NCBI GenBank assembly: GCA_040752815.1
Contig: JBFMGC010000011.1
Location: 6,352 to 70,351, forward strand
Origin: Candidatus Zixiibacteriota bacterium
Lineage (GTDB): Bacteria > Zixibacteria > MSB-5A5 > GN15 > FEB-12
Reading direction: 5' to 3'
Length of the DNA stretch: 64,000 nt
Part shown: one piece after another, positions 1 to 64,000 of the stretch
Layout of the letters: each line of letters begins with the position of its first letter
Numbering within the stretch: position 1 is the stretch's first letter
Translations under genes and position numbers: made by a program
Notes under the pieces: model-generated
The model's database searches: none
Told to the model about the DNA's origin: nothing
The model's input: only the letters and a program-made list of their open reading frames with translations

Positions 1-1
1 T

Positions 2-1393
2 GGCAAAGAGGGCCCGGTTGGTCTGATCACGTACATGCGCACCGATTCAACCCGCATAGCAGGCGAGGCGATAACCGCCGTGCGTGACCATATAGCCGCC
101 GAATACGGTGCATCTTACCTGCCGAGTAAGCCCAGGGTGTATGGAAAGCAAAAGCAGGCCCAGGATGCCCACGAGGCCATCAGGCCCACCTATCTAACTC
201 TGGCTCCGGATAAGGTCAGGAAGAGCCTGACTCCTCCCCAATATAAGCTGTACAAGCTGATTTGGAACCGGTTTGTGGCGTCGCAGATGAAGGACGCCGT
301 TTATGACATTGAAACGGTCGATATTACGGGCGGCAAGTATCTCCTTCGGGCCAAGTCACAGCGAATCAAGTTCGACGGTTTTCTTAAGGTCTATCACGAG
401 GAGAAAGAGCCGGATGAGAACGGCAACGGCGACAACGGGTACGAGCAGCTGCCGGCGATGGAAGAAGGGGAGAGCCTCAAGCTGAACAAGGTCGAGTCGG
501 AGCAGTCGTTTACCAAGCCGCCGGCGCGATATTCGGAGGCGATGCTGGTCAAGCGGCTGGAGGCTGACGGAATCGGCCGGCCTTCGACCTACGCCATGAT
601 TATCTCGACCCTGAAAGAGCGCAAGTATGTCGACTTGACTGAAAAGAAACTGCACCCAACCGATCTGGGGGTGACCGTCAACGGAATACTGGTCGAGCAC
701 TTTCCGAAGATATTCAACGTGCAGTTTACAGCCGGGATGGAGAAGGAATTAGACCTGGTCGAAGAGGGGAAAGACGACTGGGTGGACGTGGTACGGGAAT
801 TCTACGAGCCGTTCAGCGAACAACTCTCCTCCCTGAAAGGAAAAGAGCGCCAGATTAAGGCGGCGATGGTCGAAACCACCGATGTCAAATGCCCGAAGTG
901 CCAAAGCCCGATGGTCATCAAGTGGGGGCGCAATGGCCGGTTCCTGGCTTGTTCATCCTGGCCCAAGTGCAAGTCCACTCAGCCCCTACCCGAGGAAGCC
1001 GCCCGCAACCAGACCGATGAAAAGTGTGACAAGTGTGGTTCGCCGATGGTGGTTAAATCCGGGCGTTTCGGCCGCTTTATGGCCTGCTCCGCATATCCGG
1101 AATGCAAGAACACCAAGCCGCTGACTCTGGGGGTCAAGTGTCCCAAGAAGGGGTGCAACGGCAAGGTGATCGAAAAGACCACTCGCACCAAGCGAACATT
1201 CTTCGGGTGCACCAATTACCCGAAATGTGATTTTGCCAGCTGGGATCGCCCGGTGGCTACCCCTTGCCCCGTGTGCAGCAGTCCGTACATGCTGCAGAAA
1301 TCGTCGAAAGTAAAAGGCGAGTATCTCCGTTGCCCCGAGTGCAAGCATGAGATGGTCGAAGAGCAGCCTGCCGAGAATACTACCCCTGCCTGA
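2..1393 (+). CDS. topA: DNA topoisomerase I, C-terminal ~460 aa (5' end outside window)
   Basis: The frame is open from nt 2 and begins GKEGPVGLITYMRTDS, the type IA active-site Tyr motif. Four Cys4 zinc-ribbon repeats follow (CPKCQ..CSSWPKC, CDKCG..CSAYPEC, CPKKGC..CTNYPKC, CPVC..CPEC), typical of the bacterial TopA C-terminus. Confidence 0.93.
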   Translation, partial: GKEGPVGLITYMRTDSTRIAGEAITAVRDHIAAEYGASYLPSKPRVYGKQKQAQDAHEAIRPTYLTLAPDKVRKSLTPPQYKLYKLIWNRFVASQMKDAVYDIETVDITGGKYLLRAKSQRIKFDGFLKVYHEEKEPDENGNGDNGYEQLPAMEEGESLKLNKVESEQSFTKPPARYSEAMLVKRLEADGIGRPSTYAMIISTLKERKYVDLTEKKLHPTDLGVTVNGILVEHFPKIFNVQFTAGMEKELDLVEEGKDDWVDVVREFYEPFSEQLSSLKGKERQIKAAMVETTDVKCPKCQSPMVIKWGRNGRFLACSSWPKCKSTQPLPEEAARNQTDEKCDKCGSPMVVKSGRFGRFMACSAYPECKNTKPLTLGVKCPKKGCNGKVIEKTTRTKRTFFGCTNYPKCDFASWDRPVATPCPVCSSPYMLQKSSKVKGEYLRCPECKHEMVEEQPAENTTPA

Positions 1394-1630
1394 TATGAAC
1401 GAGTCTTGAAGACTGTATCGCCCGACTTGACTCGACCTGCCCATGCCGGTATGATTTGCCTTACAGGCTGAATGGTCTCAGAACTTCGCGGCCGGCGCCT
1501 TCACGACGGTAACTGGCCGCAAAATACCCGCAGTTGCCACGGATTGGCGCGTATGATCTATAACAAGCCTTGTAGAAGCCACCTGGGTTCGCCTCGCCGA
1601 GAAGATCAGTCGTAGTATTGGCCCGAACTT

Positions 1631-3631
1631 ATGACTGCATCGAAACCAGATTCCGACTCCCCCCGCCGCGACCACGCCGGTGGCCGCGCCGGACCCTCGT
1701 GGCATCCCTCGCCGAACGTGGTACCGTCGGCTGCCCGTCAGCTCCTCGATTCCCTGCGTGGAATCGACGATATGGTGTATTTCCTGGGCTTCGACGGCCG
1801 CACCTGTGGGTTCAATCCGGCCAGCGGGGAGCTGACCGGCTATTCACTTGACGAACTGGAATCCGACCCCGGGTTTCTCGGTCACCTGATCCACCCCGAT
1901 GACCTCTCGGCGTTGCGCGATCTCCACACTGATCGGCAGCCATCGATTGAGATCGACTATCGTCTGAAGGGCCGGGATGGTTCCTACCGATGGGTGCACT
2001 CCCATCAGATCGGAGTGAGGGACGAAGACGGTATGCTGTCCGGATACATCTGCCTGGATCGTGACGTGTCGGAACAAAAGGCTGTTCAGGCCGCGGTCCA
2101 GGTCGAACGCGATCGCACGCTGGAGTACATTAACATAGCCGGTGTCATTTTGGTCGCCCTCGACACCCAGGGGCGAGTCACCATGATAAACCGCATGGGG
2201 CGTCAGATTCTCGGGTATGAAGAAAGCGAGATTATCGGCGCAGGCTGGTTCGAGCACTTTCTACCGGCGTCCGAAAGGCAGCGGACACGGCGTGCTTTTG
2301 ACCAACTGATGGCCGGAGAACTGAGTCTGGCCGAGCGTTTTAACAACCCGGTGCTGACCAAGGACGGCCGTGAGCGCCTGATATCCTGGCGCAACATGAT
2401 CCTCCGCGACAAGTCGGGCAACATCACGGGCACGCTCAGCAGCGGAGAAGATATCACCGACCGTCGCCGCGCCGAGCGAGCCCTGGAACAGAGCGAGGCT
2501 CAGTTTCGCGCTCTGTTCGAGGGTACTTCAAGTTGCATCGTATTCATCAAGGACCGAATCATCAAGTATGCCAACGCGGCGGCCCTGCGGATGTTCGGCT
2601 ATACGCGCGAGGAAATGATCGGCCGGGACACGATGATCGTGCACACCTCGCCTGAGAGCTACGAACAGGGCAATCGCATTGTCTATGAATCGGTCCGGCA
2701 GAACGGGACATGGCAGGGCGAGTGGCTGCTAAAGCGAAAAGACGGCAGCCGGGTTTGGATGGATACGTATGTGACGGCGATGCCCGATGGCGGAACCGTC
2801 GTGATTCTCCACGACATCACCGACAGGGTCCAGGTCAAGGCCGCGTTGAGCGAGCGGGAGGCTGAGCTGACTGCTATCTTTCGCGCGGCGCCAGTCGGCA
2901 TCGGCCTCACAGTCGATCGTGTACTCAAGCAGGCCAACGAAAAACTTTGTGCCATGCTGGGATACACTCCGGAGGAACTGATCGGGCAAAGTGCCCGGAT
3001 TCTCTATCCTACCGATGAAGAATTCGAATATGTCGGTCGGGTCAAATACGATATGATTCACGAAAAGGGCACCGGCACGGTGGAGACACGTTGGAAGCGC
3101 AAGGACGGGACGGTTATCGACATCCTGCTCAGCTCGACACCGGTCGATCCGGCCGACTGGTCGAAAGGAATCACTTTCACGGCGCTGGACATTACGGAGC
3201 GCAAGAAAAGCGAACAGGCGCTGCTCGACAAAAACGTCGCTCTCAGGGAAATCCTCAATCAGATCTCCGCCGACCGCGAGGCTATTCGCGAGCAGATCGC
3301 TACCAACATTGGCGAGACGGTGCTGCCGATGCTCAAGCGAATCGAGGAGAAGGCATCCCCGTCGCAGCTCCCCCTTGTGGCGCAGCTCGAAAAAGACTTT
3401 AAACAGATCAGCGCCCCCTTCCTTGATCTGCTGAAGAAGCGCCAGCCCGCGCTTACTCCGCGTGAGACGGAGATTTGTCGGCTGATCAAGAACGGCATGA
3501 CCTCAAAGCAGATCGCCGAAGCACTTAATGTTTCGCTGGGCACGGTCCACAAATACCGCGAGTTGATACGCCGCAAACTCGGCCTGGCGAATGTCGACAT
3601 CAACCTCACCAGCTACCTGCAGAGTCTCTGA
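1631..3631 (+). CDS. Multi-PAS one-component transcriptional regulator with C-terminal LuxR/GerE HTH
   Basis: Four PAS/PAC-like units each end in a K/R-DGS/T..W motif (YRLKGRDGSYRWV, VLTKDGRERLISW, LLKRKDGSRVWM, RWKRKDGTVIDI). The C-terminus reads LTPRETEICRLIKNGMTSKQIAEALNVSLGTVHKYRELIRRKLG, a LuxR-type HTH. No kinase or receiver domain is seen. The start codon is uncertain. Confidence 0.8.
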   Translation: MTASKPDSDSPRRDHAGGRAGPSWHPSPNVVPSAARQLLDSLRGIDDMVYFLGFDGRTCGFNPASGELTGYSLDELESDPGFLGHLIHPDDLSALRDLHTDRQPSIEIDYRLKGRDGSYRWVHSHQIGVRDEDGMLSGYICLDRDVSEQKAVQAAVQVERDRTLEYINIAGVILVALDTQGRVTMINRMGRQILGYEESEIIGAGWFEHFLPASERQRTRRAFDQLMAGELSLAERFNNPVLTKDGRERLISWRNMILRDKSGNITGTLSSGEDITDRRRAERALEQSEAQFRALFEGTSSCIVFIKDRIIKYANAAALRMFGYTREEMIGRDTMIVHTSPESYEQGNRIVYESVRQNGTWQGEWLLKRKDGSRVWMDTYVTAMPDGGTVVILHDITDRVQVKAALSEREAELTAIFRAAPVGIGLTVDRVLKQANEKLCAMLGYTPEELIGQSARILYPTDEEFEYVGRVKYDMIHEKGTGTVETRWKRKDGTVIDILLSSTPVDPADWSKGITFTALDITERKKSEQALLDKNVALREILNQISADREAIREQIATNIGETVLPMLKRIEEKASPSQLPLVAQLEKDFKQISAPFLDLLKKRQPALTPRETEICRLIKNGMTSKQIAEALNVSLGTVHKYRELIRRKLGLANVDINLTSYLQSL

Positions 3632-3696
3632 AGATCCGGCACCGGACAGCACCGTTTTACTTTGACTGCCCCGATTGATTTCAATATCCTTAGAAC

Positions 3697-4611
3697 ATGC
3701 TCAGGGAAGCGCTGTCAGCGTTCTTGAAGGATCTGGCGGAAGACAAGGGGCGCGCCGCCCAGACGATTGCGGCCTATCAACGCGACCTGACCCCGTGGGT
3801 GGAATACCTCGAAGAACAATACACCGCGCTGCCGGACCAATCTAAGAATGACCCGCTGCTTTTGCGGGTATATCTGCAACAACGAGGCACCTCCGGCGTG
3901 TCTAATCGCTCGCTGGCACGGTTTCTTTCGGCGTTGTCATCGTTTCAGAAGTTTCTTGCGGGTAGGTCGAGTACCGCCGGCTATCTATTTCAAATCCCCC
4001 GTATCAAGTTCGGTTCGCGCCTGCCGCAGTTTTTGCCGCAGGCGGACACCGCTCGGCTGTTTGAGCATGGCAATGCCCGCGAGGATAAGCAGTCGTATTT
4101 CTATTGGCGCGATTATCTGATGATAGCGCTGCTTTACGTCACCGGAGTGCGGAGGGAGGAACTGTCCCGTATCAGGCTCGGAGATATCGACATGCGCCAG
4201 GGTCTGATACGTGTGATCGGAAAAGGCAACAAAGAACGCGTGGTGCCGATTGGCGACACCACCACGGCCGACTTGAAGGTGTATTTGGCCAAACGCGGTC
4301 AATTTGTCGATGAGAGAGGACCACACGCAACAGAGCTGTTTTTGAATCGCCTTGGGCAGCCTCTGACCGTACGGTCGGTTGACCGACTGGTGAAGCAGTT
4401 TGGACGCGGCGAGGGACTTGACTTCACGCCGCACACTCTCCGACACTCCTTTGCCACGCACCTGATGGAGAACGGCGCCGACCTGATGTTGATCAAGGAG
4501 ATCCTCGGGCACGCATCACTGTCAACCACCCAGAAGTACACCCATGTCACTGCAGAGACGCTGAAGAAAGCGTATCAAAGAGCGCACCCGCGGTCAGGGG
4601 CGAAGAATTAG
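3697..4611 (+). CDS. Tyrosine site-specific recombinase, XerC/XerD family
   Basis: The C-terminal catalytic region HTLRHSFATHLMENGADLMLIKEILGHASLSTTQKYTHV gives the R..HxxR..H..Y signature. There is an N-terminal core-binding domain, and the 304-aa length is typical of Xer proteins. Confidence 0.85.
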   Translation: MLREALSAFLKDLAEDKGRAAQTIAAYQRDLTPWVEYLEEQYTALPDQSKNDPLLLRVYLQQRGTSGVSNRSLARFLSALSSFQKFLAGRSSTAGYLFQIPRIKFGSRLPQFLPQADTARLFEHGNAREDKQSYFYWRDYLMIALLYVTGVRREELSRIRLGDIDMRQGLIRVIGKGNKERVVPIGDTTTADLKVYLAKRGQFVDERGPHATELFLNRLGQPLTVRSVDRLVKQFGRGEGLDFTPHTLRHSFATHLMENGADLMLIKEILGHASLSTTQKYTHVTAETLKKAYQRAHPRSGAKN

Positions 4612-4673
4612 GGGGGATATCTCAATCTCATCCCACCCCCAAGCGGGTGGGCCACCCGGCATGGTTTGTAGTG

Positions 4674-4699
4674 CCCGGCAGATGTCCTCATCTGCCGGC
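4674..4699. terminator. Stable hairpin between convergent genes (possible terminator, no clear U-tract)
   Basis: gcccggcagatg-tcct-catctgccggc forms an 11-bp perfect stem. It lies between the recombinase stop (4611) and the LiaF-like gene stop (4769). Two further GC hairpins flank it. No T-run follows on either strand. Confidence 0.3.
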
Positions 4700-4768
4700 G
4701 GCGGCCAGTTCTTCACTTGGGAGCGACTCCCATCCCAGCGCCCGCCGCAGGCGGGCTGGGGCAACGGG

Positions 4769-5488
4769 TCAGACCACGTATATCCGCACGTCGCCGATGA
4801 AGTGATTGCTGGCGATATACATTTTCGAAGGTGCGTCGCTATAGTCCGCGGTTTGAGCGTCCAGTGAATTTCCGAATCCGGATGACCGCTTGCCCATCAT
4901 CTCGATATCGCCGATAAAACTGGAGCTCTGCGCCAGAAGCGCCATCCCTTCGGGCACCAGGACGCGCACGTCACCTACGAATCCAGAGATGATCATGCGA
5001 TTGAGCCCCGGCGCCAGTTGTCCCCCGTGAAGCTTGACCTCGACATCGCCGATGAAGCTGCTGACCTCAACGTTCTGGAGCGAGACGCCGCTGCAGTCTA
5101 CGTAAAGGTCGCCGATGAATTTGTCGTAGCGCACCTTGCCGATCTTCCCCTGCTCAGGAGTCGCTGATACTCGTACGCTTTTGCCCGGGGCAGCCCCACG
5201 AGAAGTTCGATCTGATTCAGGCCGTCGGAAGTCTTGGCTATGAACCGCCGGCGCAGGCGGAGGGGACGGGTACGGGTACTGTTCGGCAGCCGTGCCGGTC
5301 GTTGGATCGACCTTCTCCTGGCTGCGCCGCCGGGCTAACAGCCACAACCCGACGCCGATCAAAAAAAGCGGAAAGAGGTAACCGAGGAATTCCCCGAAGG
5401 TGAAATCGAGCAGTCCGGTGGTCCGGCAGAGCAAGAGTACGCCCAGGACTATTAAAATCGCACCTGCTATCCATTTTTGCCCGGACAT
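4769..5488 (-). CDS. LiaF-like / cell-wall-active-antibiotic-response family membrane protein
   Basis: Two N-terminal TM helices (IAGAILIVLGVLLL, LFPLFLIGVGLWLLA) are followed by a Pro-rich linker. The C-terminal domain carries five F(I/V)GD(V/I/L) beta-strand repeats (FIGDLYV, FIGDVEV, FVGDVRV, FIGDIEM, FIGDVRI), as in LiaF/DUF2154 domains. Confidence 0.65.
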   Translation of the reverse strand: MSGQKWIAGAILIVLGVLLLCRTTGLLDFTFGEFLGYLFPLFLIGVGLWLLARRRSQEKVDPTTGTAAEQYPYPSPPPAPAVHSQDFRRPESDRTSRGAAPGKSVRVSATPEQGKIGKVRYDKFIGDLYVDCSGVSLQNVEVSSFIGDVEVKLHGGQLAPGLNRMIISGFVGDVRVLVPEGMALLAQSSSFIGDIEMMGKRSSGFGNSLDAQTADYSDAPSKMYIASNHFIGDVRIYVV

Positions 5489-5798
5489 GTTACTCGTCTC
5501 TCGTTCAGCTTCCTCTATATGGCTTACGAAATATGCCTCAAGCGGTTACACGCCGCAAGGTATTTGACCGAGTGGCATAGGAAACGAGGGTTGACGAATT
5601 GCTCGAATTCTAAACAGCATCCCGGCGTGCTGGGCGGACACCGGGCATGCGGCCGAGGCGTCAGTTCTCCGCCCATTCCGGCCACGGGCGGCCGGAATGG
5701 TTCAGACTATGAATCTGACGCAACAAGTCGTCGGTAAGCGGACTGCTGAATCCACTACGTGAGAGACGTCGTGGCGCGAGTCGCCACTACAAGCCCGG

Positions 5799-7208
5799 CT
5801 ACTGCCCGTAACGCTTGCGGAATTCCTCCGCCGCCTTAATTCGCGCCTTCTTTACCTCTTCCGGTTCGTTGCCGGTGTACCACTTGTGGTCATCCATATC
5901 GAGTACCGACGCTATCAGCTCTTCGACTTCTTTGGCAGCTACCGCTTTCTCGTCACCTTCGGCCTTGCCGTGCTCGACTATCTCACGAGCCTGCGCCAGG
6001 AAGGGGCCGTAGAACCGGTCGGCAACTTCAAAGAAGCCGTGCCATTGCGTGTAATCGGGGGCGAACATGGCGGCGCCCATCCGCGCCCGACGTCCCTCGT
6101 GATGCCAGAGATAGAAGTAGGTCCACTCGAACTCATCGTCGAAAGTAATATCCGCCGTGATTAGTCCGGTCGATCTGATCTTGTCATAGATATTGGTCGC
6201 CGGGATTGCGAACTTGTTGTTGTAGAGTTCGACCGCAGCGTCGTACTGCGTGTAGAAGTTGTCTACGTAACTGCTCGTGTGGCAGTTGGAGCAGACGTTT
6301 TTCATGTCTGCCCGACGAGCCTCCCAGCTCTTGACCGTCTTGCCGGCCTTTTTCGCGGCGGCGTCGACCTTTTGCGAAATCGGCGGGCGCAGAGTCCAAC
6401 TGATGCGGTCGCCGACATCGTGTGTCAACGGTAAATCCTGGGTGGCCGACATGTGGCAGGTCGCGCAGGTCGGCGCGGCCGAGTAGTCCACGCCCACTAT
6501 CCATGACGCGCTTCCCAGTGCCATGCGGTCGATATTCGCGTAATAGGCGATCCCGTGCTTTGATTCCTCGTAGATTTCTTTCTGGGGATGGTCCGGGCCC
6601 AGGTGGCACTTGCCGCAATTCTCGGGCTGGCGCGCGAGGGCGGCGTCGAACGAATGGCGGCTATGGCAGGCGGCGCATGACCCCTTGGAGCCGTCGGGGT
6701 TGATCCGCCCCATGCCGGAGTTTGGCCAGGTGGCCGGGTCAAGCTGCCCCTCGGCGAGCACCTTGACTACCGAACCATGACACTGCTTGCAGCCGTTGAC
6801 CGCGGCCGCCGGACCCTCGACCACCTCACCGAGGACATTGTCCAGCGAACCCAGAATCGCACCGGCATCGGCATGGTGCGATTTCTGAAACTGCTCGAAC
6901 TCGACCTGGTGGCACTTAGAGCAGTCTTTCGGTGAGACGATTATGGCGATGTTATACCCGTTGTGCTCGAAACCGTCGGGATCACTCGGCTCAGCCGCGT
7001 GACACTCAAAGCAGCCGACATCGGCTGCGTAGTGACGGCTCCAGCGCCATTCCTTTACCAGTCCCGGCATGTCGGATTCGTGGCATTCGATACACGATGC
7101 CGACTCCTCGGTCAGCTTGTTGGGAACCGAGCGATACTGGCCGACCACGGCTGACCCGGCCAGCCCCATAATCAGTATCCCGATTAGTATAGTTTTTCGC
7201 TGTCTCAT
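5799..7208 (-). CDS. Octahaem c-type cytochrome, hydroxylamine-oxidoreductase-like (HAO/epsilon-Hao-like) family
   Basis: Eight CxxCH motifs are present (CIECH, CFECH, CSKCH, CKQCH, CAACH, CGKCH, CATCH, CSNCH). There is an N-terminal signal/anchor (ILIGILIMGLAGSAVV). The C-terminal segment WTYFYLWHHEGRRARMGAAMFAPDYTQWHGFFE matches my recollection of HAO-family proteins. A GGAGG sits 12 nt upstream of the ATG. Confidence 0.75.
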   Translation of the reverse strand: MRQRKTILIGILIMGLAGSAVVGQYRSVPNKLTEESASCIECHESDMPGLVKEWRWSRHYAADVGCFECHAAEPSDPDGFEHNGYNIAIIVSPKDCSKCHQVEFEQFQKSHHADAGAILGSLDNVLGEVVEGPAAAVNGCKQCHGSVVKVLAEGQLDPATWPNSGMGRINPDGSKGSCAACHSRHSFDAALARQPENCGKCHLGPDHPQKEIYEESKHGIAYYANIDRMALGSASWIVGVDYSAAPTCATCHMSATQDLPLTHDVGDRISWTLRPPISQKVDAAAKKAGKTVKSWEARRADMKNVCSNCHTSSYVDNFYTQYDAAVELYNNKFAIPATNIYDKIRSTGLITADITFDDEFEWTYFYLWHHEGRRARMGAAMFAPDYTQWHGFFEVADRFYGPFLAQAREIVEHGKAEGDEKAVAAKEVEELIASVLDMDDHKWYTGNEPEEVKKARIKAAEEFRKRYGQ

Positions 7209-7268
7209 AGTGTGTTTAATCCTCCAGTCGTATCGCCTTCAGTCGTCTTTATCAGTCGAGTACGCTTG

Positions 7269-8561
7269 TCAAAAGTTCACAGTGGTTTGAGTGTACAGCC
7301 ACCATGTCGGGTCGGCCTGGGTAAGGTCGGCATCGCCCTCGCGAAATCGTACGAACGATTCTTTGGGCAGAAACACCGACCCTCCCGCAGTAGCCTTGAC
7401 TCCGGCTATGCTAACGGTGTTGATCGTGATGTCTATCTCCATGCCGACGTCGAAGGTGGCCTGTCCGGTGCCGGGATCGCGATAGTTCTGCGCCGTGCGG
7501 AAGTAGTGGAAGTCCGCGCCGGCGGTCCAGTTAGGATGAGGATTAAACCTGGCTCGACCCAGGATATCTATAAGCCCCGCCGACTCCGAATTGACGAAGT
7601 TATCCATATAGCCCCTGAACTTGTGGCCGGTGTAATACGTGTTGTCGTAAGTTTTGATTTTCGTGTCGGTGGAATCATCGTCGCCCGAGGCGAAGTCGAC
7701 ACCGGCCGAAATCTGTGCTTTGGCGCTACCGGCGAAAGCATAACCGGCCTCGGCAGTTAACATAAAAGCCTGGAGATCGTAAGTAGTCGCTTCGTTGATA
7801 ACCTGGCCCGTCTGAAATGCACCGTTTAGCTCTAAATCAAGTGGTTCGATCTGCTTCTTATAGTAGATGCCGAAGTTCCACCGATCGAGCACATGATCGT
7901 CCGGATCGGTCACGCTTGTTTCTTCTCCAAAGAGTGATCCGGCCGTGTCAAAATCGATTTCGTAAAAGGCGAACAGTTCTACTCCGGCGCTGTCCAGCTC
8001 GACCAGCGCACCGAAAACATCGAAATCACCGTTGAAGCCTTCGTAATTCTCTTCCTGCGGTTTTAGCCAGAAGCCGTTTATGGTGAAGCCGGGGGACTCA
8101 TACCACCCGATCGCCCCCTCCCATATGCGGCCGACATTGTGCCAGTCTACCGAGCCGAACACGCGCTGATTTCCCAGGTCGAACGCAAACCGGCCGGCCT
8201 TGCTGCCAAAGCCGTCGAACCAGATCCGGTCAACCTGGATGTATGCCTGATGCAGGTCAACGTTTTTGCCGTCGTTCAACGAGCCGGACTGCAGCTTGCC
8301 GAACTGATCCCTGCCTCCGAGAGTGCGGCTGTCCTGGAATTGAACAAAAGCGTGCGCGTTGCTGTCGATCGTGGCCTCTAAGCCGACCCGTGTTCTCATG
8401 AGCGCAAAAGTCCGGGTCGTGAACGCCGTATCGAATGACTTTTCATCAAGCTCGCACCGCACTCGGATCTGCCCCGATGTTTTAAGGGTCGTCTCCGCCG
8501 ATGCCGCACCAGTGAGTATCGCCAGAATCGGGATCAGGACGCTGAAATGACATTTTTTCAC
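7269..8561 (-). CDS. Outer-membrane beta-barrel porin-like protein (possibly alginate-export-like family)
   Basis: Start is reassigned to the GTG at 8561, preceded by AAGGAG. This gives the signal peptide VKKCHFSVLIPILAILTGAASA-ETT. The sequence shows an alternating amphipathic pattern rich in Gly/Asp/aromatic residues and ends YTQTTVNF, with the terminal Phe typical of OMP beta-signals. It lies 60 nt upstream of the octahaem cytochrome on the same strand. Confidence 0.6.
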   Translation of the reverse strand: MKKCHFSVLIPILAILTGAASAETTLKTSGQIRVRCELDEKSFDTAFTTRTFALMRTRVGLEATIDSNAHAFVQFQDSRTLGGRDQFGKLQSGSLNDGKNVDLHQAYIQVDRIWFDGFGSKAGRFAFDLGNQRVFGSVDWHNVGRIWEGAIGWYESPGFTINGFWLKPQEENYEGFNGDFDVFGALVELDSAGVELFAFYEIDFDTAGSLFGEETSVTDPDDHVLDRWNFGIYYKKQIEPLDLELNGAFQTGQVINEATTYDLQAFMLTAEAGYAFAGSAKAQISAGVDFASGDDDSTDTKIKTYDNTYYTGHKFRGYMDNFVNSESAGLIDILGRARFNPHPNWTAGADFHYFRTAQNYRDPGTGQATFDVGMEIDITINTVSIAGVKATAGGSVFLPKESFVRFREGDADLTQADPTWWLYTQTTVNF

Positions 8562-8647
8562 GTTGAACTCCTTGAAGCCTGAGAATCCTGTTAATGCCGT
8601 GTCTCGGTCATGCGTCGGATCGCCCCGGCGGTCCACGCGACACTGCC

Positions 8648-8690
8648 ATAATCGCAGTTCATGCCTAAGCTGTCATTTGACTCAAGTCAA
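8648..8690 (-). promoter_or_regulatory. Candidate FNR/CRP-family (Dnr/FixK-type) box plus -10 element for the porin-cytochrome operon
   Basis: A perfect palindrome TTGAC-TCAA-GTCAA at 8677-8690 fits the TTGAY-N4-RTCAA consensus. On the minus strand a GATTAT hexamer (8648-8653) lies 23 nt downstream of the box. That spacing would centre the box near -42, as in class II FNR-type promoters. Confidence 0.4.
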
Positions 8691-8748
8691 GAAAAACCGC
8701 CCGCGAGATCGCTTTCAGTGGTTATGGATGTCGACCTTAGCTCACGCC

Positions 8749-8777
8749 TTGACAGCTTGACCCTTGCCGCCTTTATT
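8749..8777 (+). promoter_or_regulatory. Possible sigma70-type promoter for argF
   Basis: TTGACA (8749-8754), a 17-nt spacer, then TTTATT (8772-8777), about 43 nt upstream of the argF ATG. The -10 matches consensus at only 4 of 6 positions. Confidence 0.3.
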
Positions 8778-8819
8778 GGCCGGAAATTGTGCCGTAAACT
8801 CGACATTTGAGGAGAAGAT

Positions 8820-9725
8820 ATGCCCCGTTCACTCTGCGAAATCACTGACTTCAGCTCAGCAGAAATCCACGAAATGCTGGACTTGTGCACCGACCTCAAA
8901 TCAGGGAAGCTCGCCCCGAGACCTCTTGAGGGGAAAGCAGCAGCGTGCATCTTTCTGAAAGAATCGCTTCGGACGCGGGTTTCATTCGAGGTAGGGATCA
9001 GTCAACTGGGCGGCCACCCAATCTATATCACCGACAAGGAAATCAAACTCGGCCAGCGCGAGTCGGTGGCCGATGCCGCGAGAGTTTTATCGCGTTACGT
9101 AGGTCTGATCATGATTCGCACCTTTGCTCAGGCCGATGTGGTTGAGCTGGCGAAATACGCCTCGGTGCCGGTCATTAACGGCCTGACCGACCTGGTCCAT
9201 CCGTGCCAGATCCTGGGGGACTACTTCACGGCGATAGAACACCTTGGCAAGCGCGAACGGTACGCGGTGGCGTATCTCGGCGACGGCAACAATGTCACTA
9301 ATAGCTGGCTGAATTTGGCCTCCCGGGTGCCGCTGGACATCAGGGTGGGTACGTCCGGAGACACGCTCCCCAACCCGATTCATGTCGGGCGCGCCAAGTC
9401 CAATCCAAAGAGCAGGGTGCTGATTACCGACGATCCTAAAGAAGCCGTCCGCGGTGCCGATGTAGTCTATACCGATGTCTGGGCCTCGATGGGCCAGAAA
9501 CATCTGGCAGAAGAAAAGGCGAGCAAACTAAAGAAGTTTCAGGTAAATAGCGCTCTGCTGGAGGAGGCCGGACCCGAGGCGATAGTGATGCACTGCCTCC
9601 CCGCCGAACGAGGCAAGGAGATTACCGACGAGGTGATGGACGGGCCGCGCTCGGTGGTTTTCGACGAGGCAGAAAACCGACTGCATATACAGAAAGCCAT
9701 CATGGTGTTTCTGCTGCAGCACTGA
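8820..9725 (+). CDS. argF: Ornithine carbamoyltransferase
   Basis: Carbamoyl-phosphate motif S-L-RTR (ESLRTRVSFE), HPCQILGD, GDGNNV, the ornithine-binding DVWASMG loop, and HCLPAERGKEITDEV. A GAGGAG Shine-Dalgarno precedes the ATG. Confidence 0.85.
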   Translation: MPRSLCEITDFSSAEIHEMLDLCTDLKSGKLAPRPLEGKAAACIFLKESLRTRVSFEVGISQLGGHPIYITDKEIKLGQRESVADAARVLSRYVGLIMIRTFAQADVVELAKYASVPVINGLTDLVHPCQILGDYFTAIEHLGKRERYAVAYLGDGNNVTNSWLNLASRVPLDIRVGTSGDTLPNPIHVGRAKSNPKSRVLITDDPKEAVRGADVVYTDVWASMGQKHLAEEKASKLKKFQVNSALLEEAGPEAIVMHCLPAERGKEITDEVMDGPRSVVFDEAENRLHIQKAIMVFLLQH

Positions 9726-9776
9726 GCCCCGCGCCTAATCCGCCGGCAGGAGCGATCCAACGAAAGGAGACGCACC

Positions 9777-10613
9777 ATGCGTTTCATCAAGTCACTCCTC
9801 CCGGCGGGGACGACCGTTTCTCTAACCGTTTTCCTGGCGCTCGGCTGCTCGGATGACAAGAAGCTCACTCCGCCTACGCCACCCGAGGATCATGGTATCG
9901 AGTCGATGCTCGGGCTGATTCAGTCTCAGGTACATGAGTATCTCGATTCGGCTGCGGCCGCAATGGAAGCCGGCCTCGAAGTAGCCACGTTTATCGATGT
10001 CGACTATACCGACATCGGCGACGCCTTCATGGGGCCGGGCCTGCCGGATTCGACTGTCGACCAGCGCCGCTGGATCGTGTCCTACCTGACGGATCTCTCA
10101 TCCGGCACAGGAACCCTGTCGATTATTGACTCACTTGCGTACGTGGTAAACGGCAATCTGAGCATCAACGCGCGCGGTGCCCAGGCCATGTATGTCAAAC
10201 ATAACTACGGTTTTGTCAGCGACGACACCACGGTGACTTTTACCGATCGCACGAACCGCGGTGATCTCCACATTACGGGGATCGACGGCACCACTGCTAC
10301 CATCAACGGTGAGTTCCAGGTGACGATCAGGGATAAGTTCGTGGCGTCAGATTCGACGGTCTGGAACAACTGGATTATCAATTCGACGGTCTCCGAGCTG
10401 GCTTTCACGCGTACCGGCTTGACCTGGACCACGGGTTGCCCCAACTCCGGGACGTGCACCGTGAACGTCGAATACCAGTACGGCCGCAATGAGGACATCC
10501 CGACCACCACGGAATGGCAGTTTGACATCACGTTTACGGATGGAACGATAGCGGCCGATGTCGCCGTGGGGCAGTTGCGGACGTCATACGACTACACGCT
10601 CTGCACGCCGTAG
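9777..10613 (+). CDS. Hypothetical lipoprotein
   Basis: Signal peptide with lipobox (VFLALGC-SDD). AAAGGAG Shine-Dalgarno. Thr/Gly-rich, beta-rich sequence with no family I recognise. Confidence 0.6.
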   Translation: MRFIKSLLPAGTTVSLTVFLALGCSDDKKLTPPTPPEDHGIESMLGLIQSQVHEYLDSAAAAMEAGLEVATFIDVDYTDIGDAFMGPGLPDSTVDQRRWIVSYLTDLSSGTGTLSIIDSLAYVVNGNLSINARGAQAMYVKHNYGFVSDDTTVTFTDRTNRGDLHITGIDGTTATINGEFQVTIRDKFVASDSTVWNNWIINSTVSELAFTRTGLTWTTGCPNSGTCTVNVEYQYGRNEDIPTTTEWQFDITFTDGTIAADVAVGQLRTSYDYTLCTP

Positions 10614-10718
10614 TCGGTGTGGCCGCATCGATTCTGCAGGCCGGGATCCATGTGTTCCCGGCCTCTTGTGTGACTCACGTCGGACGGTTTGTTGCTTGGG
10701 ATACGGTGGTGGGGTAGA

Positions 10719-10747
10719 CGTCACCCTTCGACAGGCTCAGGGTGACG
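10719..10747. repeat. GC-rich palindromic (REP-like) hairpin
   Basis: cgtcaccct-tcgacaggctc-agggtgacg forms a 9-bp stem. It is intergenic, between the lipoprotein gene and the thioesterase gene. Confidence 0.6.
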
Positions 10748-10840
10748 AAGGGGGATGAGTCACGGTGACCAAATCACATGCGTTTTCCACGCCGTAGTAT
10801 CGGTGCCTTCGCTAGCCACCGAAAACACCAATACCCCAAA

Positions 10841-10867
10841 GTCATGCTGAGCCTGCCGAAGCGTGAC
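10841..10867. repeat. GC-rich palindromic (REP-like) hairpin
   Basis: gtcatgc-tgagcctgccgaa-gcgtgac forms a 7-bp stem with one G-U pair. It lies in the same intergenic region as the 10719 hairpin. Confidence 0.5.
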
Positions 10868-10889
10868 TTACCCCGACCCCGACTTTGAC

Positions 10890-11354
10890 ATGGCGCTTCC
10901 CGCGACCTATCCTCACCCCATGAAAGAGATAATTAGATACGGCGGCTGCTTTGTCTGCGGGGATCAGAATAAGTTCGGCCTGCAGGCGAAGTTCTTTGAT
11001 AATAACGGCGAGGCCGTCACCGATGTCGTGGCCTCGCCGGCATTCGAGGGATATTACGGGATATATCACGGTGGGGTGCTGGCAAGCCTGCTCGATGAGG
11101 TGATGATTAAGGCTATATTAGCGCGAGGGGTTTTTGCCGTGACCGCGGAGATGACCGTTCGTTTTCGCCGACCCGTGTCGATAGGCGAGAAGCTCAAGAT
11201 TACCGGCAGGATCGTAAGCCGGAAAGGCCGGGTTTACGCCACGGAGGGCACAGCCGCCGGTTCCGACGGGACTGTCTTTGCCACGGCCATCGGCACCTAT
11301 CTCGAGGCGCGCGAGGACCTCAAATCGCGACTGGTCCGCTCGCTCGGTAAGTAG
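10890..11354 (+). CDS. PaaI/hotdog-fold acyl-CoA thioesterase family protein
   Basis: CFVCGDQNKFGL and YHGGVLASLLDEVM motifs, with the size of a single hotdog domain. The start is uncertain (GTG 10863, ATG 10890 or ATG 10920). Confidence 0.7.
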   Translation: MALPATYPHPMKEIIRYGGCFVCGDQNKFGLQAKFFDNNGEAVTDVVASPAFEGYYGIYHGGVLASLLDEVMIKAILARGVFAVTAEMTVRFRRPVSIGEKLKITGRIVSRKGRVYATEGTAAGSDGTVFATAIGTYLEAREDLKSRLVRSLGK

Positions 11355-11493
11355 TCTGCTGCGGAACTCGCCAAATCGTGAACGGCACTGCGGACTAGCG
11401 AAATCTGCACTTGAAGTCGTAGCATATCCTGCTGATATACAATGTGTTAACCTCCGGCCGGAGAGCGGCACTCGGGTTGCTCTTTAGCCCAGG

Positions 11494-12006
11494 ATGGCCG
11501 CCGGCATCCCGCGTGTAGACTGCTACATAGGTTCGTTCCACAGACCGCTTCAGGAGCCCTGGCTGGAGGCTCAGGGATTCGGTAAGGGCTTGATTCTGTT
11601 CGCTATTCCGAGCCACGGCATCATCTTCAAATGCATGGCCAAGGGGGATCCGGTCGATCTTGAATTCGGCGCCTTTTTCGCCCTGCTTCGCTTCGTACAA
11701 ACCTCGTTAGCCGCGCAGAAGATCACCGCAGTGCGGGTGCACAGCTCTTGTCCGGAATTCGTCTTCGCGATCTTAAATGACGGCCCGCAACTCAAGGCGC
11801 GCCGCGGCCGCCGCAAGGTGCTGAACGAATACCAATCCCGCGTTGATACTGAACTCGTCTTTATTCAGCCAAGGCAGAACAAGGTGTGGGCGGCCCCGGA
11901 GAATTTCCCGTGCACTCCCCAGAACCAGCCGCCTCCGCTTCGGCCGCAACGAACCGGTCGGCCGAGAGTCCGGTTTTGTCCCATCCAAAAGGGAATTGTG
12001 CTGTAA
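11494..12006 (+). CDS. Hypothetical protein (weak call; remote RNase H-like pattern)
   Basis: This is the only sizeable ORF in an ~820-nt gap. The segment LEFGAFFALLRFVQ..ITAVRVHSS..FVFAIL resembles the AEY-ALL..L...v.v.DS layout of RNase H-like folds, but the acidic catalytic residues are not all present. There is no clear RBS. Confidence 0.25.
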   Translation: MAAGIPRVDCYIGSFHRPLQEPWLEAQGFGKGLILFAIPSHGIIFKCMAKGDPVDLEFGAFFALLRFVQTSLAAQKITAVRVHSSCPEFVFAILNDGPQLKARRGRRKVLNEYQSRVDTELVFIQPRQNKVWAAPENFPCTPQNQPPPLRPQRTGRPRVRFCPIQKGIVL

Positions 12007-12178
12007 TACGCAGGCCCCCAAACCCGGTCAGTCTCCTTGACAAAAACCTGTTCGAGGGTACTTTGAGTCAGTGGTCACCGGCGAAACTACCCGGTCCCAC
12101 AATATGTTACACAGGCGCGACGGTACTCGCGTCCTATGGGTGGCACATGATCAATTCCCGGAAACAGGACAATTCCCG

Positions 12179-14944
12179 ATGACAACCCACGGACGTCACC
12201 GAATAGTCGCGACTCTTGTTCTAACCGTATCGTTAAGCCTTATCGGCAGTGTTGAATTGTTGGCGGAGCCAATCGGACTGGTGACCATTAGCAGCGACTC
12301 AGATGCTGAGGTCGCCCGGTCCATTGTAGGCACCGCCTATATTCGGAGCAGCAACCGGTTCCTGGTGACGGCCGATTTGGTGCAACAGGGTATGCTGTCG
12401 TCGGCCGGGCTCGAGTTCGAATTGCTGCTCGAAGAGGCCGACCCTGCCGCGGTCTATCAGATCTATGCGCTCGATCATCCCAAAGCGCCGATGATATTGG
12501 ATCTCGAGGCGTTTGGCCGCGTGATCGAACTCGGGCGCGACATCCGAATCATGCAACTGACTCGCGCTGAGGCCGCCTCGGTGGCTGATGATGCCCAGCT
12601 CGAGACGGTCAGTCTGAGCGAATTATCCGTGCCGATATTCTATCCGCACCCCGTGGTTGCTGCTCCGCTGGTGGATACCTACCCGTCGGATTCGCTCACT
12701 AATCGCGTAAATCAGGACTCCCTGCGGGCCTTTGTGCAGCGTCTCGAAGATTTCCGCACCCGTTACACTTACACCGATTCGTGCCTGCGTGCGCGCGACT
12801 GGATCGCCCAGAAGTTCCGTGACTGGGGGTATACGGATGTTACCACTCCCGCGTTCTACTATGGCGGCGCCTGGCATTACAACGTCAAGGCGGTGAAGCC
12901 GGGCGTGGCAGAGCCGGACAAGGTGATCGTGATCGGCGGCCACTATGACTCTTACGTACGCAGCGATCAGTCGCCCGGACGGTTTATCTACGCCCCCGGG
13001 GCCGACGACGACGGATCGGGAACGGCGCTGACCCTTGAGGCTGCCCGCGTGCTGGCCAATGTTCCGCTCCGCAAGACGGTGATCTTCATGCCGTTCGGCG
13101 CCGAGGAGATCGGCCTTGTAGGGTCCCAGAATGCCTCGGCAGATTTTGTCACCGCTGGAACGAAACTGGAGGTCATGTACAATTTCGATATGGTTGCTTT
13201 TACGGCCAATTCGTACTGGGATTTCGAGTTCTCGTCGGGCGACATCACGGCCTATCGCGATTTCTCCATTGCCAGCGCCGTGCGAGTAAGTGACCTCATT
13301 CCGGTGACCGCCTCCGCCGGTTCGAGTTCGGACCATTACCCGTTTGACCAGCGCGGCTTTCCTATTGTCAACCACATCGAGTCTGATTTCAATACCCTCG
13401 GATGGCACACCAACCTCGACCTGACCTCGCGGCTGAACATCCCGTACTTTGCCGAAGTTACTAAGACGGCGGTGGCCTCGCTCGCGGTCGTGGCGGATGC
13501 CGCATTTCCAGCGCGAATAACCAGCATTGCTGATGTCGGCGACGGTCAATCGCTCGAAGTCGTCTGGTCGGATTGCAACCCCGGTTGCCAATACACGGTC
13601 TACTGGGGAAGTGCGCCAGGGAACTACACCGATTCGGTTGTGGCTCCGGTCGGCCAGTGTGATGTCACCATCACCGGGTTACTTACGGGCCAGACCGCCT
13701 ATATCCTGGCATTGGGGGTGGCGCCTAACGGATATCGCGCCTTGTACGGCGTTGGAGCAAGCGGCACACCGCTTTTGTATCCGCGAGCGCCGTCGTCATT
13801 CTCCGGAAGCCCCCACGGTTCCCAGATGCGCGTCGATCTGACCTGGCGGTCGAACAACGAACTGGATTTGTCTCACTACCGGCTGTATCGCCGCGTTAGA
13901 GATGTGGGAGTATGGCTGACCATTCAGGACGGCATCACCGATACTTCGGCGACAGACTACGACCTTACTCCGCACGTGGGCTACCAGTATGCCGTGGCCG
14001 CGGTCGATAATGACGGTTACGAGTCACCCATGTCTCAGGCGGTGCTGATCTACCCGGCCACCTACGACGGTGGGCCGGTGATCGGGGATGGATTTGTGAA
14101 GGATCACGACGATGACCCCACGCAGGCCCAGCAGGAAGCCTGGCTTGACACGATTCTCGGTACGAACGGCTTCGGCGTGGCGCCGTCCGACGAATACGGC
14201 GGTCCGGTGACGTTATCGACGATCGGCCAGTATGGCACGCTGCTCTGGATTGACGACGACGTGATTGTTAAGAACATTGCCGCCAGCGCACCCGCCCTCG
14301 ATGAGTTCTCCCAGCACGGCACCAATATGCTCATCTCCGGGTTCCGGACCTGGTACGGATGGTCTGCCAAATCAGTGCCGACCTCGCACCTGCTCTACCG
14401 TGAATTCGGTTTATCGTACTATGATTACACGGCGCAGTTTGATTTTATCGGGGCCTTCGGTCAGGACGGCTGGCCCTCGGTGCAGATCGATCCCACCCGA
14501 GGAGTGGACGAATGGCGCGATATCGCCAAGCTGACCGGCCGCCCCGGCGCGCAGGTCATACTTCGCTTCAATTCGCTCCTGGACCTTCCGGAATGGGAGA
14601 ATCAGCCGGTCGGACTTGCGTATGAGACCGCCAACGGCAAGCGGGTGCTATTATCGTTCCCACTGTACTATCTCACTCCGGCTTCGGCCACCGCTCTGAT
14701 GACCAAAGTATTCGAGTACTTTGGCGTATCGGCGCATTTCAACAAAGGGGATCTGGACAACTCCGGAACTATCGACGTAGTTGACATTACGATCCTGATC
14801 GATCACCTCTTCATCAGTCAGAGCCCGCTCCCCGACCCTTCCGCTGCGGAGATGGACGCCAATCCGGGGGTCAGTATCGGCGACGTCTTCGTGCTGATCG
14901 AGTATCTCTTTCTTGGTGGCCCCGCGCCCTCCGCTCGACCGTAA
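12179..14944 (+). CDS. Secreted M28-family metallopeptidase with FN3/Ig-like middle region and C-terminal dockerin-like double repeat
   Basis: Start is set at the ATG at 12179, giving the signal peptide MTTHGRHRIVATLVLTVSLSLIGSV. M28 metal-binding motifs are HYDS, GADDDGSGTA and FGAEEIGLVGS. The C-terminus reads GDLDNSGTIDVVDITILIDHLFIS..DANPGVSIGDVFVLIEYLFL. Confidence 0.85.
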   Translation: MTTHGRHRIVATLVLTVSLSLIGSVELLAEPIGLVTISSDSDAEVARSIVGTAYIRSSNRFLVTADLVQQGMLSSAGLEFELLLEEADPAAVYQIYALDHPKAPMILDLEAFGRVIELGRDIRIMQLTRAEAASVADDAQLETVSLSELSVPIFYPHPVVAAPLVDTYPSDSLTNRVNQDSLRAFVQRLEDFRTRYTYTDSCLRARDWIAQKFRDWGYTDVTTPAFYYGGAWHYNVKAVKPGVAEPDKVIVIGGHYDSYVRSDQSPGRFIYAPGADDDGSGTALTLEAARVLANVPLRKTVIFMPFGAEEIGLVGSQNASADFVTAGTKLEVMYNFDMVAFTANSYWDFEFSSGDITAYRDFSIASAVRVSDLIPVTASAGSSSDHYPFDQRGFPIVNHIESDFNTLGWHTNLDLTSRLNIPYFAEVTKTAVASLAVVADAAFPARITSIADVGDGQSLEVVWSDCNPGCQYTVYWGSAPGNYTDSVVAPVGQCDVTITGLLTGQTAYILALGVAPNGYRALYGVGASGTPLLYPRAPSSFSGSPHGSQMRVDLTWRSNNELDLSHYRLYRRVRDVGVWLTIQDGITDTSATDYDLTPHVGYQYAVAAVDNDGYESPMSQAVLIYPATYDGGPVIGDGFVKDHDDDPTQAQQEAWLDTILGTNGFGVAPSDEYGGPVTLSTIGQYGTLLWIDDDVIVKNIAASAPALDEFSQHGTNMLISGFRTWYGWSAKSVPTSHLLYREFGLSYYDYTAQFDFIGAFGQDGWPSVQIDPTRGVDEWRDIAKLTGRPGAQVILRFNSLLDLPEWENQPVGLAYETANGKRVLLSFPLYYLTPASATALMTKVFEYFGVSAHFNKGDLDNSGTIDVVDITILIDHLFISQSPLPDPSAAEMDANPGVSIGDVFVLIEYLFLGGPAPSARP

Positions 14945-15072
14945 AGTGTGACTCATGGCTCGGGCGAGTCCAGTCGCCCAAGCGCTTCCCGGCAAAAACT
15001 TGTTGAATCCTTGGGCGGTGAGTTCCTAAGTTGGATAGACGACGCTCGCCGCGCAGGTGGAAACGAAAGAAG

Positions 15073-15102
15073 CCCCGCGCCGGGGTCGGGCGCGGGGTTT
15101 AA
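15073..15102. terminator. Bidirectional intrinsic terminator between M28 peptidase gene and rpsT
   Basis: ccccgcgcc-ggggtcg-ggcgcgggg forms a 9-bp GC stem. It is followed by TTTAATT on the plus strand and by TTCTTTC on the minus strand. Confidence 0.7.
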
Positions 15103-15129
15103 TTGGTTGGGTGGCTCGATAATGAAAAG

Positions 15130-15384
15130 CTATGATAGCTTGGCGACAAACTGGGCCAGACGGGATTTATTTCGGGCGGCGGTGCGCTTATGAATGAGTC
15201 CGCTGCCGGCCGCTTTGTCGATAATTATCGTGGCTTCCTTGAACTTGAGGACAGCCTCGTCCTTTCGGGTTTCAACTCTAACGTCCTTGATGGCCTGACG
15301 CAGCCGCGAACGGAACGACCGGTTCCGGTTGCGTTCCGCCTCGGACGTCCTCATGCGCTTTTCGCACGACTTATGATTCGGCAA
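15130..15384 (-). CDS. rpsT: 30S ribosomal protein S20
   Basis: 84 aa. MPNHKSCEKRMRTSEAERNRNRSFRSRLRQAIK.. is the typical basic helical S20 N-terminus. Confidence 0.9.
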   Translation of the reverse strand: MPNHKSCEKRMRTSEAERNRNRSFRSRLRQAIKDVRVETRKDEAVLKFKEATIIIDKAAGSGLIHKRTAARNKSRLAQFVAKLS

Positions 15385-15445
15385 CTCTCATCCTTTCATG
15401 CTTCTGTGAACAACTCAACCATGGAATATAATCGGCGGGGCTGCT

Positions 15446-17014
15446 TTGTCAACGGCTAACCGGACGAAAAGTTCCACGGTGGCCTCGGTCAGCAAGGTAT
15501 CCGGCGCCACCGCGATTTCCCGTGTCCTGGGCCTCGTCCGCGAGCAGGCGCAGGCCTATTTCTTCGGCGCGTCGATGGCCACCGACGCCTTCGTAGCCGC
15601 TTTCCGCATTCCCAATTTGCTGCGCGATCTTTTTGCCGAGGGGGCGCTGTCCGCCGCGTTCGTGCCGATTTTTAAAGACAAACTGGTGAACGAATCGGAG
15701 GACAGTTCATTTGCCCTTGCGCGTACGGTCGCCTCGGCGATCCTGCTGGTGGTCGGTGCGATCGTTCTGCTGGGAATGATCGCCACGCCGGTGCTGATCT
15801 TCATTTCGGCGAACGGCTTTACGGAGGACGCAGAGAAATTCGCCCTGACCATCGATCTCACCCGCATCATGTGGGTCTACCTGTTGCTCGTATCGCTTTC
15901 AGCTTTGGTGATGGGTATGTTGAACTCGTTTGGGCGGTTCGGAGTCCCTGCTCTGTCGCCCGCCATGTTCAACCTGGGGATAATCGCCTGTGTGTTTATC
16001 ATGTATCAATGGTTTGACGTTCCGATTTACGCGATGGCCATAGGTGTGCTGGTGGGCGGACTCGGCCAGTTGGCGATGCAACTGCCGCAGCTCTGGCGAA
16101 TCGGGTTCCGCTTCCGCTGGAGTTTCACCTTTTTTGACGAAGGTTTTCGCAAGGTGCTCCGAATGTTCCTGCCCATGGTAGCCGGGATGTCCGCCAGCCG
16201 GGTGAACATCCTGATCAGCACTTTGATGGCGTCATACCTGGTGGAAGGTTCAATCTCGTATCTCAATTACTCTTTTCGATTGATGCACTTCCCGCTGGGG
16301 GTGTTCGCTGTGGCGCTCGGCACGGTCGCTCTGCCCAACGCATCCGAGCTGGCCGCCCGTAGAGAATTTGATCGCCTCGGCGCGGCGCTTTCGGAGTCCC
16401 TCAGCCTCAACCTGTTTCTGATCATTCCCTCGGCGGCGTTTCTGGCGATCATAGGAACCGATCTGGTCGACGTTATCTATCGCTGGGGGCGGTTTTCGCA
16501 GGGTGACACCGTCAACACCGGCCTGGCGCTGCTGCATTATTCGTACGGGCTGATCGGCTTTGCCGCTGTCCGCGTGACCGTGCCGATTTACTATGCCCTG
16601 AAAGATTCCTCGCTACCGATGCGGATTTCGATAATCTCCGTCGCTGTAAACATCGCGCTCTATTATCCCCTGATGAAGCTGCTCAGCTTCGCCGGGCTGG
16701 CCGCGGCAACATCGATTGCCGGTCTGGTAAATTTCGCTTTGCTTCTCGTGTATCTTCCGCGAAAGGGGGTAAGCCTGGAGTACCGACCCCTCTTGTTCAG
16801 TTTCGTGAAAGTTGGCGTGGCATCGGCCGTCGCGTTTTATGGTGCATCAATGCTTCCCATTCCCGCATCATCTGACTGGCCCGAGGGCATCGCCAGGCTC
16901 TGGCAATTCGGGGCGAAGTTTACGGTGGGCGTGATCCTGTATCTGCTTCTATGTGCAATACTGAGAGTACCCGAGATGCGGCTCATCCAAAATCGAATTA
17001 GGCGACGGACATAA
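15446..17014 (+). CDS. murJ: Lipid II flippase MurJ (MviN)
   Basis: SRVLGLVREQAQAYFFGASMATDAFVAAFRIPNLLRDLFAEGALSAAFVPIF is the MurJ N-terminal signature. About 14 TM segments and 522 aa. TTG start as given by the ORF track. Confidence 0.9.
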   Translation: MSTANRTKSSTVASVSKVSGATAISRVLGLVREQAQAYFFGASMATDAFVAAFRIPNLLRDLFAEGALSAAFVPIFKDKLVNESEDSSFALARTVASAILLVVGAIVLLGMIATPVLIFISANGFTEDAEKFALTIDLTRIMWVYLLLVSLSALVMGMLNSFGRFGVPALSPAMFNLGIIACVFIMYQWFDVPIYAMAIGVLVGGLGQLAMQLPQLWRIGFRFRWSFTFFDEGFRKVLRMFLPMVAGMSASRVNILISTLMASYLVEGSISYLNYSFRLMHFPLGVFAVALGTVALPNASELAARREFDRLGAALSESLSLNLFLIIPSAAFLAIIGTDLVDVIYRWGRFSQGDTVNTGLALLHYSYGLIGFAAVRVTVPIYYALKDSSLPMRISIISVAVNIALYYPLMKLLSFAGLAAATSIAGLVNFALLLVYLPRKGVSLEYRPLLFSFVKVGVASAVAFYGASMLPIPASSDWPEGIARLWQFGAKFTVGVILYLLLCAILRVPEMRLIQNRIRRRT

Positions 17015-17030
17015 TTGTGAGCGGGGGACT

Positions 17031-19331
17031 GTGCTGAAAAGTTATCCCAGTCTTTTCCTACTTGGCTTTGTAGTCGCTGGAATCGTGGCGGCGTACCTGG
17101 TTACGCCGCCGTTGGCGTTGTGTGTCTCAGTAGGCGTAATTGCCCTGGCGCTGGCGGTATGGCAGCGCAGGAAGGAGCGCTGGGCCGTGTCGGCTCTCCT
17201 GGCCGGGTTGGCTCTGACTGCGGTGGCTGCGGTCAGCTTCACGCTGCGGTTCCATGTCGGCGGCACGGATCATATTCGGCAGGTCCTCGCGGTACCCACG
17301 CTGTGCCGGGTGTTCGGACAGGTCGACGACTGGCCTGAAATGAGACGGGGGAGGACCGAAATAACTATTGAAGTCGACTCGCTCTCCTTCCGCTCCGCTG
17401 CTGCTTCGCAGACTCGTCGAGTCTACGGACGCCTGCTTTTGAAGGTAACCGACACCACCACTTTGCTCCAGCGCGGCGATCGCATCGCTTTCTCTGCGCG
17501 CGTCTACCCGGTGCGTGCCGGGCGACACGACGACTTCGATTACGGTCGCTATCTCAACCTGCGGGGAATTTCCGCGCAGGCTTTCCTGCCCACCCTGCTA
17601 AGCGTACATGTGGATCGGCGCCCCCCTGTCGGTTTCTGGCCGATTGTAGATGACATCAGGGAGACCATTCGCGCGAGCTTCGACCGAAACCTCAGCCCGG
17701 TGACATCGGCCCTGGCGCGCGGTTTCCTCATCGGCGAAACCAGGGATATTCCCCCTGCCGTCTACACCCTGTTTCGCGACAGCGGCACGCTGCACCTGCT
17801 GGCAGTGTCCGGCGCCAACGTGGCCCTGGTGATCATCTTCTTTCTGTGGGTGATGCGCCCGTTCTGGCTGGGACCTGCCACCCGTTCGATCGTTCTCCTG
17901 ATTGTTATAGCTGTATTCGCAGGGGTTTCTTACGGGGACCCGTCGGTCATGCGCGCGTCTATTATGGCAGCGCTTGTTCTGGGTGCGCGCTTGCTCGGAC
18001 GCCCGTTCGATCTGAACAATATCATCGCGGTGACGGCGTTGATCGTCTTGCTCGTTCGGCCGGCGCAGCTTTTCGACGTAGGTTTCCAGTTGTCTTTCGT
18101 GACTGCCTGGGGGCTGGTTTTTGTCGTGCCGCGGCTGGCCGTGCTGTTCCAGCCGGTTCACGAGCGTCGCTGGTATCGGTGGCTGGTCTTGCCGGCAATG
18201 GTCGCTTTGGTCGCGCAGTTGTTTTCGACACCCTTGATTGCGCTGTACTTCGAGCGAATTCCCGTCATCTCTCTGGCGGCCAATCTGGCAGTTGTGCCGT
18301 TGGTGTCAGTCGGCGTCATTGGTATACTCGTCCTGCTGGTAGCTGATCTAATATGGCCATTGCTCGGCGCCTGGGTGGGCAGCCTAGTGAATCTCTGGCT
18401 GAACGCAGTCGTGATAGTCCTGCAGGTTTTCGGTGGCGACCACATGCCGGTTCTGGGGGCCGGTGCGCTTTTCGCTTCAAGCCTGGGGTCGTTGATAGTC
18501 GTCTTTATCTATGTGCTGCTCACTCTGACTGTAGTGGCAATCGTCCGCACATGGGCCAGAAAGGTTGTTGTATTCGGAGTTCTTCTGGCAGCAAACGCAT
18601 ACCTCGTCGCCGGTGTCGCGGCATCGTTGGACGGCGATTCAGCACGATTGCGAATCGAACGCATCCCCGGCGGATTGAGCGTTACGCTCTCGACACCCGA
18701 ACAAGCCGATGGCGATCTCGTCATCACCAATCTCACCCGTACGGCCTACGCCGCCGATTCCAGCATGCTCGTCCCGAACCTGCGCCGTCAAAATGTCTCA
18801 CGGCTTCGCCACCTGGTGGTGTTGGCCGCAGATTTCGATGCCATGGACTACATTCTGCGGCTGGCGCAGCGGTTTTCCGCTGACACCATCTGGATAGCTC
18901 GAGGTCTTGCAGGTACGGTCAGTGACGCGCAGGGCTTTCGTCGTGACATCGCATACGCCGGCGCCATTGTCCCGTTCGGCGGCCGAATCGATTCCACGGG
19001 ACGGTCGGGATGCCACCTTGGAGACGGGTATGTCGGCATTCGGGTCGGCGACGCTCAAATTGAAGTTGTGGAGTCGACGTCGCTGCATCGGCCGTCTTCA
19101 CTACCTGAGGCACAGAACCGTTTACTGGTAATCAGCGGACGCTGGACGCCAAACTCCGAAGACTGGCGCCGGATTGCAGAAGCCCGATATGACCGAATCA
19201 TCTGTTCAGAAATCGCACAGGCGTCCGGAGCCTCGTGGCCGGATGTCGAATTTGACACCGATGCCGTCACCCCAGACTTCGTGCAGGATTTGTCGCGCCT
19301 TGGCATGATCGAAATCGACCTCCCTCGCTGA
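17031..19331 (+). CDS. comEC: ComEC/Rec2 family DNA internalization channel protein
   Basis: N-terminal TM/OB region, then the competence domain with GTLHLLAVSGANVALV and many TM helices. The C-terminal ~230 aa has the position of the metallo-beta-lactamase domain but lacks an HxHxDH motif. Confidence 0.85.
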   Translation: MLKSYPSLFLLGFVVAGIVAAYLVTPPLALCVSVGVIALALAVWQRRKERWAVSALLAGLALTAVAAVSFTLRFHVGGTDHIRQVLAVPTLCRVFGQVDDWPEMRRGRTEITIEVDSLSFRSAAASQTRRVYGRLLLKVTDTTTLLQRGDRIAFSARVYPVRAGRHDDFDYGRYLNLRGISAQAFLPTLLSVHVDRRPPVGFWPIVDDIRETIRASFDRNLSPVTSALARGFLIGETRDIPPAVYTLFRDSGTLHLLAVSGANVALVIIFFLWVMRPFWLGPATRSIVLLIVIAVFAGVSYGDPSVMRASIMAALVLGARLLGRPFDLNNIIAVTALIVLLVRPAQLFDVGFQLSFVTAWGLVFVVPRLAVLFQPVHERRWYRWLVLPAMVALVAQLFSTPLIALYFERIPVISLAANLAVVPLVSVGVIGILVLLVADLIWPLLGAWVGSLVNLWLNAVVIVLQVFGGDHMPVLGAGALFASSLGSLIVVFIYVLLTLTVVAIVRTWARKVVVFGVLLAANAYLVAGVAASLDGDSARLRIERIPGGLSVTLSTPEQADGDLVITNLTRTAYAADSSMLVPNLRRQNVSRLRHLVVLAADFDAMDYILRLAQRFSADTIWIARGLAGTVSDAQGFRRDIAYAGAIVPFGGRIDSTGRSGCHLGDGYVGIRVGDAQIEVVESTSLHRPSSLPEAQNRLLVISGRWTPNSEDWRRIAEARYDRIICSEIAQASGASWPDVEFDTDAVTPDFVQDLSRLGMIEIDLPR

Positions 19332-19517
19332 TTAGTCTCAGAGCTCATGCGCCAAGGGATGTCGATTTAGCGTGCCATAGGGCGATCCTGCCCAACAGCG
19401 CCCCGGCTGGCTGCCCTTTCGCTTAAAGGAAAGCCCCTTTTGGCCCGATAACTATAAAGAATTGGCGTCAAAACAGGACCAGACTGCCTATCGAACTATG
19501 TCCAGGAAGTGACTAAG

Positions 19518-20729
19518 ATGAGTTTATCAGGTAATCTGAGAACAGTGGCGTTCCCCGACATCCTTCAGCTTCTTGCCACCGGCAAGAAAACCGGAATGCT
19601 GGAGTGCCGTACCACGACCCGCCAGAAGGAAGTTGCCTTCAAAGACGGCAATATCGTGTACGCGTCGTCGGTCAACAGCGCGGAGGATTTGCTCGGCAAC
19701 ATGCTGCTGAAACGGGGGCGGATTTCCAAGTCGGATCTCGAACGCGCGATCGGCCTGCACAAACAGACCGGCCGCCAGCTCGGCACGACCCTGATCGACA
19801 TGGGGCTGTTCGACAAGAATGAGATCGCCGAGTGCCTCAAGCTCCAGATCGAGGAGATCGTGTACAACCTGTTCTCGTGGCAGGAGGGCGATTTTGTCTT
19901 CCACGAGGGAGTCGCGCCGCGCAACGCGCCCTTTTTGATCGAGCTGGCCACCATGAACGTGATCATGGAGGGCACGCGCCGAATCGACGAGTGGATGGAG
20001 ATTCAGAAAGTACTTCCGGCCGACGACGTTCTGCTGCGCATCTCCAAGTCACCTAAGTCGAACCGAGAAGAACTGACCATTTCGATGGATGAGTTCCGCC
20101 TGCTGTCGCTCATCAACGGTGAACGAACCCTCCCCGAGCTGATCAATCTCTCGCCTATGGGCGAGTTCGTCACCTGCCGAGCGCTCTACCGTCTGATTGT
20201 CAATCACCTCGTTGAGGTGGCCGGCAAGAGCGAAAAGGCCCAGGATGCGGAACTCGAGGACGAGGAAGAGGCGGTGCTGGCGATTGTCTTCAAGCTGTAC
20301 TCAAATTGTTTCTATCAGGTGCACTCCCGCGTAGCCCAAATGCTGGGCGGCGAGAACACCAAGTACCCGTCGTTCGCATCGAAGTACCGCTCCGGCCTGA
20401 CCACGTTCTTCCCTGGGGTAGATCCCCGCTCCGACCTGATGCCGCCATTTGAAAAGTTTGTGGCGGCCGTGCGCTCCATGCCCGAACACATCCGCTATCA
20501 TCAGCTCATGGCCGGACTGGAGAGGATGCTTTCCGAGCAGCTCCTGTATGTCTACCAGCTTCTGGGCGACGGGGTCTTTCATGACACGATGACCAAAGTG
20601 AAAATGGAAATATCGGAACCGCTGGCCAGTCGGCGCGATCTGGTCAAACGGTACAACATCGAAGAAGATTTCTACGGTACGATCAAGCGTGCCGACAAAA
20701 TGGTGAAGCTTTTGAGGGGTTCGTTATGA
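19518..20729 (+). CDS. PATAN/DUF4388 domain protein
   Basis: The N-terminus SGNLRTVAFPDILQLLATGKKTGMLECRTTTRQKEVAFKDGNIVYASS matches the DUF4388 (PATAN) signature as I recall it. Start is set at the ATG at 19518, 8 nt after AGGAAG. The C-terminal ~200 aa is not recognised. Confidence 0.7.
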   Translation: MSLSGNLRTVAFPDILQLLATGKKTGMLECRTTTRQKEVAFKDGNIVYASSVNSAEDLLGNMLLKRGRISKSDLERAIGLHKQTGRQLGTTLIDMGLFDKNEIAECLKLQIEEIVYNLFSWQEGDFVFHEGVAPRNAPFLIELATMNVIMEGTRRIDEWMEIQKVLPADDVLLRISKSPKSNREELTISMDEFRLLSLINGERTLPELINLSPMGEFVTCRALYRLIVNHLVEVAGKSEKAQDAELEDEEEAVLAIVFKLYSNCFYQVHSRVAQMLGGENTKYPSFASKYRSGLTTFFPGVDPRSDLMPPFEKFVAAVRSMPEHIRYHQLMAGLERMLSEQLLYVYQLLGDGVFHDTMTKVKMEISEPLASRRDLVKRYNIEEDFYGTIKRADKMVKLLRGSL

Positions 20730-21088
20730 AGATGACCGGCATAACTACGTTGGTTCTGGTTTTTGGCCTGGTCGGCCGCAGCGAGGCGGCCAACCTGGGT
20801 GTGATTGTCAGCCCGCCGAATTTTCTGAGTCTGGTGGTGCTTGGCCTCGCGGTGGCGGCCATCGTGGTCGGCTTCCAGCTCTTGGGAGTCATTCGCGGAG
20901 GTTACCTTAGCCGGGCGTGGCAGATCTTTATCGCCGGTTTCGGCGTCCTGGCGCTCGCTCAAATCCTCACTCTGGTGCGGGTGACCGAGATTGCACCCAT
21001 CCCGGCCTGGGTGGCTCCGGCTTTGACGGCAATCGCCGCGGGAGTGTTCTTCTACGGAGTTTTCGAGACGAAAAAGGTCTTGAGCTGA
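20726..21088 (+). CDS. Small integral membrane protein (signal peptide + 3 TM)
   Basis: An ATGA start/stop overlap with the upstream gene suggests translational coupling. MKMTGITTLVLVFGLVGRSEA is followed by three hydrophobic helices. Confidence 0.6.
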   Translation: MKMTGITTLVLVFGLVGRSEAANLGVIVSPPNFLSLVVLGLAVAAIVVGFQLLGVIRGGYLSRAWQIFIAGFGVLALAQILTLVRVTEIAPIPAWVAPALTAIAAGVFFYGVFETKKVLS

Positions 21089-21099
21089 GTTTATTTGTG

Positions 21100-21128
21100 T
21101 TGACATAACCGCTTGGGAGATATATAAA
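21100..21128 (+). promoter_or_regulatory. Strong sigma70-like promoter inside the mgl/Roadblock cluster
   Basis: TTGACA (21100-21105), a 17-nt spacer, then TATAAA (21123-21128), 66 nt upstream of the TPR-Roadblock ATG. Confidence 0.5.
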
Positions 21129-21194
21129 TACCACAGCCCGGATTCGACCTCTCAGGCAACCGATTGATATTTCGGAAGTTACGAGCGGAAGCTA

Positions 21195-22064
21195 ATGACA
21201 GTCGACTTGGAAATCGATAATCGCATCACCAAGTGCCAGAAGATACTGGAGATGGATCCCAATTCGCAGATCTTCGCGGCGCTGGCGGAGGCGTACCGCA
21301 AAAAGGGCGAACTGGAAAAGGCGTTCCAGGTCTGTCACAATGGCCTGCGCCTGCATCCTAACTACGGCGCCGCCCACATGGTGATGGCCAGGGTCAACCT
21401 TGATCGCGGTCTCTACGATTGGGCTGAAGCCGAGTTGGAGAGGGCGCGGCAGGTCGACGGGAACAGCCGGACGATCGAACTCCTTCTGGCGGAGATCTAC
21501 ATATACAAGGGCGAGTACCAGGCCGCCATCCGCCTACTCAAGCGGCTCGCCGCATCCGATCCCGGCAACGATCATGTTCAGCGCCTGCTCGATATCGCTC
21601 TGCGCATTCCGCAGGAACAACAGGCTGAGCTTGGTGGCCCGGAGCCGGAACCGGAGCCGGTAAAACCTGAGCCGGTCACGCCGACTGCGCCCGTGCCAAG
21701 ACCCTTGGCTCCGACCCGCCTGAGTCCGGCTGAGATGCTGGCCGAATCGCTTCAGATAGGCGGTGTGGGCGGGGCGTTGTATGTCAATTCGGAAGGCTTG
21801 GTCCTCGAGACGAAGTGGAGTTCCAAAGCCGATCCGGCGGTATGTGGTGCGTCCATGGCTGAGGTCAGCAAGTTCCTCGACCAGGAGCTGATGAAGATTT
21901 CATTTGGCCGGGTTGGAGCAGTGCTTATCGAGACGGGTCGCCAGGTGTTCTATATCATCCGCGTAAGCGGCGGGATGTTTGTCATCATGAGCGACGCCAA
22001 CGTAAATCTCGGTTCGCTGCGAATGAGGATGGCCACGCTGGTCGAACGAGTGCAGATACTTTAG
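21195..22064 (+). CDS. TPR repeat - Pro-rich linker - Roadblock/LC7 domain fusion protein
   Basis: The N-terminus has about 3-4 TPR units (FAALAEAYRKKGELEKAFQVCHNGLRLHPN.., LLLAEIYIYKGEYQAAIRLLKRLAASDPGN). A PEPEPEPVKPEPVTP linker follows. The C-terminus GGVGGALYVNSEGLVLETKW...VLIETGRQVFYIIRVSGGMFVIMSDANVNLGSLRMRM is a Roadblock/LC7 pattern. Confidence 0.7.
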   Translation: MTVDLEIDNRITKCQKILEMDPNSQIFAALAEAYRKKGELEKAFQVCHNGLRLHPNYGAAHMVMARVNLDRGLYDWAEAELERARQVDGNSRTIELLLAEIYIYKGEYQAAIRLLKRLAASDPGNDHVQRLLDIALRIPQEQQAELGGPEPEPEPVKPEPVTPTAPVPRPLAPTRLSPAEMLAESLQIGGVGGALYVNSEGLVLETKWSSKADPAVCGASMAEVSKFLDQELMKISFGRVGAVLIETGRQVFYIIRVSGGMFVIMSDANVNLGSLRMRMATLVERVQIL

Positions 22065-22075
22065 GCAGGGCAGAT

Positions 22076-23059
22076 ATGGAAATGACCGGTCAGACTAACC
22101 GACGAATCATCATCTTCTCTTTGGGTGCGGTGATTGTACCTCTGGTGGTGTTTCCGTCCCGCCTCGGGACCGATATTGCCCGGGCCTCCCTGGTCAATGC
22201 GCTTTACGAACTGGTTTACTACGGCGTTGTGATATTCATATTCCACCGCAGTACCACGCTGCTTCGGCTGATTCAGGGAGCCGGGGTCTGTTTGATCTAC
22301 CGCCTCGCCCTCGGCGCAGTGTTCGGACTGCTGCTGGCGGCTGTCTATTCGCTGCAGACCAGGGTATCACTCACGCTGGGGATGTCCGGTTATCTCCCCG
22401 CTATACTGTTTCAAATAGCGCTGGCGCCGTTCGTGCTCAAGCCGGTGGTCGATCAGCTCTATGGTGATGAACCAGTACGGCGTCGGGCTGCCCCGCCAAT
22501 TCAGACCGACACGCGCGCGGAGTTTGTCCGCCCGGCACACGTTCCGGTCAAGCCTAAGGCGGCCCCGGAGGCGCCGAAGGTCCCGGCATTCGCGGCTGCC
22601 CGTAAACCCGATTCCGCAGCATACCACCGGAGTGCGGACTCCATGCGTGAACTTAACGGTTTCGATAGAGCCGTCTATTACCTTGGCGAACACAGCGCCG
22701 TGCAGCTGGCGACAATCGTGGACAGCGAGGGACTCACTCTGGGCAGCTTCAAGCGCGGTCAGGTCCGCCCTGAAGACTGGGCGCCGCTGGCTCTGCTGGT
22801 CGTGGGGGAGAGCGGCCAGGTGCTGGAGCGGGGGAATTTGGACGGTCTTGAAAAAGTCGACTTAATACTAAAAGATAAACGCCTGGTTGTGGCGCGGCCC
22901 GAGGGTCTCTACCTGATGGTCCTGGCCGAGCGCCACGATGATGACCTGCTCAACATCCGCATCAACCAGGCGCTGGAGATGATTAATAAGTTTGTCGCCG
23001 AGCGTTACGGCAATAAACTGCACCCGAACGCGGAGAGAGTTCATGTACCAAGTGCTTAG
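22076..23059 (+). CDS. Polytopic membrane protein with C-terminal Roadblock/LC7 domain
   Basis: About four N-terminal TM helices and a basic/Pro-rich linker. The C-terminus VQLATIVDSEGLTLGSF...KVDLILKDKRLVVARPEGLYLMVLAERHDDDLLNIRINQALEMI is a Roadblock pattern. Confidence 0.65.
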   Translation: MEMTGQTNRRIIIFSLGAVIVPLVVFPSRLGTDIARASLVNALYELVYYGVVIFIFHRSTTLLRLIQGAGVCLIYRLALGAVFGLLLAAVYSLQTRVSLTLGMSGYLPAILFQIALAPFVLKPVVDQLYGDEPVRRRAAPPIQTDTRAEFVRPAHVPVKPKAAPEAPKVPAFAAARKPDSAAYHRSADSMRELNGFDRAVYYLGEHSAVQLATIVDSEGLTLGSFKRGQVRPEDWAPLALLVVGESGQVLERGNLDGLEKVDLILKDKRLVVARPEGLYLMVLAERHDDDLLNIRINQALEMINKFVAERYGNKLHPNAERVHVPSA

Positions 23060-23384
23060 CGATCTCAATAAGACGCCCGGTGTGACCGGCTCAATGGTAG
23101 TCGGTAACGACGGTATCGTAATTGCCGCCGACATGGCGTCCGGTTTCGAGGGTGAGACAGTCGGCGCCCTGGCGGCGTCGATCACGTCCAACATCCAGAA
23201 ATCCCTGGACCGTTTGGACACCACGCCCTGGACTCAGGTGACAATAGAGGCGGACGATGCCAAGCTCTTCTTCACCGACGCCAGCCTGGGCATACTCGTG
23301 GTCACTACCGAAAAGGTGGTGAACATCGGGCTGATTCGTCTGGAGATACGAAACGCCATAGACAAGCTCAAGCTGTCGACCTGA
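23043..23384 (+). CDS. Roadblock/LC7 domain protein (MglC-like, stand-alone)
   Basis: Start is set at the ATG at 23043, a 17-nt overlap with the upstream gene. MYQVLSDLNKTPGVTGSMVVGNDGIVIAADM...TIEADDAKLFFTDASLGILVVTTEKVVNIGLIRLEIRNAI. Confidence 0.7.
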   Translation: MYQVLSDLNKTPGVTGSMVVGNDGIVIAADMASGFEGETVGALAASITSNIQKSLDRLDTTPWTQVTIEADDAKLFFTDASLGILVVTTEKVVNIGLIRLEIRNAIDKLKLST

Positions 23385-23412
23385 TCAGTCAGAGAATAGG
23401 ATTACTTTCTAT

Positions 23413-24471
23413 ATGGTCTCAATCAACTACTCGGCTCGTGAGGTATGCTGCAAAATTGTCTACTACGGACCGGGTTTATCCGGCAAGACGACCAACCTGC
23501 AGTATATCCACTCGAAGGTGCCGCAGAACACCCGGGGCAAGCTGATCTCGCTGGCCACCGAAGCCGACCGCACCCTGTACTTCGATTTCCTGCCCATCAA
23601 TATAGGCACGATCAACGATTTTCAGGCGAAGTTCCAGTTGTATACGGTGCCGGGACAGGTCTACTACAACGCTACCCGCAAGCTGGTGCTTCGAGGCGTG
23701 GACGGCCTGGTTTTTGTCGCCGACAGCCAGGCGGACAAGATGGATGAGAACATCGAGTCGCTGGCCAACCTCGAAGAAAACCTGCGCGAATACGGCTACG
23801 ATATCAATCAGTTGCCGCTGGTGCTGCAGTTCAATAAGCGTGACCTGCCGAACGTGCTGTCGGTTCAGGAACTCAACGCCCGTCTTAATCCCCGAGGCCT
23901 GCCTTTTTTCGAGGCCTCGGCGCCATCAGGAAAAGGAGTATTCGACACCCTCAAGTTGATCATAAAGCTGGTGCTGGACAAAGCCAAATCCGCCGGATCG
24001 TCGGCGATGAGCCAACGGGCAGCGCCGCCGCCAGCGGAAGCGGCGCCGTATCCATCCGGTGAGCGGGTGGCCGCCGCGCCGCAGCCGACCGCCGAGACAA
24101 TTCCGACTCGAACCGACTCGCCCCAGCCGGTAACCGCCGCACCCGACTGGAGAACCGCCGCGCAACCCGCGGCGAGTGAGTGGAACGCTCCGTCGCAGCC
24201 GACAGTGGCGGTAGCTCCCGATCCCGCGTTTCGTCCGTATCCGGGCAGTGATCGCCAGATGTCTGCGGAGCGTCGCACGGGCCGCGTGCCTGTCGTGTCC
24301 GCACCACGGGAGCTGCCGGCGGCATCATTAGAGAAAAACATCGGTTCCGATTCACGTGAGCACGCGACCGGCGCCGGTTCGATGAATACACCCCAGATGG
24401 CCCCCTCGCTCAGGCGTCGCGCCGCGAACAAGAAACGCAGCTTTTTCAAGCGCCTGTTCGGGATCAAATAG
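23413..24471 (+). CDS. mglA: MglA-type Ras-like GTPase with ~155-aa C-terminal low-complexity extension
   Basis: aa 1-195 are collinear with M. xanthus MglA as I recall it. Matching features are INYS.RE..CKIVYYGPGLSGKTTNLQYI (P-loop), ADRTLYFDFLP (intrinsic Arg), YTVPGQ (switch II), NKRD and GVFDTLK. A Pro/Ala-rich tail then ends in KKRSFFKRLFGIK. Confidence 0.88.
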   Translation: MVSINYSAREVCCKIVYYGPGLSGKTTNLQYIHSKVPQNTRGKLISLATEADRTLYFDFLPINIGTINDFQAKFQLYTVPGQVYYNATRKLVLRGVDGLVFVADSQADKMDENIESLANLEENLREYGYDINQLPLVLQFNKRDLPNVLSVQELNARLNPRGLPFFEASAPSGKGVFDTLKLIIKLVLDKAKSAGSSAMSQRAAPPPAEAAPYPSGERVAAAPQPTAETIPTRTDSPQPVTAAPDWRTAAQPAASEWNAPSQPTVAVAPDPAFRPYPGSDRQMSAERRTGRVPVVSAPRELPAASLEKNIGSDSREHATGAGSMNTPQMAPSLRRRAANKKRSFFKRLFGIK

Positions 24472-24489
24472 TTTTGCCTGGAGGACACT

Positions 24490-24975
24490 ATGTCTGACGA
24501 CAGTCTGATTATCTACGAAGAAGAAATAGCAACCATTGATGCACTTCTGAAGAAGATGCTCAAAGGGGCCGAGGCCAAGTGCGCTCTGCTGGTGGACAAG
24601 GACGGCCACCTGATCACGCGACAGGGCTTTACCCACTCGCTTGATACCACTGCGCTGGCGGCACTGCTGGCGGGCTCTTTCGCCTCGACCCGGGAAATCG
24701 CCCGGCTGGTCGGCGAATCCGAGTTTTCGGTGCTCTTCCACCAGGGTAAGAAAGACCACATCCACATGTCTATTGTGGGGGACCGCTCCATTCTTGTAGT
24801 TATATTCGACGATCGCACCACGATCGGTATGGTTCGCCTGTACGCCAAGGAGACGGCCGATGAGCTCGCCCGGGTGTTCAAGAACATCCGGGAGCGGAAA
24901 GAACCAGCCGAAGCGCTAAGCGGGGATTTCTCGGACAAGGCGCAGGAAAGGCTGAACGACATCTTCCAGGATTGA
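24490..24975 (+). CDS. mglB: MglB (Roadblock/LC7 GTPase-activating protein of MglA)
   Basis: LIIYEEEIATIDALLKKMLKGAEAKCALLVDKDGHLITRQG...LDTTALAALLAGSFA...HMSIVGDRSILVVIFDDRTTIGMVRLYAKETADEL closely parallels M. xanthus MglB as I recall it. A GGAGGA Shine-Dalgarno is present. Confidence 0.85.
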   Translation: MSDDSLIIYEEEIATIDALLKKMLKGAEAKCALLVDKDGHLITRQGFTHSLDTTALAALLAGSFASTREIARLVGESEFSVLFHQGKKDHIHMSIVGDRSILVVIFDDRTTIGMVRLYAKETADELARVFKNIRERKEPAEALSGDFSDKAQERLNDIFQD

Positions 24976-25052
24976 CCCCAGCCGCCGCCGGACCGAAAGT
25001 CCGGGAGGTCATTCAATAATACGAGGTCCTTTGCTGAAGTATTAGGCTGATT

Positions 25053-26750
25053 ATGTCTGCGGAACTTAGTGCCATTCTGGTAAAAGCGGGGAAGATCACC
25101 CAGGATCAGGCGAATGCGGCACTGGAACGTTCCAAACAGACCAAGGAAAAATTCTCCAAAGTCCTGGTTGACCTGGGGGCGGTCGCCTCGGAAGACGAGG
25201 TCATAAACTTTGTCGGCAAGCACCTTAAGATCGGTGCGCTGCGGCTGAGCGATGTCGAGCTCAACCCCGAAGTAGTCAAGCTCATCCCGCTCGATATCGC
25301 CCGCAAGTTCAAAGTCATCGCCATCAGCAAGATCGGCAAGACGCTGCTGGTGGCCATCAGCGACCCCAATAACATCTACGTACTCGACGCTATCAAGTTT
25401 ATCACCGGTTGCAATGTCCAGCCGGCGATCGCGCCCGAAAGAGAAATCGAGAAGGCGATCGAGCAATACTACGCCGACACCGGCGCCCTGTCTGAAATCG
25501 TCAAAGGTCTCGAAGACGATCCGGATCTCGAGGTCGTTTCCACCGAGGACATCCCCTCCGAGACCGACCTGATGTCTCAGATTCAGGACAAGCCTCTGGT
25601 CAAGCTGGTGGATTCGATCATCGGCGACGCCATCCGGATGGGGGCTTCCGATATCCACTTCGAGATGTACGAGAAGAAGATTCGCGTGCGCTACCGTATC
25701 GACGGCGAGCTTCAGGAGATGGCCCCGCTGCCCTTCAAATACCGCGCCGCCATCGTGTCGCGTATCAAGATTATGGCCGAACTGGACATTTCGGAACGTC
25801 GGTTACCCCAGGACGGGCGCATCAAGATCAAGATCACCGGTCGCACGGTCGACCTTCGTGTCTCGGTGCTGCCGACCATATTCGGCGAGAAGGTCGTAAT
25901 GCGAATTCTCGATCCGATGGCGCTGCGGATAGATATGACCCAGCTCGGTTTTCGCGAGCCCGACCTGGCTCGCTTCCATGAGCGCATTCACGCGCCGTTC
26001 GGCATTGTGCTGGTCACCGGCCCGACGGGTTCAGGTAAGACGACAACGCTGTACTCCGCGCTTCAGCAGTTGAATACAATCGATGTCAACATCATGACCG
26101 CCGAGGACCCGGTCGAGTTCAATTTCGAGGGGATTAATCAGGTAGCGGTCAAGCCGGACATCGGACTGACCTTCGCCAACGCCCTGCGCTCATTCCTTCG
26201 TCAGGACCCGGACATCATCATGGTCGGTGAGATTCGTGATAGTGAGACCGCCGAGATCGCCATCAAGGCGGCGCTCACGGGCCATCTCGTGTTTTCGACG
26301 CTGCACACCAACGACGCGCCCTCGTCGGTGACTCGTCTAATCGATATGGGTACGCCCAATTACCTCGTGGCGTCGGCCACGCAGCTCATCATGGCCCAGC
26401 GCATGGTCAAAAAGATCTGCCAGAAGTGTAAGGAAGAGGTCAACCTGACCGCAGAGCAAGTGGAAGCGCTCAAGATGGGGCCGGAGATGCTCAAGGGTAT
26501 TCGCGCGTTCCGGGGGAAAGGGTGCAGCGCCTGCAACAACACCGGCAAGTCGGGCCGAACGGGTATCTATGAGGTAATGCCGGTAACTCCGGCTATCGAA
26601 GAGATGATCCTCAAAAAGGCTGCCGATTCCGCCATTAGAAAAGTCGCGATGGACGAGGGGATGTTCTCGCTGCGCATGGCGGCGGTGGACAAGATGAAGC
26701 AGGGCGTCATCAGTATCGACGAAGTTTTCTCTGTGACCGGTACGAACTAA
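25053..26750 (+). CDS. pilB: Type IV pilus assembly (extension) ATPase PilB / GspE family
   Basis: N-terminal T2SSE_N-type domain. Walker A GPTGSGKTTTLYS, Asp box, Walker B/His box (IIMVGEIRD, GHLVFSTLHTND) and a tetracysteine CQKC..CSAC. Confidence 0.9.
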   Translation: MSAELSAILVKAGKITQDQANAALERSKQTKEKFSKVLVDLGAVASEDEVINFVGKHLKIGALRLSDVELNPEVVKLIPLDIARKFKVIAISKIGKTLLVAISDPNNIYVLDAIKFITGCNVQPAIAPEREIEKAIEQYYADTGALSEIVKGLEDDPDLEVVSTEDIPSETDLMSQIQDKPLVKLVDSIIGDAIRMGASDIHFEMYEKKIRVRYRIDGELQEMAPLPFKYRAAIVSRIKIMAELDISERRLPQDGRIKIKITGRTVDLRVSVLPTIFGEKVVMRILDPMALRIDMTQLGFREPDLARFHERIHAPFGIVLVTGPTGSGKTTTLYSALQQLNTIDVNIMTAEDPVEFNFEGINQVAVKPDIGLTFANALRSFLRQDPDIIMVGEIRDSETAEIAIKAALTGHLVFSTLHTNDAPSSVTRLIDMGTPNYLVASATQLIMAQRMVKKICQKCKEEVNLTAEQVEALKMGPEMLKGIRAFRGKGCSACNNTGKSGRTGIYEVMPVTPAIEEMILKKAADSAIRKVAMDEGMFSLRMAAVDKMKQGVISIDEVFSVTGTN

Positions 26751-26911
26751 CACTCTCCAGGCTTTATCGTCCCCCCCAGAATCATTTGCCCGTCAATCAC
26801 TTAAACCGGCCTACCGGCACTTTGGCGGTCAAGATTCTGCTCTGATTACCGATAACAGACAGAGAACAACTTTGGGAGTCAAAACCGCTTTCGCAGAAAG
26901 AGGAGTTCTCG

Positions 26912-27988
26912 ATGGTCTCGTTGCGCGAATTGCTGGAACAGATGGTTCGAATGGGTGCATCGGATCTGCACCTCACCGCCGGATCCCCGCCCGTGGTGCG
27001 GGTTGACGGTAAACTTCAGCGAATGCCTTATGACATGCTCACCAGTGAGGAAACGAAGAAGATTGCCTATTCGATGCTCAACGAGAAACAGAAGCTAAAA
27101 TTCGAACAGAATTGGGAGCTTGATTTTTCTTTCGGTATCGAATCAATGAGCCGGTTCCGCGCCAACATCTTCATGCAGCGTGGCAACGCGGCAGTCGCTC
27201 TGCGCCAGATTCCCTATGAGATCAAGACTTTTGAGCAGCTTGGTCTGCCTAAAGTGATATCGGATTTCGCCAAGTTGCCGCGTGGCCTCGTACTCGTGAC
27301 TGGCCCGACCGGCTCCGGTAAATCGACCACGCTCGCGGCCGTAATCGACAAAGTCAATAAAGAGCGCCCGGTGCACATAATCACGGTGGAAGATCCGATC
27401 GAATACCTGCACCGCCACCAGATGGCGCTCATAAACCAGCGCGAGGTATACTCGGATACGCCGTCGTTCGCGTCCGCACTGAAGTACGCCCTACGCGAGG
27501 ACCCGGACGTGGTCCTGGTGGGTGAGATGCGTGACCTGGAGACGATCGAATCGGCGCTCTCGATATCGGAGACCGGCCACCTGGCTTTCGCCACGCTGCA
27601 CACCAACTCGTGCGCGGAGACGATCAACCGAATTGTGGACGTCTTCCCGACCAATCAGCAGGAGCAGATTCGGGTGACGCTGTCGTTCACGCTGCAGGCC
27701 GTGGTGTCACAGGTTTTGATACCGAAAATCGGCGGCGGGCGGGTGCTCGCCATGGAAATCATGATTGCCACGCCGGCGGTCAGAGCGATCATCCGCGATG
27801 ACAAGATCCATCAATTGTACTCGATGATCCAGTCCGGCCAAAAATACGGAATGAAGACGATGAATCAGTCGCTGGCCGAGCTGTACCAGGCCGGTAAGAT
27901 TTCCATCAACGATGCCATGGGCACCAGCCACAACCAGCAGGAGCTGAGCGAAATGCTCTCGCGGCAGAAAGCGCCGGCCTACGCCTGA
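26912..27988 (+). CDS. pilT: Twitching-motility (retraction) ATPase PilT
   Basis: GASDLHLTAGSPPVVRVDG, GPTGSGKSTTLAA, VLVGEMRDLETI, GHLAFATLHTNS and an AIRNLIRE-like AVRAIIRDDKIHQ motif. 358 aa. Confidence 0.9.
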   Translation: MVSLRELLEQMVRMGASDLHLTAGSPPVVRVDGKLQRMPYDMLTSEETKKIAYSMLNEKQKLKFEQNWELDFSFGIESMSRFRANIFMQRGNAAVALRQIPYEIKTFEQLGLPKVISDFAKLPRGLVLVTGPTGSGKSTTLAAVIDKVNKERPVHIITVEDPIEYLHRHQMALINQREVYSDTPSFASALKYALREDPDVVLVGEMRDLETIESALSISETGHLAFATLHTNSCAETINRIVDVFPTNQQEQIRVTLSFTLQAVVSQVLIPKIGGGRVLAMEIMIATPAVRAIIRDDKIHQLYSMIQSGQKYGMKTMNQSLAELYQAGKISINDAMGTSHNQQELSEMLSRQKAPAYA

Positions 27989-28027
27989 GGCGGCGTGCTG
28001 AGATCGGAATGAGAAAGGAATACTGAT

Positions 28028-29227
28028 ATGCCAGTTTTCGAGTACAAGGGCAAGACCCTGGCCGGGGCCGCAGTCCAGGGCACCATGAAGGCCAACACCC
28101 GCGCCGATCTGGAGCGAGTGCTGCGCCAGAACCGGATCATGGTGGTATCGATAAACAAAAAGGCCGCCGAGATCGATATCAAATTTGGCACCGGCATCAA
28201 GAGGGTCGAAATATCCCGCTTCACACGCCAGTTCTCGACCATGATTGGGGCCGGCCTGCCCATGGTGCAGTGTCTCGAAATCCTGGGCGCCCAGACCGAG
28301 AACAAGGAACTGGCGAAGGTAATCAACCAGGTCCGCGAGGCTGTACAGGGCGGCGCAACCCTCTCCGATGCGATGAAGCGGCATCCGAAAATATTCGATG
28401 AGCTCTACACCAACATGGTGGAGGCCGGTGAAGTCGGCGGAGCGCTCGATACCATCCTGGTCCGCCTTGCGGTCTACCGCGAAAAGGCCGACCAGCTCAT
28501 TCGCAAGGTCAAAGGCGCCATGGTATACCCGAGCGTCGTTATGATTGTCGCCGCCCTGGTCACATTTGGTATGTTGACCTTTATCGTGCCGGTGTTCGCC
28601 AAGATGTTCGCCGGACTCGGTGCTGAGCTTCCCGAGCCCACCAAAGTGGTGCTGGCGATATCGCACTTCCTGAGTTCAAACATCCTATACCTGTTCTTTG
28701 GGTCGGTTGGTCTGCTGGCGGTGTTCCTTTATTGGAAACGCACCCCCAGCGGCGGTATGGCGGTGGACAAGGCTATGCTGCGGATTCCGGTCCTCGGTAA
28801 TCTGGTCAGGAAATCGTCAGTGGCGCGTTTCACCCGCACACTGGCGACACTTCTGGCCTCAGGCGTTTCGATTCTGGAAGCCCTTGACATCACCGCCAAG
28901 ACGGCGGGCAACAAAGTCGTGGCGCGGGCGATTAACCGCTCGGTCGTGGCCATCGCTGAGGGCGATACCATCACCGGACCGTTGAAGACGTCCGGCGTCT
29001 TCCCGCCAATGGTAATCCAGATGATCGGCGTCGGCGAAAAGACCGGCGGCCTGGACGAGATGTTGAACAAGATCGCCGACTTTTACGACGAGGAAGTAGA
29101 CGCGGCCGTGAGCGCGCTGACCTCGGTGATCGAGCCGGTGATCATCGTGTTCATGGGCATTGTGATCGGCGGCATTATGATCGCGATGTATCTGCCGATG
29201 TTCGACATAATTGGAAAGTTCAACTGA
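28028..29227 (+). CDS. pilC: Type IV pilus platform protein PilC / GspF family
   Basis: Two GspF repeats (FTRQFSTMIGAGLPMVQCLEIL.. and FTRTLATLLASGVSILEALDI..). Three TM segments. 399 aa. Confidence 0.9.
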   Translation: MPVFEYKGKTLAGAAVQGTMKANTRADLERVLRQNRIMVVSINKKAAEIDIKFGTGIKRVEISRFTRQFSTMIGAGLPMVQCLEILGAQTENKELAKVINQVREAVQGGATLSDAMKRHPKIFDELYTNMVEAGEVGGALDTILVRLAVYREKADQLIRKVKGAMVYPSVVMIVAALVTFGMLTFIVPVFAKMFAGLGAELPEPTKVVLAISHFLSSNILYLFFGSVGLLAVFLYWKRTPSGGMAVDKAMLRIPVLGNLVRKSSVARFTRTLATLLASGVSILEALDITAKTAGNKVVARAINRSVVAIAEGDTITGPLKTSGVFPPMVIQMIGVGEKTGGLDEMLNKIADFYDEEVDAAVSALTSVIEPVIIVFMGIVIGGIMIAMYLPMFDIIGKFN

Positions 29228-29298
29228 TCGCGTGGCGCTTTCGGTTGCGTTCAAGTAAGTGAGTCAGGCGGCCCGCCACGGCGGGCCGTTTGCCGTAT

Positions 29299-31011
29299 AT
29301 GGATAGTACTTCTGCGCCTCAAAGACTCGGCTTGTTTCTGCCGCTGCGACTGGCCACCTATGTGGTCCTGATCGCTATTGTCGTTGCCTGGATGCACTAC
29401 CCCCGGTATCTGCACTTTCAGGTCATCCTCTACTCGTTCGTGACGTTGGCGTTCGCGATCAGTCTCGCGCTGGAGAAAAGGTCTCGTCTGACCCGGGTGA
29501 CTCAGGTACTGATTGCTCTGCAGTTCCTGCTCGAAATCACGCTGGAGACCGGGATAATTTTCGTCACCGGCAATCTGCACTCGCCGTTTTCAGCCCTTTT
29601 TGTCCTTACTATCGTATCGGCGGCGCTGGCCTACCGCGTGGCCGGCACCCTGGTGGTGGCGTCAGTGGTGTCGGCCGCTTACGTTCTTGCCATCTGGCTT
29701 GGATTGAGTAACGTCGCCGGTCAGTTCAGTGTCAAGGTTTTCGAGACCATCTTCTCCTCGAACGATTTGGCGTTCTACGGTATCCTTCTGCACCTGCTCG
29801 TTTTCTATCTTACGGCATTCATATCCGGCTATCTGGCCGAACGGCTCAGTCACCAGGAGCGCCAGTTGCACGACGCTTCCAGCGCGCTCAAGCGGGCGCG
29901 GCTCGAAACGGATGACATCCTGCGGCACCTCAATTCCGGCCTGCTGACGGTCGATGCCGCCGGCCGCATCATATACTTCAACCGCGCGGCGGAACGGATT
30001 CTCGGCTACACCGAAGAAAACGTCAAGGGGATGCCCTGCACCGAGGTGTTCTCGGAGCGGATGCCGGAGCTGGCCGCCTGCCTGATGACCGGGGTACTAT
30101 CGCGATCAAGCTACCCGCGGAGGGAGCTGGAAATTGTCGATACCAGCAACCGGCGTGTGCCGGTGGGGCTGTCCACCTCGATACTTACCGAGGACTTCGG
30201 CGAACTTCGCGGCGTGATCGCCATATTCTCGGACCTGACCGAGGCCAAGGAACTCGAGCAGAAAGTCCGCAACAGCGACCGACTGGCCGCAGTGGGCGAG
30301 CTTTCGGCCTCGATCGCTCACGAAATACGCAACCCCCTAGCGGCCATATCGGGGTCGGTTGAAGTCCTGCAAAAGGAGCTTCAGCTTGACGGAGAAAACC
30401 ACCGGCTCATGGCCCTGATCACCAAGGAATCCCAGCGGCTCAATAAGATCCTCAGCGATTTCCTGACTTACGCCCGCATGGGGCGCCCCGCTTACAATAA
30501 AGTAGAACTCTGCCACGTGGTCGCCGACATCCGCGAGCTTTTGCGACGCCACGAGGCGGTGGCGGACAACATTACGCTTGGGTTCGAGACCGATGAATCG
30601 ATCGCCTATGTTTTCGGCGATGAGGACCTGATCCGGCAACTGCTTATGAATCTGGCCATCAATGCCTGCGAGTCGTTTGATGGCCGTCCCGGGGATGTGA
30701 CCTTTCGCCTGGAGCGCGGCCCGGGTGAAAATGTGATCCGCTTGAGCGTTGGCGACAACGGCCCCGGTATCGAACCGAGGCTGCAGGAGAAGATCTTCCA
30801 GCCATTTTACTCCACCAAGAAATCAGGAACCGGCCTGGGTCTTGCCATAGTCCATCGTATTTGCAATGCGCTGCGCTTGCGCCTCGACCTGGATAGCCTT
30901 CCCGGCGAAGGAACCACCTTTACGGTTTGGTTCAGCAGTTACACGCTGGGCCGTTCGATTGCGCCCGGCCTGACCCCTACCGATGAGCGCGCTTCAGTTG
31001 CGCCGTTCTAA
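29299..31011 (+). CDS. PilS-like membrane sensor histidine kinase (multi-TM - PAS - HisKA - HATPase)
   Basis: About six N-terminal TM helices and a PAS segment (LLTVDAAGRIIYFNRAAERILGY). H-box SASIAHEIRNPL, N-box LMNLAINACES, G1 VGDNGPGI, G2 GTGLGLAIV. No response regulator is adjacent. Start is ATG 29299 or TTG 29290. Confidence 0.8.
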   Translation: MDSTSAPQRLGLFLPLRLATYVVLIAIVVAWMHYPRYLHFQVILYSFVTLAFAISLALEKRSRLTRVTQVLIALQFLLEITLETGIIFVTGNLHSPFSALFVLTIVSAALAYRVAGTLVVASVVSAAYVLAIWLGLSNVAGQFSVKVFETIFSSNDLAFYGILLHLLVFYLTAFISGYLAERLSHQERQLHDASSALKRARLETDDILRHLNSGLLTVDAAGRIIYFNRAAERILGYTEENVKGMPCTEVFSERMPELAACLMTGVLSRSSYPRRELEIVDTSNRRVPVGLSTSILTEDFGELRGVIAIFSDLTEAKELEQKVRNSDRLAAVGELSASIAHEIRNPLAAISGSVEVLQKELQLDGENHRLMALITKESQRLNKILSDFLTYARMGRPAYNKVELCHVVADIRELLRRHEAVADNITLGFETDESIAYVFGDEDLIRQLLMNLAINACESFDGRPGDVTFRLERGPGENVIRLSVGDNGPGIEPRLQEKIFQPFYSTKKSGTGLGLAIVHRICNALRLRLDLDSLPGEGTTFTVWFSSYTLGRSIAPGLTPTDERASVAPF

Positions 31012-31083
31012 TCCATTTGGCCTTGATTTCGGCCCCCGGATGTATAAGTTGGAGTCTCGATTTTACCGGGAATGGAGTAACGA

Positions 31084-32883
31084 ATGCGCGTTTGTGTTGG
31101 CCTCGGCCTGACGTTGGTGACTTGCAGCCTGATTTTCAGCGGTTGCGGGGGTCCGCCGCCGGTCGGATGGGACACTCTCGAGCGCCTCAATTACAACGTG
31201 GTCGAAGCCGAGCCGGGCCTTAGAATTCCGGCCAAGCACCTCTATGAGTTGATCTATTTCAGCCGCGTGTCCTCGGTCGGCGGGCCGGTCTCCGATTCTG
31301 TAATTCAGGCATTTCGGGACAGCGTGACAGTTGACACGTTGATCGGTCTGACCGTTGACGAATTCGAGCTCGGCAAGCACTGGTACCAGTACCGCGAATA
31401 TCGTGACCGCACCAACGCCGCTCTGGAGCACCTGTTCTGGACGAACCAGGTCGGGTCGACAATTGCGATCGACTCGCAGGAGGTAATCGACTACTACCAC
31501 AGCCACGCCGAGGAATTCTCGCTGCCGGAACAGGTGAACATCTATCACATTCTAAGCAGTCCACTCGGGTTTCGCCAGGGACGAGACTCGCTGCTGGTGG
31601 CGCGCTTCACGCGTGAGGACCTCGATGCTTTCGCCGAAGTGTTCGTTCATCGGCTCTATCAATTACTGGAGTACGGCGAGCCATTCCAGAACGTAGCGTT
31701 CAATTTCTCACACGATGTCATGTCTCGCGAGAAGGGGGGACATCTGGGGTGGACACGACGCGGAGTTTACGTGGACCCGTTCGATTCAATCGCCTTCTCG
31801 CTGCAGGATGGCGAGTACTCGGTGCCGTATAAGGATGCCGACGGATGGCATATGCTCTACCGGGCGGCTTATAATCCCGGCGGTCCCCAGCCGCTGGATT
31901 CGTCATGGGTATACACCAGAGCGTACAATGCGGTTTTCAACATAAAAGGCTCGGGCCGGGCGAACCGGATTGTGGACAGCCTTCGTAGCGCCGCCGTATT
32001 CGAGTACAACGACCTGTTGCTGACCGATACGATTGTTCATCTCGTGGCGGATTCGGTTTGGGCGGCGGTTGTCAATAAGACCGACACGGTTGATTTTTTC
32101 CGGCTGAAGGGACTCGAGGACGACTACCGCAAGAGCTATCAGGTCAGCAACACTACTCCGGATATGCGTCGCCTTATGGTGATGCACGCGGCCGGCCCGC
32201 TCATAATCGTGCAGGCCGCCCGCAGCCTGGGGCTGGACACGCTCCCCAATCATCGGGCCACCGAGCGCCAGGTCTGGCGCGAAACTGTGAAAGCCCTGCG
32301 CCTGGCCTTGCTTTACAATCCTGACACCTGGGCGCCCAGCGATTCGGCCGTCGCGCAGTACTATCAAGAACATTACCACGTGTTCAACCCGCCTCTGTTC
32401 ATTCGCGCCGAGCAGCTCCTGGTGCAGGAAGAAGAGCTGGCTCATTTCCTGCGCGAGCAGATACAATCGGGATTCACGCTGCCCTACCTGGCTGAATACT
32501 ACGGCAGGGAAGAGGGGTATTCGGTTATCTATGAAAACATGGGCGTAGTTAAAGAGGGCTCGGTCGACCCAGTCTTGTTCGACGCGCTTCGGCGCACGCA
32601 CGCCAGTCGGGTAACCAAGGTCGTGAGAACACCGCGCGGCTATCATATCGCCAGAGTGTTGGAACGGGAGTATCCGCAGTCGCTGGACATGGCGGCGGGA
32701 GCGATTCGCAGCTTGCTGATCGAGCAGTATCGGCGGCAAAAGTGGTTCGATTTCCGCGATGAACTATTTCGCAAGCAGCAGGTGCGGTTTCCGGGAGTGC
32801 TTCCGCCGTTCGAGCTTCCGCGCCTCTCCCAGAGGAATCACCCGCGTACCCTGCCCAGACCAAGCAGTGACTCCTACTTCTGA
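31084..32883 (+). CDS. SurA/PrsA-like peptidyl-prolyl cis-trans isomerase lipoprotein (two parvulin-type domains)
   Basis: Lipobox LIFSGC-GG. Parvulin-like segments IYHILSS..GGHLGWTRRGVYVDPFDSIAFSLQDGEYSVPYKDADGWHMLY and IRAEQLLV..VVRTPRGYHIARVLE. Confidence 0.7.
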   Translation: MRVCVGLGLTLVTCSLIFSGCGGPPPVGWDTLERLNYNVVEAEPGLRIPAKHLYELIYFSRVSSVGGPVSDSVIQAFRDSVTVDTLIGLTVDEFELGKHWYQYREYRDRTNAALEHLFWTNQVGSTIAIDSQEVIDYYHSHAEEFSLPEQVNIYHILSSPLGFRQGRDSLLVARFTREDLDAFAEVFVHRLYQLLEYGEPFQNVAFNFSHDVMSREKGGHLGWTRRGVYVDPFDSIAFSLQDGEYSVPYKDADGWHMLYRAAYNPGGPQPLDSSWVYTRAYNAVFNIKGSGRANRIVDSLRSAAVFEYNDLLLTDTIVHLVADSVWAAVVNKTDTVDFFRLKGLEDDYRKSYQVSNTTPDMRRLMVMHAAGPLIIVQAARSLGLDTLPNHRATERQVWRETVKALRLALLYNPDTWAPSDSAVAQYYQEHYHVFNPPLFIRAEQLLVQEEELAHFLREQIQSGFTLPYLAEYYGREEGYSVIYENMGVVKEGSVDPVLFDALRRTHASRVTKVVRTPRGYHIARVLEREYPQSLDMAAGAIRSLLIEQYRRQKWFDFRDELFRKQQVRFPGVLPPFELPRLSQRNHPRTLPRPSSDSYF

Positions 32884-33499
32884 GCATACCACGGCCGGTG
32901 AGATCCCCTTCTCCCAGGAACTCTGGCGGAAAGGGACTCACATGGCAGCCCTCGTGATCCCGACGGGCTATTATGTCCTCGGACTGTCTCCCCGCCAGGC
33001 CCTGGCCATTCTGATCCCGATCGCGCTGGCGATGCTCCTGATCGATATCTCGCGCCTTCGTCAATGGGCCTTCTGGCGGAATTTCGCCTCGCGGATTGGC
33101 GGCCAAATGGTGCGCGGTCATGAGCAGCTCGGCGATTTCACCGGCGCCACGTACATTCTCATCTCAGTGTGTATGACTATTGCGATGTACAGCAAGCCGG
33201 TGGCGATCGCCGCGATCGCGTTCATCATAGTCGGCGATACCTTCGCCGCCCTGGTCGGACGCAAGTTCGGCCGGCACCGGTTTGGGCGCAAATCTGTCGA
33301 GGGTTCCGTGGCGTGCCTGGTAGGCACGGCTCTGGTCGCAGTGCTTGCGCCTGGTTTGACTTTGACGGTCGCTTTGGTGGGGGCGACTGTGGCCACGATC
33401 ACCGAAGCAGTCTCGCTCAAAGTAGACGATAACATCAGCGTGCCGATTGTCTCAGGTCTGGCGATGACATTACTCCAGAGGATACTCGAAAGCAGCTGA
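32867..33499 (+). CDS. CTP-dependent polyprenol/diacylglycerol kinase-like (CdsA/dolichol kinase superfamily) membrane protein
   Basis: ELWRKGTHMAALVIP at the N-terminus and GDTFAALVGRKFGRHRFGRKSVEGSVACLVGTALV, the cytidylyltransferase-family motif. The start is uncertain; GTG 32867 is chosen, a 17-nt overlap with the upstream gene. Confidence 0.6.
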   Translation: MTPTSEHTTAGEIPFSQELWRKGTHMAALVIPTGYYVLGLSPRQALAILIPIALAMLLIDISRLRQWAFWRNFASRIGGQMVRGHEQLGDFTGATYILISVCMTIAMYSKPVAIAAIAFIIVGDTFAALVGRKFGRHRFGRKSVEGSVACLVGTALVAVLAPGLTLTVALVGATVATITEAVSLKVDDNISVPIVSGLAMTLLQRILESS

Positions 33500-33606
33500 C
33501 AGAATTCAACCGCGCATCTAACTCTTTTGGATACAACAAGTTGCGCGGCTTCCGTTCGGCTATGTTCAGAACTCTGCGTAGTGGACCGATTTTCTTCAAG
33601 ATTTTG

Positions 33607-33636
33607 TTGGCGTCAATTTTGAGGGGGGCGTATAAT
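33607..33636 (+). promoter_or_regulatory. Sigma70-type promoter of the cold-shock gene
   Basis: TTGGCG (33607-33612), an 18-nt spacer, then a perfect TATAAT (33631-33636). This leaves a ~50-nt leader before the GTG start. Confidence 0.5.
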
Positions 33637-33694
33637 CTATGTAGAGCATGGAGCTCAAACCGGAAACTTTTCACACGGTACTGGAGGTGTACTT

Positions 33695-33901
33695 GTGTCC
33701 AAAGGCCGAGTCAAATATTTCAACGAGAACAAAGGTTGGGGGTTGATTGCTGATCGTGAGTCGGATCGCGACATCTACGTTCATTACACTGCCATCAGGA
33801 TGGACGGCTACAAGACTCTCAGAGAAGGACAGGAAGTCTTGTACGAAATCACCCATACTGATCGAGGCCCCCAGGCTCTCAATGTGACTCCGCAACTCTG
33901 A
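33695..33901 (+). CDS. Cold-shock domain protein (CspA family)
   Basis: KGRVKYFNENKGWGLIA (RNP1-like KGFGFI variant) and DIYVHYTAI (RNP2-like). 68 aa. GGAGG Shine-Dalgarno and GTG start. Confidence 0.9.
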   Translation: MSKGRVKYFNENKGWGLIADRESDRDIYVHYTAIRMDGYKTLREGQEVLYEITHTDRGPQALNVTPQL

Positions 33902-33920
33902 TCAGTCAGTACAACTGTGA

Positions 33921-33960
33921 AACGCCTCTCCGGACTTCGGTCTGCGGGAGGCGTTTTTTT
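33921..33960 (+). terminator. Rho-independent terminator of the csp gene
   Basis: aacgcctc-tccggac-TTCG-gtc(tg)cgg-gaggcgtt is followed by a run of 7 T. The stem is extended and capped by a UUCG tetraloop. Confidence 0.85.
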
Positions 33961-34033
33961 GTGCAGCGATCACCGCACGTTTCAGTCGTCAATTAGCTTA
34001 ACAAAGGTCAACCGCGACGATATATTCCCGCCC

Positions 34034-35065
34034 ATGAAAACTATCGATCTCCGCTCTGACACCGTTACCCGACCGTCGCCGGCCATGCGCCAGGCCATCG
34101 CCGCCGCGGAGGTTGGCGATGATGTCTTCGGCGACGACCCCACGGTCAAAGAACTTGAAAGGTATGTAGCCGGTCTGTTCGGGCGCGAGGCGGCGCTGTT
34201 CGTGCCGTCGGGCACGATGGCCAATCAAATCTGCCTCAATGTGCAGAGCCGCCCCGGCTGGGAGCTGCTCTGCGATCGGGAGTGCCACGTGGTCAACTAT
34301 GAGGGTGGCGCGCCAGTCCTGCACTCTCAGCTACTGGTCAACCTGATCACGACCGAGCGCGGCATGATCACCGCCGACATGGTCCGCGCCCTCATTCGCC
34401 CAAAAAACCTGCATTGCCCCGAGACCAAAATGGTCGCCTTGGAGAACACGCACAACCATCACGGCGGGACTATTCTCCCACAGGATGAGATTGTCAAAGT
34501 CAGGGAGGTCTGTGATGAGTTCGGGCTGGTGTTTCACCTTGACGGCGCCCGCATCTGGAATGTCCATGTCGCCACGGGGCTTTCGCTGCCGGAATTGACT
34601 CGGCCGTTCGATTCGATCTCGTGCTGTCTCTCCAAGGGATTGGGGGCGCCGGTCGGGTCAATGGTGGTCGGATCCGAGGATTTGATTAACAAAGCGCGGC
34701 GCCGGCGCAAAATTCTTGGCGGCGGCATGAGGCAGGTCGGCATCCTGGCGGCGGCCGGTCTGTACGCGACGAAAAACAACATCCCGCGTCTGGCGGAAGA
34801 TCACGCCAATGCCCGCTTCCTGGCGGAACGGCTGGCAGAGATTAGGGCCCTCGAGGTCGACATGTCCCGGGTGCAGACCAACATCATTCTGGTGAACATC
34901 GTTTCCGGCCAGAGTGCCGAGCAGGTGCTGGCCCTGGCTAAGGGTGTCGGGGTGCTTGCCGTTCCTTTCGGGCCAAAAACACTCCGTTTTGTCACTCATC
35001 TCGATGCCTCCCGCGCTGACTGCGAGGAGGCCGCCGGTCGGCTGGCCGAGGTGCTGGACCGATGA
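34034..35065 (+). CDS. ltaE: Low-specificity L-threonine aldolase
   Basis: MKTIDLRSDTVTRPSPAMRQAIAAAEVGDDVFGDDPTVKELE is the canonical N-terminus. The PLP-Lys region reads SCCLSKGLGAPVGS. Start is moved to ATG 34034 because the longer ORF runs through the csp terminator. Confidence 0.88.
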   Translation: MKTIDLRSDTVTRPSPAMRQAIAAAEVGDDVFGDDPTVKELERYVAGLFGREAALFVPSGTMANQICLNVQSRPGWELLCDRECHVVNYEGGAPVLHSQLLVNLITTERGMITADMVRALIRPKNLHCPETKMVALENTHNHHGGTILPQDEIVKVREVCDEFGLVFHLDGARIWNVHVATGLSLPELTRPFDSISCCLSKGLGAPVGSMVVGSEDLINKARRRRKILGGGMRQVGILAAAGLYATKNNIPRLAEDHANARFLAERLAEIRALEVDMSRVQTNIILVNIVSGQSAEQVLALAKGVGVLAVPFGPKTLRFVTHLDASRADCEEAAGRLAEVLDR

Positions 35066-35835
35066 CCCAGGATTCGTTTACCATTTTGGGGTCATCGTCG
35101 GGTCTCCCGCAGGCGAACCGCGCCTGCTCGGGGTATCTGTTGGACACGGGCGGCAGCCTCAGCCTGATCGACTGCGGGGGAGGAGTGACATCGTCGTTTC
35201 TAAGGCAGGGGTTTGACCCGTTGAAACTCGACCGGGTGTTTATAAGTCACACGCACTCGGATCACTGTTGCGAGCTTTCCCTCGTGATTCAGATGCTGCA
35301 CGTGCTTCGGGCGAATCGGCGGCTCGACGTCTTCGTGCCCGACGAGTTTGTGCGCCCGTTTTTGTCCTGGCTCAACGCGGTCTATATGTTTCCGCAGCAT
35401 CTCGCCCTCGACCTGCACATTCGGGGCTACGCTGACGGTTTCAGCTTCCAGGGCGACCGGTTCGAACTCACTGCTCATGCTAATCAGCACCTTGAGAAGG
35501 CCGCCGAGATAATCGAGCAATACGATATCCCCAATCGGATGCAGTGCCATTCGTTTAGGATTGCCACCGAGAAGGCGCGTCTTTTCTATTCGGCGGATAT
35601 TGCCTCGTTCGAGGAAATCATCCCGCACCTGCGCGATCTTGACTACGCTCTCATAGAATCGACCCACATTGAGCTCAGCAAGCTGATCCAATACGCGAAG
35701 TCATCCTCCGTCAAAAAGTACATTCTAACCCATCTGGGCAGCCCCGAGGAGCTCGACACGCTTCGGGGGCGGATCGAGGCCGCCGGGGTGGGGGACATCA
35801 CCCTGGCTGAGGACGGTCTCAGGCTGCAGCTTTGA
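35062..35835 (+). CDS. MBL-fold metallo-hydrolase (RNase Z-like)
   Basis: LIDCGGG and the SHTHSDH metal-binding motif. ATGA overlap with the ltaE stop. Confidence 0.7.
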   Translation: MTQDSFTILGSSSGLPQANRACSGYLLDTGGSLSLIDCGGGVTSSFLRQGFDPLKLDRVFISHTHSDHCCELSLVIQMLHVLRANRRLDVFVPDEFVRPFLSWLNAVYMFPQHLALDLHIRGYADGFSFQGDRFELTAHANQHLEKAAEIIEQYDIPNRMQCHSFRIATEKARLFYSADIASFEEIIPHLRDLDYALIESTHIELSKLIQYAKSSSVKKYILTHLGSPEELDTLRGRIEAAGVGDITLAEDGLRLQL

Positions 35836-36064
35836 GCAGCTTACTCAGGCCTATCTGACTGCACCGACGCTGTCGGGCTGAGCCGCCCGCGGCATGCGGA
35901 AAAAAAGACTCATCCTTCTCGACAATTGACGGGTAGAATAGGTTGAAATGGACCGTGTAATATTATGCTTGAAAAGCGCCCCTCATGGGCGCATATTTGC
36001 AGGCAGCAATATGTGGTTCGGGCCCGCCGTTGCGGGCCAAAATGACAACCTCAGGAGGTTTTCG

Positions 36065-36586
36065 ATGAGTTTCCGTTGGTTGAGCGTGATGTTTACGGCA
36101 GTTGCGGTTCTGGCGTTCACGGGGTCGCTGATGGCCCAGGAGGCCGCCAAGACCGAGCCGGCCAAGCACCAGTATGTCGGTGTCAAGGCCTGCAAACTGT
36201 GCCACAAGAAGGACGGAATTTTCGACAGCTGGTCGGCAACTGCACACGCCACCGCTTTCGACAAACTGTCCGAGGAAGACAAGAAGAACGAGGCGCTAAA
36301 GCCCTATTATACGACCGGGACTACCGCCGAGGGTGAGCTTCTAACCGGCGTGCAGTGCGAGGTTTGCCACGGGCCTGGTTCGGATTACAAGAAGAAGTCA
36401 GTTATGGAAAGCCGGGAGGCATCGGTGGCCGCCGGGCTGCTTATTCCGGACGCCAAGACCTGTGCCAAGTGCCATAACGATAAGGCTCCGGCCAAGCTGG
36501 CGGCTACAGCCAAGGACTTCGATTTCGCCAAGCTGAAAGAGAAAGGGGCCCACGCTGCGGCGATCAAGACCGAGGCGGCCAAGTAA
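36065..36586 (+). CDS. Small periplasmic trihaem c-type cytochrome
   Basis: Start is set at ATG 36065, preceded by AGGAGG. Signal peptide MSFRWLSVMFTAVAVLAFTGSLMAQEA. Three CxxCH motifs (CKLCH, CEVCH, CAKCH). Confidence 0.8.
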   Translation: MSFRWLSVMFTAVAVLAFTGSLMAQEAAKTEPAKHQYVGVKACKLCHKKDGIFDSWSATAHATAFDKLSEEDKKNEALKPYYTTGTTAEGELLTGVQCEVCHGPGSDYKKKSVMESREASVAAGLLIPDAKTCAKCHNDKAPAKLAATAKDFDFAKLKEKGAHAAAIKTEAAK

Positions 36587-36622
36587 CAACGGTACCCCGT
36601 CTTGTTAAAAGAATGTCCAGCG

Positions 36623-36653
36623 AGCGCCTCCACGAGGGGGCGCTTTGCTGTTT
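36623..36653 (+). terminator. Rho-independent terminator of the trihaem cytochrome gene
   Basis: agcgcctcc-acga-gggggcgct forms a 9-bp stem with one G-U pair, followed by TTGCTGTTT. Confidence 0.6.
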
Positions 36654-36723
36654 GGCCGACATCGGCTAGGACCCCATGTGGCTGGAAGGCAACTGGGATA
36701 CCGAATGACTCGATTAGTTTCAA

Positions 36724-36797
36724 TCGGGGTGAGAGGATTTGAACCTCCGACTCCATGCTCCCAAAGCATGTGCGCTACCAGACTGCGCCACACCCCG
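36724..36797 (-). tRNA. tRNA-Pro (anticodon UGG)
   Basis: Minus-strand sequence CGGGGTGTGGCGCAGTCTGGTAGCGCACATGCTTTGGGAGCATGGAGTCGGAGGTTCAAATCCTCTCACCCCGA. The acceptor stem CGGGGTG/CACCCCG, D-arm, anticodon stem CATGC/GCATG with loop TT-TGG-GA, and GGTTCAAATCC T-loop are all present. CCA is not encoded. Confidence 0.92.
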
Positions 36798-36880
36798 AAA
36801 CCGTTGTCCATGATACCGTATCGGCCGGGAGGTGTCAAGCCGTGACCGCAACCCCAGTACACAGGACATCCGTGACCCGT

Positions 36881-36973
36881 GTGTGGTGGACATCCCCGCC
36901 CACCACGCGCCAACGCGGCAGAATTCGTGCGTGGTGGACGTCCTCGTCCGCCACGGCCCAACGAAAAAGAAAC
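36881..36973. repeat. Two tandem ~46-nt GC-rich hairpin units (REP-like)
   Basis: Unit A is gtgtggtggacatccccgcccaccacgcgccaacgcggcagaattc. Unit B is gtgcgtggtggacgtcctcgtccgccacggcccaacgaaaaagaaac. They are about 75% identical. Each contains a gtggtgg...c(c/g)caccac-type stem-loop. Confidence 0.65.
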
Positions 36974-37030
36974 TGCCCGGAATGCTATGCAGACCGTTGT
37001 CCTTTGGCCGTTCCGCATTAGATTCCCATT

Positions 37031-38062
37031 ATGATTCGACAAAACCTGCTCGGCAACACCGTCAGTCAAATGGAAAAGATTTTCCAGCAGATGGGCGAAC
37101 GCCCGTACCGGGGCAGGCAGCTCTTCAAGTGGCTGTACAATAACCGGCAGTATGACTTTCAGTCGATGACCGACCTCTCCAAAGAGGTGCGTACTCGTTT
37201 GCTGGACAACTACGAATTCCGATTACCGAGCCTACAGATGAAATCGGAATCGAAAGACGGCACGGTCAAATTCCTGTTTCGTCTCGACGACGGTCTGCCG
37301 GTCGAAACGGTGCTGATCCCCGATGAAGATCGGCAGACGTTGTGTGTTTCGTCCCAGTCCGGCTGCGCCCTGGCCTGCCGGTTCTGCGCTACCGGCACCA
37401 TGGGGCTGAAACGAAATCTCTCGGTGGGCGAAATCGTTGGGCAGTTGTTGCACGTGCGCGAGTCTTACGGGGCCGACGCTTATTCCAATGTCGTCTTCAT
37501 GGGTATGGGGGAGCCTTTCAACAACTACAATAACCTGGTCGAGGCGCTGCGGATAATGACCTCGTCTCTGGGGCTCGGCATCGCCGCCCGGAAAATCACG
37601 GTCTCGACTTCCGGTATCACTCCGCTCATCCGCAGGTATGCCGACTCGAAATTGAAGGCGAACCTGGCGCTGTCTCTTCACGCCGCGTTCCAGGAGAAGC
37701 GCGAGGCTATCATGCCGGTCGCCCGCACCTACAGGCTCGACAAGTTAATGGACGCGATCAGGTACTACACGCAGCAGACCGGTCGGCGCGTGACTTTTGA
37801 ATACATCCTCTTCGAAGGCTTCAATGACACCATGGAGGATGTTCTCAGTTTGACCCGGCTGGTGCAGGGGATACCGTGTAAGATTAATGTCCTGGCCTAT
37901 AACCCGGTGCCGGGTCTTGATTTCACGCGGCCATCGGACGAGCAGGTTGACTGGTTTGCCAGAATGCTGTATCCTCGGACACCGGCTGTGACTGTGCGCA
38001 AGAGCCGGGGGCAGGATATCGCCGCGGCCTGCGGGCAACTTGCAGCTCAGATGATTCAATAG
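37031..38062 (+). CDS. rlmN: 23S rRNA/tRNA (adenine-C2)-methyltransferase RlmN (radical SAM)
   Basis: YRGRQLFKWLY at the N-terminus. Radical-SAM cluster motif CALACRFCATG. MGMGEPFNNY. The conserved C-terminal Cys lies in AAACGQLA. Confidence 0.9.
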   Translation: MIRQNLLGNTVSQMEKIFQQMGERPYRGRQLFKWLYNNRQYDFQSMTDLSKEVRTRLLDNYEFRLPSLQMKSESKDGTVKFLFRLDDGLPVETVLIPDEDRQTLCVSSQSGCALACRFCATGTMGLKRNLSVGEIVGQLLHVRESYGADAYSNVVFMGMGEPFNNYNNLVEALRIMTSSLGLGIAARKITVSTSGITPLIRRYADSKLKANLALSLHAAFQEKREAIMPVARTYRLDKLMDAIRYYTQQTGRRVTFEYILFEGFNDTMEDVLSLTRLVQGIPCKINVLAYNPVPGLDFTRPSDEQVDWFARMLYPRTPAVTVRKSRGQDIAAACGQLAAQMIQ

Positions 38063-38071
38063 GAGCCTCAG

Positions 38072-39481
38072 ATGCAGTTCAAAATGTCGGGCCTTGTTTT
38101 CGTTCTGGTCATTCTCAGTACGGCCATCAACGCGTCGGCAGAAGATCCGGAGGTGATAGTCGGCGAGATCGGCTTCCCCAAGCGGGTCTGGGGAACGGGG
38201 ACACTGGAGTTCGATGTCACCAATAGGACCGATTGGCTGAAATTCCTGGTGGTTGAGACCGATGTCACTTTCGAAGGCTCCTATGTCAACCCGCACCGCG
38301 TCACGCGCACGCCATTCGTACTGGAGCCGTCGGCCAAGACCAGGTTCGAACCAAGAATCGTGATCCCGTCCAACTATGGATTAATGAAGCTCTGGGTGCG
38401 TCTGTATGACGTAGTCGACACACTGGATGTTCTCGCTGCCGGCACGAAGCTATTCGAGCAGCCGTTCAACATCCGTTTTCATGTGCCCGAGGCGGTCATC
38501 CCCTATTTCCAGGAGCGAATCACTCTCCCGCCCCTGGTGGGCCACTACGGCCTGTTTGACAACGAATTCACGCGTCTGCTGCTGGTCCTGGCGAACGAGG
38601 GGAAGACTGTGCCGCAGATCGCCGCTATGTGCGAAACCGACACCGCCTTTGTGGCCGAGTGTGTTCTCGGCCTGGCGGCGGCGCGATTTGTTTCACGTTC
38701 CGGTGACAGCTTGAAAGTGCTGACACCGGTGATTACCAAGGCGGAGGCGGTCGAGGGGCGGGAACTGGCGGACAGGATCGCCGACCGCCTGGCGCGCAAG
38801 CTTGCGGAAAACCTTGGCCGCCGCCGACCGTTTCTCGATTCGCTTATAAGCGCCGGCGTAGCCAGCGGGGACAGCACCGGGTTCAATACCGGCGCACGAG
38901 TCTTGTTCCAGCCGCATCCTCTGGTCGGAGGAATGCTCCTCTGGCAGGTGCTGGGGCAGAAGTTCATTACCGGCAGCCGCAGCCTCGAAATCTTCTACGG
39001 CACCGACTTCTGCAACCCCAGAATCGGACCTTTTATGTATCTCGTGCTGGGCGGCGACTACTTCAATGGCCATCATTTCTACTGGGCACAGGCCAAAGCG
39101 AGCGGCTATGAATCCCGTTTCGGTGACAGCATCCCGCCGATCACCTGCTGGCCGGGGTATGAGAAGAAACTGACGCTCTATGAAAACACCGACTGGAGCT
39201 TCGGCCAGGGACTGGATGCGAGAGAAACCTTTTTGTACGACACCGCCATGGTGATCCCCATGATGCGCATGTTGGACCAGGACACCGAGTCGATTCTCAG
39301 CGACGCCCTAGAGGAGCTTCGGCATTTGAATAAGAAATGTCGCGAGGGCGACCTCAGCGTAGCGGTTCGATACTGGTTCTGGAATCTCGTGGCATCAGGG
39401 ACTCTGGACCGCCTCGTGAAGAATGGCGTTGCTTACCGCGTCAGGAGGGGCCAATACCAGTATCAGGAAATACGGCTGTGA
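38072..39481 (+). CDS. Hypothetical exported protein
   Basis: AGGAG Shine-Dalgarno. Signal peptide MQFKMSGLVFVLVILSTAINASA-EDP. 469 aa with coherent codon usage and no family I recognise. Confidence 0.6.
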   Translation: MQFKMSGLVFVLVILSTAINASAEDPEVIVGEIGFPKRVWGTGTLEFDVTNRTDWLKFLVVETDVTFEGSYVNPHRVTRTPFVLEPSAKTRFEPRIVIPSNYGLMKLWVRLYDVVDTLDVLAAGTKLFEQPFNIRFHVPEAVIPYFQERITLPPLVGHYGLFDNEFTRLLLVLANEGKTVPQIAAMCETDTAFVAECVLGLAAARFVSRSGDSLKVLTPVITKAEAVEGRELADRIADRLARKLAENLGRRRPFLDSLISAGVASGDSTGFNTGARVLFQPHPLVGGMLLWQVLGQKFITGSRSLEIFYGTDFCNPRIGPFMYLVLGGDYFNGHHFYWAQAKASGYESRFGDSIPPITCWPGYEKKLTLYENTDWSFGQGLDARETFLYDTAMVIPMMRMLDQDTESILSDALEELRHLNKKCREGDLSVAVRYWFWNLVASGTLDRLVKNGVAYRVRRGQYQYQEIRL

Positions 39482-39903
39482 TGCGAGTCTGCCGCCATGC
39501 CTCGCTTCTGGTCTTCCTGCTGATGGGATGCGGCAAAGACGAGCTGCCGTCGCGGGAGCAGATCCCGATCCTGCACGAGCGGCTGTTCGTTCTTGAGAGG
39601 GGACTTCGCGACCACAACCGCGCGGCGATCGACTCGCTGCTCTCGGTGGACATTCTCGATCACAAGCAGGACTCCGATTCCCTGCTGCGCTATGTGTACC
39701 GGCCGGACCATTCATTCGCCTTTCAGAAACTCGGCGACTACACGATCTTCTTCAATCGCGACCTGGCGGTGATCGACTGCTTCATCATGGACAGCACGTC
39801 GGGTCATGACCGCCCGCTACGACTCACCTATCGCCTCGACGATGACAGGTGGCTCGTCACTCAATTCGCTGAGGGTCATCCCGACTCAACCGGCTTGCTG
39901 TAG
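39481..39903 (+). CDS. Hypothetical lipoprotein (NTF2/SnoaL-like pattern)
   Basis: The ATG overlaps the upstream TGA (gTGATGc), suggesting translational coupling. Lipobox LLMGC-GKD. About 120 mature residues ending ..YRLDDDRWLVTQF, reminiscent of NTF2-like folds. Confidence 0.55.
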   Translation: MRVCRHASLLVFLLMGCGKDELPSREQIPILHERLFVLERGLRDHNRAAIDSLLSVDILDHKQDSDSLLRYVYRPDHSFAFQKLGDYTIFFNRDLAVIDCFIMDSTSGHDRPLRLTYRLDDDRWLVTQFAEGHPDSTGLL

Positions 39904-39943
39904 GGTGGCGTCTAGCCTGGCATCGAAGTCGCCGACAGTATAA

Positions 39944-39969
39944 GCCGTCGGGCAGGGTCGCCCGACGGC
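39944..39969. repeat. 26-nt palindromic element, copy 1 (inverted relative to copy at 59272)
   Basis: gccgtcgggc-agggtc-gcccgacggc forms a perfect 10-bp stem. Its reverse complement equals the 59272-59297 element except for one compensated base pair. Confidence 0.8.
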
Positions 39970-40082
39970 ACGTAGATGATTATCGCGAGATCCCACCCGT
40001 TGGGTGGGGTACCGAAGAGGCCCTTGCGTGAGGTTTTTCGAAATCCAACTTCGATGAGTGGGGCCCCCGCGAAACTCCGCAC

Positions 40083-40112
40083 AAAAAAAGCGCCCGCGAA
40101 ATTTGCGGGCGC
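40083..40112 (-). terminator. Rho-independent terminator of ctp
   Basis: On the minus strand, gcgcccgc-aaatttc-gcgggcgc is followed by a run of 7 T. It lies 32 nt downstream of the ctp stop. Confidence 0.85.
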
Positions 40113-40143
40113 TTGCATCCACAAAGAGAGTCACATGCGTGAT

Positions 40144-41946
40144 TTATAGTTCGGCCTTCTTCTTCCCCTCTGAGATCAGCTTCGAGTACTCTCCCGGCTG
40201 CGTCAAAATCTCGCGGGCTTTCAAAAGCGCCTTGTCCGACTTGAATAGGATGTTTTCGTAAACTCCGCGCTCGCCGAACACCGACGAAACAATTTCTCGC
40301 TTGATCGCCCGGCGGATATACTCCTCGGAGCGGTCGAAATCGACTTCCTTCTCCGACGCCACCACGGCGTCCATCTCTTTGAGCGTGGTCTCGAATTCCG
40401 GCTCTTTGTTCTCTTCCGTAATCGTCGTTTTCAAATCTTCGACGGCAATCTGGAGCGCAGACTTATAGGTGAATTCCTTGTCTTTGATATACTGACGGAA
40501 TTCCCGGAGGACTCCGTCGGAGACCTCGAAGTCAGGCTTGATGTCGGGATGTGCGGCGACGTACTCGATCGCGAAGTTGAAGAACATCGAGCGCCGTTCG
40601 AGGTTTATCTCAATCGGTTTCCAAAGCTCACGATCGACGCTCACGTCGGGAGAGATCCCACCACCGCCGTACACCACCCGTCCTCCGTTGGTGTAGTAAA
40701 CCCCTTTGTCGGCAACGACCAGCGAGTCGCCTGCTTCTTCATCGTCCGCCTTGTCATCGGCAGGATGTTTGGCCTGGCGATCAGGTTTCTGGATGCACCT
40801 TCCCGACGGCACATAGTACTTAGCGGTGGTGAGCTTGAGGGACTCACTGCCGTCGGAAGAGATCGGAAAGATCTGCTGTACCAGTCCCTTGCCGTATGTG
40901 GTGCTGCCCACTACCAGGCCGCGGTCCCAGTCCTGGATTGCGCCGGCCACAATTTCCGAGGCCGATGCGGTGCCTTCGTCGACAAGGACGATAAGGGGTT
41001 TGTCCTCGGGGAACAGCGGCGGACGTTCGGCTCGGTAATGGCGCTCGCCCATTCCGTCGCGGCCCTTGGTGTATACGATCTCGCGTCCTTCGTTCAGGAA
41101 CAACTCGGCCACTTCCTTGGCCTGGTCGAGCAGGCCGCCGCCGTTGGAGCGCAGATCAAATACAACCGATTCCACGTTTTGTTCGTTGAGCGACGTCACC
41201 GCCTCGCGAAGCTCACGGCTGGTTTCTTCGGCAAAACGGGAGAGCCTGATATATCCCACCTTCGTGCCCGGCAGGACCCCGAAGTAGTTGACCGACCTGA
41301 GCTCGATTACGGCGCGCTCAACTTCGAATTCAAGGGTCTCGTTGATACCGGTTCTCTTGATTTTCAGCACGACTGATGTGCCCGCCGTGCCGCGCATCAG
41401 GCCGACCGCCTCGGTACTCTTCATGCCCTGGGTGTCGTGGCCGTCAATTTCCACAATGACGTCGCCTGCGCGAAGCCCTTTGCGGTAGGCCGGAGTGCCC
41501 TCGATCGGGGAGATGATCATGATGCGGCCATCGCGCTCGTCGATCTGCATCCCCAGCCCCTCATACTTGCCGTGCGTGCTCTCCATGAGCGCGTCGTACG
41601 CTTCAGCCTCCATCAGCACGGAATATCGGTCCAGGTCCGCCAGCATCCCTTCCACACCCGCCTTGATGATCTTATCCATGTCCACGTCTTCCATGTAGTG
41701 GTTGCGGATACTGAAGGCGGTCTGGGTCAGTTTCTTGACGCTGCGGAGGAAAGAATCGCGATCCTGCGACGGCGCGACCTCCACCACCGGGTGTTCCTTG
41801 TCGAGCTGAATCTGGACAGTGTCCGCCCAGAGAACCGGCTCGAGGCGACTCGGCGAAGCCTGGCTGGCGTCGCCGGGATCGGCAAACCATATCAGCGCCA
41901 ATGCGAAAACCGTTATTCCGAATAACTGAACCGTGAAGCGGTACAT
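40144..41946 (-). CDS. ctp: S41 family C-terminal processing (tail-specific) peptidase with PDZ domain
   Basis: Signal peptide. PDZ segment (GLRAGDVIVEIDGHDTQGM). S41 catalytic region SNGGGLL... and VLVDEGTASASEIVAGAIQD. 600 aa. Confidence 0.88.
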   Translation of the reverse strand: MYRFTVQLFGITVFALALIWFADPGDASQASPSRLEPVLWADTVQIQLDKEHPVVEVAPSQDRDSFLRSVKKLTQTAFSIRNHYMEDVDMDKIIKAGVEGMLADLDRYSVLMEAEAYDALMESTHGKYEGLGMQIDERDGRIMIISPIEGTPAYRKGLRAGDVIVEIDGHDTQGMKSTEAVGLMRGTAGTSVVLKIKRTGINETLEFEVERAVIELRSVNYFGVLPGTKVGYIRLSRFAEETSRELREAVTSLNEQNVESVVFDLRSNGGGLLDQAKEVAELFLNEGREIVYTKGRDGMGERHYRAERPPLFPEDKPLIVLVDEGTASASEIVAGAIQDWDRGLVVGSTTYGKGLVQQIFPISSDGSESLKLTTAKYYVPSGRCIQKPDRQAKHPADDKADDEEAGDSLVVADKGVYYTNGGRVVYGGGGISPDVSVDRELWKPIEINLERRSMFFNFAIEYVAAHPDIKPDFEVSDGVLREFRQYIKDKEFTYKSALQIAVEDLKTTITEENKEPEFETTLKEMDAVVASEKEVDFDRSEEYIRRAIKREIVSSVFGERGVYENILFKSDKALLKAREILTQPGEYSKLISEGKKKAEL

Positions 41947-42290
41947 GTTGAACCTCTAAGTTAGCCTGTCAATGGTCAATCTATCATCATTCGTTGTTTT
42001 GTCAAGCGGAGACGGTCTGAAGCTTCTGCGTATCTCATTGATATTATATACACTTAGCAAGGCGGTTGAGTTCCTCTGCTGTAACTCCGACTGTCAGCTC
42101 CGAGTATTTTGCTGTCCGGTATGCGCTTAGCTCAAGCAATAGCATCTGTGCGGCAACTTTACTTCGGCGCGAGTCGTCCAATAGTTTGGGTTCGTGCAGC
42201 GAACCTGCTCATTAGTATCGGCTTACCGGGCCACCGTGGGCACGGACGACCAGCAATCTGTGCTGTTTTCGAACAACTGTCACTCAACCA

Positions 42291-43070
42291 ATGAAACGAT
42301 TTACCAATAGTCTCAGTTTCGCCTTCCTGCTCAATCTCATTCTCCCTGGAGCGGGGCACCTGTATTGGCGTGACTATCTGTTTGGTCTGTTCATCTTCCT
42401 GGTGATGCTCATCGCCTCAGTGTTGTTCCTCTTCAATTTCCTTTTTGATTTGCCGCCTCTCGCGAAAGGCGTGCTCTTCGGCGTGCCGATAGTCTTCTAC
42501 CTGTTCTCATTTGTTGACCTCGCGCGTACCGTTCGCCGCAAACAAAACCCCCCGCCGCGTTCCGAGGTCACCGCACGGGTCTTTGTGGTCGGATCGTTAC
42601 TCATTGCCTTGTTGCTGCCGCTGTCGCCCGCGAATTTCGCGATACGCAATCGCCCTACCGTTCTGAAAGTCAACGATGAATCCCTCGCGCCGGCGGTGAG
42701 ATCCGGCGGCGTCTTTGTTGTCAATCGAGCGGCCTATTCGGTTCGTCTTTTCTTTCTGGAAAAAACGCATCAATACAGGAGTCCCGGCAGGCTGGATCTC
42801 GTATTGTTCGCGGACTCCTCGACGTCAGCCAGGCTGGGGTGGGTGCTTGCCTTGGAAGGCGAGGAAATCGAGGTAGCGGGGGGATCGCTATATGTTGACG
42901 GTTTGCCGGTACCGGGCAATATCTTGGTTCTGAATCAACTCGGGCGCCTTCCGTTGACGAGGGTCAGGCTGGGAACTATCTTGGTCGGCGCCCCGAACGG
43001 GGGTGCGAGTCTCGAAATAGTACAGATTTCGGACCGTGACATTGTTGGGAAAGCGTACCGGTTGTTTTGA
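42291..43070 (+). CDS. Membrane protein with S26 signal-peptidase-I-like C-terminal domain (possibly non-catalytic)
   Basis: Two or three N-terminal TM helices. The C-terminal layout ..VNDESLAPAVRSGGVFVVNRAAY..PGRLDLVLFAD..LGWVLALEGEEIEVAGGSLYVDG parallels the SPase I boxes (SMxPT / RGDIVVF / KRVIGLPGD..L.ING). The box-D Lys position reads G-W. Confidence 0.4.
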   Translation: MKRFTNSLSFAFLLNLILPGAGHLYWRDYLFGLFIFLVMLIASVLFLFNFLFDLPPLAKGVLFGVPIVFYLFSFVDLARTVRRKQNPPPRSEVTARVFVVGSLLIALLLPLSPANFAIRNRPTVLKVNDESLAPAVRSGGVFVVNRAAYSVRLFFLEKTHQYRSPGRLDLVLFADSSTSARLGWVLALEGEEIEVAGGSLYVDGLPVPGNILVLNQLGRLPLTRVRLGTILVGAPNGGASLEIVQISDRDIVGKAYRLF

Positions 43071-43726
43071 GAGCGATTGATTGTCTCATCTTTGACCTTG
43101 ACGGCACTCTGATTGACTCCTCGGTGGGGGTAATCGATGCGGTCAACTATTCGCTGCGGATGATGAATCTGCCCCAGCAGGCCCCGGAGAAGATTGTCAG
43201 GTACATCGGGTTCCCTGTCGAAAAGATGTACGCGGATTTTGGTGCCAAACCGGTGGAAGAACTCCACCATCACTTCCAGTCCCGCGCTGCTCAAAGCATG
43301 GTGGCGTCGACCGTGCCGCTGGACGGTGTCGATCGAACGCTAATGCGCCTTCAGGCCGACGGCTACCGCATGGCCATAGCGACAACCAAGATCCGGCCGC
43401 ACCTTGACGGCGTGATCGCTAAATTCGGCTGGGGTCGTTTGTTCGAGACGTCGGTCGCTGCCGATGAGGTGGCTGCGGTCAAACCGGCCCCGGACGCTTT
43501 CCGGCTCGCGCTGCGTCGCCTCGGCGCCTCCGCGGGGCGCGCCCTCGTGGTCGGCGATACCATAAATGATGTTTACGCTGCGCATCGTGTTCCTGTGCGA
43601 GTGGTTGCGGTCGAATCCCCGTACGGCGGATTGGACGAGTTGCAAGCGTCCCGGCCCGATTACTTCGTTAGGACACTGGCGGATCTTCCCGGACTCCTAA
43701 CCCAAATCAACAACCACACCGGATAA
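43067..43726 (+). CDS. HAD-superfamily hydrolase (phosphoglycolate phosphatase-like)
   Basis: DLDGTLIDS motif I, TTK motif, and VVGDTINDVYAAH motif IV. The TTG start overlaps the upstream stop. Confidence 0.75.
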   Translation: MRAIDCLIFDLDGTLIDSSVGVIDAVNYSLRMMNLPQQAPEKIVRYIGFPVEKMYADFGAKPVEELHHHFQSRAAQSMVASTVPLDGVDRTLMRLQADGYRMAIATTKIRPHLDGVIAKFGWGRLFETSVAADEVAAVKPAPDAFRLALRRLGASAGRALVVGDTINDVYAAHRVPVRVVAVESPYGGLDELQASRPDYFVRTLADLPGLLTQINNHTG

Positions 43727-43729
43727 GTC

Positions 43730-44230
43730 ATGTCGACAGTGTCCGCACATGCTTTCGAAACCAGTCTGGGAGTAATCCGGGTTGCGTCTACCAAGACTGG
43801 CCTCGCCCTGATCTCCCTGCCGGGCGAGTCGGACAGGTCGTTCGATAACCGAGTGAGGCGACTGGCCAAGGGGACGGAAGTCGTGAACGACGGAACTCCG
43901 TTTCGCGAGGTGAATCGTCAGATTGCAGAATACCTGGACGGACAACGTAAAGAGTTCACCGTGCCGCTCGATGTCCGAGGCACGGCATTTCAACTTTCGG
44001 TGCTTAGCCGGGTAAGCGCTATCCCGTACGGCAGGACACGCACGTACGGAGAAATCGCCAATGAAATCGGCCGGCCGGGGGCGTCCCGGGCGGTGGGAAT
44101 GGCAAACGCGAAAAACTGCCTGCCGCTGATAATACCCTGTCATCGTGTGGTCGCCGCCGATGGCCTCGGCGGATATGGGGGTGGAATCGAATTGAAGAGA
44201 AAACTGCTTGAATTGGAAGGAGCACTTTGA
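43730..44230 (+). CDS. ogt: Methylated-DNA--protein-cysteine methyltransferase
   Basis: YGEIANEIGRPGASRAVGMANAKNCLPLIIPCHRVV carries the active-site PCHRV. 166 aa. Confidence 0.88.
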   Translation: MSTVSAHAFETSLGVIRVASTKTGLALISLPGESDRSFDNRVRRLAKGTEVVNDGTPFREVNRQIAEYLDGQRKEFTVPLDVRGTAFQLSVLSRVSAIPYGRTRTYGEIANEIGRPGASRAVGMANAKNCLPLIIPCHRVVAADGLGGYGGGIELKRKLLELEGAL

Positions 44231-44283
44231 GCGCCGGGAATGTTTTGACCGGAAGCTCAGAGGCCGTCTACAGGAGAAGTAAC

Positions 44284-45384
44284 ATGGATCCACGCGTTCG
44301 TAAGTTAGCCGATGTTCTTATCAACTATTCGCTCAAGCTCAAGAAGGGACAACTGCTTAAGATTCAGGGTGAGGCGGTCGCCATGCCGCTGCTTCAGGCC
44401 TGTTTTGAAGAGGCGGTGCGGGTGGGAGGCAACCCGTATATCGAGGTCATTTGTCCCGACGCCAACGAGGCGCTGCTCAAGAGCGGCTCGAAAGAACAGA
44501 TAACGTATCTGGCTCCGTGGAAGATGCTCGAGGTACGGAAGATCGATGCCGCGCTTTCGGTTTGGGGCAGCCAGAACACGAATTATCTCAGTGGGGTCGA
44601 TCCGAAGCACCAGGCGCTGCAGCGAAAAGCCCGAGGAAAGATACTCAAGACTCTCTTCAAACGGATCGCCGACGGGACCATGCACTGGGTAGGGACGCAA
44701 TATCCTACACAGGCCGACGCTCAAAAAGCGGAAATGTCCTTGCGTGACTATGAGGACTTCGTCTACCGCGCCGGGAACCTGCATCTGGCCGATCCGGTCA
44801 AGCACTGGCAAAAAGTGGCCAGAGAGCAGGGACGTCTGGTGAAGATACTGAATCGCGCAGATCGTCTGCACATACGTGGCTCCGAAGTCGATTTGAAGTT
44901 GAGAGTCAAGGGACGCAAGTGGATCAGTTGCCACGGTACCGAGAACCTCCCTGACGGTGAAATCTTCACCAGCCCGATTGAAAACTCAGTAGACGGCTTC
45001 ATCAAATTTACCTATCCGGCTGAATATGACGGCCGATACGCCGAGAACGTCTGTCTCGAATTGAAAGCCGGGCGAGTGGTGGCGGAGAGTGCCTCGCGCA
45101 ATCTCGACTTCGTGCGCGCCATGCTTAATACCGACAAAGGTGCGCGCCGCGTGGGCGAGATCGCGATCGGCACTAACTACCAGATCAAACGGGCGACAGG
45201 CAACACGCTCTTTGACGAGAAGATCGGCGGCACCTGTCACATGGCGGTGGGAGCGTCGATCCTCGAATCCGGCGGCAAAAACCACAGCGCCATCCACTGG
45301 GACATGGTCTGCGACCTCAAGAAAGACGGCGAAATCATTGCTGACGGCAAGGTAATTTACCGCCAGGGCCGTTTTGTAATCTGA
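44284..45384 (+). CDS. M29 family aminopeptidase (AmpS/PepS-like)
   Basis: MDPRVRKLADVLINYSLKLKKGQ, DGEIFTSP, GEIAIGTN and FDEKIGGTCHMAVG are typical M29 blocks. Start is set at ATG 44284. Confidence 0.8.
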   Translation: MDPRVRKLADVLINYSLKLKKGQLLKIQGEAVAMPLLQACFEEAVRVGGNPYIEVICPDANEALLKSGSKEQITYLAPWKMLEVRKIDAALSVWGSQNTNYLSGVDPKHQALQRKARGKILKTLFKRIADGTMHWVGTQYPTQADAQKAEMSLRDYEDFVYRAGNLHLADPVKHWQKVAREQGRLVKILNRADRLHIRGSEVDLKLRVKGRKWISCHGTENLPDGEIFTSPIENSVDGFIKFTYPAEYDGRYAENVCLELKAGRVVAESASRNLDFVRAMLNTDKGARRVGEIAIGTNYQIKRATGNTLFDEKIGGTCHMAVGASILESGGKNHSAIHWDMVCDLKKDGEIIADGKVIYRQGRFVI

Positions 45385-45461
45385 GCGCTGATGCTCGTGT
45401 AAACAAATGCCGGCATGAGTGTGAATCATGCCGGCGTTGTTGTTCTTGCGCGGTGGGCGCC

Positions 45462-47237
45462 TTATATGCAGAAGGGCAATGGTAACTGGGCGATGAACAG
45501 GTGATCGATCAGTTGGGTGACATCGCCGATGCTGATATCGCCCTCCTGAGGATTCGCACCCCCGGATTGGTTTATATCGGCCTCGGCCAGACACGCTGGC
45601 GGGATAAGCGATATGAACAGGAAGTCGATGAGCATGGTCACGTCACCAATGGTCGGCACGTCACCCCCAAGGCCGTTGACATCGCCAACCCTCCCCGAGC
45701 AACAGCCGAAGTCCACCCGAATGGCGGAATCGACCTTGATGATGCCCCAGCCGTACGTGTTGTCCGGTGCTCCGGCCATCGTTCCGGACATCTTCAGCGC
45801 CTCGCGTACACGCCTCGGCGACCAGTCGGGGTGGGCCTCGATAACAAGACAGGCGGCGCCGCCCACCAGCGGTGCGGCAAAGGATGTGCCACTCCCGGCG
45901 GCGTAGGTATTCAGGCTTGTCGGGTGAGCGGTAATGGTCGAGACACCCCGGGCACAAACCTCGGGTTTGATGCGGTTATCCGACGTGGGCCCGCGACTGG
46001 AGAATCCGGCGATCAGCCCGTTGCTATCGACCGCGCCGACTGCCAGAATGTCGAAGGCATCCGCCGGAGCGGTGATGGTCCCCGCGCCGGGGCCTTCATT
46101 TCCGGCTGACTTGGTGACTACGATACCGAGACTATCGGCCATGCTCGCTGCGACTGACGAAATCGCAGTCAAACCATTCATGTCCGCGTAGGTGTAATTG
46201 CACCCGCAGGAATCGTCGAAATCAAGATAGCCCAGCGATGAGGTCAGTACGTCCGCGCCGATCGAATCGGAAAATTCCATTGCTGCCACCCAGTTGTCCT
46301 CCTCGACCGGCATTTCCGACCTGATGTCTTCAGTCTTACAGATTATGAAATTCGCGCCGTAGGCCGGGCCATAGAGGAAACCATCGGCAATCCCGCCCGC
46401 CACTCCCCACACCTGCGTGCCGTGATTGGGCTGGCTGGAAAAGTCTCCGTTGGCAGCCTCATAATCAACATTGGTATCGTCGTTGATGAAATCATACTCG
46501 GCCAGGACTCGCCCCTCGGCGTAAGCCGCTGCAAAATACTGATGAGCTCGCCGGGCGCCGGTATCGAGAATAGCCAGAGTCACACCCTGTCCTGAGTATC
46601 CCAGGTCGTGCACCGCCGGGACGCCGATCTGATTGAGCTGATTGAAGGAAACGCCATAGTTGAGGGCGTGAACGGACTCGCCTCCTTCCTGCGGAACGGG
46701 ACGGGTTTCGTCGATCGGCTCCGGCGCCCGCCGGTATCGCGAAACGGGCCGGACCTCCGACACATACGGCAGCCGCGATATGTTTTCAACTACGTCTGGT
46801 CTCGCTATAAACGTGGCTGCATTCAGCCAGCGTGAGGATCTCCGATGCCGCGCGCCGAGGGCTTCTATCTCGCTGATATACGAGGTAGAGACGGGCAAAT
46901 CCGCGAACACCACCCGATTCAGGCCGACTTTCGCCCGGCGGTTGGTTGCCCGTTCGGTTAACCTGATCGAGGTCGCCGCTCGTTGAAAATCGGCCTTGTT
47001 TCTCACCTCTTTGTCCGTGAAAAACACCCAGAACTTGACCGAGTCGTCCGGTCGTTGGGCCAGGCAGTCGCGGAAAGACGGAACCAGAGGATCGGTGAGG
47101 CGTTCGCGAACGGCGGCGTCAGGGTCAAGAAAGCCGGGTCGACCGGCAGAATCGGCCGTCTTTGCAGATGGGGCTGCCAGCGAACTGACAAGCACAAGCG
47201 CGACTGGGATGAGCTGTCGGAGCGGGTGGAAGATCAT
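45462..47237 (-). CDS. Secreted S8 (subtilisin-like) serine peptidase with C-terminal dockerin-like double repeat
   Basis: Signal peptide. Catalytic triad contexts AILDTG (Asp), HGTQVWGVAGG (His) and SGTSFAAPLVGG (Ser). The C-terminus reads GDVNGLGGDVPTIGDVTMLIDFLFIS...GDISIGDVTQLIDHLFIAQLPLPFCI. Confidence 0.88.
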   Translation of the reverse strand: MIFHPLRQLIPVALVLVSSLAAPSAKTADSAGRPGFLDPDAAVRERLTDPLVPSFRDCLAQRPDDSVKFWVFFTDKEVRNKADFQRAATSIRLTERATNRRAKVGLNRVVFADLPVSTSYISEIEALGARHRRSSRWLNAATFIARPDVVENISRLPYVSEVRPVSRYRRAPEPIDETRPVPQEGGESVHALNYGVSFNQLNQIGVPAVHDLGYSGQGVTLAILDTGARRAHQYFAAAYAEGRVLAEYDFINDDTNVDYEAANGDFSSQPNHGTQVWGVAGGIADGFLYGPAYGANFIICKTEDIRSEMPVEEDNWVAAMEFSDSIGADVLTSSLGYLDFDDSCGCNYTYADMNGLTAISSVAASMADSLGIVVTKSAGNEGPGAGTITAPADAFDILAVGAVDSNGLIAGFSSRGPTSDNRIKPEVCARGVSTITAHPTSLNTYAAGSGTSFAAPLVGGAACLVIEAHPDWSPRRVREALKMSGTMAGAPDNTYGWGIIKVDSAIRVDFGCCSGRVGDVNGLGGDVPTIGDVTMLIDFLFISLIPPACLAEADINQSGGANPQEGDISIGDVTQLIDHLFIAQLPLPFCI

Positions 47238-47596
47238 GCTTACCTCTTAATCAAGTCCTTTCAGTTTGGTCAGCCAAGTCGATTATCCATCTTACAATCT
47301 AAGCCGTCGTCGGCTCAGGTCAACGCGAATCTGCTGACTGCCGATACCTGTGGGGCCTCGCCCATAGTTTTGAAACGACGTCGGGGAACCAATCGCTCAA
47401 AAGCACGGGAGTCGACGACAGCTCATTCTGTAACATGTTATCGGGCAACGGAACCGGAAGTTCACTGGCTGTCGGGGTGTTCGTTCTCAGACGGCATCCC
47501 GTATGCTGACATAGGCTGACGGGCCGACGGCTGAAGGAGCCGCAAAGGCGGGTCGGGCCCGAAAAGTAAGTTCACCCATGACAAAGGGATAGACTT

Positions 47597-48124
47597 ATGA
47601 AATGGCGAAAGATCACGAGACCGGGATGCAAAGGTTTCACGCTCGTTGAAATGATGGTGACCGGTGTCATCGTCGGTGTTCTGGCGGCCCTATCCGTGCC
47701 TGGCCTGCAGCGAGCGTATGACAAATCGGAACTTCGCTCCGGCGAACGGTTGGTCTCATCGGCTCTAAAGAAGGCCCGCGGGTATGCCATAAGTCAGAAA
47801 GACGGCTTTGGTGTGCATATTGACGGCCAAAGCAGGGCGGTGACTGTCTTTGAGAACAGTTCCAACCCCGGGACCCCAAGTCTTGACCATGGTGACTCAG
47901 TCTACTCGGTTGATACTCTGCCGCACCAGTTCCGGTACGTCTTCATGGTGTCGGAAAACAACTGTATCGTGTTCCGACCCAACGGCTCGGCGCAAGTTGA
48001 CACGTACGGATATGGAAGCATTTACCTGATTGGCGAATCCGACAACATGATGGGATACTTCGCCGTAAACGTGCTGGCCTCGACCGGCCGAGTCACCACC
48101 TACTCCCACTTCTACAACTGGTAA
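47597..48124 (+). CDS. Type IV minor pilin / pseudopilin, FimT-GspH-like
   Basis: Class III signal MKWRKITRPGCKG|FTLVEMMVTGVIVGVLAAL, with Gly at -1, Phe at +1 and Glu at +5. GspH/FimT-like body (SELRSGERLVSSALKKAR). Confidence 0.8.
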   Translation: MKWRKITRPGCKGFTLVEMMVTGVIVGVLAALSVPGLQRAYDKSELRSGERLVSSALKKARGYAISQKDGFGVHIDGQSRAVTVFENSSNPGTPSLDHGDSVYSVDTLPHQFRYVFMVSENNCIVFRPNGSAQVDTYGYGSIYLIGESDNMMGYFAVNVLASTGRVTTYSHFYNW

Positions 48125-48156
48125 GCGCCGCAACACCGGTACTAGCGCCCAGATTT

Positions 48157-48212
48157 AGCCGGCCGGCCTGAAGTTTCGGGACCTCGCGAGACAGGCCGGC
48201 CGGCTTTTTTTT
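48157..48212 (+). terminator. Rho-independent terminator after the minor pilin gene
   Basis: agccggccggcctg ... caggccggccggct forms a 14-bp perfect stem with a 21-nt loop, followed by a run of 8 T. Confidence 0.8.
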
Positions 48213-48424
48213 GCTCCGGAATTACTGCTCAAGGTACTGGCCGGGCGGACCGATATCAAAACTATCGGCCCTCCGGCTAGTGGTTGTCTAATCAAGACCA
48301 AGCCGGGAACTTGCCGTCATTTGGGCCAACGGGGCGGACCTGCCGGGCAGGGCCGCCGATGATTCAGGCGACGATGACAAGAGACGTCGGAAAAGCGAAG
48401 AAACAGGTACCTTCAAATTAAGAG

Positions 48425-49483
48425 ATGCCCATGTTGTTCTCAGGCAGACGAAAAAGCACAATTGGATTGGATGTAGGCTCCAATTCCATCAAACTGGTCA
48501 AGCTCGATCATGGCAAGGACGGCTATACGGTCTCGGCAATCGGCATACGCGAACTGCCGCCGGAGGCAATAGTCGGCGACGAGATCCGAGACCGCGAGGC
48601 GGTCATCTACAATATCCAGTCGCTGATCGACCAGACCGACCCTCGGATCAAAGAAGTGGTAGTTTCGGTATCCGGCCATAGTGTTATCACCGACCGCTTC
48701 ACTATCGACAAGAAGACCGGCCCGGAAGCGGAACAGGCGATTCTATTCGAGACCGAGCAACGCGCCCCGTTCGACGTGGACGACGTGAGCCTGGATTACC
48801 ACGTCATCAAGACCGACGACGATATCAACAAGATGGACGTGCTGCTAGTGGCAGCCCGCAAGGAGTACCTGCGCACCTACCTCGATCTTATTGAAGACGC
48901 CGGCCTTCAGCCGTGCGTGGTTGACGACGACTCTTTTGCCATTCTCAACTCCTACGAGGCCAATTACGATATCGATCCGACCCGCGTTACCGCCCTGGTC
49001 AACATCGGGTACGATGTTACAAACATCACGTACATGTCTGAGGGGTTGTTCGCCGCCACGCGCGACGTCTCCGCCGGTACCCGCGAGATTTTCGAGGCGG
49101 TCAAGAAGGAGTTCCGCCTTAATCCGGAGCTGACAGCCAAGGCGCTCAAAGGCGAGATGAGCGACTCGATTGATCAGGATATGTTCAAGGCGACTGTTAT
49201 GTCGGCGGCGGACGAGCTGATATCGGGGATTGAGCTCGCGTTCTCGTACTTCCGTTCCCAGACCAAAATTGAGAATATCGACTGGATAGTTCTGTCGGGC
49301 GGCGGGGCGTTAATCCCGTACCTGCCGGAATTCCTGCAGTCCAAGATTAATATCCCGCTGGAGTTGGCCAACCCGCTTCGCAACCTCGATTACGATCCCG
49401 AGCTGTTCCAGTTCGTGCAGCCGGAGAAGATCGCCCCGTTGCTTGCGGTTTCGGTCGGTCTGGCCATGCGCAAAGCTAAGTGA
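48425..49483 (+). CDS. pilM: Type IV pilus assembly protein PilM (actin-like ATPase fold)
   Basis: IGLDVGSNSIKLVKL at the N-terminus, 352 aa, and position directly upstream of pilN/O. Confidence 0.88.
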   Translation: MPMLFSGRRKSTIGLDVGSNSIKLVKLDHGKDGYTVSAIGIRELPPEAIVGDEIRDREAVIYNIQSLIDQTDPRIKEVVVSVSGHSVITDRFTIDKKTGPEAEQAILFETEQRAPFDVDDVSLDYHVIKTDDDINKMDVLLVAARKEYLRTYLDLIEDAGLQPCVVDDDSFAILNSYEANYDIDPTRVTALVNIGYDVTNITYMSEGLFAATRDVSAGTREIFEAVKKEFRLNPELTAKALKGEMSDSIDQDMFKATVMSAADELISGIELAFSYFRSQTKIENIDWIVLSGGGALIPYLPEFLQSKINIPLELANPLRNLDYDPELFQFVQPEKIAPLLAVSVGLAMRKAK

Positions 49484-49494
49484 GGCACGGCACC

Positions 49495-50229
49495 ATGATA
49501 GAGATAAATCTACTGCCTAAGGACCATCGGAAGGGCACCGGAGCCTTCCAGTTCGGCAAGACCGGCATTTACATCGCCTCCGCTGCAATCGGGGTCGTGG
49601 CGATGCTGGTGGCGATCACCTTCTATCAGATGAGCCAGCTTAGCAGCCTCAAGTCTGATATCGAGCGCGCCAACCAGCGGGCGGCCATGCTGCGCGAGGA
49701 TATCCGGATCGTTGATGCCCTGACCGACGTCAAGGACAAGATACACCGTCGCATAAGCGCGGTCGAAAGACTGGACCGCCACCGCTCCGCCTGGGTGAGG
49801 ATTCTCGAAGAGGTTTCCCGCAATATGCCGGAGTTTGTCTGGCTGGACGAGTTTAAGGAGAAGCCACTGGATGTTCCCAAGGCCGGCAAGAGAGACGTCG
49901 AAAAACCCAACGAAAAAGTCACCGAAAAAACTGAAGTAGCTACGACCGCGCCGGCGGCGGAGTTGCCCTCGCAGCGGGTGGTGGAAATCAAGGGGTACGC
50001 TTTCACTCTGAACGCCCTGGCCGCTACCATGATCAAGATGATGCGGTCGGACTTCTTCGATAAGGTGGAGTTGGTAGACTCCAAGGATACCACCTACGCC
50101 GATGAAAAAGCGTACCTATTCCAATTGGCCGCCAACGTGCACTACCTCTCGGATGATGAGCTGCGCGCCAGGGTGGCTCAATCCCAGGGTGAAGCCGATT
50201 CGACGACGAGTCACACGACTCTGAACTAA
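49495..50229 (+). CDS. pilN: Type IV pilus assembly protein PilN
   Basis: MIEINLLPKDHRK N-terminus (PilM-binding INLLP motif), a single TM helix, then coiled coil. An alternative GTG start at 49480 overlaps pilM. Confidence 0.85.
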   Translation: MIEINLLPKDHRKGTGAFQFGKTGIYIASAAIGVVAMLVAITFYQMSQLSSLKSDIERANQRAAMLREDIRIVDALTDVKDKIHRRISAVERLDRHRSAWVRILEEVSRNMPEFVWLDEFKEKPLDVPKAGKRDVEKPNEKVTEKTEVATTAPAAELPSQRVVEIKGYAFTLNALAATMIKMMRSDFFDKVELVDSKDTTYADEKAYLFQLAANVHYLSDDELRARVAQSQGEADSTTSHTTLN

Positions 50230-50242
50230 GGAAGGACGTCGT

Positions 50243-50869
50243 ATGGACCTCAAAGATTCGAAAACTCAGAAAATCATAATCGGCGCCCTGGCCTTTTTCA
50301 TCGTAGTCTATTTCTGGTACAGCCGGCTGTATTCGAGTTACAACAACCAAATCAGCGGGCAGCGCCAGGAATTCGAGACTATCACGACCAACCTGCGCAA
50401 CGTCGAGATGAAAGCCAAATCGCTCGATGCGCTGAAGCTGGAGTACGCCGAACTAATCGACCGTTATCACGAAATCGAGGCGCTATTGCCGGAAGTGAAG
50501 CAGGTGCCGTCGATCCTCGTCCAGTTGCATACGGCGTCGTCGATCACCGGCACGCGCATCACCAAGGTGCACCCGCTGCCGGTCGAGGCGCAGGAGTTTT
50601 ACGAGATCGCGGCCTTTGACGTGGAAATCACCGGCACGTACCACGACTTCGGGAAGTTCGTCAGCTACGTCGCCAACTTCCCGTTCATAGCCAATGTCTC
50701 GGACGTACAGATAGCGGCCACCAATAAGCCCAAGGCCAAGTCGAGAAACACTACCGAGGAAGAGGACGTGATCGAGGTGGGTCGGAAGAAAGCCACCATG
50801 ACCGCCAAGTTCCGTTTGTCGACCTACTACGTGAAAGAGAATGAGCGGCTCGCAGAGCTGACGATGTAA
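50243..50869 (+). CDS. pilO: Type IV pilus assembly protein PilO
   Basis: N-terminal TM helix, coiled coil (QRQEFETITTNLRNVEMKAKSLDALKLEYAELIDRY), then a ferredoxin-like C-terminal domain (FDVEITGTYHDFGKFVSYVANFP). Confidence 0.8.
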   Translation: MDLKDSKTQKIIIGALAFFIVVYFWYSRLYSSYNNQISGQRQEFETITTNLRNVEMKAKSLDALKLEYAELIDRYHEIEALLPEVKQVPSILVQLHTASSITGTRITKVHPLPVEAQEFYEIAAFDVEITGTYHDFGKFVSYVANFPFIANVSDVQIAATNKPKAKSRNTTEEEDVIEVGRKKATMTAKFRLSTYYVKENERLAELTM

Positions 50870-50884
50870 AGGAAGTGAGATGCC

Positions 50885-52432
50885 ATGAAGAAGTTCGCTG
50901 TCATAGCTTTTGTCGGATCGCTCCTGGTCGTTGGCTCGGTCTGGGCGTCCCAGGTTACCAATGTCGAGATCAGCTATCAGGCGGGCAGTACCGTCGCTCG
51001 CATTGATATCCAGGGACCTGTACGCTTCACCCACCAGACTGAGGTGCCCAAAGACGGCCGCCCGGACAGGGTGATCGTTGATGTGCTTTCGGCCACGCAC
51101 GAGCTGGGTGCCAAAGAGTTTTCGAATCTGCCGCCCTGTATCATCAAAGGCGTGCGCAGCAGCCAGTATGCTGTCAACCCGGAGAGAATAGTTCGCATTG
51201 TGTTCGATCTGAAAACGACCCCGGTGTACAGCGTCACTTCCGACGACAAGTCGATTGTCGTGACGTTCAGTAGTAAGGAAGAAAAGCCGTTCCCGACCTG
51301 GTCGTCGCTGGATGCGCTGCCGAAGCCTGAGCCGGCCAGGCCGGTAACACTTGCTACTGTACCGATCACACCGCCCCCGGCAAGTAAGCCTCCTGTTACG
51401 ACAACGGAACGCAACCAGAATATCGAAAAGGACCGGCTCGCCAGTTTGACTCCGAAGAGCGAAGCGCCGAAAGTCGGTGCAGCAGACACAAAGAAGTCTG
51501 CGACTCAGCCGTTCGTGCCGGCTCCATCGGAGAGAGAAGTCGATGATAAACCGACTTCTCCGGGTGCTCCTGTAGTCAAAGATGCCGCGAAGGCGTCTCC
51601 TGAGCCAACCGCTACCGAAGTTCAGGCTACCGGGGAACAGAAACCTGCCGACAAACCGGCCGAAAAACCGGCACCTGCGTCAGTGCAACCGGCTCAGAAG
51701 CCGAACCCCGAGCCGCCATTCGTGCAGCCGCCGTTCCTGCCGCTACAGGCCGATCCCAAAGATGTAGCCGTGCAGCCGGCCCTACCGGAAGCGGCCAAGC
51801 CGACAGTACCGGCTACGACAACAGGAACGGAGAACAAACCAGTACCGGCAGTCAAAACCCCAAAGCCGCTGGATAACCCCGACGAAGAAAGTACGGATAA
51901 GGCGGACCAGAGCCAGCCGTCGCCGCCCGACGCGTCTGATTTTGCGCCTGCGGTCGAACTTCCCGCGTCGGTCAAGCCCGAGGACCTGACCAAGGTCAAA
52001 GTTGTCGAAGCCGACTCCAAGGCATCTGACACAACCAAGCAGCGCGCCACGGCGAGATTCCGACGCGAGGCCCAATCCGATAAGATTCGCGGCACCATGG
52101 TTGCGGAATTCCCGCAGCGGCTTGTGATCAAGTACCAGACCGACCGCGAACGCGACCCATTCACGCCGCTGGTCGATAAGAACCAGACGTTTAACGATCC
52201 AGTCGAAAACCGCATTCCCAATGTCGAGGGCCTCAAGCTCGTCGGCGTGCTGGAATCGGACGGCGGCACCAACCGCGCTTTGTTCGAGGACAAGAGCGGC
52301 TTCAGCTATATCCTGCAGACCGGCGACAAGGTGCGCAACGGATACGTGCTGCGCGTCGAAGAAGACCAGGTTTACTTCCAGATATTCGAGTACGGTTGGT
52401 CACGAACCGTCGCTCTCACGATGGAATACTAA
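50885..52432 (+). CDS. AMIN domain - long Pro/Ala/Lys-rich linker - PilP-like domain fusion protein
   Basis: Signal peptide. AMIN-like region (VARIDIQGPVRFTHQ..PDRVIVDVLSA..RIVFDLKTTPVYSVTSDDKSIVVTF). A ~270-aa PAKE-rich low-complexity linker. C-terminal PilP-like beta-sandwich (LKLVGVLESDGGTNRALFEDKSGFSYILQTGDKVRNGYVLRVEEDQVYF). Confidence 0.7.
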   Translation: MKKFAVIAFVGSLLVVGSVWASQVTNVEISYQAGSTVARIDIQGPVRFTHQTEVPKDGRPDRVIVDVLSATHELGAKEFSNLPPCIIKGVRSSQYAVNPERIVRIVFDLKTTPVYSVTSDDKSIVVTFSSKEEKPFPTWSSLDALPKPEPARPVTLATVPITPPPASKPPVTTTERNQNIEKDRLASLTPKSEAPKVGAADTKKSATQPFVPAPSEREVDDKPTSPGAPVVKDAAKASPEPTATEVQATGEQKPADKPAEKPAPASVQPAQKPNPEPPFVQPPFLPLQADPKDVAVQPALPEAAKPTVPATTTGTENKPVPAVKTPKPLDNPDEESTDKADQSQPSPPDASDFAPAVELPASVKPEDLTKVKVVEADSKASDTTKQRATARFRREAQSDKIRGTMVAEFPQRLVIKYQTDRERDPFTPLVDKNQTFNDPVENRIPNVEGLKLVGVLESDGGTNRALFEDKSGFSYILQTGDKVRNGYVLRVEEDQVYFQIFEYGWSRTVALTMEY

Positions 52433-52450
52433 TGAAAGGCTGGTAGAGAT

Positions 52451-53746
52451 ATGTGGTGGAGAGACCAAATCATTTCGTGGAAACTGGCCGGCGCCGTTTT
52501 GACGGTTGCTCTGATGCTGACGCCGACGATGGCGCAGGATCAGCCGACAGATGCCACGGCGCCGATCAAGAACGTCGAGTTCCAGGGCAGCGACATTCGC
52601 GCCGCCTTGACCTTCCTTGCCGACTACGGCAATGTCAATGTGGTTATCGCGCCTGACGTGGTCGGTAAAGTGACCATTCGTCTTCGCGAAGTCCACTGGC
52701 GCGACGCCATGGATATTATCGGGCGCACCTACGATCTGGCGATCGTGGATGATCAGGCCGGATACATCCGGGTGCTGAAATCCGAGACGTACCGCGAGGA
52801 GCTGACCAAGAAAGCCGAGCACGACGCCAACCAGATGAAACTGGTGCCACTCGAGACCAAGATCGTGAAGATCGCCAACTCAGTGGCTGAAGATATGGTC
52901 GGAACGGTCAGAAACCTCCTGACCGACCGCGGTAAGGTGGTGGCCGACACCCGCTCCAACTCACTGGTGCTGCAGGAAGTTCCGGAAAACCTGCCGGTGG
53001 TAATGGACTACATCGCCAAGCTCGATTCCCCGGCCAAGCAGATAAAGATATCTGCACAGCTACTCGAAATCTCGTCGGAAGGCCTGCAGGAACTGGGTGT
53101 CAACTGGATGCTCAACGGCAGCTACGTTTCCGACGGCGGTTCGCAGGTTAACCAGACCGGCGAGGTAATGGCTGATATCGGCTCCGATCCGATCGGGCGC
53201 TACTCCGTACAGGTTCTGAGCCACGATTGGAATCTCGATGCCTTTGTCGAGGCGCTGGTCAAGAGCGGCAAGGGCAAGATCATCGCCCATCCGGAAATAA
53301 CGACTGTCGAGAACAAGCAAGCCCGCATTCAGATGGGCCAGAAGGTGCCGGTGAAGCAGTTCGACGAATCCGGTAATGTCGTAATCAAGTTCGAGGAGAT
53401 CGGCACCATCCTGACGGTCACGCCGCATATCACGGCGGAAAACCAGGTGCTGATGCACCTTCGTCCGGAGCGCTCGACTTTCGAGTTCGATGCCGCGGGC
53501 GTCATCATCAACACTAATAATGCCGAGACGAACGTGATCGTCTCCAACGGCCAGACCGCGGTCATCGGCGGACTGACCACGCAGGATGAGGTAGAGACGG
53601 AATACGGCGTGCCGATTCTGAAGGACGTCCCACTGGTTGGCAACCTCTTCAAGTTCTCCACCAAGTCGTCGGAAAGCCGCGACCTGGTGATATTCGTTAC
53701 GCCCACGATTGCGGAGGGTGATTTGGCGATGAACCCGGCCCCTTAA
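52451..53746 (+). CDS. pilQ: Type IV pilus secretin PilQ (short form, no AMIN domain)
   Basis: Signal peptide, N0/STN-like domain (VEFQGSDIRAALTFLADYGNVNVVIAPDV), secretin_N domain and secretin core (ETNVIVSNGQTAVIGGL, GVPILKDVPLVGNLFK, LVIFVTPTI). 431 aa. Confidence 0.88.
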   Translation: MWWRDQIISWKLAGAVLTVALMLTPTMAQDQPTDATAPIKNVEFQGSDIRAALTFLADYGNVNVVIAPDVVGKVTIRLREVHWRDAMDIIGRTYDLAIVDDQAGYIRVLKSETYREELTKKAEHDANQMKLVPLETKIVKIANSVAEDMVGTVRNLLTDRGKVVADTRSNSLVLQEVPENLPVVMDYIAKLDSPAKQIKISAQLLEISSEGLQELGVNWMLNGSYVSDGGSQVNQTGEVMADIGSDPIGRYSVQVLSHDWNLDAFVEALVKSGKGKIIAHPEITTVENKQARIQMGQKVPVKQFDESGNVVIKFEEIGTILTVTPHITAENQVLMHLRPERSTFEFDAAGVIINTNNAETNVIVSNGQTAVIGGLTTQDEVETEYGVPILKDVPLVGNLFKFSTKSSESRDLVIFVTPTIAEGDLAMNPAP

Positions 53747-53772
53747 TCGGCCGGACCAGAGGGGAAAAGAAG

Positions 53773-53803
53773 GCCTCCACCTGAATAAGGTGGAGGCTTT
53801 TTG
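53773..53803 (+). terminator. Rho-independent terminator after pilQ
   Basis: gcctccacc-tgaataa-ggtggaggc forms a 9-bp stem, followed by TTTTTG. Confidence 0.85.
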
Positions 53804-53908
53804 TCTCTAAATCGGGAGTCAATTTTGCCGATTAATACAGGGTACGGGAGCAAGAAACATTCAACGGTCAAATAATCAGATTTCCTAATAGCAGGAGTTG
53901 TCAAAACC

Positions 53909-56011
53909 ATGAGTAACAAATTCCGGATTGCCAGGCTGATGGTGACGCTGGGTGCTGCGGTCCTTTTTGTATTCGGATGCAGTTCCAAGAACACCGTCGA
54001 TACCGATCCCACGCCAACCGGCGCGGAGATCGAAGTCGCCGCAATGCCGTCGGCGGTCGAGACCAACGAGACTTCGGTGGTCGAGGCGACGGTCACGGTT
54101 AGCGGCACGGCCGTGCCTAACCAGGAAGTTCACTTCAGCGTTACCCCCAGCACTGCCGGGACCGTCACGCCCCAATTCGACACTACCGGAGCCGATGGGG
54201 TCGCAGCGACCGTGTTCACAGCTAGTCAGGCGGGGGCGGTGATAGTTCAAGCCCAAATTGTGGGCACTACTATTTCATCGTCAGTAGGGCTTTCCGTGTC
54301 CCAGGGCTCGACCGGCAGCGGCAATGTGAATATCAACGCCTCGCGGAGCCTGCTTCTGGCCAATGGCCATGACACGTCCGTGGTGACGATTGTCGTTCGC
54401 GATGAACTGGGCCAGCCCGCGCCCGACGGCACGCTCATCAAGCTCGTGGCGGGAGAGAAGTTTATCGACCGCGACGGCAACGGCTACTGGTCTCAGAATA
54501 TCGATTCGCTGGTATTTGACGCCAACGGCAACGGGCAGTGGGATTCTTACGGACTGATCCCATCGACTATCGCCGTTTCAGGCGGCGCCGGCCAGGCGAC
54601 CGTCGATTACGTTTCGGGCGATGAAGCTTACACAATATACGTAAAAGCGACTGTCGACGAAGGCGGTATCAGGGGCTTCGCCGAGCTTTCGCTCCAGATA
54701 TCACCCAACACGATTCTGTACTCGATCTATCTGGCTTCCGATACGGTTACGCTCTCGGTTAAGTCCACCGGCGGAATCGAAACCGCCTGGTTGCGGGCGA
54801 CCGGATACGATACTCACGGTAACCCGGTTCCCGAGGGCATGCCGATCGTGTTTGCCATTCTTGACGGCCCCGGCGGCGGCGAGCAGCTTGATACGCTCGC
54901 GTACGGCCCCGATACGGCCTACACCAACGGCCAGGGCACGGCGAGCACGACTATTTCGTCCGGCACTATCTCGGGTACAGTCAGAATCCGCGCCTACCAG
55001 GGAACGGTGCTTTCCAATGCCGCCCAAGTCATGATCGCTTCGGGACCGCCGGAGCATATTGTCGTAGGGACTTCGGTCTGCAACACTAAGAGCTGGGATC
55101 GGGTAGGTGACACGGTGGGTGTAATCGCCATAGTCTCCGACATCTACAACAACCCCGTGAATGATTCCACGGTGGTGTACTTCACCTGCGACGAAGGAAC
55201 CATAAAGGCGACTGTGGCTCGTACCAAGAACAACAACGGCCATGCCGCCACAGTCTGGTACTCGGGCTACAAACCGGTTGGGGCCAACGGACGGACCTGG
55301 GTCTACGCGGAGACGTCGGGTGGTACGGTTCGCGATTCATCACTGTTCTTCAACACGTACCTGGCTGACCAGATTTTCGTCTCTGGTTGGCAATCGTCAT
55401 TGTTAGCTAACGGTGAAGCGAATTTCTCAGTGTGGGTGGAAGCCGTCGATCTGAACGGCAACTTCGTTATTGGCGGCACGCCGTTCTTCGCCGAGGCCAA
55501 CTACCTGACAGTCAACGGTGGAGTATTTGAGAATGGCTGCTACTCGGCCACTGATCGTGTCAAGGTGACCTCGACAACCTTGGATTACGACGACGTTCTG
55601 ACGGGCGCCAACGATAACGGCGTGGGAGCTATCGATTTCGTTACCTACTGGGCGGCAGGCGGGGCGTCAGTGACTCTGCCCTGCACGCTGCTGACCGGAT
55701 TCGCGTACAGCGGCAATTCCAGGATCAACGGCGCAACCAGTTGTCAGCCGGGCGAGCAGGTCAGGCTGTCGGTGAACATCGCCGATCGCTGGGGCAACCC
55801 GCTTGGCGACCATACGCTCAATATGACGGCCCCAGGGGGTGGTGTGGTAACCGGTGGCACGCAAGAGACTGACGGTTACGGTGAAGCGTTCGGCTTCATC
55901 TGGACCGCGCCGGCACTCGACGGAGACTATAACATCGAGGTTACTGATACCGATCCGCGTGGCGGCGGTATGGTGCTCACGCTGAAGATCACCGTCAAAA
56001 CAGCTGCTTGA
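53909..56011 (+). CDS. Large lipoprotein with tandem bacterial Ig-like (Big/invasin-type) domains
   Basis: Lipobox VFGC-SSK. Repeated ~90-aa units follow the pattern ..(V/A)TV.D..GNPV..G..V.F....G......T(D/N)..G.A....(S/A)....G...V.A (for example SVVEATVTVSGTAVPNQEVHFSV..TTGADGVAATVFTASQAGAVIVQA). Confidence 0.7.
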   Translation: MSNKFRIARLMVTLGAAVLFVFGCSSKNTVDTDPTPTGAEIEVAAMPSAVETNETSVVEATVTVSGTAVPNQEVHFSVTPSTAGTVTPQFDTTGADGVAATVFTASQAGAVIVQAQIVGTTISSSVGLSVSQGSTGSGNVNINASRSLLLANGHDTSVVTIVVRDELGQPAPDGTLIKLVAGEKFIDRDGNGYWSQNIDSLVFDANGNGQWDSYGLIPSTIAVSGGAGQATVDYVSGDEAYTIYVKATVDEGGIRGFAELSLQISPNTILYSIYLASDTVTLSVKSTGGIETAWLRATGYDTHGNPVPEGMPIVFAILDGPGGGEQLDTLAYGPDTAYTNGQGTASTTISSGTISGTVRIRAYQGTVLSNAAQVMIASGPPEHIVVGTSVCNTKSWDRVGDTVGVIAIVSDIYNNPVNDSTVVYFTCDEGTIKATVARTKNNNGHAATVWYSGYKPVGANGRTWVYAETSGGTVRDSSLFFNTYLADQIFVSGWQSSLLANGEANFSVWVEAVDLNGNFVIGGTPFFAEANYLTVNGGVFENGCYSATDRVKVTSTTLDYDDVLTGANDNGVGAIDFVTYWAAGGASVTLPCTLLTGFAYSGNSRINGATSCQPGEQVRLSVNIADRWGNPLGDHTLNMTAPGGGVVTGGTQETDGYGEAFGFIWTAPALDGDYNIEVTDTDPRGGGMVLTLKITVKTAA

Positions 56012-56042
56012 TCGTCTCCTGAAGAGACGCATTCATAAGGAT

Positions 56043-56081
56043 CGCCGGAGGGCTGCCAGACCCCTCCGGCGTTCTCTTTTT
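56043..56081 (+). terminator. Rho-independent terminator after the Big-domain lipoprotein gene
   Basis: cgccggaggg-ctgccagac-ccctccggcg forms a 10-bp stem, followed by TTCTCTTTTT. Confidence 0.8.
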
Positions 56082-56120
56082 GTGCTTTGCAAACGCAGAC
56101 CGCGGGACTAAATTGAGCGA

Positions 56121-57791
56121 ATGGCCGCGACAGATTCACAGTCCAGCGGCAGGCCGGTCTCCCTCTACGCCGCTTTTGAGGCGGTCGCCACGAAATACGC
56201 CGACAAAACCGCGCTTATCGGCTCCGGCGGCAAGGGCCTGGCACTGACCTACCGTGAAGCCCTCACGCGAATTCAGCAACTCGCAGCCGGCCTCCAGACA
56301 CCCGAGTTCTCCGGGCTGTCCGAGATCGGCCTGATCAGCGAGAATCGCCCCGAGTGGCCTATAGCGTACCTCGCCATCGTCGCCGCCGGGAAGACCGTGG
56401 TGCCGCTCGACGCCAACCTGCATCCGGGCGAAATCGAGGCGATCATCCGTCACGCCGGACTCTCGGTGTTATTCGTGTCCGGGCGTTTCGAGCCCGTGGT
56501 CGCCAGTTTCGGGCCGGATCTGCGGCTATTCTCATTCGAATCGGAGTCGCCCAACAACTGGTCGAAACTTGTGTCAAGCCCGGTTGATTTTACTCCTCTG
56601 GGAAGCAGGGAAACGGTGGCGTCGTTGATTTATACGTCTGGCACCACCGGCGCGCCTAAGGCCGTGATACTCACGCACGGCAATCTGCTGGCCAATCTCG
56701 AAGCGATTGACAAGGCGATACACTTCGACGAACGCGATGTGCAGCTATCTCTCCTGCCGCTGCACCACACTTTTGAGACGACCTGCGGCTTTCTGACTCC
56801 ACTTATTCATGGCGCGACGATCGTTTACGCGCGCGGGTTGAAATCCAAGGAAGTGCTGGAAGACATATCCGCAAACCGGGTGACCTTGATGTGCGGTGTG
56901 CCGCTCCTCTATGAGAAAATGTATCACTCGATACATCGCAAGGTGGAAACCGCTCCCCTCATACGTCGACTCATGTTCCGGCTGTTGCTCTGGATCTCCG
57001 CGCTCGGTTGGCAACTGGGGCGACGCTGGGGGAGAGGGCTCTTTGCGGGCGTACGCCGACGGGCCGGGCTGGCCGACATACGGATGTTCGTCTCCGGCGC
57101 TGCCGCTCTGCCGCCAAACATCCAAAGGTTTTTCGTACTGATTGGATTTGACTTCCTGCAAGGGTACGGTATGACCGAAGCCTCGCCGGTCATATCCGTC
57201 AATCGGGCCGATTCAATTGTTTTCGGTTCGGTTGGCCCGCCGCTGGACGGAGTGGAGGTCAGGATCGACAGGCCGGATGAAAACGGAATTGGCGAGATCA
57301 TCGTACGTGGCGAGAATTGTACGTCGGGCTACAAGAACAACCCGGAACAGACCGCCGAATTGTGGCGCAATGGCTGGCTCCACACGGGGGATCTGGGCAC
57401 TTTTCGCGATGGCCAGTTATGGATCACCGGGCGGGCGAAGAATCTGATCGTATCGGCGGCCGGCAAAAACATCTACCCGGAAGAGCTCGAAGAGAAGCTG
57501 TCGGAGTCGGATTACATTCTCGAAGTCATCGTGTTCGGCCGGGCGAAGCACGGGCGGCATGGGGAAGAAGTGCGGGCGCTGATCGTGCCGGATATCGAGC
57601 AGTTCCAGCTCGAGTTCGGTCTCGATCCGGCGCAGCCTAACGCCGACCTCGTGCGCGAAATCCTAAGCCGGGAAGTTGCCATGGTGAATGCCGAGATCGC
57701 CGACTACAAACGCATTACCGGTTTTGAAGTGCACTTTCAGGAGCTGGAGAAGACCTCGACCAAGAAAGTGAAGCGCTTTGTTTACCGATAG
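56121..57791 (+). CDS. Long-chain acyl-CoA synthetase (AMP-forming ligase family)
   Basis: AMP-binding signature YTSGTTGAPKAV, YGMTE, GWLHTGDLG, and a C-terminal KTSTKKVKR lysine motif. Confidence 0.85.
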   Translation: MAATDSQSSGRPVSLYAAFEAVATKYADKTALIGSGGKGLALTYREALTRIQQLAAGLQTPEFSGLSEIGLISENRPEWPIAYLAIVAAGKTVVPLDANLHPGEIEAIIRHAGLSVLFVSGRFEPVVASFGPDLRLFSFESESPNNWSKLVSSPVDFTPLGSRETVASLIYTSGTTGAPKAVILTHGNLLANLEAIDKAIHFDERDVQLSLLPLHHTFETTCGFLTPLIHGATIVYARGLKSKEVLEDISANRVTLMCGVPLLYEKMYHSIHRKVETAPLIRRLMFRLLLWISALGWQLGRRWGRGLFAGVRRRAGLADIRMFVSGAAALPPNIQRFFVLIGFDFLQGYGMTEASPVISVNRADSIVFGSVGPPLDGVEVRIDRPDENGIGEIIVRGENCTSGYKNNPEQTAELWRNGWLHTGDLGTFRDGQLWITGRAKNLIVSAAGKNIYPEELEEKLSESDYILEVIVFGRAKHGRHGEEVRALIVPDIEQFQLEFGLDPAQPNADLVREILSREVAMVNAEIADYKRITGFEVHFQELEKTSTKKVKRFVYR

Positions 57792-57814
57792 TCCGTTCGG
57801 CCGGAGGTGCCGCC

Positions 57815-58237
57815 ATGGTTGAAACTCATACGGTCAAGTTCAAGACCAGGGGATCGGGCGCGATTGTCGATCTCACCCTCGAAATGAAGGAAGCGGTGGC
57901 CAATTCAGGGATCGATTCCGGCACGATTACCGCCTTTGTACCCGGCGCCACTGGCGGCATCACTACTCTCGAGTACGAGCCGGGGCTGATTCAGGACTTG
58001 CCCGAACTGATGGAACGCCTGGTGCCGTCGGATCGAGGCTACGCGCACGACAAGACCTGGCAGGACGGCAACGGCTTTTCTCATCTCCGGGCCGCTCTGA
58101 TCGGTCCCAGCGTGACCGTGCCGTTCACGCGCAAGCACCTGCTGCTCGGCCACTGGCAGCAGGTAGTGTTCCTCGAATTCGACAATCGCCCTCACGACCG
58201 CGAAATCATCCTGCAGATCCTTGGTGACGGCGCATGA
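57815..58237 (+). CDS. yjbQ: YjbQ/UPF0047 family protein (secondary thiamine-phosphate synthase-like)
   Basis: 140 aa. TGGITTLEYEPGL, GNGFSHLRAALIGPSVTVPF, LGHWQQVVFLEFD. Confidence 0.8.
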   Translation: MVETHTVKFKTRGSGAIVDLTLEMKEAVANSGIDSGTITAFVPGATGGITTLEYEPGLIQDLPELMERLVPSDRGYAHDKTWQDGNGFSHLRAALIGPSVTVPFTRKHLLLGHWQQVVFLEFDNRPHDREIILQILGDGA

Positions 58238-59238
58238 TAGTCAAGGCGCTGGAGCGAGCGGGCAACAAGCTTAAGCTGATAGATCAGACACGCTTACCGG
58301 TCGAACTTGTCTATCGTGAACTGGACGATTACCGGGCGATCATAGAGGCGATTCAGCGACTCGAAGTTCGCGGCGCACCGGCTATTGGCATAGCGGCGGC
58401 CTACGCGCTGCCGATAGGGGTGATCCAGACCGGCCGTTACGATTATGACAGTATCGCCAGGATCGGCGCGGAGATCAAGGCTGCCCGCCCGACTGCGGTC
58501 AATCTCGCGTGGGCCGTTGACAGAGTGTTGAAGCGGTTGAAGGTCGAGGCTCCGCCAGTACCTGAACAGGTCCTCGATCTTTTGTGGGCCGAAGCCGAGG
58601 CTATCCACGAGGAAGACCGCCGGATGTGTGCTCGTATCGGTGAACACGGCTCGCGTCTCATCAGCGATGGCGATACCGTGCTGACCCATTGCAACGCCGG
58701 TGCGCTGGCGACCGGCGGAATCGGTACCGCGCTGGGGGTGATTTATACCTGTCGCGATCAGGGCAAGCGCTTAACCGTATTCGCCGACGAGACCCGCCCA
58801 CTTCTGCAAGGCGCCCGCTTGACGGCCTGGGAGCTTATGCAGGAGGGAATTGATGTAACCCTGATATGTGATTCGATGGCGCCTGTGCTTATGGCCCAGG
58901 GGAAAATCGGGCATGTTATTGTCGGGGCGGACAGGATCGCCCGCAACGGCGACACCGCCAACAAGATCGGCACCTACGGGCTGGCAGTCCAGGCGAAGGC
59001 TCACGGCGTGCCGCTCTATGTCGCCGCGCCCTCGTCGACCTTTGATAATGATATCGCGACCGGAAGCGATATCCCGGTGGAGGAACGGAGCGGCTTTGAA
59101 ATCACTAACGGCTACGGCGGCCAGACCGCTCCGGATGGGATCAAGACGTATTCTCCGGCGTTTGATGTCACGCCGAACGAGCTGATAACGTCATTTGTCA
59201 CGGATACCGGCGTCCGCCCCGGCGGGCGGCGGGTTTAG
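58234..59238 (+). CDS. mtnA: S-methyl-5-thioribose-1-phosphate isomerase
   Basis: LEVRGAPAIG, RPTAVNL, THCNAGALAT, GADRIARNGDTANKIGTY, and FDVTP near the C-terminus. ATGA overlap with yjbQ. Confidence 0.88.
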   Translation: MIVKALERAGNKLKLIDQTRLPVELVYRELDDYRAIIEAIQRLEVRGAPAIGIAAAYALPIGVIQTGRYDYDSIARIGAEIKAARPTAVNLAWAVDRVLKRLKVEAPPVPEQVLDLLWAEAEAIHEEDRRMCARIGEHGSRLISDGDTVLTHCNAGALATGGIGTALGVIYTCRDQGKRLTVFADETRPLLQGARLTAWELMQEGIDVTLICDSMAPVLMAQGKIGHVIVGADRIARNGDTANKIGTYGLAVQAKAHGVPLYVAAPSSTFDNDIATGSDIPVEERSGFEITNGYGGQTAPDGIKTYSPAFDVTPNELITSFVTDTGVRPGGRRV

Positions 59239-59271
59239 GCCGAGCGCGTAACGCCACGCCTGTCGTCTGGT

Positions 59272-59297
59272 GCTGTCGGGCGACCCTGCCCGACAGC
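59272..59297. repeat. 26-nt palindromic element, copy 2; probably also acts as mtnA terminator
   Basis: gctgtcgggc-gaccct-gcccgacagc forms a perfect 10-bp stem, followed by TGGTTTTCT. It is the same element as 39944-39969 in the opposite orientation. Confidence 0.8.
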
Positions 59298-59339
59298 TGG
59301 TTTTCTACATATTTACCAGGATCGGTCGTTCCAGTTGCC

Positions 59340-61211
59340 CTAGTCATTGAATTCAAAGCACGGCAGCGGAAGCGGGTTTAGAGACACGAATAAATGATCA
59401 ACAAGTTGCCGGATATCTCCAATCGAAAGCTGACCGTCGCAGGTAACGTCACCCAGGAGGCTGTCGGGGAATATCGGTACCCCGCTGCCAAAAACGTGGT
59501 CGATGAGCAAGGTGATATCACCGACGCTCACATCGGCGTCATTGTTCACATCGCCTCGGGCGATAGAGAGTATGGCCCGATAGGCGTCAACGCGGCCATA
59601 GCCGGTTTCGGGTACTGGTACCGACCCGGAATCGTGAACGGCAGAACCTGTCAGTACGCCGTATACCGAGTAAGCGGAGGTGTCGCATATTGCTGGCATC
59701 CCGGGATCTCTGGCCAGCACGAGGGAAGCCACACCTGAGACGGTCGCTGCTGCGGCTGAGGTACCGCCGGATTTGCAGTCGAAGTCGGGGTCCCATCCAT
59801 TTGGCGGAGGGCAGTCCCAAGTTATGGGCGGACATCCGGGCCAGTATGTTAAATGCGGGTTCCATCCCAAATTGCCTTCCTGGTCAAGAGACCAAATGGT
59901 TCCCTGCCGGCACAATTCGCTGCTGGGGGCCACAAGGTCCCAAGTTAATTCCGTACATGGAGTAATTCAGGCGGTCGTTGAACTGGTCGCATGCGCCTAC
60001 ACCAATGACAGGCGCGAGAATCGCCAACCACGACATTCTCTCCGGATACGCTATCGCGTCATTACCGGAAGCAAACACGATTGTACATCCCTTTCCGTCG
60101 CGGCCTCGGATTGCGGCACTGTCAATTGCCATCCATACGATATCGGAGAATTCGCAGATCCAGCTGTTGGAAAGGACGTCCGCCCCGTGTTGCCATGCGT
60201 AGTGAATTGCCTCAGCCGTCGAATACAACGACACCCCTTGACCGGAACACCGGTAGTCGCGAAATATCTTCACGGGCAAGATGCTCACATGCGGGTTGAG
60301 TGACATTACACCGCTGTAGTCAGGAGCGCTCATTATCTGACTGGCAATTGTGTGATTAGCGGCAATAAGACCTGTGCACCCCATACCGTGCCCGCAACTG
60401 TCGCCAGGGGAAGGGTCGTCATCATCATCCGCGAAGTCGTATCCCGGTAAGATACGTGCCTGATCAAGATCATAGTGGCCTGTAACCCCGTCGTCGACTA
60501 CAGCCACGACTAAACTGTCCGTAAGGCCCGCGAAGTCCCACACGGAAGCCGTGCCAAGGTTGCCAATAACTTGCATGACATTCCACTGATAGGTATGGTA
60601 TTTATCGTCAAGGGTATAAGCCGTTTGGCGAAGGCTGCCGGCGGTGTTCGGGTGCGAGAAGTAGGTCTCGTCGATACCGTAGTACAGATTTGCCATTTCA
60701 AGCAGCCCAAATTCGCTCGACTGAGAGATACTCAGCACGTAAACGCTTGGTGTGTGCCTGCTTATCTTCTCGACTATAACGTGATGTTGCTCGTTCAGAG
60801 CGTCGACACGCTCTTGCGTTACGTCGTGGCGAAAACCAACCACAAAGGTAGGGCCGCTGTTGAAGGCTTGCCCATTGATCGTAAGGTAATATGGGTCTAT
60901 CATGGCAACCCCCTCGACGTTTCTGAGAGCGGCTCTGACCTGTTCTAAATCATAGCCCGAAGCAAGTGAATAGGCATAGAAGCCGTCGGTTGGGTAGTCA
61001 TCCACAAGCCACTATCCAGCGATGGAGACTGTTTTGTCAATGCCCCTCGCACGGAATCAGTGACATATGGCTCGAACTTGATCTTTACCTTTGATTGGTC
61101 GATCTTCAGGGGAGTTTCCATTCCCCCGCTGAAGTAATGTTGCGCTTGAGTGATTGCTGGTGTGAAAAGTACTACGATGACTAAGATTTCGACTGCCGTA
61201 CGCTTACGCAT
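59340..61211 (-). pseudogene. S8 subtilisin-like peptidase with dockerin-like C-terminus, disrupted by two frameshifts
   Basis: Three consecutive minus-strand ORFs in three different frames together make one subtilase. ORF 61211-60945 carries the signal peptide MRKRTAVEILVIVVLFTPAITQAQ plus a pro-region. ORF 61005-59884 carries Asp VAVVDDGV, His CGHGMGCTG and Asn ASGND. ORF 59933-59340 carries Ser SGGTSAAAATVSG plus the dockerin-like repeats. The frame breaks lie near 60990-61005 and 59925-59940. Confidence 0.75.
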
Positions 61212-61242
61212 AATTCCCTCCTGTGTCTTATGGTTCTCTTCT

Positions 61243-62298
61243 TTATCTCATATGCTGCACCGATATGTTCCCAAACCAATGATTGTAGCCGAACTCATGC
61301 GCATAAACGGCCTCTCGCTGCCGTATTTCATACAGAAAGAGAATGCGCGGCCCCATGCTGGCATTGAGGGCCGCGAGCCAGCGACCGTCAGGTGTAACAA
61401 CCATGCTGCCTACCCCCCACACCGGCCACGTGAGAGAATCAAGAAATCTGTCTATCCTAACCGTATCGCAAACATAGTTGGCACGGACATCAAATACGTA
61501 CAATTCGTTGGTCCCCAGCTCCCCGTGGGGCGTCGATGGATTGCTGAAAAAAGCTAGTTTTCCCTCCGGGGCCATAGCGAGATACCCGGCTCCCGGCCAC
61601 AAGACGGTCTCGTGAGTAACTGAATCGAGGTTTATGTCGTATACTACAAACCGATGCAGTAGGTAAGCGAGCAACTTTCGATTACTGGGAGTCGGTATAA
61701 TCTGCATGGGCGGCCCCGGTAGCTGGTAGCGCTGCAGCTGCGCATCGGGGTCGAGCGGCCTGACCCACGCTACGCTATTATAGAATTCTCCCCCATCGAC
61801 ATGGCCGGCGTAGAAAGTCCGGCTGTCGCTGGAGAAGATCCCATCGTGCAGCCTGGTCGTGTCTGAGAACACCACGGACCAGTCGGTAGTGTTCAGGACA
61901 TAGAAATCTTGGCCCATGATCGCCAGCAAGCGATCATCAGGGGAGACCGCCGCGCCAAACCAGGCGCCGTACGGCAATTCAGCCACTAGTTGAAGCGAGT
62001 CGGCGGTAAGCACCAGCACGCGATCTCGCTGAGTGAAGTAGAGTTGCTTGCCATCAGCTGACACCGTTACGCTTCGCATCTCACCTTCGTACGGTACGAC
62101 CATGCTGTCAAGCTCGAGCGTAAGAGGATGGAAAATCCAAAGAGTGGAATTCACCGAGTTGCAGAAATAGACGGGGTAATCATTCGCCTCTACTGGCGGT
62201 GGTTTGGTGGGGCCGTCGTCGCAACCGAACGGCCAGAGACAGGCCAGTCCGAGACCGGTAGCCACTACTCCAAAAAACAATCCCTTGGTGACACGCAT
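61243..62298 (-). CDS. Beta-propeller repeat lipoprotein (YncE/YVTN-like)
   Basis: Signal peptide with a Cys (GLGLAC or PFGC-DD). A blade motif recurs: VSADGKQLYF, VSPDDRLLAI, SSDSRTFYAG, TPSNRKLLAY, MAPEGKLAFF, VTPDGRWLAAL. Confidence 0.6.
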   Translation of the reverse strand: MRVTKGLFFGVVATGLGLACLWPFGCDDGPTKPPPVEANDYPVYFCNSVNSTLWIFHPLTLELDSMVVPYEGEMRSVTVSADGKQLYFTQRDRVLVLTADSLQLVAELPYGAWFGAAVSPDDRLLAIMGQDFYVLNTTDWSVVFSDTTRLHDGIFSSDSRTFYAGHVDGGEFYNSVAWVRPLDPDAQLQRYQLPGPPMQIIPTPSNRKLLAYLLHRFVVYDINLDSVTHETVLWPGAGYLAMAPEGKLAFFSNPSTPHGELGTNELYVFDVRANYVCDTVRIDRFLDSLTWPVWGVGSMVVTPDGRWLAALNASMGPRILFLYEIRQREAVYAHEFGYNHWFGNISVQHMR

Positions 62299-62497
62299 AT
62301 GTTAACTCCAAGCCGGGCCTGACTCGCCCGCACCCGAGCAAAAGGTGGATTATTCGGGCTAGGTCGTCAAGTTCAATCTTGCGAGAAACATTGAATTGAG
62401 GTGGCAGGTTTGAAGCAAACCTGCCCTACAAGGCCCGAGTCTTCCTGTCCCGGTTTTTCGGTTTACCCTTGCCGGTGGGCGGCCGATATGCTATCTT

Positions 62498-63163
62498 ATG
62501 CCACTGGAAACATTCCCAGCGACCATGGGCAATCGAAACAAGAGACAACTCCGAGCCGCGTCATCGCTAAATCTCGACCTGTTCCGCCCGGACAACGTTC
62601 AGGTGCCGGCGCCGGCCACGTTGTATTCCAAGATCACTCGATTCGCAGAGGTGTCGCCCGTGCCGTCGCTGGTCGACCGGCATATACCTGTGAACGGGGA
62701 GCAACTGCCGTCAGAAGAGCAACTCTGCCAGCTGTTCGATCACTACAACTGGCTCTACTTCCGCGGGCGACTACGCCGTCCGCGGATCGAATACTCCAGC
62801 CGTATGACCACCGCGGGCGCGTTTTTCCCCAAACTCAAACTGATTCGAATCAGCCGCCGTTATCATGAGCTCTTTCCGGAGGAAATCGCCGACACGCTCA
62901 AACATGAGATGATCCATCTCGTGCATCTGAAACATGATGCCAGCTTCCAGGCTGAGGCGAAGAGGATCGGGGCATCGGTGAAAGCGCGCACCCACCCGCT
63001 CCTGGGGCGGCCGCCGACGTATGTCTACGAGTGCCCCAGTTGCGGTACCGACTTCCCGCGCCAGAAACGACTGGTCATGGCGTCGTGCGGTTACTGCTCC
63101 AAGGGTGGCCAGTACGACCGTCGGTATAAGCTCGTACTGGTTCGGTCGCTCAAGAAGAAGTGA
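62498..63163 (+). CDS. SprT-like zinc metalloprotease domain protein with C-terminal zinc ribbon
   Basis: YNWLYFRGRL.., HEMIHL zincin motif, and CPSCG...CGYC ribbon. The start is uncertain (62498 or ATG 62525). Confidence 0.7.
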   Translation: MPLETFPATMGNRNKRQLRAASSLNLDLFRPDNVQVPAPATLYSKITRFAEVSPVPSLVDRHIPVNGEQLPSEEQLCQLFDHYNWLYFRGRLRRPRIEYSSRMTTAGAFFPKLKLIRISRRYHELFPEEIADTLKHEMIHLVHLKHDASFQAEAKRIGASVKARTHPLLGRPPTYVYECPSCGTDFPRQKRLVMASCGYCSKGGQYDRRYKLVLVRSLKKK

Positions 63164-63430
63164 CTCGGACGATTCAACCCGCGTCAAAGCCGAATGATTT
63201 TTCTCTCAAAATCTGGAGTTTTGGGGTGGGACTGGTGATGGCCGCGGACGTAGATCGGTTAGCCGCCGGTAGTATAAGTCCCTGTGATACAGTATGTTAG
63301 CTTGGCGCCGAGTCCGTACGGGTGGAGTTTTCGATTGCTGACGATTTTCAACGGGAGACCTTGACACGAAGTTGAAAGGGCATATATTTGCAGGCTTTTG
63401 AAAAATGGAGTGCCCCAACGGGTTGACGTT

Positions 63431-63865
63431 ATGAAGACAATTGTGCCTAAAATCGAACCGAAAGACCGCAGGTGGTATCTCGTGGATCTCGAGGGTATCA
63501 CCATGGGCCATGCTGCCGTCCAGGTCGCCAATCTGCTCCGAGGCAAGGAGAAGCCGATCTTCACGCCGCACATAGACACGGGTGACAACGTGATCGCGGT
63601 CAACGCGTCCGGGTTGCGGTTTTCCGGCAAGAAACTAAGTCAGAAAACGTATTATCATTATTCCGGATACCCCGGTGGTTTGAAGAAAGTCGTTCTGGGC
63701 AAAGCGATGAGCCAGCGGCCGGACCGGGTATTCTGGATCGCGGTCAAGCATATGCTGCCGCAGAATCGTCTGGGTCGGAAACAAATCGGAAAGCTGCATG
63801 TCTATGCGGGCGCCGAACATCCCCATTCCGCCCAGAAGCCTGTCAAAGTGAAATTATCCAACTGA
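63431..63865 (+). CDS. rplM: 50S ribosomal protein L13
   Basis: RRWYLVDLEGITMGHAAVQVANLLRGKEKPIFTPHIDTGDNVIAVNA and GMLPQN-like HMLPQNRLGRK. Start is set at ATG 63431. Confidence 0.92.
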   Translation: MKTIVPKIEPKDRRWYLVDLEGITMGHAAVQVANLLRGKEKPIFTPHIDTGDNVIAVNASGLRFSGKKLSQKTYYHYSGYPGGLKKVVLGKAMSQRPDRVFWIAVKHMLPQNRLGRKQIGKLHVYAGAEHPHSAQKPVKVKLSN

Positions 63866-63882
63866 AGTGCGGTAAGACATTG

Positions 63883-64000
63883 ATGGAGCAAAACGTTATT
63901 TCAGCAACGGGTCGGCGCAAGACGGCTGTAGCTCATGCCATGCTCAAACCGGGTAAGGGTGACTTGACGGTCAACGGTCGTCCCCTCTCGGGTTATCTGA
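63883..64000 (+). CDS. rpsI: 30S ribosomal protein S9 (5' part; continues beyond window)
   Basis: MEQNVISATGRRKTAVAHAMLKPGKGDLTVNGRPLSGYL is the canonical S9 N-terminus (GRRK.A.A). It lies directly after rplM, the conserved order. Confidence 0.9.
   Translation, partial: MEQNVISATGRRKTAVAHAMLKPGKGDLTVNGRPLSGYL

Follow-up and report, generated by a model that had tools for sequence, protein, structure and literature searches.

The window analyzed here, a 64,000-nucleotide stretch of a Candidatus Zixiibacteriota contig, carries on its forward strand a cluster in which the genes for two predicted Roadblock fusion proteins precede mglA. The first, here called TPR-Robl (positions 21195-22064; 289 amino acids [aa]), and the second, TM-Robl (22076-23059; 327 aa), are separated by 11 nt, as stated in the initial annotation, which had also placed a stand-alone Roadblock gene and mglA downstream of them. 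Both downstream assignments held up. The stand-alone Robl gene (23043-23384; 113 aa from the ATG at 23043) overlaps the 3' end of TM-Robl with its start and matches Robl_LC7 with an E value of 3.5e-14, and the product of mglA (23413-24471; 352 aa; G domain at aa 1-197, positions 23413-24003) matches Myxococcus xanthus MglA with an E value of 1.8e-81. These are followed by mglB (24490-24975; 161 aa) and, directly 3' of it and on the same strand, by the type IV pilus motor genes pilB (25053-26750), pilT (26912-27988), and pilC (28028-29227). PilB was recognized by Pfam from its T2SSE (E = 1.8e-137) and MshEN domains. In a related locus (L001), the orthologs of the motor genes were likewise assigned by Pfam, and the stand-alone Robl is also 113 aa long.

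On the 5' side, the conserved regulatory block begins with a gene encoding a PATAN (DUF4388) protein (19509-20729, forward strand; PF14332, E = 1.4e-32; NF053729, 46 bits against a cutoff of 38), whose position is kept in all loci and which is predicted to carry an inserted MshEN-type c-di-GMP-binding motif at aa 62-113. A member of the PATAN family binds PilB and PilC in Synechocystis (bioRxiv 10.1101/2021.06.11.447907), and gene neighborhoods combining PATAN with MglA/B have been noted earlier (PMC4316618). The stop codon of the PATAN gene in the window is overlapped by the start of a gene for a small membrane protein (20726-21088, forward strand; 120 aa) that is always co-encoded, has an N-terminal hydrophobic segment plus about three transmembrane (TM) segments, and matched no known family in a Pfam search. 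Neither HisKA/HATPase nor DUF742 was matched by any protein encoded from 19509 to 24975 in searches of Pfam and NCBIfam.

Both fusion open reading frames are conserved genes and not chance occurrences, since homology searches retrieved at least 99 TM-Robl homologs and at least 120 full-length TPR-Robl homologs (among 700 matches in all, most of which are probably generic TPR proteins). The order MurJ, ComEC, PATAN, small membrane protein, promoter, TPR-Robl, TM-Robl, Robl, MglA, MglB, PilB is kept, to the limits of each contig, in 84 of 84 related loci found with the TPR-Robl alignment as the query, including clades with about 30% identity in TM-Robl. MurJ and ComEC lie directly 5' of the PATAN gene wherever the contig extends there, also in distant clades; in one locus (L002), ComEC and PATAN are separated by an additional gene, for an MFS transporter. 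In most loci PilT and PilC come next after PilB, whereas in distant clades they are not adjacent and ComEC, MurJ, and PilB still are. The overlap between the TM-Robl and Robl genes was present in 74 of 74 loci. TPR-Robl and TM-Robl are universal within Zixibacteria and form part of an MglA/MglB operon beside pilus motor genes. Both proteins were previously uncharacterized, and the locus had never been studied. The organisms that carry them are uncultured.

The gap before the TPR-Robl gene contains a sigma-70-type promoter, TTGACA-17 nt-TATAAA (21100-21128, forward strand), read directly from the DNA. A consensus promoter scanner passed over this element because its -10 hexamer ends in A. Of 81 orthologous gaps, 68 contain the pattern TTGAC[AT]-17 nt-TAnnnT, without variation in the 17-nt spacer. 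As judged from the sequence, the promoter marks the head of an operon composed of TPR-Robl, TM-Robl, Robl, mglA, and mglB. A consensus scan gave no convincing intergenic terminator within the block, and Rfam gave no match in the conserved 5' untranslated region upstream of TPR-Robl.

The initial annotation had read TPR-Robl as TPR repeats joined through a linker to a Roadblock domain, and Pfam TPR matches, ortholog matches to Robl_LC7, AlphaFold2, and Foldseek all agree with that reading. The TPR module (aa 1-145; 21195-21629) has three to four repeats, with strong Pfam matches at aa 8-135 (TPR_19, E = 1.1e-15; TPR_14, TPR_2, TPR_7, and TPR_1 were also over the cutoff). AlphaFold2 (pLDDT, 85.6) places eight helices at aa 2-145, and Foldseek matched this part to consensus TPR proteins, TTC0263, and MamA. 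A linker that is predicted to be disordered and is rich in Pro and Glu follows (aa 147-172; 21633-21710; GGPEPEPEPVKPEP...). The C-terminal domain (aa 178-285; 21726-22049) was modeled with the topology alpha-beta-beta-alpha-beta-beta-beta-alpha and a pLDDT mostly above 90. Taken alone, the window protein matches Robl_LC7 below the threshold (aa 180-262; E = 0.007; 16.5 bits against a cutoff of 23), but the C-terminal domains of 22 of 22 orthologs match it (best, 9e-9), and the family profile matches the solved Roadblock structure 7yh1 with an E value of 2e-4. Foldseek returned 7yh1, 9jue, LAMTOR2, and MglB with TM-scores of 0.7 to 0.85. On sequence profiles and modeled fold, this is a Roadblock/LC7 domain, and profile comparison with the stand-alone Robl (hhalign, E = 4.7e-15) identifies the two as close paralogs. 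The TPR module evolves far more slowly than the Roadblock domain to which it is fused (mean pairwise distance, 0.40 versus 1.11).

For TM-Robl, four TM helices, a basic linker, and a Roadblock domain had been proposed, and hydropathy, family profiles, AlphaFold2, and Foldseek converge on the same arrangement: a 4-TM domain (aa 5-125; 22088-22450), a disordered, basic, and Pro-rich linker (aa 131-186; 22466-22633), a Roadblock domain (aa 187-315; 22634-23020), and a conserved C-terminal peptide (aa 316-327). The window protein alone matched nothing in Pfam or NCBIfam, but 17 of 44 family members match Robl_LC7 (best, 1.7e-8), and the family profile matches dynein LC7/roadblock (5.7e-6) and the Asgard Roadblock 7f8f (2.9e-4). 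AlphaFold2 gave residues 187-315 a Roadblock topology with a pLDDT of about 95, and the best Foldseek matches were 7yh1, LAMTOR2, 3kye, and MglB 6hjm (TM-scores, 0.8 to 0.87). As in TPR-Robl, profiles and predicted fold together assign the C-terminal domain to Roadblock/LC7; in both cases the window protein alone misses the Pfam threshold while family profiles and orthologs match, and the domain models of the two proteins have pLDDT values of about 90 to 96.

Four hydrophobic segments (about aa 7-31, 37-56, 65-95, and 103-125; Kyte-Doolittle value of at least 1.6 over 19 residues) coincide with AlphaFold2 helices at aa 5-25, 33-56, 62-91, and 95-120. Lysine and arginine average 8.2 on the cytoplasmic side versus 1.8 on the periplasmic side in 75 sequences, in accordance with the positive-inside rule, so that the TM segments are supported by charge pattern as well as by hydropathy and modeled helices. 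TM-Robl is predicted to be a polytopic inner membrane protein with a cytoplasmic Roadblock domain and with loops of only about 8 to 12 residues. TM1 and TM4 lack charges. Within the membrane, E45 (TM2) is conserved in 74 of 75 sequences and R76 (TM3) in 75 of 75, and prolines in or beside the helices are conserved as well (P27, 75/75; P108, 74/75; P118, 71/75; P22, 60/75). The conservation of charged residues inside the membrane suggests a role for TM-Robl beyond passive anchoring. The domain evolves fast (mean pairwise distance, 1.17), and a search of 1.84 billion representative proteins encountered it only in the TM-Robl architecture. The fusions had been called unusual; this applies to the 4-TM module, which is unique to this architecture, but not to the fusions as such, which the whole phylum shares. 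Weak Pfam matches of the TM domain (CHASE8 in five members, FixQ, and others) had E values above 0.01 and were rejected as noise.

The gene at 24490-24975 was identified by similarity as that of the canonical GAP-type Roadblock protein MglB: its product matches M. xanthus MglB (6izw) with an E value of 2e-38 and Robl_LC7 with an E value of 2.7e-14, and scores 94.9 bits against the NCBIfam MglB model NF052242, under the model cutoff of 200. Neither fusion matches NF052242. In hhalign comparisons with the operon MglB, the three extra Roadblock domains span probabilities from 1 to 59%, with the TPR-Robl domain (R1) at 59% and the TM-Robl domain (R2) at 1.3%, and by these comparisons the two fusions are not MglB sensu stricto. 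The MglB family sensu lato has been defined as comprising any Robl_LC7 protein encoded within four genes of mglA (Wuichet & Sogaard-Andersen 2014, PMC4316618), and both fusion genes, which lie at most three genes upstream of mglA in all loci, fall within this definition. No MglC chain was found among the PDB sequence or fold matches of the three extra domains, in a PDB set that possibly lacks MglC. As these domains are remote from MglB and showed no similarity to MglC in that set, roles cannot be transferred to them by homology. The stand-alone Robl profile matches the Asgard Roadblock 7yh1 at 1e-12. Roadblock domains pair as homo- or heterodimers via the beta3 strand and the alpha2 helix. A mirror-tree partial correlation across 41 loci, aimed at Roadblock pairing, gave residuals of at most 0.3; it has no power here, because domains of the same polypeptide were uncorrelated too (TPR with R1, 0.06; 4-TM domain with R2, -0.06).

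The G domain of MglA is followed by a variable low-complexity linker and then by a conserved tail, ...MAPSLRRR...KKRSFFKRLFGIK, the last 13 residues of which are encoded at 24430-24468. This long tail ends in a MinD-like motif (KKRGFFKRLFGIK) that is present in 68 of 68 complete orthologs. In distant clades the end differs (FLWRWI) and is still basic, amphipathic, and rich in Trp. The membrane-targeting sequence of Escherichia coli MinD is KGFLKRLFGG (PMC5471200), and direct similarity to it, together with conservation, is the reason why the MglA tail is predicted to target the membrane; its hydrophobic moment (0.28 to 0.30, versus 0.45 for the MinD sequence) is not decisive. Such a tail independently points to a GTPase cycle at the membrane.

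MglA/MglB is the model for a bacterial Ras-like switch that sets cell polarity and places type IV pili. The way in which the switch is recruited to its site varies by lineage and is only partly understood. The Zixibacteria locus points to a different, phylum-wide solution, in which a membrane Roadblock protein with a unique domain, a TPR adaptor, and a self-targeting MglA would act together. We consider it reasonably probable that the fusions belong, as accessory Roadblock subunits, to an MglA/MglB module which is specific to Zixibacteria and firmly tied to the pilus motor genes, and that they serve as a membrane-anchored, multi-Roadblock regulator or scaffold of MglA that is directed at the pilus motor. 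TPR-Robl and TM-Robl probably hold the MglA/MglB GTPase switch at the membrane. The initial annotation had proposed a Roadblock platform that the fusions tether to the membrane, which fits the predicted cytoplasmic topology of the TM-Robl Roadblock domain and the MglA tail, and a link from this platform to the pilus motor, which fits the invariant block including PilB in 84 loci and the binding of PilB and PilC by the PATAN family.

Starting from the domain identities, predicted topology, operon and promoter, MglA tail, and 4-TM uniqueness shown here, we infer the physical interactions, stoichiometry, TPR ligand, and output of the module as follows. TM-Robl, with four TM helices, both termini in the cytoplasm, and its Roadblock domain on a flexible basic tether, would anchor a multi-Roadblock assembly in the membrane and might also feed signals into it. 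TPR-Robl would be a soluble adaptor. Its Roadblock domain, which evolves fast, would dock into the assembly, and the stand-alone Robl, as its paralog, is the most plausible counterpart for this. A heterodimer of the two fusions would be another pairing, but the profile comparison relates the TPR-Robl domain to the stand-alone Robl instead, and the TM-Robl gene always overlaps that of Robl. The TPR module of three repeats, which evolves slowly, would recruit a conserved partner, which could be PilB, the PATAN protein, the conserved peptide at the C terminus of TM-Robl, or a linear motif in the tail of MglA, for example MAPSLRRR. MglB would be the GAP of the module. Given its own membrane-targeting helix, MglA would run its GTP/GDP cycle on the membrane surface beside PilB, PilC, and PilT, and this cycle may gate pilus assembly or polarity.

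Stacked Roadblock dimers have precedents in RomR/MglC/MglB and in Ragulator-Rag (PMC10329633). A more specific version of the scaffold, which we put forward only tentatively, is a Ragulator-like three-layer stack at the pilus base, consisting of a TM-Robl dimer, a TPR-Robl/Robl heterodimer, and an MglB dimer, with MglA held on the same membrane by its MinD-like helix through a long flexible tether. Tether and helix together would then play the part that the hypervariable region, with a polybasic or lipid anchor, has in Ras/Rho, and Zixibacteria would have a eukaryote-style, membrane-delimited small-GTPase cycle. Ragulator-Rag (LAMTOR1-5, and RagA/C with their C-terminal Roadblock domains) is similar in that several Roadblock domains serve a small GTPase at a membrane and in that a dedicated subunit supplies the membrane anchor, as proposed here for TM-Robl. 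In structure searches with the two fusion domains, LAMTOR2 ranked among the best matches both times (TM-score, about 0.8), and the LAMTOR5 and LAMTOR2 profiles give weak sequence matches. However, the anchor of Ragulator is a lipidated wrapping subunit, whereas that of TM-Robl is integral, with its 4-TM domain and a Roadblock domain in one polypeptide, the GTPase here is an MglA without a fused Roadblock domain, and the heterodimer layers are hypothetical here. The likeness is one of analogy and not of orthology, and a deep common ancestry of the domain may underlie it. If the three-layer arrangement is true, Zixibacteria would provide the first example in bacteria of a multi-Roadblock GTPase scaffold that is anchored in the membrane. 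Should the proposed assembly exist, the locus would encode a bacterial counterpart of Ragulator-Rag, in which stacked Roadblock dimers anchor a small GTPase to a membrane; it would bear on the evolutionary history of GTPase platforms and offer a compact five-gene system that could be reconstituted in vitro.

Among bacterial systems, MglA/MglB/MglC of M. xanthus shares with the Zixibacteria locus the GTPase and its GAP, an extra Roadblock protein beside MglB, and the link to type IV pili. In M. xanthus, Roadblock dimers form stacks under the control of MglA-GTP (PMC10329633). In contrast to the single extra Roadblock domain of M. xanthus, three are present here, of which one shares its polypeptide with a polytopic membrane domain and another with a TPR module, and none of them is detectably MglC-like. 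Furthermore, RomR, RomX, and RomY were not seen in the Zixibacteria block, the Zixibacteria MglA has its own predicted membrane-targeting tail, and the genes form one operon beside pilB, pilT, and pilC. TPR proteins that bind MglA, and that are coupled genetically or physically to it and to type IV pilus formation, are also known, namely, SgmX of M. xanthus (PMC7519303) and Bd2492 of Bdellovibrio, of 353 aa and with a 1,031-aa M. xanthus homolog, MXAN_5766 (PMC3983030). In Zixibacteria, the coupling takes the form of gene linkage to mglA. SgmX and Bd2492 are longer TPR proteins for which no Roadblock domain has been reported, whereas TPR-Robl is a compact three-repeat TPR module fused to one. 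As the similarity is that of generic TPR proteins, the comparison is an analogy only. Likewise, PatA-type cyanobacterial regulators resemble the locus in that a PATAN protein is encoded with pilus motor genes, but the PATAN protein here lacks a receiver domain, has the predicted c-di-GMP-binding insert, and is a neighbor of the fusions, not itself a fusion.

The near-invariance of E45 and R76 and the conserved TM prolines would also suit a TM-Robl that is chiefly a sensor and not an anchor, with the Glu45/Arg76 pair sensing a membrane signal that is relayed via the Roadblock domain to the GTPase. Candidate signals are the proton motive force, a lipid, the PilC platform, and the small neighboring membrane protein, the constant co-encoding of which would then make sense, as would the dedication of the 4-TM domain to this architecture. 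A precedent is the actinobacterial conservon, in which CvnA, a membrane kinase, provides input to the Roadblock protein CvnB and the GTPase CvnD (PMC4316618), and the stand-alone Robl profile does match CvnB5 (E = 8.8e-5). Conservons (CvnA-D) resemble the locus in that one operon encodes a GTPase of the MglA family together with a Roadblock protein and a membrane protein (PMC4316618). However, the Zixibacteria block has no histidine kinase domain and no CvnC (DUF742) and so is not a conservon; its GTPase belongs to the canonical MglA type, having an intrinsic Arg finger context, and differs from the conservon type (Group 2), and its context is that of the pilus motor. In addition, TM-Robl has no periplasmic domain, as the short loops show, and the fast evolution of its TM domain is more typical of an anchor. 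We regard a primarily sensory TM-Robl as rather improbable; a sensory function is compatible with the membrane anchor model and does not exclude it.

Instead of forming a scaffold, the extra Roadblock proteins could act on the nucleotide state of MglA as alternative GAPs, co-GAPs, or GEF-like dimers, TPR-Robl being a localized GAP or GEF that is brought to its site by the TPR module. Roadblock and longin dimers are a common platform of small-GTPase GAPs and GEFs (PMC3747258), all three extra proteins are MglB family members coupled to mglA under the definition cited above, and more than one MglB per MglA is known (PMC4316618). The stand-alone Robl also evolves as slowly as MglA and MglB (mean pairwise distances, 0.31 versus 0.18 and 0.22). 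A direct effect on the GTPase nevertheless appears unlikely to us: the operon already contains a canonical MglB, the extra domains are remote from it, and GTPase activity is unaffected by MglC, the only second Roadblock protein to have been characterized in an MglA system (PMC10329633).

The constant presence of MurJ and ComEC next to the PATAN gene, and their retention together with PilB in distant clades that do not keep PilT and PilC adjacent, could mean that the module controls pilus-dependent DNA uptake or envelope functions and not motility or polarity, with the fusions adapting it to ComEC/MurJ-linked machinery and not to the PilB motor as such. We consider this quite doubtful. A 177-nt gap and a separate conserved promoter lie between ComEC/MurJ and the Roadblock operon, all characterized MglA systems act on pilus or gliding polarity (PMC7519303, PMC10329633, PMC3983030), and synteny alone is not proof of a functional link.

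That the Roadblock calls are weak-profile artefacts, in a generic TPR protein and a hypothetical membrane protein, would accord with the generic NCBI names ("tetratricopeptide repeat protein" for TPR-Robl and "hypothetical protein" for TM-Robl) and with the window proteins alone falling below the Pfam threshold or finding no match, but is extremely improbable, as four independent lines (PDB family profiles, ortholog scans, AlphaFold2 topology, and Foldseek TM-scores) agree on Roadblock. Earlier censuses of these GTPases discarded those of more than 240 aa (PMC4316618) and would therefore have missed tailed MglA proteins such as the 352-aa Zixibacteria protein.

Roadblock proteins are dimers that act as GTPase platforms. 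Two forward-strand open reading frames separated by 11 nt, TPR-Robl (21195-22064; 289 aa) and TM-Robl (22076-23059; 327 aa), were confirmed in this sequence from a Candidatus Zixiibacteriota metagenome-assembled genome (74-kb contig), and each joins a Roadblock domain to a second module, as the initial annotation had proposed. TPR-Robl was 100% identical to the NCBI protein P0100, named "tetratricopeptide repeat protein," and TPR models scored above threshold at aa 8 to 135 (TPR_19, E = 1.1e-15). The C terminus of the window protein scored 16.5 bits against Robl_LC7 (PF03259), below the cutoff of 23, and matched the LAMTOR5 model at an E value of 0.0012. Robl_LC7 was matched by all 22 orthologous C-terminal domains (best, 9e-9), and the profile of this domain had the solved Asgard Roadblock 7yh1 as its top match (E = 2e-4), followed by LAMTOR2. 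The AlphaFold2 model, with 47 sequences as input (mean pLDDT, 85.6), consisted of eight helices at aa 2 to 145 (three TPRs plus capping helices), a disordered linker at aa 147 to 172 (GGPEPEPEPVKPEP...), and an alpha-beta-beta-alpha-beta-beta-beta-alpha domain at aa 178 to 285. When the halves were matched separately with Foldseek, the N-terminal half resembled consensus TPR proteins and the C-terminal half resembled Roadblock, LAMTOR2, and MglB structures (TM-score, 0.7 to 0.85). Ortholog scan, family profile, and both structural analyses thus agree on a TPR-Roadblock fusion, and the membership tests placed its C-terminal domain within Roadblock/LC7.

TM-Robl was 100% identical to the NCBI protein P0001, named "hypothetical protein," and the window protein alone had no match in Pfam or NCBIfam. 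Among its family members, 17 of 44 matched Robl_LC7 (best, 1.7e-8), and the family profile matched dynein LC7/roadblock chains (5.7e-6) and an Asgard Roadblock (2.9e-4). Residues 187 to 315 were modeled by AlphaFold2 with a pLDDT of ~95 and the topology of the TPR-Robl Roadblock domain. The best structural matches of this C-terminal domain, which likewise tested as Roadblock/LC7, were 7yh1, LAMTOR2, 3kye, and Myxococcus xanthus MglB (TM-score, 0.8 to 0.87). Four segments with a Kyte-Doolittle hydropathy of at least 1.6 lie within aa 1 to 125 and coincide with long AlphaFold2 helices. Across 75 orthologs, TM1 and TM4 carried no charges, and Lys plus Arg averaged 8.2 in the N terminus, second loop, and post-TM4 region, versus 1.8 in loops 1 and 3. 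This distribution predicts that both termini, and with them the Roadblock domain, are cytoplasmic. Hydropathy, charge bias, profile, ortholog scan, model, and structural matches therefore all bear out the initially proposed combination of four TM helices and a Roadblock domain. Near-invariant residues in or beside the helices (22076-22450; aa 1 to 125) were Glu45, Tyr49, Arg76, Tyr106, and Pro27, Pro108, and Pro118.

The adjacent stand-alone Roadblock gene, Robl (ATG at 23043; 113 aa), yielded a profile matching Asgard Roadblocks (E = 1e-12), CvnB5 (8.8e-5), and, weakly, MglB (6e-3); no MglC chain was among its matches. The GTPase encoded at 23413-24471 (352 aa) matched M. xanthus MglA with an E value of 1.8e-81 over aa 3 to 197 and is a true MglA; both neighbors were correctly named at the outset. 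A true MglB (E = 2e-38) is encoded at 24490-24975. In profile-profile comparisons, the TPR-Robl Roadblock domain and Robl were close paralogs (probability, 98.4%; E = 4.7e-15), the TM-Robl domain was equidistant from both (E ~1e-6), and MglB was remote from all three. This remoteness rules out the fusion C-terminal domains as MglB orthologs, and they were not detectably MglC. The locus was also rejected as a conservon; conservons include a kinase and DUF742, whereas this locus has neither.

When one genome per GTDB species was scanned, the TPR-Robl gene was present in 146 species, from which 80 loci were retrieved; all organisms with this locus are uncultured. At least 120 full-length TPR-Robl relatives with >50% identity were found among 700 matches, and many bear precomputed PF03259 matches or the JGI name "Roadblock/LC7/MglB family." There were 99 detectable TM-Robl relatives, almost all of 290 to 360 aa. 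A profile of the 4-TM domain had only 133 matches among 1.84 billion representative proteins, virtually all of 296 to 356 aa with the domain at residues 1 to 130; the few shorter matches are probably fragments. This membrane module is confined to the fusion. Record titles of TPR-Robl loci mostly read Zixibacteria or GN15, and about one-third carried other labels; "uncultured Ignavibacteriales," "Calditrichota," and "Ignavibacterium sp." appeared on L004, L007, L010, L012, L025, L067, L082, and others. The Ignavibacteriales and Calditrichota labels of some MAGs conflict with the Zixibacteria assignment of their nearest relatives; either these titles are placeholder or mislabeled taxonomy or the block also occurs in neighboring FCB-group phyla.

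Searches of all loci with twelve window proteins (tblastn) recovered, within contig reach, the order MurJ-ComEC-PATAN-small membrane protein-TPR-Robl-TM-Robl-Robl-MglA-MglB-PilB-PilT-PilC in every locus. The TM-Robl and Robl genes overlapped in 74 of 74 loci, the gap between the fusion genes had a median of 11 nt, and the linkage of pilB to the Roadblock/MglA genes was invariant. The arrangement from MurJ/ComEC through PATAN to PilB was retained in three loci of divergent clades (TM-Robl identity, ~30%). In L083 and L084, which belong to one such clade, PilB lacked adjacent PilT/PilC and F-type ATP synthase genes came next. MurJ and ComEC (15446-19331 in the window) lay upstream of the block wherever the contig allowed, in the window and in L001 to L084, with rpsT ahead of them on the opposite strand where gene calls existed. 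L002 carried an extra MFS transporter gene between ComEC and PATAN.

In MglA, a variable low-complexity linker separates the canonical G domain from a conserved end; linker and end form the tail (24004-24468). This end, P-x-MAPS-L-R-R-R-(3-5 residues)-KKRGFFKRLFGIK, was kept in 68 of 68 complete orthologs, and its last residues are closely similar to the membrane-targeting sequence of Escherichia coli MinD, KGFLKRLFGG (PMC5471200). Judged from its sequence, this bacterial small GTPase is probably tethered to the membrane. Divergent-clade MglA has a Glu/Lys-rich linker and ends in GGFLWRWIQKI, GRFLWRWLEKI, or EFFLWRWIKSLIK, which are different yet basic, aromatic, and amphipathic, of the form FLWRWIxKI. 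The principle of a G domain, a long tether, and a membrane-binding helix is thus conserved despite the differing sequence. In L083 (9238-10587) and L084 (9238-10479), MglA totaled 413 to 449 aa, and its tail has a highly charged Glu/Lys-rich segment resembling a single alpha-helix or coiled coil. No description of an MglA with a membrane-targeting tail was found in the literature searched; the 2014 prokaryotic small-GTPase census left out proteins of >240 aa (PMC4316618), a limit by which long-tailed MglA proteins would have been missed.

The PATAN/DUF4388 protein (19509-20729; 406 aa) contains an insertion at aa 62 to 113 with two tandem LGxxLLxxG...Q repeats, an MshEN-related c-di-GMP-binding motif (46 bits versus an NCBIfam cutoff of 38); its C-terminal 240 aa matched no known family. 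This protein is likely to be a c-di-GMP receptor that feeds the pilus/MglA module. Synechocystis PATAN domains bind PilB and PilC (bioRxiv 10.1101/2021.06.11.447907), and linkage of PATAN to MglA/MglB genes was noted previously (PMC4316618). The start of the next gene (20726-21088) overlaps the PATAN stop codon. The N terminus of its 120-aa product is hydrophobic and signal-like, and about three TM segments are present. The product had no family match and was conserved in position in 83 of 84 related loci; in L002, where tblastn missed it, a 91-aa gene occupied its position. It is a possible membrane partner for the TM-Robl 4-TM domain.

The authors who described Roadblock stacking in the M. 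xanthus RomR/MglC/MglB complex explicitly liken it to Ragulator-Rag with its three Roadblock layers (PMC10329633), and the TPR proteins SgmX (PMC7519303) and Bd2492 (PMC3983030) bind MglA and promote pilus formation. In the best-supported reading of the present locus, which we consider moderately likely, TM-Robl would anchor an assembly of several Roadblock proteins to the inner membrane and TPR-Robl would be brought in by its Roadblock domain, with Robl as the most plausible pairing partner; this would keep the MglA cycle at the membrane, beside the PilB/PilC/PilT motor. The TPR of TPR-Robl, which evolves slowly (mean pairwise distance, 0.40, versus 1.11 for its own fast-evolving Roadblock domain and 0.31 for the slow-evolving Robl), would hold a conserved partner. 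It might bind the MAPSLRRR motif, a conserved peptide at the TM-Robl C terminus, PilB, or the PATAN protein. The output could be pilus polarity or activity; an alternative candidate is DNA uptake, at which the constant linkage of ComEC to the pilus genes hints. Compatible with the anchored assembly, the 4-TM domain might instead or additionally act as a sensor, as suggested by its buried Glu/Arg pair (Glu45 in TM2, 74/75; Arg76 in TM3, 75/75), which is unusual for a mere anchor. The extra Roadblock proteins might also serve directly as a GAP or GEF, likewise without excluding the anchored assembly.

The locus thus carries an MglA/MglB module to which membrane-anchored and TPR-bearing Roadblock subunits have been added. 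In the literature searched, no paper tied Zixibacteria to MglA or Roadblock, and neither TPR-Roadblock nor TM-Roadblock fusions were described; the 2014 survey mentions no fusion other than Response_reg-Robl_LC7 (PMC4316618). Database annotation of both fusion proteins consisted of TPR, hypothetical, or a COG label alone. A Ragulator-like stacked platform, if confirmed, would raise the significance of the module.

A conserved gap of ~105 nt (21089-21194) precedes TPR-Robl and contains, as read from the sequence, a near-consensus promoter, TTGACA-17 nt-TATAAA (21100-21128). In 68 of 81 loci there was a corresponding -35/-10 pair, also spaced by 17 nt, which places TPR-Robl at the head of a conserved transcription unit. 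Its 5' untranslated region (~65 nt) had no Rfam match. A recurrent GTAACCnnTTG-like motif in this region (window copy, GCAACCGATTGA, ~21153-21166) may serve to bind a regulator or may act as an RNA element.

Follow-up and report, generated by a model that had tools for sequence, protein, structure and literature searches.

The locus described here probably (at roughly 75%) encodes a group-1 MglA GTPase with an acquired C-terminal membrane tether, next to the motors of a type IV pilus. Bacterial Ras-like GTPases are usually viewed as small soluble switches that are localised via partner proteins. The protein reported here, encoded in a window of 64,000 nucleotides from a Candidatus Zixiibacteriota genome, instead continues past its GTPase domain into a long tail with a short, basic, amphipathic end. 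Behind our reading stand the observed architecture of the protein and its conservation, the identity of the terminal peptide with peptides of MinD and FtsY proteins, the replacement of this peptide by a transmembrane helix in relatives, and the synteny of the locus.

The mglA open reading frame spans positions 23413..24471 of the forward strand and encodes 352 amino acids, with the codon for residue 196 starting at nt 23998 and the TAG stop codon at nt 24469-24471. An earlier reading of the locus, made from the sequence only, had given coordinates and a sequence that proved exact, including the position of the terminal peptide. The protein consists of the following parts:

23413..24003, + strand: MglA GTPase core (aa 1-197), in which the P-loop, Arg finger, G3 and G4 were all found
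24004..24390, + strand: Ala/Pro/Ser/Thr-rich linker (aa 198-326), predicted to be disordered
24229..24249, + strand: [FY]RPYPGS island (aa 273-279) within the linker, a candidate short linear docking motif
24391..24420, + strand: PQMAPSLRRR motif (aa 327-336), which opens a polybasic region
24430..24468, + strand: terminal basic amphipathic peptide KKRSFFKRLFGIK (aa 340-352), a putative membrane-targeting sequence (MTS)

Residues 3-197 align with Myxococcus xanthus MglA (PDB 5ymx) at E=1.8e-81, and Thermus MglA (3t12, 198 aa) aligns with the same region at E=1.3e-70. The P-loop (G1, GxxxxGK[ST]) reads GPGLSGKT (aa 19-26) and the Arg finger, R53-T54, aligns with R53-T54 of M. xanthus MglA; both are invariant among 62 orthologues, whose GTPase cores show a mean pairwise identity of 85%. 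G3, also invariant, is TVPGQ (aa 78-82) in place of DxxGQ, and G4 is NKRD (141-144). In the survey of the MglA family, group 1 is characterised by an intrinsic Arg finger next to the G2 Thr and by TVPGQ in G3 (PMC4316618); a linked MglB (Roadblock/LC7) gene, which also counts among the group-1 criteria, is found at this locus as well. Given the strength of the core alignment and the conservation of R53, TVPGQ and NKRD, the tailed protein is, judged by its sequence, a bona fide group-1 MglA small GTPase. With its 352 aa, it lies beyond the limit of <=240 aa that the survey set for single-domain proteins, so we call it a variant and not an ordinary group-1 member; sequences >240 aa, 39/488 of the MglA clade, were left out of that survey (PMC4316618). 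The tail is absent from both M. xanthus MglA (6hjh, 195 aa) and Thermus MglA (198 aa), in agreement with the sequence-only reading, which gave both as about 195 aa long and tailless. The tail of ~155 aa which that reading described, Ala/Pro-rich and ending in the terminal peptide, corresponds to residues 198-352. Cys is absent from the protein after residue 13 and the C-terminus is ...FKRLFGIK, so there is no CAAX or CC prenylation motif.

Conservation is higher in the last 13 residues, with 89% pairwise identity, than in the core itself; F344 and F349 are invariant among the MglA orthologues and L348 is nearly so. Across 77 species, the terminal motif is encoded by 69 distinct DNA sequences, that is, synonymous sites are saturated; these 77 species were picked by peptide pattern and the set of 120 homologues discussed below was not, and the two sets are to be read together. 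Here and in every MglA-type locus compared, the decapeptide motif lies two residues short of the stop codon. Over its last 18 residues, the protein has a net charge of +8. The hydrophobic moment of the last 11 residues, 0.495, is not significant against shuffles (p ~0.23). Nor does the E. coli MinD peptide, although validated, pass this shuffle test (p=0.13-0.31), and the moment alone is uninformative for peptides so short. In its place we compared 9-residue cores, summed Wimley-White energies and scanned the ORFs of the window for background. For the 9-residue core SFFKRLFGI of MglA, muH is 0.648, <H> is 0.76 and the Wimley-White interfacial energy is -2.32 kcal/mol, compared with 0.606, 0.55 and -1.55 for GFLKRLFGG of E. 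coli MinD. In the long ORFs of the window, which comprise 15,517 eleven-residue windows, just two sites have the cationic-amphipathic properties sought, and one of the two is the MglA C-terminus.

The resemblance to MinD extends beyond E. coli. The targeting sequence that the sequence-only reading gave for the E. coli protein was confirmed as KGFLKRLFGG (PMC5471200), and the description of the MglA terminus as MinD-like is borne out by MinD proteins that carry the same decapeptide: K[RS]GFFKRLFG forms the C-terminus of five of them (L054, L063, L089, L092, L103), all above the TIGR01968 equivalog cutoff. The decapeptide also occurs near the N-terminus of one FtsY equivalog (L104, TIGR00064), and the family consensus [S/G]FFKRLFG equals GFLKRLFG of E. 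coli MinD at 7/8 positions, with the same pattern of hydrophobic residues at i, i+1, i+4 and i+5 between basic ones. Unrelated proteins that carry it (MinD, FtsY, penicillin-binding proteins (PBPs), MscS) come from unrelated phyla and occur without the MglA operon, as would be expected if the target is a generic one like the membrane. On class A PBPs and a secretin the decapeptide is C-terminal as well, and since those C-termini are expected to be periplasmic, it does not seem to be exclusively an anchor to the cytoplasmic inner leaflet. A single copy of the E. coli MinD MTS is reportedly not strong enough to bind membranes significantly in the absence of dimerisation (PMC8155659), so a monomeric MglA with one peptide may bind only transiently, unless avidity comes from extra basic residues or complex formation.

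More distant relatives end in different anchors. Among the best 150 distant long MglA relatives, which are representatives of 50%-identity clusters, the C-terminus is an MTS-like basic amphipathic peptide in at least 36 and a transmembrane helix in 17; all 150 are >=255 aa, and the frequency of tails in the family is not derivable from them. We suspect that short MglA proteins were merged into clusters with longer representatives and that the low-complexity tail inflated scores. Five distant long-tailed relatives that we examined are encoded in Roadblock-MglA-MglB modules comparable to this one, and a PatA_N gene accompanies four of the five; one cluster member carries a taxon name, Planctomycetota. 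Since the C-termini of relatives from the same module are other MTS-like peptides or a transmembrane helix, membrane attachment appears to be the selected function of the tail.

The tailed MglA is embedded in a conserved gene order: PATAN, small transmembrane protein, TPR-Roadblock, transmembrane Roadblock, Roadblock, MglA, MglB, PilB, PilT, PilC. Synteny from PATAN through PilT is conserved across 71 species-level genomes, many of whose loci are cut at edges, and in the window PilC and a PilS-like kinase follow:

19509..20729, + strand: PATAN (PatA_N/DUF4388) protein, first gene of the module (PF14332, E=1.4e-32); syntenic in 34/71 loci, many of them edge-cut
20726..21088, + strand: small integral membrane protein of 120 aa, identified by its hydropathy segments; syntenic in 36 of 71 loci
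21195..22064, + strand: TPR repeats (TPR_19, E=1.1e-15) and a C-terminal Roadblock domain
22076..23059, + strand: Roadblock-like protein anchored in the membrane, whose N-terminal part (aa 7-125) has about four hydrophobic segments and whose C-terminal domain is Roadblock-like; syntenic in 63/71 loci
23046..23384, + strand: small Roadblock/LC7 protein directly upstream of mglA (Robl_LC7, E=2.7e-14); syntenic in 66/71 loci
24490..24975, + strand: MglB-like Roadblock protein, putative GAP (Robl_LC7, E=2.7e-14); syntenic in 69/71 loci
25053..26750, + strand: PilB-type type IV pilus extension ATPase (T2SSE, E=1.8e-137, and MshEN); syntenic in 65/71 loci
26912..27988, + strand: PilT-type retraction ATPase (T2SSE, E=1.1e-45); matched in 55/71 loci, about a dozen of these being weak cross-matches inside PilB, so that the true count is lower
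28028..29227, + strand: PilC-type platform protein (T2SSF, E=4.9e-68)
29290..31011, + strand: PilS-like sensor histidine kinase (6TM_PilS, PAS, HisKA and HATPase_c domains)

The MglB-like gene begins 18 nt past the mglA stop codon, and the best NCBIfam match of its product is Thermus-type MglB (NF052242, E=5.4e-27), over the full length and under the equivalog cutoff. For the small Roadblock protein, ATG at 23046 is a likelier start than the TTG at 22992 of the ORF list. A Pfam search with the small membrane protein returned no family. The C-terminal part of the TPR protein gives weak Robl_LC7 and LAMTOR5 (E=2e-4) matches, and its alignment to a Roadblock profile with hhalign reaches 100% probability (E=1.9e-47). 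The C-terminal half of the transmembrane protein (22631-23059) yielded nothing in Pfam even at E<=5 and no BLASTP match to MglB, and hhalign against the MglB profile gave a negligible probability of 2.6%. Its relationship to Roadblock was recovered only by profile-profile comparison of orthologue alignments (hhalign, 92.1% probability, E=6.1e-7, 99 columns). Together with the hydrophobic segments, this match upholds the claim of the sequence-only reading that a membrane-anchored Roadblock protein is encoded two genes upstream of mglA, with a domain to which Pfam is blind.

That reading had also proposed that this MglA binds the membrane directly. Lipid binding by the tail is something we infer as well, and the proposal is supported by the real and conserved tail, the MinD/FtsY peptide, the anchored relatives and the transmembrane Roadblock protein upstream. 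The tether would consist of a disordered spacer of ~130 residues, the two linear motifs ([FY]RPYPGS and PQMAPSLRRR) and the terminal KKR[G/S]FFKRLFGIK. Upon meeting the anionic inner leaflet, the terminal 9-13 residues would form a short in-plane helix that inserts F344, F345, L348, F349 and I351 into the bilayer, while the flanking Arg and Lys residues would engage phospholipid head groups. A flexible leash of ~10 nm would thus hold the GTPase domain at the cytoplasmic membrane surface. There, MglA could cycle between GTP and GDP under the control of the MglB-type GAP, the small Roadblock protein, the TPR-Roadblock protein and the integral-membrane Roadblock protein, and its outputs would probably be the adjacent pilus motors, PilB and PilT, acting on PilC.

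The internal motifs of the tail bear on a different possibility, which we consider unlikely, namely that the terminal peptide, perhaps along with the rest of the tail, docks onto a protein instead of anchoring to lipid. On this view, the basic and aromatic residues would fit a groove in a partner from the operon, such as the TPR of the TPR-Roadblock protein, PilB, PilT, MglB or PATAN, much as C-terminal peptides of other proteins dock onto motors or the cytoskeleton. Within [FY]RPYPGS, R274, P275, P277 and G278 are invariant among orthologues, and RP[YFW]PG is found in 120/120 close homologues and also in the distant relatives P0122 and P0138. PQMAPSLRRR shows 78% pairwise identity with an invariant M329 and is present in 119/120 homologues (M[AS]P, 119/120), and 8 distant relatives have related PxM[AQ]xS motifs. 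Such strong conservation of both motifs, each a very unlikely lipid binder, shows that the tail does more than tether. The strict synteny of a TPR protein, a classic peptide binder, also fits docking, as do the weakness of a single MinD-type MTS and the conservation of the last 13 residues, which is tighter than a generic amphipathic helix needs. However, an identical decapeptide on unrelated proteins in phyla without the operon points to a generic target, and the transmembrane helix that takes the place of the terminus in same-module relatives fits membrane attachment but not a specific protein groove.

Less probable still is a tail that serves mainly as a disordered scaffold or spacer, for instance for multivalent assembly or a condensate at the pilus base, with a basic end that binds nucleic acid or polyphosphate and touches the membrane only incidentally. 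The composition of the linker (residues 198-326) is 20% Ala, 16% Pro, 9% Ser and 8% Thr, with large hydrophobic residues making up 15% as against 37% in the core. Its pairwise identity is only 17-22% and the tail length is 125-182 aa (median 156.5), so that the linker is, on these alignments, variable in sequence and constrained in length. An AlphaFold2 model built on the 62-sequence alignment is poor as a whole (mean pLDDT 59) and was used solely for the coil/helix pattern of the tail: residues 202-343 are without secondary structure, with pLDDT mostly <50, and one short helix is placed at 344-349 with moderate confidence (pLDDT ~62-66). This coil and the composition are the two grounds for the predicted disorder, on which we concur with the sequence-only reading. 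A long low-complexity linker of this kind and the net charge at its end would suit a scaffold, but the invariant or nearly invariant terminal residues (F344, F349 and L348) are hydrophobic and not needed for polyanions, and both the MinD/FtsY identity and the transmembrane-helix replacement point to the bilayer.

That the tail is an artefact, stemming from a frameshift, from readthrough past a lost stop or from a misassembly that attached out-of-frame or non-coding DNA to a 195-aa MglA, is a notion suggested by the ~195 aa of the canonical protein and by the GC-rich region with its long spurious ORFs on the opposite strand, but it has virtually no probability left, since 120/120 homologues from independent assemblies keep the ORF and the C-terminal motifs and the terminal motif persists despite saturated synonymous change. 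The 120 best homologues (322-379 aa) all share the tail motifs and end in sequences of the type ...PQMAPSLRRRxxxKKRGFFKRLFGIK, and one uninterrupted reading frame of 322-430 codons, with these C-terminal motifs retained, is found in 120/120 homologues and in at least 71 species-level genomes. None of the close homologues ends near aa 195, which rules out a frameshift or read-through origin. Judged from this conservation, the tail is genuine and is maintained by strong purifying selection. The labels 'Ignavibacteriales' and 'Zixiibacteriota' both occur on near-identical proteins (94.8%, L014 and L064), and we accordingly make no claim of a tail in true Ignavibacteria.

Comparison with known systems sets the tethered MglA apart. 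From M. xanthus and Thermus MglA it retains a G domain that is ~68% identical (counted on the alignment), with R53, TVPGQ and NKRD, as well as the coupling to an MglB-type Roadblock gene and, probably, a functional link to type IV pili. Those proteins, however, are soluble, single-domain GTPases of 195-198 aa that are brought to the poles by partner proteins, whereas the Zixibacteria protein has a 155-residue tail with three conserved motifs including the terminal MTS-like peptide, and its operon encodes four Roadblock-domain proteins directly upstream of pilB, pilT and pilC. The layout of a G domain, a hypervariable region and a polybasic anchor is familiar from the Ras superfamily. K-Ras4B and Rit/Rin, the latter without a CAAX motif, similarly have a G domain, a disordered variable linker and a C-terminal polybasic/hydrophobic anchor, but MglA contains no Cys, CAAX or lipidation site for such an anchor and has a linker that exceeds theirs in length five- to tenfold; convergence of the tails explains the resemblance better than homology. 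The MglA tail may thus function in the manner of a hypervariable-region anchor while falling outside the lipidated class. In the Ragulator-Rag (LAMTOR) system, a small GTPase is likewise regulated by several Roadblock proteins, one of which anchors the assembly to the membrane. The anchor there is the lipidated LAMTOR1 and the Rag GTPases carry Roadblock domains of their own, whereas the candidate anchors of the MglA system are a four-TM Roadblock protein and the tail of the GTPase itself.

E. coli FtsY begins MAKEKKRGFF..., and the decapeptide of the FtsY equivalog L104, like that of the MglA tail, lies close to a terminus; in FtsY, however, this is the N-terminus of the SRP receptor, a GTPase of a different class. 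The MinD MTS shares with the MglA peptide its place at the extreme C-terminus and 7/8 core positions (G-F-[F/L]-K-R-L-F-G), with a similar or higher moment in MglA, a likeness too short for any test of common descent. In MinD, the peptide comes straight after a folded ATPase, and ATP-dependent dimerisation gates the peptide's weak affinity (PMC8155659), whereas in MglA it follows a spacer of ~140 residues and a longer polybasic run, on a GTPase without known dimerisation. SofG, the M. xanthus paralogue of MglA, acts through bactofilins, and we know of no terminal MTS described for it. It resembles the tailed protein in its extensions beyond the G domain and acts on PilB and PilT, the probable outputs of the tailed protein too, but is not regulated by MglB (PMC4316618).

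We propose, somewhat short of an even chance, that membrane-tethered MglA proteins form a large class of prokaryotic Ras-like GTPases that extends beyond Zixibacteria and has been overlooked, because the reference survey discarded MglA-clade proteins >240 aa. With the same reserve, the class would tentatively be laid out as a G domain, a long disordered linker and a MinD/FtsY-type peptide or tail-anchor helix, within a PATAN-Roadblock(s)-MglA-MglB module that sometimes includes a transmembrane Roadblock protein. In the literature, covered in part through MglA with amphipathic helix or MTS, polybasic, tail-anchored, Zixibacteria and PATAN, no anchored MglA was found, an absence that does not amount to proof.

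Should such a class be confirmed, it would be a lipidation-free bacterial counterpart both of the Ras hypervariable-region anchor and of Ragulator-like membrane Roadblock scaffolds, running the whole GTPase/GAP(/GEF) cycle at the membrane surface to control type IV pilus motors. If the tether is real, bacteria too would have evolved a G domain joined to a membrane anchor by a flexible linker, repeatedly and by two routes, the amphipathic peptide and the transmembrane helix. The model is simple and testable: polarity GTPases would be restricted to a two-dimensional space next to the motors of type IV pili. The long MglA proteins left out by the main family survey are an untapped set for this purpose, and natural short membrane tags such as KKRGFFKRLFGIK may be of use in their own right. 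Partners of the two new linear motifs could reveal a contact between MglA and the pilus machinery outside Myxococcus. Both of these motifs, [FY]RPYPGS and PQMAPSLRRR, and the wider spread of anchored MglA proteins are observations that go beyond the sequence-only reading.

The open reading frame at 23413..24471 (+) encodes MglA-tail, a protein of 352 amino acids in which a GTPase core (residues 1-197) is followed by a long C-terminal tail (198-352). The sequence-only reading, which had described this tail and a putative membrane-targeting sequence (MTS) at its end, is borne out by the open reading frame, the exact agreement of the coordinates and the conserved ends of the homologues: residue 196 begins at nt 23998, and KKRSFFKRLFGIK is encoded at nt 24430-24468, followed by TAG. 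Residues 3-197 align with M. xanthus MglA (PDB 5ymx) end to end (E=1.8e-81) and with Thermus MglA (3t12; E=1.3e-70), both of which lack a tail, being 195-198 aa long and ending where that of MglA-tail starts. The hallmarks of group-1 MglA given in a survey of the family (PMC4316618) are all present in the core:

P-loop, GPGLSGKT, invariant among 62 orthologues
Intrinsic Arg finger, R53, adjoining T54, invariant among 62 orthologues
G3, TVPGQ, invariant among 62 orthologues
G4, NKRD, invariant among 62 orthologues

The core qualifies as a group-1 MglA on all sequence criteria; at 352 aa, the protein departs from the group in one respect, the operational single-domain size of <=240 aa. The NCBI entry for the identical protein (P0001; 317 aa; 'ADP-ribosylation factor-like protein'; source, a Candidatus Zixiibacteriota MAG) places its start at an internal GTG, V36. 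Because this start deletes the P-loop and 118 of the 120 best homologues begin with MVSINY, the true mglA start is ATG 23413. The same mis-call was found in a second database protein, P0028.

Residues 198-326 comprise 20% Ala and 16% Pro, with large hydrophobic residues accounting for 15%, against 37% in the core. In an AlphaFold2 model built from the 62-sequence alignment, which is poor overall (mean pLDDT 59) and was used only for the coil/helix pattern of the tail, residues 202-343 are coil, with pLDDT mostly <50, and a single short helix is predicted at 344-349 (pLDDT ~62-66). Composition and model alike point to the disorder that had been suspected. The tail is present in all 120 best database homologues (322-379 aa; full-length identity 58-80%, or 83-88% for a few whose alignment covers just the core), each with an end of the ...PQMAPSLRRRxxxKKRGFFKRLFGIK type. 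The terminal motif and RP[YFW]PG occur in 120/120 and M[AS]P in 119/120, and tail length is constrained to 125-182 aa (median 156.5).

Mean pairwise identity by segment
GTPase core: 85%
Linker segments: 17-22%
Island 271-280 ([FY]RPYPGS): 62%
PQMAPSLRRR: 78%
Last 13 residues: 89%

Conservation is therefore highest in the terminal peptide. The last 12 codons are represented by 69 distinct DNA sequences in 77 species-level genomes, with every synonymous codon used; these genomes were picked by peptide pattern and the 120 homologues were not, and the synonymous variety, together with the conserved ends of the homologues, shows that it is the peptide on which selection acts. An origin of the tail by frameshift or read-through is ruled out by the same synonymous variation and the tails of the 120 homologues. 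[FY]RPYPGS and PQMAPSLRRR, the two motifs inside the tail, probably serve for docking.

The resemblance to MinD that had been noticed is close: the family consensus GFFKRLFG matches the core of the E. coli MinD targeting sequence, KGFLKRLFGG (PMC5471200), at 7 of 8 positions. The estimated physical properties of the two peptides are as follows:

MglA core, SFFKRLFGI: muH 0.648, <H> 0.76, Wimley-White -2.32 kcal/mol
MinD core, GFLKRLFGG: muH 0.606, <H> 0.55, Wimley-White -1.55 kcal/mol

The hydrophobic moment of the terminal peptide is not significant against shuffles, and neither is that of the MinD MTS. The last 18 residues of MglA-tail carry a net charge of +8, and its terminus is one of only 2 sites that qualify as cationic-amphipathic among 15,517 eleven-residue windows from the long ORFs of the window.

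DNA coding for the decapeptide K[RS]GFFKRLFG was sought in one genome per GTDB species, and at least 120 loci were found where we calculate ~0.3 chance matches. Among the matches listed, the decapeptide shares its ORF with a preceding MglA core in at least 70-71 loci, ~12 more are MglA-type tails severed at the locus edge, and the remainder have it on unrelated proteins. At least five MinD proteins (L054, L063, L089, L092 and L103) that pass the MinD equivalog cutoff of TIGR01968 (330-365 bits vs 212.9) end in it, and, among the matches listed, one FtsY (L104; TIGR00064, 334 bits vs a cutoff of 260.7) has it close to the N-terminus. The extreme C-terminus, as in MinD, and the N-terminus, as in FtsY, are the two classic sites of bacterial amphipathic membrane-targeting peptides. 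Other C-terminal occurrences among these matches are on class A PBPs, a secretin, an MscS-type channel and others; since it ends envelope proteins, the decapeptide is recurrent, portable and not restricted to cytoplasmic proteins. KRGFFKRLFG lies at the C-terminus, or close to it, in class A PBPs of Bacteroidota and Acidobacteriota (L012, L016, L018, L045, L101, L110), the secretin (L091), the MscS-like protein (L088) and a NlpB/BamC-like protein (L010). The C-termini of such envelope proteins are expected to be periplasmic, where the decapeptide may bind the periplasmic face of the membrane.

When 1.84 billion cluster representatives were searched exhaustively with HMMER, 2,395 relatives passed E<=1e-30; the top 150 all measure 255-717 aa. 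Among these 150, in counts that are not convertible to frequencies, at least 36 have MTS-like ends (for example, KKKGFFGGLFNKDK, GGFLSKLFNKDNP and KKKSFFLFRLFGKK) under a conservative rule that overlooks clear cases (P0125, P0168 and P0269, with KKRGFFSRLFG- or KKKGFFGRLFG-type ends), and 17 have a terminal hydrophobic helix of ~20 residues, of the tail-anchor type. We suspect that each representative is the longest member of its cluster and that scores are raised artificially by the low-complexity tails.

Mainly because a transmembrane (TM) helix replaces the amphipathic peptide at the end of a variable tail in these relatives, we put the probability that MglA-tail is tethered to the membrane through its terminal peptide at roughly three in four. 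Such a swap would be expected if membrane attachment is the selected function. The alternative, that the peptide is a specific protein-docking element, is hard to reconcile with the relatives, given that a TM helix in its place fits specific docking poorly.

The gene lies among Roadblock and pilus genes:

15446-17014, MurJ
17031-19331, ComEC
19509-20729, PATAN/DUF4388 protein
20726-21088, small TM protein
21195-22064, TPR-Roadblock
22076-23059, TM-Roadblock
23046-23384, Roadblock
23413-24471 (+), MglA-tail
24490-24975, MglB-like
25053-26750, PilB
26912-27988, PilT
28028-29227, PilC
29290-31011, PilS-like kinase

Order and orientation of the block from PATAN to PilT are kept in at least 71 tail-bearing genomes, wherever the 8-kb locus extends; in total, four products of the operon contain a Roadblock domain. 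The proposal of a membrane-anchored Roadblock two genes upstream of mglA is supported by ~4 hydrophobic segments at aa 7-125 of TM-Roadblock and by the match of its profile (62 orthologues) to the Roadblock profile (92% probability, E=6e-7); its C-terminal domain has no Pfam match. For the small Roadblock, ATG 23046 (MYQVLSDL...), which overlaps the end of TM-Roadblock by 14 nt, is a more plausible start than TTG 22992 of the mechanical ORF, with an overlap of 68 nt. The Roadblock domain of TPR-Roadblock (21699-22064) matches LAMTOR5 (E=2e-4) slightly better than Robl_LC7 (E=1.3e-3), both below curated cutoffs. Speculatively, the syntenic TPR domain is a candidate reader of the two internal tail motifs.

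In the contexts of five distant relatives (MTS-type P0138, P0146 and P0128; TM-type P0170 and P0207), a Roadblock (MglB-type) gene is directly downstream in all five and a PatA_N gene is upstream in all except P0207. The neighbourhood of P0128 equals that of the window gene for gene, from MurJ and ComEC onward. MurJ and ComEC directly precede the PATAN-MglA-pilus block both here and in the contig of a distant relative (L127); the conserved neighbourhood may extend to ComEC, a DNA-uptake channel gene, which would suit a role in a competence pilus. A small multihaem cytochrome at 35948-36586 (MtrC/MtrF-like domain; cytochrome c7/c554 matches) bears no relation to MglA-tail.

As a membrane tether, the terminus would fold as an in-plane helix upon the anionic inner leaflet, holding the GTPase on a flexible leash; by our estimate, the disordered chain of ~140 residues would span ~10 nm. 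The MglB-type GAP, the remaining Roadblock proteins and the PilB/PilT/PilC machine would share the membrane with the GTPase, whose cycle would then run in two dimensions. For the E. coli MinD MTS, one copy alone is reported to be too weak to bind membranes significantly (PMC8155659); binding of MglA-tail is therefore perhaps reversible, and additional Arg/Lys residues or avidity in a complex may strengthen it. Direct allosteric coupling of the predicted anchor to the GTPase is unlikely, the spacer being long and disordered.

By record title, the MglA-type loci (at least 71) comprise 35 Zixibacteria/Zixiibacteriota, 20 'uncultured Ignavibacteriales/-aceae', 12 unclassified 'bacterium' and one each of GN15, FCB group, 'Acidoferrum' and 'Deferrimicrobium'. 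The public labels of these MAGs are inconsistent. Because Ignavibacteriales- and Zixibacteria-labelled proteins are 87-95% identical (L014/L064, L004/L007, L120/L027), we treat the orthologue group as belonging to the Zixibacteria lineage and make no claim for true Ignavibacteria.

The family survey (PMC4316618) records occasional PATAN neighbours of MglA; it removed sequences >240 aa, and with them 39 of 488 MglA-clade proteins, and does not mention amphipathic or membrane-anchoring extensions. No MglA that bears a targeting sequence or a tail anchor was found described in the literature searched, the coverage of which is incomplete, so that absence is not proof. The sequences support a combination of an MglA GTPase with a known kind of membrane-targeting peptide, and we liken the tail to the targeting sequences of MinD and FtsY. 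The overall layout is similar to that of eukaryotic Ras with its hypervariable-region anchor, but MglA-tail has no Cys or CAAX box and thus falls outside that class. The C-terminal membrane-insertion extension of Rab has been argued to have arisen during eukaryogenesis (PMC10933270, a 2024 study of Asgard small GTPases); judged from sequence, MglA-tail would be an independent, lipid-free bacterial answer to the same attachment problem. A tethered MglA would be unexpected in the bacterial polarity field and easily tested. More broadly, such proteins may form a class of MglA switches, tethered to the membrane and set in PATAN-Roadblock modules, that has been overlooked; this reading would carry greater weight if a phylogenomic survey confirms it.

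Several further groups of long MglA proteins were observed. TM-ended forms (P0144, P0161, P0170, P0171, P0187, P0197, P0206-P0209, P0215, P0221, P0232, P0248, P0251, P0259; loci L123, L126, each with a Roadblock gene next downstream) are 340-520 aa long, and their predicted helix would make them tail-anchored small GTPases; at least one of their clusters has a Planctomycetota member. An MglA-like group starting with MVLVSYSGKE (P0165, P0177, P0182, P0185, P0188, P0190, P0194 and others) has a conserved, apparently beta-rich C-terminus, ...VPVTLxPEDLxxGxxLRLVLEI..., without membrane-anchor features. Another family, with the start MA[ST]INYA.RE (16 of the 150 representatives; P0146-P0148, P0154, P0162, P0164, P0172, P0183, P0203, P0240, P0249, P0252 and others), reaches 440-717 aa, with occasional poly-Gln runs, and has a conserved K-K-P-[VI]-N-P-[KR] just upstream of a different MTS-like end (GFLSKLF, NFLDNLF).
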